This document shows positions 1 to 26,299 of a stretch of 26,299 bases of DNA, piece by piece. The notes beneath the pieces are model-generated. The model was not told the DNA's origin. It was given only the letters and a program-made list of their open reading frames with translations, and did not search any database. Numbering within the stretch: position 1 is the first letter of the stretch; each line of letters starts with the position of its first letter. The DNA lies in the NCBI RefSeq assembly GCF_006345805.1, contig NW_021834778.1, positions 1 through 26,299 of the forward strand. The letters are read 5' to 3'. The translations under genes and the position numbers were made by a program. Source of the stretch: Octopus sinensis (lineage: Eukaryota).

Positions 1-72
1 CAGTTAAGATAATGCTTAAGAGCCTTTATAGTCCGGAGATTTAGCTTAGTGACCTTGATTAGACAAACCACT
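1..72 (+). repeat. Diverged copy of the ~83-bp repeat unit found upstream of the Helitron ORF; probably part of another Helitron extending beyond the window's left edge
   Basis: TTAAGATAATGCTTAAGAG...TTAGCTTAGTGACCTTGATTAGACAAACCACT matches 19637-19708, then breaks off into the inverted module at 70. Confidence 0.8.
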
Positions 73-413
73 GGCGGAGATGGGGCAGCCGGAGATGGGG
101 CAGGCAGAGTAGCAGCAGCCAAAAAAGCGACACACAAAAAAGATTTAATTACCTTAAGCTGACCGTTTTTTCTTCAGCTTCGTTTTTCCTCCTTCGTTAT
201 CTATTTAAAAAAAATTATTTTTGAATAATAAAAAATATTAGAAAAAAAGAGGCATACAGAAAATAAATTCTATCTTTACGAAAAACTTCTTTTCTTAAGG
301 TCGTCTTCCCTCCTTCAGTTATCTATTGAAAAAATTATTTTTGAATAATAAAAAAGTTTAGGAAAAGAGGCATACCGAAAATAAATTCTACCTTTACGAA
401 AAACTTAACTAAA
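70..413 (-). mobile_element. Inverted partial copy of the distal part of the non-autonomous Helitron module (15-mer units plus two ~115-bp AT-rich units)
   Basis: Reverse complement matches about 1270-1506, 10595-11140 and 16520-17060 (e.g. AAAAAACGGTCAGCTT, GTGTGTCGCTTTTTT, CCCCATYTCCGCCAGT). Confidence 0.8.
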
Positions 414-1600
414 TCTTAATAATAAAATGGTATGGTGTGTGTCTGTCTGTCTGTCTGTGTGTCTGTCTGTCTGTCTGTGTGTGCACACCAACTTCAAATT
501 GGCAATACGATGTCCTTGACTTACATGATGAAGTCCTTAAAACCTTCCCCCCCAAACAAATTAAAAAAAAATTTTCTGCATTTTGGTTAAAATGAACAAC
601 TACAATGTCCTCGACTTACATGATGAGTCCTTAAAACCTTCCCCCCAAAAAAATTAAAAAAAAATTTTCTGCATTTTGGTTAAAATGAACAACTACAATG
701 TCCTCGACTTACATGATGAAGTCCTTAAAACCTTTCCCCCAAAAATCAAAAAATTATTTTCTGCATTTTGATAAAATGAACAACTCGAATGTCCTCGACA
801 TTCATGATGAGGTCCATTAAAACCTTCAAGGCAAAATCTCACGTATTAAGAATATCCTTGATGAAAACGACAGCGAGAATATTAACAATGATGAACTCCC
901 AATTATTCGCGATAAAGAAATTCAATTCATCCTATGTTTTTTCTCTTTAAAATTAATGCATATATCATTATCGACCATGAATCAAAATTAAAGCTATTAT
1001 CATATTTGACTTTGACAGAATGTGCAATCACAGATTGCACGACTTTGAATAGAGTGTGCAATTAACAGATTTTGAAAAACCACTTTGATAGTTGAAACCA
1101 CATTAGCACAATCATTAACACAATTTACCACCATTGACGCACGACCTTGAATAGAGTGTGCAATTAACAGATTTTGAAAAACACTTTGATAGTTGAAACC
1201 ACATTAGCACAACCATTAACACAATTTACCACCAATTGACAGCGCAATCAGAAGAATTTGCGTAAAAATATTAACTATTTACTTGAGTTTTTCGTAAAGA
1301 TAGAATTTATTTTCGGTATGCCTCTTTTCCTAAACTTTTTTATTATTCAAAAATAATTTTTTAAATAGATACCGAAGGAGGAAAAACGAAGCTGAAGAAA
1401 AAACGGTCAGCTTAATAAGGTAATTAATTAAATCTTTTTTGTGTGTCGCTTTTTTTGTGTGTCGCTTTCTTGCCTGCCGCATCTCCCCCTGCCCCATTTC
1501 CGCCAGTAAAAAACAAAAAAAGAAAAAAAGGAAATTACAAAGAAAAATGAAAAAATTAATATAAAAAAAAATAAACCACAAAAAATGAAAAAAAAAGTGT
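414..1600 (+). mobile_element. Non-autonomous Helitron-like module, copy 1 (5' end present, no CTAG end seen)
   Basis: Starts A|TCTTAATAATAAAATGG followed by a (TGTC)n microsatellite, typical of animal Helitron 5' ends; collinear with copies at 9480 and 15687; shares GTGTGTGCACAC..ACTTCAA with the autonomous element's 5' region (19431-19447). Confidence 0.7.
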
Positions 1601-1660
1601 GCAATGACAATAAACAAGGCCCAGGGACAGTCATTAAAGGTAGTTGGGTTATTTTTAGAG
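1601..1660 (+). mobile_element. 60-bp fragment of Helitron PIF1 helicase (AMTINKAQGQSLKVVGLFLE)
   Basis: Near-identical to about 25564-25623 and 18701-18760. Confidence 0.85.
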
Positions 1661-1671
1661 GTAGTTGGGTT

Positions 1672-2213
1672 AATTTTTGAAGCTGTAACTAAGGCAATTT
1701 TTTTCAAAATAGGGCCTGAAATCGGAATTTTATCTACGCGTAGTCTTTGAAATATTTCAAAGACTTGATCATCAAATTTATCTTTATCGGCTTTAAATGT
1801 GTCATATTCCTCAGAATAGTATTGCCGTGTTGCAAGAAAGGTACAATATTTCGTTTTATTCTTGATATTGTTCCTTTACTTGTGTTGTACTTTTTCATTA
1901 GTTGCCTCTCAGATAAATTTTTCTTCAAAATTTCTTTAGCAATCTTCAATTTAGTTTCGTAATCCATAACCACAACAATAAAAATATAAATTGAAAATAA
2001 AACAAAAAATAATTAATTTATTATAATTTTATTTTATTTTTAATTCCTTATAAATGATTTTATGGTGCCCCAAAAATTCCATAATTTTTTATCGATTTTT
2101 ATTTTTTTTCTGCCAAAATGTACTTTTGGAATAAAGTGCCCCAAATTGCGGGGGTGCCCCAAAATCCGAGGGTGCCCCACCCCTGGGGTCTGCCCCATTT
2201 TGGGGTCGGACTG
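1672..2213 (-). mobile_element. Tigger/pogo-like DNA transposon, 5' fragment (TIR plus N-terminal HTH region)
   Basis: Near-identical to 6373-6917; end reads TA|CAGTCCGACCCCAAAATGG on the minus strand with TA at 2214-2215; repeated GTGCCCCA subterminal motifs. Confidence 0.85.
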
Positions 2214-2215
2214 TA

Positions 2216-2590
2216 ATTCGAATTTGACTCATCACTTAGTTCTGGATTTCTTCCGTCGAACATTAACAATGCATTTATTTGATCCTCTGTTCTTTCCGAA
2301 TCTCTTTTATCCCCCATAAAAATTTTGAAGGGCGCCCATTTGGTAGTTTCATGTTGTGTAGTGTTATATTTGTATACAATTTCTTGATAAAATTCCTTGA
2401 ATTTCCCTAGCATTCCGTTGCATGCACTTGTAGAGCTAATCCATCTTTTAATTGATTGATTAAACCTACAAATAAATTGACTATAAGAAACCTCTCCACT
2501 TGCCCCTGAACCCAGGGTGCTCTAGGTCGTCCACATATATGAGTGATGTTTAATTCGGAGCACATTAATTCCAAGCATTTATTCGAGTAA
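2216..2590 (-). pseudogene. Ginger-like/rve DDE integrase remnant A (C-terminal part) with a 26-nt intron at 2466-2491
   Basis: Minus strand reads SNKCLELMCSELNITHICGRPRAPWVQGQVER|FNQSIKRWISSTS after removing a GT..AG segment; homologous to 8584-8880. Confidence 0.8.
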
Positions 2591-3200
2591 GCATTCGAGG
2601 TTAATCATAATGAAGAATTTCCCGTGGAAATTGATATGAGTAAAAAAGGACAGAAGGACCGGAGGATTCAATAAGTTCACGGATCGAATGAACGGCCGCT
2701 TCGCCATGTAGTTCTCTACGTTATTTTTTACATCCACATGGATTAATCCACCAATTTTGCGAATAAGAGAACAAGTTCTTCCTCGCTATGTTTGCCGACT
2801 GATCGGCATTTTCTCCAAACATAACTCTGAACGATGCAAACGACATAGCGGAATGTACCGTTGAGTTATATGAACCCTTTATCCTGTCTTTTATTCAAAT
2901 CCATTTATATTTGAGGTTCTCAGATAAACGGGTGGAGGACAACATATATTTCAAGGATTGGTTTAATTTTTCTATCTGCCCCTGCACCCAATGGCACCTT
3001 GTATGACCTCTCACGTGTTTTATCCTGTACTCATCACACAATCGGGAAATCCTATCGTTGACAAATTCCTTCCCTTTGTGTCGTATGAAGAATTATACGT
3101 TTTCCAAGAAATGGTTCGACGCATGTTTTAAACATATAAAAAGTTTTCGGGAAGTGTTACCACCATGGACGCGACATAATACAATTTTTGTAAATAAATG
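2590..3200 (-). pseudogene. Ginger-like/rve DDE integrase remnant B
   Basis: Minus strand: GKRIILHT(fs)GKEFVNDRISRLCDEYRIKHVRGHTRCHWVQGQIEKLNQSLKYML...YNSTVHS; frameshifts and stops; boundaries approximate. Confidence 0.75.
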
Positions 3201-3243
3201 TAATTCAAAAAATATATAAAACACGTTTTAGTTCTTAAGCTAC

Positions 3244-4930
3244 ATGAGTGCTGTTTGGGGAAAATCCGTTGCTTTTATTTGGTGAAAGAAATTCGGGAAA
3301 TTCTGTTAGAGAAACAAACCGTTATTATCTAATTATTAATTTAATTAAAATTCAACCCAGATAGACCTCAATAGTTAAAGCTTTTTCGTCCTGGGGCCAA
3401 TTCTCGTTATCGTTCCCCTGCCCGTGAGGCAACGAGTACTTCTGGCACGACACAGTTGGAAATGGGGATCTCTTACCTTCCTTCCGGTCTTAGCGTGGCG
3501 TTATGGGGTCCACCATGTCAGTTGGAAAATTCCATTCGGATATGGCAACGCTCAGGAGGCACTTAATGCCTACCGAAAAAGGACTTCTAGATCTCAGACC
3601 CTGGGACATCGTCGTCTCTGTCAGATCATTGTGAACAGGATTGAACCTTTCAGAAGGATCTCCCTCGCTTGATTCGGGGATCACGGGGATTATTATAGTT
3701 AACTGGCTTACCCGTCATTGGTCTTAATAAATAAATAAAATAAATAAAGCCGCATGTGCAATCGGGATCATTCTGAAATCCAGTCTAGGCCAATTGATCT
3801 TGATAAAATGATGGTTGGAGTATTTTTCCACATTGACGGTGTTAGGATTTCACTATCGCCACATACTAGGATTAATGAACGTGGAACATCCTGCTGCTAA
3901 AATCCTCGTCCAATTAGCTAATCTCCAGAGACCAAGAAGTAGGGGACAGCACAACATCAGTGGTAATACAATCTCCGTCTCAAACCAGGTGATTATCACA
4001 GCAGAACTCTTCAAAAACGCAGAAAAATTAATCGCCATGAACGTCCATTCAACTTCAGTAATCAACGGCTACAGAGGCGTATAAGTTTATTGAGGAGAGG
4101 ATGTTGATATCGGGGAATGAGATTAATAAGACGTGGTTGATTAACAGTGCTAAGACATCGATGCAGAGTAAAGTCATTGGGCCGTATGAAGAAACGTCTA
4201 AATTGTAGAAATGCTGACTTTTTTGCCCCAATCTGTGTGGAAGCCTGTTCGAAGGTCAAATTAGATGTGGGAGGGCAGACAAGAGTGCCTATCAAGGCAG
4301 TCAACATCTTCAAAGCACATGGGCAGAATGTGAGGGAGTCATTCCTCGCTAACAGATATGCTGTGAACTGCAGAGTGTAGGTGATGTTTTCTGTGATTTT
4401 ATTCCAGATATGGTCAAATCTGTCGCCAATCCTAAGATCGCCTGTTTAGGCTTTGGTTTAATGAAGTCTAAGCTCAAGTTGGGAGTGCAGGTGATGGTGA
4501 ATGATCCTTCCAAACTGGAAGACTGAAAAAGTTTGTGTCTGCCAATGCTATGGCTGTGAGGGAGTATTGAAGTCGGATCTCAAACGGATAGCCAAGCAAC
4601 TGGAGGTGCCAGTGTTTATTTATTAATTCAGCTACTGTGGTGGATGATATGGCCTCATTGGAGAGAGTGAGACATTTTAGTCGTCTTTCGTTGTGAATGC
4701 AGCGCAGGTCAGTCAGCAGTGGGTCGGCGATGATGAATTGATTCTTATTACTGAGTAGTGTCACAATGATGCCATTTGTAGATTAAAAGCGAGGTTGGCT
4801 GCCTCCATTGTAATCAGAAGACCCAATTATTTTGGTTGTTATGAGATCGAGAGGTCAATCCACGACGCTTTGTGTGCGACTAAGCGGATCATGGAGTCCA
4901 AGAGTTGTGTCGTGGGTGGCGGCTGTGTAG
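3244..4930 (+). pseudogene. cct1: T-complex protein 1 subunit alpha (CCT1) pseudogene, intron-retaining, 3'-truncated, with internal deletions and an insertion after exon 1
   Basis: Pieces translate to LLFGERNSGNSVRETN, KSSLGPIDLDKMM, EHPAAKILVQLA, TTSV|VIITAEL, AKTSMQSKVIG, KAHGQNVRES, PKIACLGFGLMKSKLKLGVQV, DLKRIAK, DDELILI, EIERSIHDALCATKRIMESKSCVVGGGCVEA; six GT..AG introns of 25-27 nt; multiple frameshifts and stops. Confidence 0.92.
3361..3748 (+). mobile_element. Insertion within the CCT1 pseudogene ending in a (TAAA)n-like tail; possible 3' end of a LINE
   Basis: GC-richer block separating CCT1 exon 1 from exon 2; ends GGTCTTAATAAATAAATAAAATAAATAAA; no convincing protein motif or TSD. 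Confidence 0.35.
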
Positions 4931-5429
4931 AGGCTGTTTTTTTCAACATTTACAAAACGAATTTTACCATCCACAATCTAAAATTCAATTGATGCATTGG
5001 GCAAACAAATTAATGGTCTATAATCAAGATAACTCAAATCCAATAGTTAAAAATGTATTGAGACAGAATTCCTTAGATTATATAATGGAATATTTGCTAG
5101 AACATATGCTTCAGTTAAATGTATAAAAAATCATTTGTATCAACCAGTTGTAGGAATACTTATTTGAATTCATATTTTAGAATCCTTTATATGACTTTAT
5201 TAATAAAAGAAACTAATTAACTAATTAATTTTCTAAGTCCAGAGCCTTCGAAAATCCTTATATGTAAATATGTTTTAAGTAGATCGTGTCTTTCCACAAC
5301 TATTTATTACGGAATTTTACACACAAATTACAATATGAAGATCCAGTTGGATGTGATTAGAAAATCTTTTTATTATTATTTTTGATCCAAAATTTGTATA
5401 GTTAATTAAAGTAATTAATTATATGATTT

Positions 5430-6917
5430 GTTGTCTTTTCCGTCTAAAAAAGGTCGGTATGTTTTAACCCCTGAATTGCGTATCATAAACATTATGTTCA
5501 TGTCTTCGCATTCTCCATCAATTGGTTTCGTTAACAACTTGATCTAAATGTTCATCTGTTAGACAGTTTTTGTTGCATAAGAATCACGGTTCCTGTCGAT
5601 TTTCTTCCAACAATTAACAATACTTTTAGCATCTATTTTCTCCCATCCTTTTGAAATTAGCATCATAACCTGACGCAAATTTAATTTACCAATAGAATGT
5701 GTAAAATCGTTTTCGAAATCTTGAAAACATAAAATTCCATTAAGAAAGAGGAATAATAATCTTTAAAAATCTTGATTATTCCCATATCCAAAGGTTGTAA
5801 ATAGGGCGTTGTATTTTTCGGCAAAAATAAAAATTCGATGTTCGAACATTCGCAGTTTTATGGCATCCCGCATTGTCAAGTATTTAATATATTTTTCTGT
5901 TGTTTTTGCAAAACGATTCATTTATAAGTGTAAGCCAACTCATAAAAGTCTTTCCAGTCATCCATGCATTTTGAGAAGATGAATACAATAACCCGAATCT
6001 TGAACATCAAAATTTTTTAGACACCGAGGTTTTTTATATTTTCCAATAATCAATGGATTAAGTTTTTCCCCGATTAAACTGCAGCATAGAAGAACAGTGA
6101 GTCTTTCTTTCCCTTGTTATAACAAAACACGGTTCGCCTTGTTCAACAAATGATTTTTGAGGAGTTCTTTTTATAAAAAGCGCAGTTTCATCACAATTAA
6201 ATATATTCTCAGGTCCATTATTTAATACTTTCTGGTCATATTTTTCAAAATAATTTTTCACATAAGATAAATCACATGAAGCTTTTTCACCACATATTGA
6301 CTTGAATTGAAGTTCATGCCGCAATTTAAATCTATCAAGCCACCCATTGGAAGCTTTAAAAGAAGTAAATCCAATTTTTGAAGCTGTAACTAAGGCAATT
6401 TTTTTCAAAATAGGGCCTGAAATCGGAATTTTATCTACGCGTAGTCTTTGAAATATTTCAAAGACTTGATCATCAAATTTATCTTTATCGGCTTTAAATG
6501 TGTCATATTCCTCAGAAATAGTATTGCCGTGTTTTGCAAGAAAGGTACAATATTTCGTTTTATTCTTGATATTGTTCCTTTACTTGTGTTGTACTTTTTC
6601 ATTAGTTGCCTCTCAGATAAATTTTTCTTCAAAATTTCTTTAGAGCAATTCAATTTAGTTTCGTAATCCATAACCACAACAATAAAAATATAAATTGAAA
6701 ATAAAACAAAAAATAATTAATTTATTATAATTTTATTTTATTTTTAATTCCTTATAAATGATTTTATGGTGCCCCAAAAATTCCATAATTTTTTATCGAT
6801 TTTTATTTTTTTTCTGCAAAAATGTACTTTTGGAATAAAGTGCCCCAAATTGCGGGGGTGCCCCAAAATCCGAGGGTGCCCCACCCCTGGGGTCTGCCCC
6901 ATTTTGGGGTCGGACTG
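5430..6917 (-). mobile_element. Tigger/pogo-family transposon; frameshifted transposase (about 6677-5440) with CENP-B-like HTH and DDE_1 domain
   Basis: Motifs IPISGPILK..FKASNGWLDRFKLRH, IFNCDETALF, PLIIGKYKKPRC, NAWMTGKTF, LDNAGCH, QPLDMGII, VNCWKK; 5' TIR ends at 6917 next to TA; 3' TIR not found. Confidence 0.9.
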
Positions 6918-7049
6918 TATATTCTATTTTGATTTTTGTACTATTTTATTGTTCATTTTAGTAAAATATTTATCTTTATAATCTTGAGATGAAATTAGTA
7001 TTATATCTGATATTTTTTTAAAGAGAAAAACATAAAATTATTAATTGTT

Positions 7050-8320
7050 TTGGACTTTGTGCAGCAGATTGGGCACAGTCAATGTCAGTATACAAATCTG
7101 GTTTTCAAGTTAGAAATTATCTGGATACACTGCATGCTTTTTACTAAATTACTTTTTAATCAGTTCGTCTGCTCTCAGTCGATTCTCTTCTTCGAGCCTA
7201 AGCCACTTTTGTGGTTGTTCTCAAGTTTGATTCTATGGCCTTACTCTGGCAACTTCCTCCGTCAGAGAAAAGAGAGAAAAAAGAAAAGGCAAAATCTAAT
7301 TAAGAAGGATGAAAGCAGAAGCTTTTTGGTCAGTTCTCATTTCTGACCCTCGCTTATGACCAGATACCTATGGCCATCATCTATTTTTGTCTGATTTGAA
7401 GCCACCAGGAAGGCTCGGTTGTAACTTTTGCCATTGCATAGAATAGACTTTATCGCCATCACCACCTCTCTAATACCACGTTCAATATTGCCCAGTCGCT
7501 GTTAGCTCTCTTAAACCAGAGAGATGGATAACTGGCAACATCCCTCCAAGGATCGCCCTTCATCTCCATCAGCGTGGAGGTTAGCCCAGAACTCTGAGTA
7601 AATCTCGCCTCAAGCCATACTTATTGCTTAGCAGAAGATGGAGGAACCAAATAATCTCTCCTTATTGCTTGGCAACACATGGATGCGATTCTCTCGGAGT
7701 ACTCTTCGGACAATGAGTCCATTTCATCGTACTCACTCGTCTCGATTTCGATTTCACTCGTCTCGTACTCGTTCAAGGCATGAAATAAGTTCCGTTCATT
7801 GAGGCGAGTTTTACATAACATTGCTGCCCTACTACGCACACCCTCCGCTACACACTTTCTCGTTTCGGGTGTGATTAATAGGCTGGACTCTCAACCACAC
7901 CAAGATACTTATACCCTTGTGTTCCTCCTCCAAGACTTTGACTAAATCACCCATACAGGGGTGTTAGTCGCCGACTTGTAGTTGAGCTCCAACCCCACGG
8001 CCTTCATGAAACCTTCCAAGACATTGCCCATCGAGTGGAGGATCTCTGGAGAACGAACGAATAGTTTAATGTCGTCCATGAACATGAGATGGTTGGTGCT
8101 AAAACACTCTCCTTCATGTTCAATTGACATTTGTTTGAATTGGGCAGTGAGGACTTACTCAGCGGTTTTAGGCAGAAGATGAACAGCAGCGGGGACATAC
8201 TGTCGCCCTGTAATATGCCCTTTTTCTAGCTTCACCTCTCCTATATCGAATTTGTTGTAGTGTAGATGCACATTCCACCTGTTTATCACAGTTGCAATAA
8301 TTTTATATACAAAATTTCTT
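7050..8320 (-). pseudogene. Decayed non-LTR retrotransposon reverse transcriptase region (R4/NeSL-like suspected)
   Basis: Minus strand motifs KGILQGDSMSPLL, NHLMFMDDIKLF, VGLELN, GYKYLGVVE, KTRLNERNLFHALNEY; many frameshifts; boundaries and clade uncertain. Confidence 0.8.
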
Positions 8321-8409
8321 CCTCTGTCAATATTTTTTTTTATCCAGTTCCGGAATGTCGGTTATTTGATCCAGTTTTTTGAATTTCTGAATCACATCTG
8401 ATACAGTTT

Positions 8410-9420
8410 ATTTTGGGACTCCTATACTTGCAGAAATCATTCGATAAGTCATATTATGATTAAAAATGCAAATTGTTAAGTACGTCTTCTTGCATTTTAT
8501 TACTTCTTCGCTTTCTTCTTGATACACAAAATCTACTTCTTCGTATTCATTTTCCTTATCGTAAAAGGATTTCATAATTACCATTAAAAGCCAATAAGAC
8601 TGCATAATGTAATCATCAGTTTTTTTTCATATCCCACTTCCATTAAAATGTTAAATGGAATATGCTTTGTAGTGTCATGTTTTGAATTATTATATTCGTC
8701 GACAATTCTTTTAATAATTGCATGATATTCTCCAAACATTCCATTTGAAGCGCTTGTAGAAGAGATCCATCGTTTTATAGATTGGTTAATCTTAAAGTTA
8801 ACAAAATAAATATACCGTTTTACCTGACCTTGTAATCCAAAGTGCACGTGGTCTTCCACATATGTGCTTAGTGACAAACTTCGTGCACATTTTCTCCATC
8901 ATATTGTTTTTGAACTCCTTTCCATTATCTGTTTGCAAGATTAATGGAGCTCAAATCAATCATAAAAATGTTTTCAATAATAGGCACTGTTTTTCTGTGG
9001 CGCATTTGGTTCTAGCAAGTTCTACAACCCCATATTTTGAAAAAGAGTCAATCAAAAAGAGAATCTGGATAAATCGTAATACCCATTTAAAGGTGTTATT
9101 TATTTCTGATCTTCTTAAATCGATCAAATCAGCAATGTATCTATCTCTTGGGCCTTTTGCAATAATAGGAGTGATAACCGGCCTTGTAGCTAGCAATTTT
9201 CGGACTGAAATCGAATAATTTAACTAAATACCTGACAATGAGCACATTTTTCAATTATTTTGCTAGTCTCTCTTCGAGTTGCACTATATATCTTTCCCTT
9301 AAGCATAGAAACATTTTTCTCCTTCCAATTGATAATCTATATTAATTTTGTTTGATAACATAATAATGCATCAGTAATAATGTATGCAGCCGAATCTTCT
9401 CCGAAATTAATATCCGGACT
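8410..9420 (-). pseudogene. Ginger-like/rve DDE integrase remnant C with H2C2 zinc-binding region and micro-introns
   Basis: CAHCQ|..LATRPVITPIIAKGPRDRYIADLIDL, LIDSFSKY, LILQTDNGKEFKN, CGRPRA..QGQVKR|.NQSIKRWISS; GT..AG segments at 9205-9231, 8791-8815 and possibly 9065-9082. Confidence 0.85.
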
Positions 9421-9579
9421 GTAACTGCAAAAGATACAAACAAAATGAAATCAAAACACTGGATTTAGTATTTTATTAATCTTAATATAAAAGGTATGGT
9501 GTGTGTCTGTCTGTCTGTGTGTCTGTCTGTGTGTCTGTCTGTCTGTCTGTGTGTGCACACCAACTTCAAATTGGCAATA

Positions 9580-10180
9580 CGATGTCCTCGACTTACATGA
9601 TGAGGTCCTTAAAACCTTCCCCCCAAAAAAAATTAAAAAAAAATTTTTTCTGCGTTTTGGTCAAAATGAACAACTACGATGTCCTCGACTTACATGATGA
9701 GGTCCTTAAACCTTCCCCCCCAAAAAAAATTAAAAAAAAATTTTCTGCATTTTGGTTAAAATGAACAACTACGATGTCCTAGACTTACATGATGAGGTCC
9801 TTAAAAAACCTTCCCCCCCAAAAAAATTAAAAAAAAATTTTCTGCATTTTGGTTAAAATGAATAACTACGATGTCCTCGACTTACATGATGAGGTCCTTA
9901 AAACCTTCCCCCCAAAAAAATTAAAAAAAAATTTTCTGCATTTTGGTTAAAATGAAAACTAAATGTCCTCGACTTACATGATGAGCTCCTTAAAACCTTC
10001 CCCCCCCCAAAAAAAATTAAAAAAAAATTTTTTCTGCAGTTTGGTTAAAATGAACACTACGATGTCCTCGACTTACATGATGAGGTCCTTAAAACCTTCC
10101 GCCAAAAAATCAAAAAATTTTTTCTGCATTTTGATTAAAATGAACAACGCGGATGTCCTCGACATTCATGATGAGGTCCA
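9580..10180 (+). repeat. ~96-bp tandem repeat, 6 full units plus a partial unit
   Basis: Unit heads CGATGTCCTCGACTTACATGATGAGGTCC at about 9580, 9677, 9772, 9869, 9961, 10060 and 10150; 3 units plus a partial in copies 1 (508-820) and 3 (15790-16105). Confidence 0.9.
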
Positions 10181-10870
10181 TTAAAACTTTCCAGGCAAAA
10201 TCTCACGTATTAAGAATATCCTTGATGAAAACGACAGCGAGAATATTAACAATGATGAACTCCCAATTATTCGCGATAAAGAAATTCAATTCATCCTATG
10301 TTTTTCTCTTTAAAATTAATGCATATATCATTAACGACCATGAATCAAAATTAAAGCTATTATCATAGAGTGTGCCATTAACAGATTTTGAAAAACCACT
10401 TTGATAGTTGAAACCACATTAGCACAATCATTAACACAATTTACCACAAATTGACGCACGACCTTGAATAGAGTGTGCAATTAACAGATTTTGAAAAACA
10501 CTTTGATAGTTGAAAACACATTAGGACAATCATTAAACAATTACCACCCATTGACAGCGCAATCAGAAGAATTTGCGTAAAAATATTAACTATTTAGTTA
10601 AGTTTTTCGTAAAGATTGAATTTATTTTCGGTATTCCTCTTTTCCTAACTTTTTTATTATTCAAAAATAATTTTTTCAATAGATAACCGAAGGAGGGAAG
10701 ACGACCTTAAGAAAAGAAGTTTTTCGTAAAGATAGAATTTATTTTCGGTATGCCTCTATCCTAAACTTTTTTATTATTCAAAATAATTTTTTTAATAGAT
10801 ACCGAAGGAGGAAAAACGAAGCTGAAGAAAAAACGGTCAGCTTAATAAGGTAATTAATCAAATCTTTTTT

Positions 10871-11125
10871 GTGTGTCGCTTTCTTGCCTGTCGCTTTTTT
10901 GTGTGTCGCTTTCTTGCCTGTTGCTTTTTTATGTGTCGCTTTCTTGCCTGTCGCTTTCTTGCCTGTCGCTTTCTTGCCTGCCGCATCTCTACCTGCCGCA
11001 TCTCTGCCTGCCGCATCTCTGCCTGCCGCATCTCTGCCTGCCGCATCTCTGCCTGCCGCATCTCTGCCTGCCGCATTTCCGCCTGCCGCATTTCCGCCTG
11101 CCGCATCTCTGCCTGCCGCATTTCC
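10871..11125 (+). repeat. 15-bp minisatellite, 17 units
   Basis: GTGTGTCGCTTTCTT / GCCTGTCGCTTTTTT units grading into GCCTGCCGCATCTCT / GCCTGCCGCATTTCC units. Confidence 0.95.
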
Positions 11126-11150
11126 GCATTTCCCCCCATCTCACCCAAAT

Positions 11151-12157
11151 AAAAAAAGAAAAAAAAGGAAATTACAAAGAAACACGAAAAAATCAAATAT
11201 AAAAAGTTAACAAATAAAAAAAAGAAAATAAAGCCCAAAAAAAAGAAAATAAAAAAAAGAAAAAAAACTTTAAAAATTAAAAAGAAAATAAACAAAAAAA
11301 GAAAAAAAAACTTAATAAATAAAAAAAAGAAACTAAAAGACAAAAAAAGAAAAAAAATTTAAAAATAAAAAAAATTTAAAAATAAAAAAAAATTTAAAAA
11401 TAAAAAAAAATTTAAAAAAAAAAAAATTAAAAAATAAAAAAATAAAAAAACTTTTAAAAAATAAAAAAATGAAATAAAAACACAATAAAAATCGAAAAAA
11501 AAACACAATAAAAATCAAAAAATTAAAAAACTAAAAAAAAAAAAAAAAATAAAAAAAAAATCAAAAAAAGTAAATAAAACACAAAAAAAGAATAAAAAAA
11601 TAAAAACACATAAAAACAAAAAATAAAAAACAAAAAATAAAAAAATAAACAAAAAAAATTCAAAAAATAAAAAAAAATTTAAAAAAATAAATGAAAAAGA
11701 AAAAAAAATTTAAAAAATAAAAAAAGAAAATAAAAACACAATAAAAAACAAAAATAAGAAAAAATTCAAAAAAGAAAAAAAAGGAAATTACAAAGAAACA
11801 CGAAAAAATCAAATATAAAAAGTTAACAAATAAAAAAAAGAAAATAAAGCCCAAAAAAAAATAAAAAAAAGAAAAAAAACTTTAAAAATTAAAAAGAAAA
11901 TAAACAAAAAAAGAAAAAAAAACTTAATAAATAAAAAAAAGAAACTAAAAGACAAAAAAAAAAAAAAAATTTAAAATAAAAAAAATTAAAAATAAAAAAA
12001 ATTTAAAAAAAAAAATTTAAAAATAAAAAAAAATTAAAAAATAAAAAATAAAAAAACTTTTAAAAAATAAAAAAATGAAATAAAAACACAATAAAAATCG
12101 AAAAAAAAACACAATAAAAATCAAAAAATTAAAAAACTAAAAAATAAAAAAAGAAAA
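11151..12157 (+). repeat. A-rich low-complexity tract with an internal ~616-bp tandem duplication
   Basis: Anchor GGAAATTACAAAGAAACACG at 11167 and 11783, with collinear downstream text. Confidence 0.85.
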
Positions 12158-15100
12158 CACGTTGTTTGTTGTTGTGGTGTAATTTTTTTTCAATTTATCT
12201 GTTATTTTTCATATCTTTTGTATAATTTAATACATTATCGAGTTGTCTTAGTTGTTACTATTTCTTTCGTCGGTATTTCTGTTATCTTTCTTAATACTTC
12301 TTTCCTATTTTTACATGTCATCCCTTTTCCACGATCCATACCATGTGGTAAATGCAGTAAAATTAACTGCCGCAAAAACGGCATTTACTGCGCCAAATGC
12401 CATGCTTACTTCCATATTGGATGTCTCAAGATTTCGAAGAAATCCGTTTCCAGCATCCCAATATGGCACTGTAACTCTTGCCTGGCAGCTGCCTCATTCC
12501 ACGACACACCCACATTGTTTGATAGTTCCCATGATCAATCTCCCAATATACTAACTTCATCGAACGCAATACTATCCTACCTATCAAGATATCGTCATTC
12601 GAGAAGCATCCCTATCCGTTTACCGAAACCAGCTCGTCCAGCAGCTGCGGAGGCCTTGTCTCATCTGATATCCAGAGCTATGTCCTCAAACAGGGACGAG
12701 GATGGGCAAAAGCGTTCTGCTTCCCCTTTTTCGGACTTGGCCTGACCGTGGAGATAAATTGCCCGGGAATTTCACTTCCAAACTTAAAAGATCTATTTCT
12801 TCTTACTTCCCCTTTTCCATCGACACATTAATATCTCAGGAAAGCCACTCACTGTCAAAACCAAGACTAAACCACAACGAAAACCTACGCAAGAGAGTAC
12901 GTTCCAAGTTAATGTCGGGCGACTTCTCGGCCGCCTTGAGAATATTTCCTCAGACGATAAAGTTGCGAGGGTGACGAACAAACATTACAGTCCCTCCTAG
13001 CAAAACATCCCACTCCATCTTCTCCTAAACAGTACCAACACCAAGCCCAGATCATGATTTTGTGCATGTCGATAAAGACGAAGTGTTGAGAGCCCTGAAG
13101 TCTTTTCGCCCTAGTAGCAGCGGTGGAATCGATGGCCTCCGTCCAAGTCATATCATGGATCTGGTCTCCTCTTCAGCTTCCGCAGCCGGAGAACGTCTTT
13201 TGACGGATATTTGTGGTCTAATGAACGCATTCCTCGAAGGGTCTCTGTCTGATTTCCCACGCTCCCTTTTTCTCTCGGGTAACCTGACCGCGCTGAATAA
13301 AAAGGACGGTGGAATCCGTCCCATATCCGTCGGTAATGTTTTCAGGAGACTGGCGGCTAAGATCGCTTGCGCCAGGTCTTCACATCTGTTTCCGAAAATT
13401 TTCCATAACATACAGATGGGTGTCGGTGTTAAAGGTGGCTGCGAAGCCACTGTCCACGCCGTGAGGGATTTTACAGAGTTTTCACACTCTGCTTATAACG
13501 ACTGTATTCTTGCTAATTGGACATGAAAAATGCTTTTAATTGCATCGACCGCTCATACTTCCTTAAAGAATGCAGCAAACATAACATTCCATTACTCCCG
13601 ATGGCCAGCATGTGCTACGGTTGCACACCTGAACTAATGATAGACGGACACACGATCTTGTCCTCCTCTGGGGTCCAACAAGGTGACCCCCTTGGTCCAT
13701 TACTCTTCTCCATGGGCGTTAACCCAACAGCACACGCCGTAAAATCACCGCTCAACGTTTGGTATCTGGATGACATTACTATTGGTGGTCCTGCTCACCA
13801 AGTCATCTTGGATATAGAATCAATCGCTGTAAGTCTGAACAAAATTGGATTACAGTTGAACCCTTCAAAATGTGAGATCATAAACCTCAACGCCAACGAG
13901 GAAGATTTCGCGACTAGTGGAAAAATATCACTCAATCTTACCGGGTGGTATTATAACCAGGAAAGGGTCGCTTGAAGTCTTAGGATCTCCCATTTTCTCG
14001 GAAGGAATCGAGAAAATACTGTCCGGAAAATTATCCACTTTTGAGCTCATGTCAAGCAGGCTATCCATCCTGGACGCTCACGAAGGGTTTTTCTTGTTGA
14101 AAAACTTCATATCACTCCCCAAGCTACAACACGTTCTCCGCTCTGCCCCCTGCTTTATAAACCCTGAACTTCTCAAAGAACTGGAAACAGGGCTGAAACA
14201 CAGTGCCGAAAATCTCTGCAACATTCGTTTTGACGAAGCCTCGTGGACCCAAGCCACGCTTCCAATACGATTCGGAGGCATTGGTCTCGGTCCCCAGCAG
14301 ATATTGCATTACCCGCTTTCCTCTCTTCTCGATTGTCGTGTGACTCACTGGTGGTTGCTGTTCTCCCCCTTTCCACTGAACGCAACGCATCCTCCTGGTA
14401 TCAGATGGCAATCGAAATTTGGTCGAACAAAGGCCTCAAGACACCTGCTAACTCATTCTCACAGAGATGTTGGGACGACCTGTATTCTATGTCAATTTAC
14501 CACCACTTGGAAGAGGTCTCTGATCAATCTCGTCTTGCATGCCTTAGAAGTGCTTCACAAAAACAATCCGGAGCGTGGCTCAATGCATGTCCTATCCTTC
14601 AGTCGGAAACAAACTGGACGACGAGACATTGCGAATTGCAATCTCCTTACGCCTTTGCATGAAGATCTGTCGCCAGCACCGCTGTAGTTGCGGGGCTTCC
14701 GTTGACGAATTCGGACGGCACGCTCTCTCATGCAGACGCAGTGCAGGCCGGTTTCCAAGACATCACGCAATGAACCTAATTGTCAAGAACGCTTTGCATG
14801 CAGCTGGTTTCCCGGCACAGCTGGAGCCTCCTGGTCTCATTCGCACAGACGGAAAAAGACCTGATGGGATAACAATTTTCCCGTACACCAACGGAAGTGC
14901 CTTGTTTGGGACTGCGCTTGCACCGACACCTACTCAGAGACAAACCTGATCGCCTCAGCTTCCTCTCCAGGATATGCTTCACAGAACTACGAAAAAATTA
15001 AAATATTCAGAGCTCAAGGACAGGTTCATAGTGCAACCGATTATTGTGGAGTCATCTGGAGTCTTCGGTCCGGAATCAATCTCTTTTATTAGGAAACTTG

Positions 15101-15257
15101 GATCCCTGATCTCGGTTCAGACGAAAGATAGAAGGGAGACCGAATGGCTGTTTCAACGCCTTTCAACAACCGTTGTCAGAGGTAATAGCCACGCTATCCT
15201 TTCTGCTCTTAAGCAACCTTAATTAACTTATATTTTTTTTTTATGAAAATATTAATT
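12158..15257 (+). mobile_element. CRE-clade non-LTR retrotransposon (PHD finger - RT - CCHC finger - restriction-like endonuclease); single ORF at about 12315-15222 broken by small indels
   Basis: RT motifs DGLRPSHI, KKDGGIRPISVGNVFRRL, QMGVGVKGGCE, DMKNAFN, GVQQGDPLGPLLF, WYLDD, GLQLNPSKCE, QATLPIRFGGIGL; C-terminal CSC..H..SC, RHHAMN, GKRPDG..WD, PIIVESSGVFG; candidate TSD AAAAAAGAAAA at 12147-12157 and 15258-15268. Confidence 0.88.
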
Positions 15258-15686
15258 AAAAAAGAAAATAAAACAAAAAAATCAAAAAAGTAAATAAAAC
15301 ACAAAAAAAAAGAATAAAAAAATAAAAACACAATAAAAAACAAAAATAAAAAAAACAAAAATAAAAAAATAAAACAAAAAAAAATTCAAAAAATAAAAAA
15401 ATAAAATAAAACACAAAAACCGCAAAAGACAAAAAAGAAAATAAAAAACAAAAATCGAAAAAATAAAAAAAGAAAAAATAAAACACAAAAAAAAAAAAAA
15501 AATTTTAAAAATAAAAAAAGAAAATAAAAACACAAAAAAGCAAAAAATAAGAAAATAAAAAACAAAAAAAAATCAAAAAATACAAAAAAAAGTAAAAATA
15601 AAAAAAAGAAAAAAAAATTTAAAACATAAAATAAAAAAAAATTTAAAACATAAAAAAAGAAAATAAAACCCAAAAAAATCAAAAAA
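15258..15686 (+). repeat. A-rich tract; continuation of the tract interrupted by the CRE element
   Basis: TCAAAAAAGTAAATAAAACAC...GAATAAAAAAATAAAAACAC matches about 11551-11610, the sequence expected after the insertion point. Confidence 0.8.
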
Positions 15687-17124
15687 TCTTAATAATAAAA
15701 TGGTATGGTGTGTGTCTGTCTGTCTGTCTGTCTGTCTGTGTGTCTGTCTGTCTGTCTGTGTGTGTCACACCAACTTCAAATTGGCAATACGATGTCCTCG
15801 ACTTACATGATGAGGTCCTTAAAACCTTCCCCCCCAAAAAAATTAAAAAAAATTTTCTTCTGCGTTTTGGTCAAAATGAACAACTACGATGTCCTCGACT
15901 TACATGATGAGGTCCTTAAAACCTTCCCCCCCAAAAAAATTAAAAAAAATTTTTTCTCTGCATTTTGGTTCAAATGAACAACTACGATGTCCTCGACTTA
16001 CATGATGAGGTCCTTAAACCTCCCGCCAAAAAATCAAAAAATTATTTTCTGCATTTTGATTAAAATGAACAACGCGAATGTCCTCGACATTCATGATGAA
16101 ATCCATTAAAACTTTCCAGGCAAAAATCTCACGTATTAAGAATATCCTTGATGAAAACGACAGCGAGAATATTAACAATGATGAACTCCCAATTATTCGC
16201 GATAAAGAAATTCAATTCATCCTATGTTTTTTCTCTTTAAAATAAATGCATATATCATTAACGACCATGAATCAAAATTAAAGCTATTATCATAGAGTGT
16301 GCAATTAACAGATTTTGAAAAACCACTTTGATAGTTGAAACCCATTAGCACAATCATTAACACAATTTACCACAAATTGACGCACGACCTTGAATAGAGT
16401 GTGCAATTAACAGATTTTGAAAAACTTTGATAGTTGAAACCACATTAGGACAATCATTAACACAATTTACCACCCATTGACAGCGCAATCAGAAGAATTG
16501 CGTAAAAATATTACTATTTAGTTTAGTTTTTCGTAAAGATAGAATTTATTTTCGGTATGATGCCTCTTTTCCTAAACTTTTTTATTATTCAAAAATATTT
16601 TTTCAATAGATAACCGAAGGAGGGAAGACGACCTTAAGAAAAGAAGTTTTTCGTAAAGATAGAATTTATTTTCGGTATGCCTCTTATCCTAAACTTTTTT
16701 ATTATTCAAAAATAATTTTTTTAATAGATAACCGAAGGAGGAAAAACGAAGCTGAAGAAAAAACGGTCAGCTTAATAAGGTAATTAATCAAATCTTTTTT
16801 GTGTGTCGCTTTCTTGCCTGTCGCTTTTTTGTGTGTCGCTTTCTTGCCTGTCGCTTTTTTGTGTGTCGCTTTCTTGCCTGTCGCTTTTTTATGTGTCGCT
16901 TTCTTGCCTGTCGCTTTCTTGCCTGTCGCTTTCTTGCCTGCCGCATCTCTACCTGCCGCATCTCTGCCTGCCGCATCTCTGCCTGCCGCATTTCCGCCTG
17001 CCGCATTTCCGCCTGCCGCATCTCTGCCTGCCGCATTTCCGCATTTCCCCCCATCTCACCCAAATAAAAAAAAAAAAAAGGAAATTACAAAGAAACACGA
17101 AAAAATCAATATAAAAAGTTAACA
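15687..17124 (+). mobile_element. Non-autonomous Helitron-like module, copy 3
   Basis: A|TCTTAATAATAAAATGG start; 3 VNTR units; 16 15-mer units (16801-17040); fused at AACA to a helicase fragment. Confidence 0.75.
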
Positions 17125-19012
17125 TACAGAGAAGCCTGTTTTAAATTAGGTCTTTTAGAGGATGATAATCACTGGAATCAGACTTTAACAGAAGCTGAAC
17201 TTGCAGATTCCCCATCGCGACTAAGGTATTTATTTACTTTGATGCTAGCCCATTGTGGGTTAGCAAATCCACAACACTGTGGGAAGGTCACCGAGAAAGC
17301 ATGTGTGAGATATATTAAGAGAGAAGAATAGATTGAGTTTCGATGCAGAGATTTTCAACATTGGATTAATCATGATAGATAGATTGCTAATATCTATCGT
17401 TGGTAAGAGTGTAGTGAATTTGGTTTTATAATCAGCGATATTCATAATATTAATTCATTTGATGAGCATTATAATTTAGAAGAACTTCGAACAATAGTGG
17501 AAGAAAGAGAACAAAGCTTAACCACTGGCCAGTTGGAGGTATACAGAGAAAATTAATCGAGTCATCATCCAGAAGAAAACGGTTCTAATCATTTTTATTG
17601 ATGCACCGGGTGGAACAGGTAAGACCTATCTTCTAAATCTATTATTAGCTAAGGTCAGAAGCAAAAATAAACTAGCTTTAGCAGTTGCATCTTCTGGAAT
17701 TGCTGCAACTCTTTTAGATGGCGGTCGAACCGCACATTCGACATTCAACATTCCGTTGAATCTCTCATATACTACTGAACCGGTTTGTAATGTAAAAAAA
17801 TTCAACTACGGGTAATAGAATTATGCATTCTAGGTTAATTGTTTGGGATGAATGTACGATGGCTCATAAAGGCGCATTCGAAGCAGTTGATCGAACATAT
17901 AGAGATATCAAGAATTGTAGCGACCATTTATTTGGGGGAGCAATAGTTGTATTGGCAGGTGATTTTAGACAGACGCTGCCAATTATTCAAAGAGGGACGC
18001 CTGCGGATGAATTGAATGCCTGCCTCAAATCGTCATATTTGTGGACACACGTGAAAAAGGTAAGCTTAGATGTAAATGTACGTGCACATTTACAAGGCGT
18101 TAATAGCATATTCCCACAAATCCTTCTAGATATTGGAAATGGGGCAATCACTTCAGAAATGCAAGACCAGAAAATTAGGCTACCGGAAGAATTATGTATT
18201 TTCGTAGAAACAGCAGAAGAATTATTGAATGCCGTCTATTCCGAACTATCTGAACACTACGTGAATTTCGACTGGCTGCGTGAACGAGCTATATTAGCTC
18301 CACTTAATGATGAGGTACTTAATATAAATTTAGATTTATTAATGAAAATCCCTGGCAGAGAAAGAATATATAAATCGGTCGACGTTATTATGGACCATGA
18401 AAGGGCCTGCGAATATCCTGTAGAATTTTTAAATTCCTTAGATCCATCTGGAATGCCGAATCATCTATTGAAATTAAAAATAGGTGTACCGGTTGTGTTA
18501 CTACTCCGCAATCTTGCGCCACCTAAATTATGCAATGGTACAAGGTTGGTTATCAAGAATTTGATGGCTAACGTAATAGAAGCGACAATATTAACAGGTA
18601 ATTACAGAGGTGAGGATGTTTATATCCACGAATACCTCTGATTTCGGAAGAATTACCTTTTAGATTTAAGAGACTACAATTTCCGCTGAAGATAAGTTTT
18701 GCTATGACAATAAACAAGGCCCAGGGACAGTCTTTAAAGGTAGTAGGCTTATTTTTAGAGAACGAGTGCTTTTCACATGGCCAGCTGTATGTGGGGTGCT
18801 CAAGGGTAGGTAGAAGAGAAAATTTATTTATTTTGCCAAGGATGGACGGACTGCAAACATCGTTAATCCACAGGCCTTAGAATAAGGTTATATCAAAGCA
18901 GGTCGCATTATATATCTACATAAATTTATAGTTATTTAAGGAAACTGCGAGCGTAGCGAGCAGGCCTCCGCAGGAGCTAGCTCGCAGTGAGCGAAGCAAA
19001 CTGCTGAGCTAG
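17121..19012 (+). mobile_element. 5'-truncated duplicate of the Helitron 3' end (helicase region, hairpin, CTAG)
   Basis: Nearly identical to 23988-25878; PIF1 motifs LIVWDECTM, LAGDFRQTLP, LCNGTRL, MTINKAQGQS; ends CTAG|T. Confidence 0.93.
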
Positions 19013-19410
19013 TAAGAAAATAAAAACAAAAAAAATTAAAAAATAAAAAAAGTTAAAAAAAATAAAACACAAAAAAATCAAAAAATAAGAAAATAAAAAC
19101 AAAAAATTAAAAAATAAAAAAAGTTAAAAAATAAAAAAAAAAAAGAAAATAAAACAAAAAAAGAAAAAAATTAAAAATAAAACAAAAAATTTAAATAAAA
19201 AAAAAAAACTAAAACACAAAAAAGAAAAAAATTAAAAAATAACAAAAAATTTAAATAAAAAAAGAAAAAAAAACACAAAAAAAGAAAAAAAATATAAAAA
19301 TAAAATAAAACACAATAAAAAACAAAAAAAAAAAAAATAAAACACACAAAAAAAAATTCATAAAATAAAAAAAAAATTTTAAAAAATAAAAAAAGAAAAT
19401 AACAAAAAAA
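19013..19410 (+). repeat. A-rich low-complexity spacer between the duplicated Helitron 3' end and the autonomous Helitron
   Basis: Almost purely A with T/C punctuation and few G; same style as 11151-12157 and 15258-15686. Confidence 0.85.
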
Positions 19411-19635
19411 CTTAAAATTTGTCTGCCGCCGTGTGTGCACACTTCAACAAACCGTGCGCGGAACGCGGAAGCAACCGTACTGTTGGGCTCTAACCCCTGC
19501 CCCGTCGAGCACGCAGATCGAGCTGGATCTCTTAATTGATTCTTATTTTCACTTAAAAATTATTTACTTTGAATTAAAATTAGATTAATTCTTATTTTCA
19601 CTTATCTTTAACAACCTGTCAATTTTTAACAGCCT

Positions 19636-19815
19636 ATTAAGATAATGCTTAAGAGCCCTTTACAGTTTCCGGAAATTTAGCTTAGTGACCTTGATTAGAC
19701 AAACCACTTCAGATAGCAATTAGAATAAGGCTTAAGAGCCCTTTACAGTTTACGGAAATTAGGCTTAGTGACCTTGATTAGACAAACCACTTCAGATAGC
19801 AATTAAGATAAGACA
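19636..19815 (+). repeat. ~83-bp direct repeat, 2 units plus the start of a third, upstream of the Helitron ORF
   Basis: Unit starts at about 19636, 19719 and 19802 (..CTTAAGAGCCCTTTACAGTTT..GCTTAGTGACCTTGATTAGACAAACCACTTCAGATAGCAATT). Confidence 0.9.
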
Positions 19816-19874
19816 AGGAGGCTAAGAGCGTTAAATGTTCAATATGTATTACTGCGTGGCGTAAAAAGATTAGT

Positions 19875-22800
19875 ATGGTGGGTAGTCAGAATATGGAGAG
19901 TTTCACCGAAGATATCGTGGATGCCAAAACAAACGAACAAACTGAGCTTGGGGGGAGTGTAAGTAATGTAGGTGCGGGCATAGGTAATATAGGTGTAGGA
20001 AATGCAGGAAATGTGGGCGCAGGAAGTGTAGGTAGTGTAGGTGCATGCGTAGGTAATCTAGGTGCAGGAAATGTAGGTAGTGTAGGCTTATGTAATGTCA
20101 GAGAAAATAAGATTACTCATCAGTTGTCAGAAGATCATCAATCGATCCGTTTCGATGAAAATAACTTCAGTAAAGAGGTATTAATATTATATTTATTTTT
20201 AGTGTATGGAAACGGATTACCTATTGAGAAACAAAGAATATTTGGAAAATACACAGGTTTTAGATAATTTATGTAGCACGAAACGTAAAAAAGTTAGTGT
20301 AGGAAATAATAATTTTAAACGATATAGTTTCGATGATATGAGTGTTAGTCTAGAATCTAGACTAGACTCTAGATATAAATTTAACATTAAAGTAAATAGT
20401 TCAAATGAGACGTTTTCGATCTCAAATTTTAGACGAGAAAAGAATAGATTGCGCATGGCTATGAAAAGGGCAGCCGAGTCACAAGATCAAAAGAACATCG
20501 ACAAGAATGCAACAGATTAAGAGCAACTATAAGAAGGAGGCAAGAGACCGATGATATGAGGAATTTCAGAAAAGAACAAGATAGAATGGGGAAGGCTATT
20601 ACTAGGGAACAAGAGTCACAAGAACAGAGGGAACATAGACAAGAACAAGATAGAATGGGGAAGGCTATTAGTAGGGAACAAGAGTCACAAGAACAGAGGG
20701 AACATAGGCAGGAACAGATAGAATGGGGAAGGCTATTAGTAGGGAACAAGAGTCACAAGAACAGAGGGAACATAGGCAGGAACAAGATAGAATGGGGAAG
20801 GCTATTAGTAGGGAACAAGAGTCACAAGAACAGAGGGAACATAGACAAGAACAAGATAGAATGGCAACGGCTATTAGTAGGGACAAGAGACAGAAGAACA
20901 AAGGAACATAGGCAAGAGCAAAATAGAATGGGAACTGCTATTAGTAGGGAAAAAGAGACTCAAGAACAGAGGGAACATAGGCAAGAACAAGATAGAATGG
21001 CAACGGCTATTAGTAGGGAACAAGAGACTCAAGAACAGAGGGAACATAGACAAGAACAAGATAGAATGGCAACGGCTATTAGTAGGGAACAAGAGACAGA
21101 AGAACAAAGGGAACATAGGCAAGAGCAAAATAGAATGGGAACTGCTATTAGTAGGGAAAAAGAGACTCAAGAACAGAGGGAACATAGGCAAGAACAAGAT
21201 AGAATGGCAACGGCTATTAGTAGGGAACAAGAGACTCAAGAACAGAGGGAACATAGGGAAGAACAAGATAGAATGGCAACGGCTATTAGTAGGGAACAAG
21301 AGTCACAACAACAAAGGGAACATAGACAAGAACAAGATAGAATGGCAACGGCTATTAGTAGGGAACAAGAGACAAAAGAACAAAGGGAACATAGGCAAGA
21401 GCAAGATAGAATGGGAACTGCTATTAGTAGGGAACAAGAGACTCAAGAACAGAGGGAACATAGGCAAGAACAAGATAGAATGGCAACGGCTATTAGTAGG
21501 GAACAAGAGTCACAACAACAAAGGGAATGCCGACGAGATCGGAACACAAGAAGAAATTCAGTTAGGAGGAACCAACTAACTCAGGATGAACATCAGACAG
21601 AAAATCGACTACGAGTTTCACGCAGGAATAGTAGGGTATCAAATTCTATTGGTTTAGAAACACTGGATTTAATTATAATAGGGGCATTGAGTATAGAAAT
21701 TTAGGTAATGTAGGTGCTTTAACGGAGATATGTACTTTTTGTTTAGCTATGAAATTTAAGGGGGAAACTATCGGAATGTGCTGCAGTCGCGGAAAGGTAC
21801 GTTTACCAGTTTTAGACCCGCCTCCTGAGCCTCTTTTAACACTGTTGAGGAATGATACACCATCATCTAGGCACTTCGTTGATAATATTCGCAGGTACAA
21901 TAATGTTTTTCAGATGACATCTTTTGGTACAAGTGGAAATTTCAATCCGACGGGCTATATGCCCACATTTAAGGTACTTGGGCAAGTGTATCACAGGATG
22001 GGTTCACTCCTTCCAAGTGAAGGCGAGGATTTTAAATTTTTACAAATTTACTTTATAGATAATCACGAAGAACAATCTAACCGAAGATGTCTAGCAGATT
22101 CAAGACTACGAGGCAACATTATTAGTTCGTTGCAAAATATGTTGCAAATGTGCAACACGTATATTTCATCTTTTAGATCTGTTCTGAGATCCACAGCAGA
22201 TGAAGATTGTAAGGTAATTATACATGCAGATAGGACACCTGCAAATGAACATAACCGTCGATACAACGCACCAACGTCAAACCAGGTTGGAATTCTAATA
22301 GTAGGTCAACACTATGACTCGAGAGACATAATAATAAACAAGAGATCCACTGGATTAATGAGAATTTCAGAGACACATCGGTCATATGATGCACTTCAGT
22401 ACCCATTATTATTTCCGAGAGGAGAGGATGGGTACAATTTTAAGGTAATGCATTTTAATCCGTCGACTGGTTTAACTACTACTAAAAAAACCAGTTGTAT
22501 GGAATTTTATTCTTATAGGTTGATGATAAGAGAGCAGGAATTCAACATTCTACATCGTACAGGCCAGTTATTTAATCAGTTTATTGTAGATATGTATGCG
22601 AAAATAGAGGCAGAGAGACTTCTCTACATTCGGTTGAATCAGCGGAACTGAGAGCAGAAGAGTATATACATCTAAGAGATGCCATAATGAATGACGGTAA
22701 TGTGTCTAATGTAGGTCAAATGGTTATTTTGCCTTCGTCATTCACGGGAGGACCAGATATATGCATGAGCGAACTCAAGATGCTATGACATACGTTAGAA

Positions 22801-25749
22801 ATTACGGAACTCCGGATCTGTTTATCACTTTTACGTGTAATCCGAATGGCCAGAAATTAGTGATAACATATTTGTAGGACAAAAGGTCGAGTATAGACAA
22901 GACATCATAGCACGTGTTTTTAAACAAAAAGTCGATAAGATGATTGATCTTCTATGCAAGGGACAGATTTTTGGGAAGACAAGATGCCACATGTATACAG
23001 TAGAGTGGCAAAAAAGAGGTTTACCACATATACATATATTAGTATGGTTAGTAACTAAAATTAGGCCTACAGAGATAGACGATTGCATACGGGCAGAATT
23101 GCCAAATCCAAATGAAGATAGAGAATTATACGAGATCATCAAAAGAAATATGATACATGGTCCGTGTGGCATATATAACAAACATCACCGTGTATGCAAG
23201 ATGGTAAGTGTTCTAAAGGGTACCCAAAAAACTTAATAATTAACACGCAAACAGGTGAAAATGGATTTCCATTTTACCAGAGAAGGGGAGCAGCTGAAGG
23301 AGGATATACTGCAACCCTCCACGAAGGAAAAGAAAATGAAATAACAGTTGATAACAGATGGATAGTGCCTTATAATCCACTATTAAGTAAGATTTTTGAT
23401 GCACATATCAATGTGGAATTTTGTAATTCAATTAGATCAATTAAATATGTATGTAAGTACATTAATAAAGGGTCGGATCAGGCAATCTTTTCAATAGAGC
23501 AACGTGATGAGCCAACTTTTTATCAACATGGACGCTATATCTGCAGTAATGAAGGAGCATGGAGAATTTTTGGATATCCGATTCATGAAAGATATCCATT
23601 GGTTATGCATTTAGGGGTTCACCTGGAAAATGGGCAAAGAATTTATTTCACAGAGCAGAATGCACGCAATCAAGTTACAAATGCAAGAAATTCAACTCTG
23701 ATGGCATTCTTCGAATTATGTCGTACAGATCAATTTGCAAAGACTATATATTATGTTGATGTTCCTAGATATTATACATGGGATGTCGCGGGGAAGAGAT
23801 TTAAGAGAAGGATAAGAGGAAATCCAGTAAATGGACATTCAGGAATTGTAAGTGCAGATGCATTGGGTAGAGTATATACAGTGCATCCAAATAATTTTGA
23901 ATGTTATTGTGTTAGGTTACTTTTGCACACCGTACGAGGGCCAGAATCTTTCACTGATCTACGGACTGTAGATGGAGTACTCTGCGAAACATACAGAGAA
24001 GCCTGTTTTAAATTAGGTCTTTTAGAGGATGATAATCACTGGAATCAGACTTTAACAGAAGCTGAACTTGCAGATTCCCCATCGCGACTAAGGTATTTAT
24101 TTACTTTGATGCTAGCCCATTGTGGGTTAGCAAATCCACAACAACTGTGGAAAGGTCACCGAGAAAGCATGTGTGAAGATATATTAAGAGAGAAGAATAG
24201 ATTGAGTTTCGATGCAGAGATTTTCAACATTGGATTAATCATGATAGATAGATTGCTAATATCTATCGTTGGTAAGAGTGTAGGTGAATTTGGTTTTATA
24301 ATCAGCGATATTCATAATATTAATTCATTTGATGAGCATTATAATTTAGAAGAACTTCGAACAATAGTGGAAGAAAGAGAACAAAGCTTAACCACTGGCC
24401 AGTTGGAGGTATACAGAGAAATTAATCGAGTCATCCAAGAAGAAAACGGTTCTATCATTTTTATTGATGCACCGGGTGGAACAGGTAAGACCTATCTTCT
24501 AAATCTATTATTAGCTAAGGTCAGAAGCGAAAATAAACTAGCTTTAGCAGTTGCATCTTCTGAAATTGCTGCAACTCTTTTAGATGGCGGTCGAACCGCA
24601 CATTCGACATTCAACATTCCGTTGAATCTCTCATATACTACTGAACCGGTTTGTAATGTAAAAAAAAATTCAACTACGGGTAATAGAATTATGCATTCTA
24701 GGTTAATTGTTTGGGATGAATGTACGATGGCTCATAGGCGCATTCGAAGCAGTTGATCGAACATATAGAGATATCAAGAATTGTAGCGACCATTTATTTG
24801 GGGGAGCAATAGTTGTATTGGCAGGTGATTTTAGACAGACGCTGCCAATTATTCAAAGAGGGACGCCTGCGGATGAATTGAATGCCTGCCTCAAATCGTC
24901 ATATTTGTGGACACACGTGAAAAAGGTAAGCTTAGATGTAAATGTACGTGCACATTTACAAGGCGTTAATAGCATATTCCCACAAATCCTTCTAGATATT
25001 GGAAATGGGGCAATCACTTCAGAAATGCAAGACCAGAAAATTAGGCTACCGGAAGAATTATGTATTTTCGTAGAAACAGCAGAAGAATTATTGAATGCCG
25101 TCTATTCCGAACTATCTGAACACTACGTGAATTTCGACTGGCTGCGTGAACGAGCTATATTAGCTCCACTTAATGATGAGGTACTTAATATAAATTTAGA
25201 TTTATTAATGAAAATCCCTGGCAGAGAAAGAATATATAAATCGGTCGACGTTATTATGGACCATGAAAGGGCCTGCGAATATCCTGTAGAATTTTTAAAT
25301 TCCTTAGATCCATCTGGAATGCCGAATCATCTATTGAAATTAAAAATAGGTGTACCGGTTGTGTTACTCCGCAATCTAGCGCCACCTAAATTATGCAATG
25401 GTACAAGGTTGGTTATCAAGAATTTGATGGCTAACGTAATAGAAGCGACAATATTAACAGGTAATTACAGAGGTGAGGATGTTTATATCCCACGAATACC
25501 TCTGATTTCGGAAGAATTACCTTTTAGATTTAAGAACTACAATTTCCGCTGAAGATAAGTTTTGCTATGACAATAAACAAGGCCCAGGGACAGTCTTTAA
25601 AGGTAGTAGGCTTATTTTTAGAGAACGAGTGCTTTTCACATGGCCAGCTGTATGTGGGGTGCTCAAGGGTAGGTAGAAGAGAAAATTTATTTATATTTGC
25701 CAAGGATGGACGGACTGCAAACATCGTTTATCCACAGGCCTTAGAATAA
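19875..25749 (+). CDS. Helitron Rep (HUH endonuclease)-PIF1 helicase, about 1950 aa after repairing roughly 10 frameshifts
   Basis: Zn-binding CTFCLAMKFKGETIGMCCSRGKV; HUH motifs LFITFTCNP, EWQKRGLPHIH, KYVCKYINKG; helicase motifs [49 protein letters not shown]; start codon uncertain. Confidence 0.9.
20572..21528 (+). repeat. Coding 69-bp (23-aa) tandem repeat, 14 units, in the Helitron protein N-terminus
   Basis: ATAGAATGG anchors at 20581, 20650, 20718, 20787, 20856, 20923, 20992, 21061, 21130, 21199, 21268, 21337, 21406 and 21475; unit about QDRMATAISREQETQEQREHRQE. Confidence 0.95.
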
Positions 25750-25808
25750 GGTTATATCAAAGCAGGTCGCATTTATATATCTACATAAATTTATAGTTAT
25801 TTAAGGAA

Positions 25809-25878
25809 ACTGCGAGCGTAGCGAGCAGGGCCTCCGCAGGAGCTAGCTCGCAGTGAGCGAAGCGAACTGCTGAGCTAG
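25809..25878 (+). other. Helitron 3' terminal hairpin region and CTAG end
   Basis: GCAGT(25850-25854)/ACTGC(25866-25870) stem around GCGAAGC; ACTGCGAGC(25809-25817)/GCTCGCAGT(25846-25854) inverted repeat; CTAG at 25875-25878. Confidence 0.85.
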
Positions 25879-25925
25879 TATAAAATAATTAATATCTATT
25901 TGATTAATATTTTAATAAGTAATTT

Positions 25926-26150
25926 ATGGACTTCTAGTCTGTAAATTGAATTCTTTAGAGGAAACTTTTAAATGAATCTCTGTCGCTGAATCATGTTCTT
26001 AATACATTAATTTTAAAAATAGTTAATTCATTAATATTTAAAGATAATCCCATACTTGTGTACTTTGAAAGTTATAATAAAATATTAGAAAATATAAAAT
26101 TTTTGATTGGTCGTGTAAATCACCTGATCTTGATTCAATTAAGCTTTTTT
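25926..26150 (+). pseudogene. Possible highly decayed Tc1/IS630-like transposase C-terminal remnant
   Basis: IFKDNP then (frameshift) DWSCKSPDLDSIK, resembling the Tc1 FQQDN..WP..SPDLNPIE motifs; many stops. Confidence 0.45.
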
Positions 26151-26299
26151 TTGATTTCCCGTCTTTTTGTTGTTTATTTACTTCTAACAACTGGATTGTC
26201 TTAATTTACTACGTTTTTTATCATCTTGTACTAAAATAATGATGTTTTTGAATTTAGACACTAATATTTTTGCAAGCTTTCAATATTCCTAGTTCGATT

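Follow-up and report, generated by a model that had tools for sequence, protein, structure and literature searches.

Positions 3244 to about 4965 of the window (the whole 26,299-nt stretch of DNA that was analyzed) carry, on the plus strand, peptide blocks of CCT1 (TCP-1 alpha) that are dispersed across all three reading frames and interrupted by GT..AG segments (Table 1). We assembled a conceptual protein from these blocks and used it as a search query. The matches were TCP-1 alpha proteins of animals only, at 50 to 54% identity and in a flat score list; every named protein among the best 120 matches was an animal TCP-1 alpha, the rest being unnamed products. On the profile models, the CCT1 remnant scored 418 bits for CCT-alpha (TIGR02340) and at most 162 bits for the eta, delta, epsilon, beta, gamma, theta, and zeta subunits. 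The 418 bits fall below the 800-bit equivalog cutoff of TIGR02340, and the region has no intact frame of ~550 amino acids. As the alpha-subunit scores are both the best and specific, the assignment to the CCT1 paralogue is secure, and the segment can be taken to derive from the gene for subunit alpha of the cytosolic (group II) chaperonin. The original prediction had placed CCT1 at 3244 to 4930; the identity held, but the end did not, as homology continues to ~4965.

Over the aligned residues, the remnant is 59% identical to frog or bivalve CCT1. The protein homology search returned no closer CCT1 relative or parent, the window contains no second CCT1 copy, and none of the indels of the window copy are common to the top anonymous transcripts.

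Table 1. The CCT1 remnant, its introns, and surrounding features in the window. Ancestral intron sites follow frog codon numbering; score gain is the change in alignment score on removal of the segment.
Feature	Position	Strand	Ancestral site and phase	Description
Exon 1 remnant	3244..3320	+		ATG at 3244 is 1 nt out of frame with homologous ENPLLLFGERNSGNSVRETN, which starts at 3260
Intron 1	3321..3749	+	Site 1, codon 22, phase 1	429 nt, GT..AG; placed by free-placement alignment; score gain +45
Exon 2 remnant	3750..3819	+		ACAIGIILKSSL/PIDLDKMMVG; 1-nt deletion near 3788; DDI lost
Relic mini-intron	3820..3845	+	Site 2, 50/51 boundary (G50/D51), phase 0	26 nt; score gain only +4
Exon 3 remnant	3846..3962	+		TNDGA deleted and frameshift near 3861; 1-nt insertion at 3929
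Relic mini-intron	3963..3988	+	Site 3, 93/94 boundary (V93/V94), phase 0	26 nt; score gain +27
Fused exons 4 and 5 remnant	3989..4183	+		Deletion at ~4073-4082; (R)LACK(E) and the codon-126 phase-2 site gone, frame shifted
Site lost			Site 4, codon 126, phase 2	Inside deletion in window copy
Relic mini-intron	4184..4208	+	Site 5, codon 163, phase 2	25 nt; score gain +28
Exon 6 remnant	4209..4380	+		Frameshift and 3-residue loss near 4372, just before the donor
Relic mini-intron	4381..4407	+	Site 6, codon 224, phase 1	27 nt; score gain -2
Fused exons 7 and 8 remnant	4408..4605	+		1-nt deletions near 4562 and 4597
Site lost			Site 7, codon 266, phase 2	Inside deletion in window copy
Relic mini-intron	4606..4631	+	Site 8, codon 325, phase 1	26 nt; score gain +14
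Exon 9 remnant	4632..4754	+		1-nt deletion near 4664; in-frame TAG at 4678
Relic mini-intron	4755..4781	+	Site 9, codon 366, phase 2	27 nt; score gain +19
Exon 10 remnant	4782..4965	+		LKARLAASIV...GGGCVEAVFFNIYKTNF
Site not reached			Site 10, 430/431 boundary, phase 0	Beyond truncation of window copy
Site not reached			Site 11, codon 485, phase 2	Beyond truncation of window copy
Integrase-like fragments	2099-3041 and 8584-9196	-		
Direct repeat	1672-2227 and 6373-6932			560 bp, 98%; flanks the pseudogene
Tc5/pogo HTH fragment	6058-6408			
Non-LTR element	12218-14949			PHD and RT domains
Partial Helitron copy	17121-19023			98.5% to the Helitron at 21749-25552
Helitron Rep/PIF1 gene	21749-25552			
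Satellites				97-nt and 15-nt units; three occurrences in window
A-rich arrays				0.4-1 kb each

Decay of the CCT1 copy

With all seven GT..AG intervals removed, the best-scoring alignment of the copy with frog or bivalve CCT1 still calls for nine frame corrections, near positions 3788, 3861, 3929, 4073/4082, 4372, 4521, 4562, 4597, and 4664. The frame opened by the ATG at 3244 runs into a stop at 3283, and the remnant has one in-frame stop (the TAG in exon 9). The residues that have been lost are VM, DDI, TNDGA, LACK, three residues before intron 6, and frog residues 262 to 296. TNDGA lies within a block that is invariant in 20 of 20 aligned orthologues, and the deletion of residues 262 to 296 (35 residues, at 4521/4522) also took the codon-266 phase-2 intron site. 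At the 3′ end, homology fades about four codons before the ancestral exon 10-intron 10 boundary. Exons 11 and 12 are absent from the window, with AT-rich or transposon sequence in their place, so that residues ~430 to 555 are missing.

No poly(A) tail was found at the copy. The presence of introns and of the 5′ end, together with the missing 3′ end and the lack of a poly(A) tail, therefore points to a pseudogene formed at the DNA level and not to a retrocopy. By its sequence, the CCT1 copy is a dead, 3′-truncated unprocessed pseudogene and not a functional member. It resembles other unprocessed pseudogenes of housekeeping genes in its retained introns and 5′ end, its frameshifts, nonsense codon, deletions, and truncation, and its transposon-rich setting.

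Ultra-short introns within the reading frame

Six GT..AG segments had been predicted within the CCT1 region, and their coordinates and lengths (26, 26, 25, 27, 26, and 27 nt) were all confirmed. Their removal was also expected to unite the flanking CCT1 motifs, and the frame indeed joins in all six cases; by alignment score, four of the joins are clear and two are weak. Excision of 3820-3845 yields KMMVG/DFTI, that of 3963-3988 yields TTSV/VIITAEL, and that of 4184-4208 yields KVIG(P)NADFF. The downstream joins are (D)MVKSVANPKIAC for 4381-4407, ATG(A)TVVDD for 4606-4631, and LILIT(E)LKARLA for 4755-4781. The 4606-4631 junction reads ATG/ATVV in the window and ATG/ATVC in frog, and eight residues separate the split codon at 4381-4407 from KIAC, the same spacing as in frog. 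If 4755-4781 is read through, an in-frame TAG results.

To keep the test from being circular, we aligned frog TCP1 to positions 3150 to 5150 with a protein-to-DNA aligner of our own, in which frameshifts are tolerated and GT-AG introns can be placed anywhere. Five of the seven intervals were recovered exactly (3321-3749, 3963-3988, 4184-4208, 4606-4631, and 4755-4781). All seven have GT..AG termini, and the score gain is clear for the same five. It is marginal for 3820-3845 and 4381-4407, both of which are weakly backed by alignment score because frameshifts adjoin them; the case for these two is made mainly by their position on ancestral sites, their termini, their length, and their composition.

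The six mini-introns have a mean length of 26.2 ± 0.75 nt (range, 25 to 27; n = 6), and four of them start with GTA. The GC content of the introns is 31 to 42%, versus 44% in the exons. Reading by eye, we also noted a TNA-like motif 6 to 13 nt upstream of the AG in each mini-intron. As the copy is dead, the mini-introns are relics of an unprocessed pseudogene. These features support reading all seven segments as relic U2-type GT-AG introns, any splicing at the locus itself being hypothetical.

Despite the heavy decay of the exons, all 14 splice dinucleotides are intact, a feature that sets this copy apart from typical unprocessed pseudogenes of housekeeping genes. Such complete preservation is mildly unexpected for old neutral sequence. 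A strong bias toward deletions relative to substitutions may be the cause.

The first intron differs in size. The donor at 3321, proposed earlier as that of a seventh intron, is real and pairs with the acceptor at 3749, but at 429 nt this intron breaks the uniform ultra-short length that had been expected. The donor is placed exactly at the ancestral codon-22 site, and the acceptor side is two codons short. Just before the acceptor, the 3′ end of the intron has an (AATAA)n-like tail (~3722-3747), which suggests a retroposon insertion. Intron 1 was probably once short and gained its length when a retroposon with an A-rich tail inserted into it. The insert has no second copy elsewhere in the window apart from this A-rich tail, and a clear target-site duplication was not seen around it.

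Ancestral positions of the introns

We mapped CCT1 genomic loci exon by exon in Nanorana (frog), Solemya (bivalve), Saccoglossus (hemichordate), Branchiostoma (cephalochordate), and Adineta (rotifer), a comparison set that is bilaterian throughout and in which frog TCP1 stands in for the human gene. Eleven introns, identical in codon and phase, are common to Nanorana, Solemya, Saccoglossus, and Branchiostoma, and Adineta CCT1 has kept 8 of the 11. The window copy spans nine of these sites. It has introns at seven of them, in the same codon and phase, and the other two fall in deletions. Within 1,216 nt, the region contains 24 GT..AG segments of 25 to 27 nt, and the probability of matching at least six of eight ancestral sites exactly by chance is 1.6 × 10−9.

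The original prediction had attributed to human TCP1 a set of intron positions (V22 phase 1, G50/D51, V93/V94, codon 163 phase 2, G224 phase 1, A325 phase 1, and N366 phase 2), all of which equal those of the frog TCP1 map. It had also set coincidence with the introns of TCP1 orthologues as a test, and the window introns matched in codon and phase in seven of seven cases (frog, bivalve, hemichordate, and cephalochordate). The description of these sites as ancestral animal positions is borne out for Bilateria, where four genes have the 11 sites in common; its extension to animals as a whole is an extrapolation. The positions thus appear to be ancestral at least to Bilateria.

Set against the canonical animal TCP1/CCT1 gene, with its 12 exons and 11 introns, the window copy is alike in that its seven introns occupy the same codon and phase. 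It differs in lacking sites 4 and 7, which were deleted, and sites 10 and 11, which lie past the truncation. The greatest contrast is in length, as canonical animal CCT1 introns measure ~0.3 to 7 kb (frog, lancelet, acorn worm, and clam) and six of those found here measure 25 to 27 nt.

Surroundings of the copy

The transposon-rich setting that had been proposed for the CCT1 locus was confirmed within the window, where Helitron, LINE, integrase, and satellite debris surround it. The GC content of the window is 35.5%. A 520-amino-acid Helitron open reading frame has no exact counterpart in the protein collection, and its best match there is at 53% identity, so the source genome is not represented in that collection. 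When Rep/Hel proteins were run against 21500-26000 with the aligner described above, no 25- to 27-nt introns were found in the Helitron, only frameshifts. Scanning the window for Rfam families and tRNAs yielded no usable RNA marker gene.

The direct repeat that flanks the pseudogene was considered as a pair of LTRs. Its two copies have no TG..CA ends, no terminal inverted repeats, and unrelated flanks, and probably represent a short repeat that occurs twice. Capture of the CCT1 fragment by a retroelement was dropped as an explanation, since the flanking repeat is not LTR-like.

Origin of the copy

We consider it very likely that the locus is an unprocessed CCT1 pseudogene from an animal with ~26-nt spliceosomal introns and that the mini-introns are relics of ancestral ones. 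Under this explanation, the spliceosomal introns of the parent lineage would have shrunk to ~26 nt while keeping their positions, and exons 1 to 10 of CCT1 would have been copied at the DNA level, carrying along the exon-intron structure of the parent. The copy would then have decayed, accumulating about ten frameshifts of 1 nt each, a nonsense codon, and multicodon deletions and losing its 3′ end, with deletions removing sites 4 and 7 of the nine spanned. In the functional parent, which would lie outside the window, the ordinary U2-type spliceosome would excise the mini-introns, recognizing a reduced GTa...AG signal; judging from the dicyemid and myxobolid papers, a few A residues that precede the AG may serve as the branch region in the parent. 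RNA from the locus, if it is transcribed, would contain premature stops whether spliced or not.

Could the gene instead be functional, with its frameshifts and gaps introduced by long-read assembly errors? Two observations would fit such errors: of the nine frameshifts, seven are deletions of a single base, in some cases within short homopolymers, and the Helitron copy also has a few frameshifts. However, the CCT1 copy has ~10 frameshifts per 1.3 kb and the adjacent Helitron 2 to 4 per 3.8 kb, a difference in density of about 10-fold, and assembly or sequencing error is therefore not the main cause. Multicodon deletions that take the invariant TNDGA, LACK, and 35 residues, the in-frame TAG at 4678, and the replacement of exons 11 and 12 by AT-rich or transposon sequence also speak against a functional gene, which we regard as extremely improbable. 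Very unlikely as well, if less extreme, is a semiprocessed retrocopy, derived from a partly spliced pre-mRNA that had lost introns 4 and 7 by aberrant splicing. In its favor, both missing sites lie in deletions that start 12 to 14 nt upstream of the expected donor, the end of the site-4 deletion may coincide exactly with the expected acceptor (reading by eye), and inefficient splicing of ultra-short introns has been cited, for microsporidia only (PMC13644364). Yet the copy still has seven introns and has lost its 3′ exons, there is neither a poly(A) tail nor a target-site duplication, and the 35-residue deletion ends 30 codons past the ancestral acceptor. Copies primed by LINEs are usually 5′ truncated, and the 3′ loss seen here is the opposite.

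Source lineage

Whichever lineage the unprocessed pseudogene comes from, ultra-short introns were expected to be known from dicyemids, with myxozoans as an alternative, and the literature documents both (PMC2222250, PMC6543705, and PMC13644364). Dicyema introns measure 26.2 ± 1.9 nt (n = 16) and occur at conserved positions in genes for fast-evolving proteins (Aruga et al. 2007, PMC2222250). The median intron of Dicyema sp. is 27 nt (Zverkov et al. 2019, PMC6543705), and the same paper cites Ogino et al. 2010 (Gene 449:70) for 40 genes. In D. japonicum, repeats make up 48.9% of the genome, the GC content is 36.7%, and LINE copies are numerous (Lu et al. 2019, PMC6736024). The window introns are like those of dicyemids in their uniform length of ~26 nt, their GT(a)...AG termini, and their conserved positions; the encoded protein is likewise fast evolving, and the window, repeat rich and with 35.5% GC, is like D. 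japonicum in composition (~36% GC and about half repeats). The published dicyemid genes are expressed, whereas the copy described here is a decayed pseudogene with a 429-nt first intron; a dicyemid origin is nonetheless favored. Our literature search found no useful reports of Helitrons in Dicyema or Myxozoa. A dicyemid source for the window is the reading best supported by intron length, GC content, and repeat load, and we hold it to be rather probable.

Myxobolid myxozoans would provide the same anatomy. Henneguya, whose GC content is 29%, has a median intron length of 27 bp, and the median is 22 bp for both Thelohanellus and M. rasmusseni; myxobolid introns carry a GTa...AG signal and lie at conserved positions (Hadjez et al. 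2026, PMC13644364). The window introns therefore resemble theirs in length (medians of 22 to 27 bp), in reduced splice signals, and in conserved junctions in housekeeping genes. Some myxobolids are also rich in repeats (36% in Myxobolus honghuensis [PMC8855578]), so that an abundance of transposable elements is compatible with a myxozoan. On the other hand, the 29% GC of Henneguya is lower than the 35.5% of the window, and a decayed myxozoan gene would probably have diverged further from the frog and bivalve sequences than the 59% identity measured here. The flat list of bilaterian matches also holds no lineage-specific relative, a weak argument; T. kitauei proteins are presumably present in NCBI. 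A myxobolid host, for example one like Henneguya, is on this evidence unlikely but not negligible. There is a similarly small, or smaller, chance that the source belongs to a lineage other than dicyemids or myxobolids. That it is another animal lineage, which would represent a third independent origin of <30-nt introns in Metazoa, is a doubtful proposition; it comes into consideration because the protein collection holds no close relative of the CCT1 remnant or of the Helitron. A protist source with introns of about 25 nt, for instance a ciliate such as Paramecium (average, 24.8 nt, as cited in PMC2222250), can practically be dismissed: every named match among the best 120 is an animal, the seven introns all agree in position and phase with those of the bilaterian set, and the single in-frame stop (TAG at 4678) gives no sign of TAA or TAG being used as sense codons.

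Significance

The locus is of practical use for annotation: gene finders that do not permit introns of <30 nt will miscall genes of this kind, and pseudogenes such as this one are recognizable only by aligners that handle frameshifts and mini-introns together. Ultra-short introns at conserved positions in compact but repeat-rich parasite genomes have already been published (2007, 2010, 2019, and 2026), and the locus adds one more example of a known phenomenon, in a dead copy, without a new principle. It does illustrate at the level of a single gene how intron length can collapse to ~26 nt even though intron positions do not move in the course of bilaterian evolution. This collapse coexists with abundant transposons and dead gene copies in the same genome. 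The occurrence of such short introns in a transposon-tolerant genome speaks against the view that simple genome streamlining caused their shrinkage, as has been argued before in the dicyemid and myxozoan literature.

Splice sites and indels of the CCT1 remnant

The splice dinucleotides of the decayed, unprocessed CCT1 copy are unbroken, as all seven introns (positions 3321 to 4781) retain both a GT donor and an AG acceptor. This contrasts with the exons of the remnant, in which we counted about 17 indels. Several of the deletions touch or take in intron boundaries, namely, those that removed VM, DDI, LACK, 35 amino acids, and the three residues before intron 6.

Mobile elements and repeats

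Two nearly identical direct repeats of 560 bp lie on either side of the pseudogene. Neither LTR-like TG..CA ends nor terminal inverted repeats were seen in them, and the DNA adjoining the two copies is unrelated. For these reasons, the pair probably represents one short repeat that was inserted twice. The closest integrase-like fragment lies ~200 nt from the start of the CCT1 remnant; none of the tested open reading frames (ORFs) of these fragments had a Pfam match.

Coordinates of features in the window
Feature	Positions	Strand	Details
560-bp direct repeat	1672-2227, 6373-6932		98% identity
Integrase-like fragments, decayed	2099-3041, 8584-9196	-	GI.H...P..PW(V)QGQ(I/V)E motifs
TATA-like motif	3210-3222		aaatatataaaa; ~25-30 nt upstream of CCT1 remnant ATG (3244)
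Tc5/pogo HTH fragment	6058-6408	-	
Composite block, 1-1.4 kb	411-1401, 9867-11212, 15684-17124		89-94% identity
A-rich arrays flanking retrotransposon	11187-12157, 15257-15700		
Non-LTR retrotransposon remnant	12218-14949	+	PHD-finger ORF, then broken-up RT ORFs
Partial Helitron copy	17121-19023		3' half of Rep/PIF1-helicase gene; 98.5% identity; 6.9 kb upstream of full gene
A-run, 0.4 kb	19017-19410		
69-nt tandem repeat	20430-21527	+	~14 copies, 91% matches
Helitron Rep/PIF1-helicase gene	21749-25552	+	Helitron_like_N, PIF1, Pif1_2B

The three-copy composite block may be a nonautonomous element with internal tandem repeats. Within it are 15-nt arrays (TGCCTGCCGCATCTC / TGTCGCTTTCTTGCC) and a run of (TGTC)n, along with a 97-nt satellite and a duplicated unit of 101 nt. 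At its end, the remnant of the non-LTR retrotransposon carries a tail of 0.4 kb that resembles (AAAAAAAT)n. The Helitron gene carries two to four frameshifts, and the nearest relatives of its protein in the protein collection, from a rotifer, insects, and frogs, share just ~53% identity with it. Immediately 5′ of this gene, the 69-nt tandem repeat encodes a 382-aa ORF built of 23-residue units, REQE(S/T)QEQREHRQEQDRM(A/G)TAIS.

Promoter-like motif

The position of the TATA-like motif so close to the ATG of the CCT1 remnant suggests that the very short promoter and 5′ untranslated region of the functional parent gene came along in the duplicated segment.
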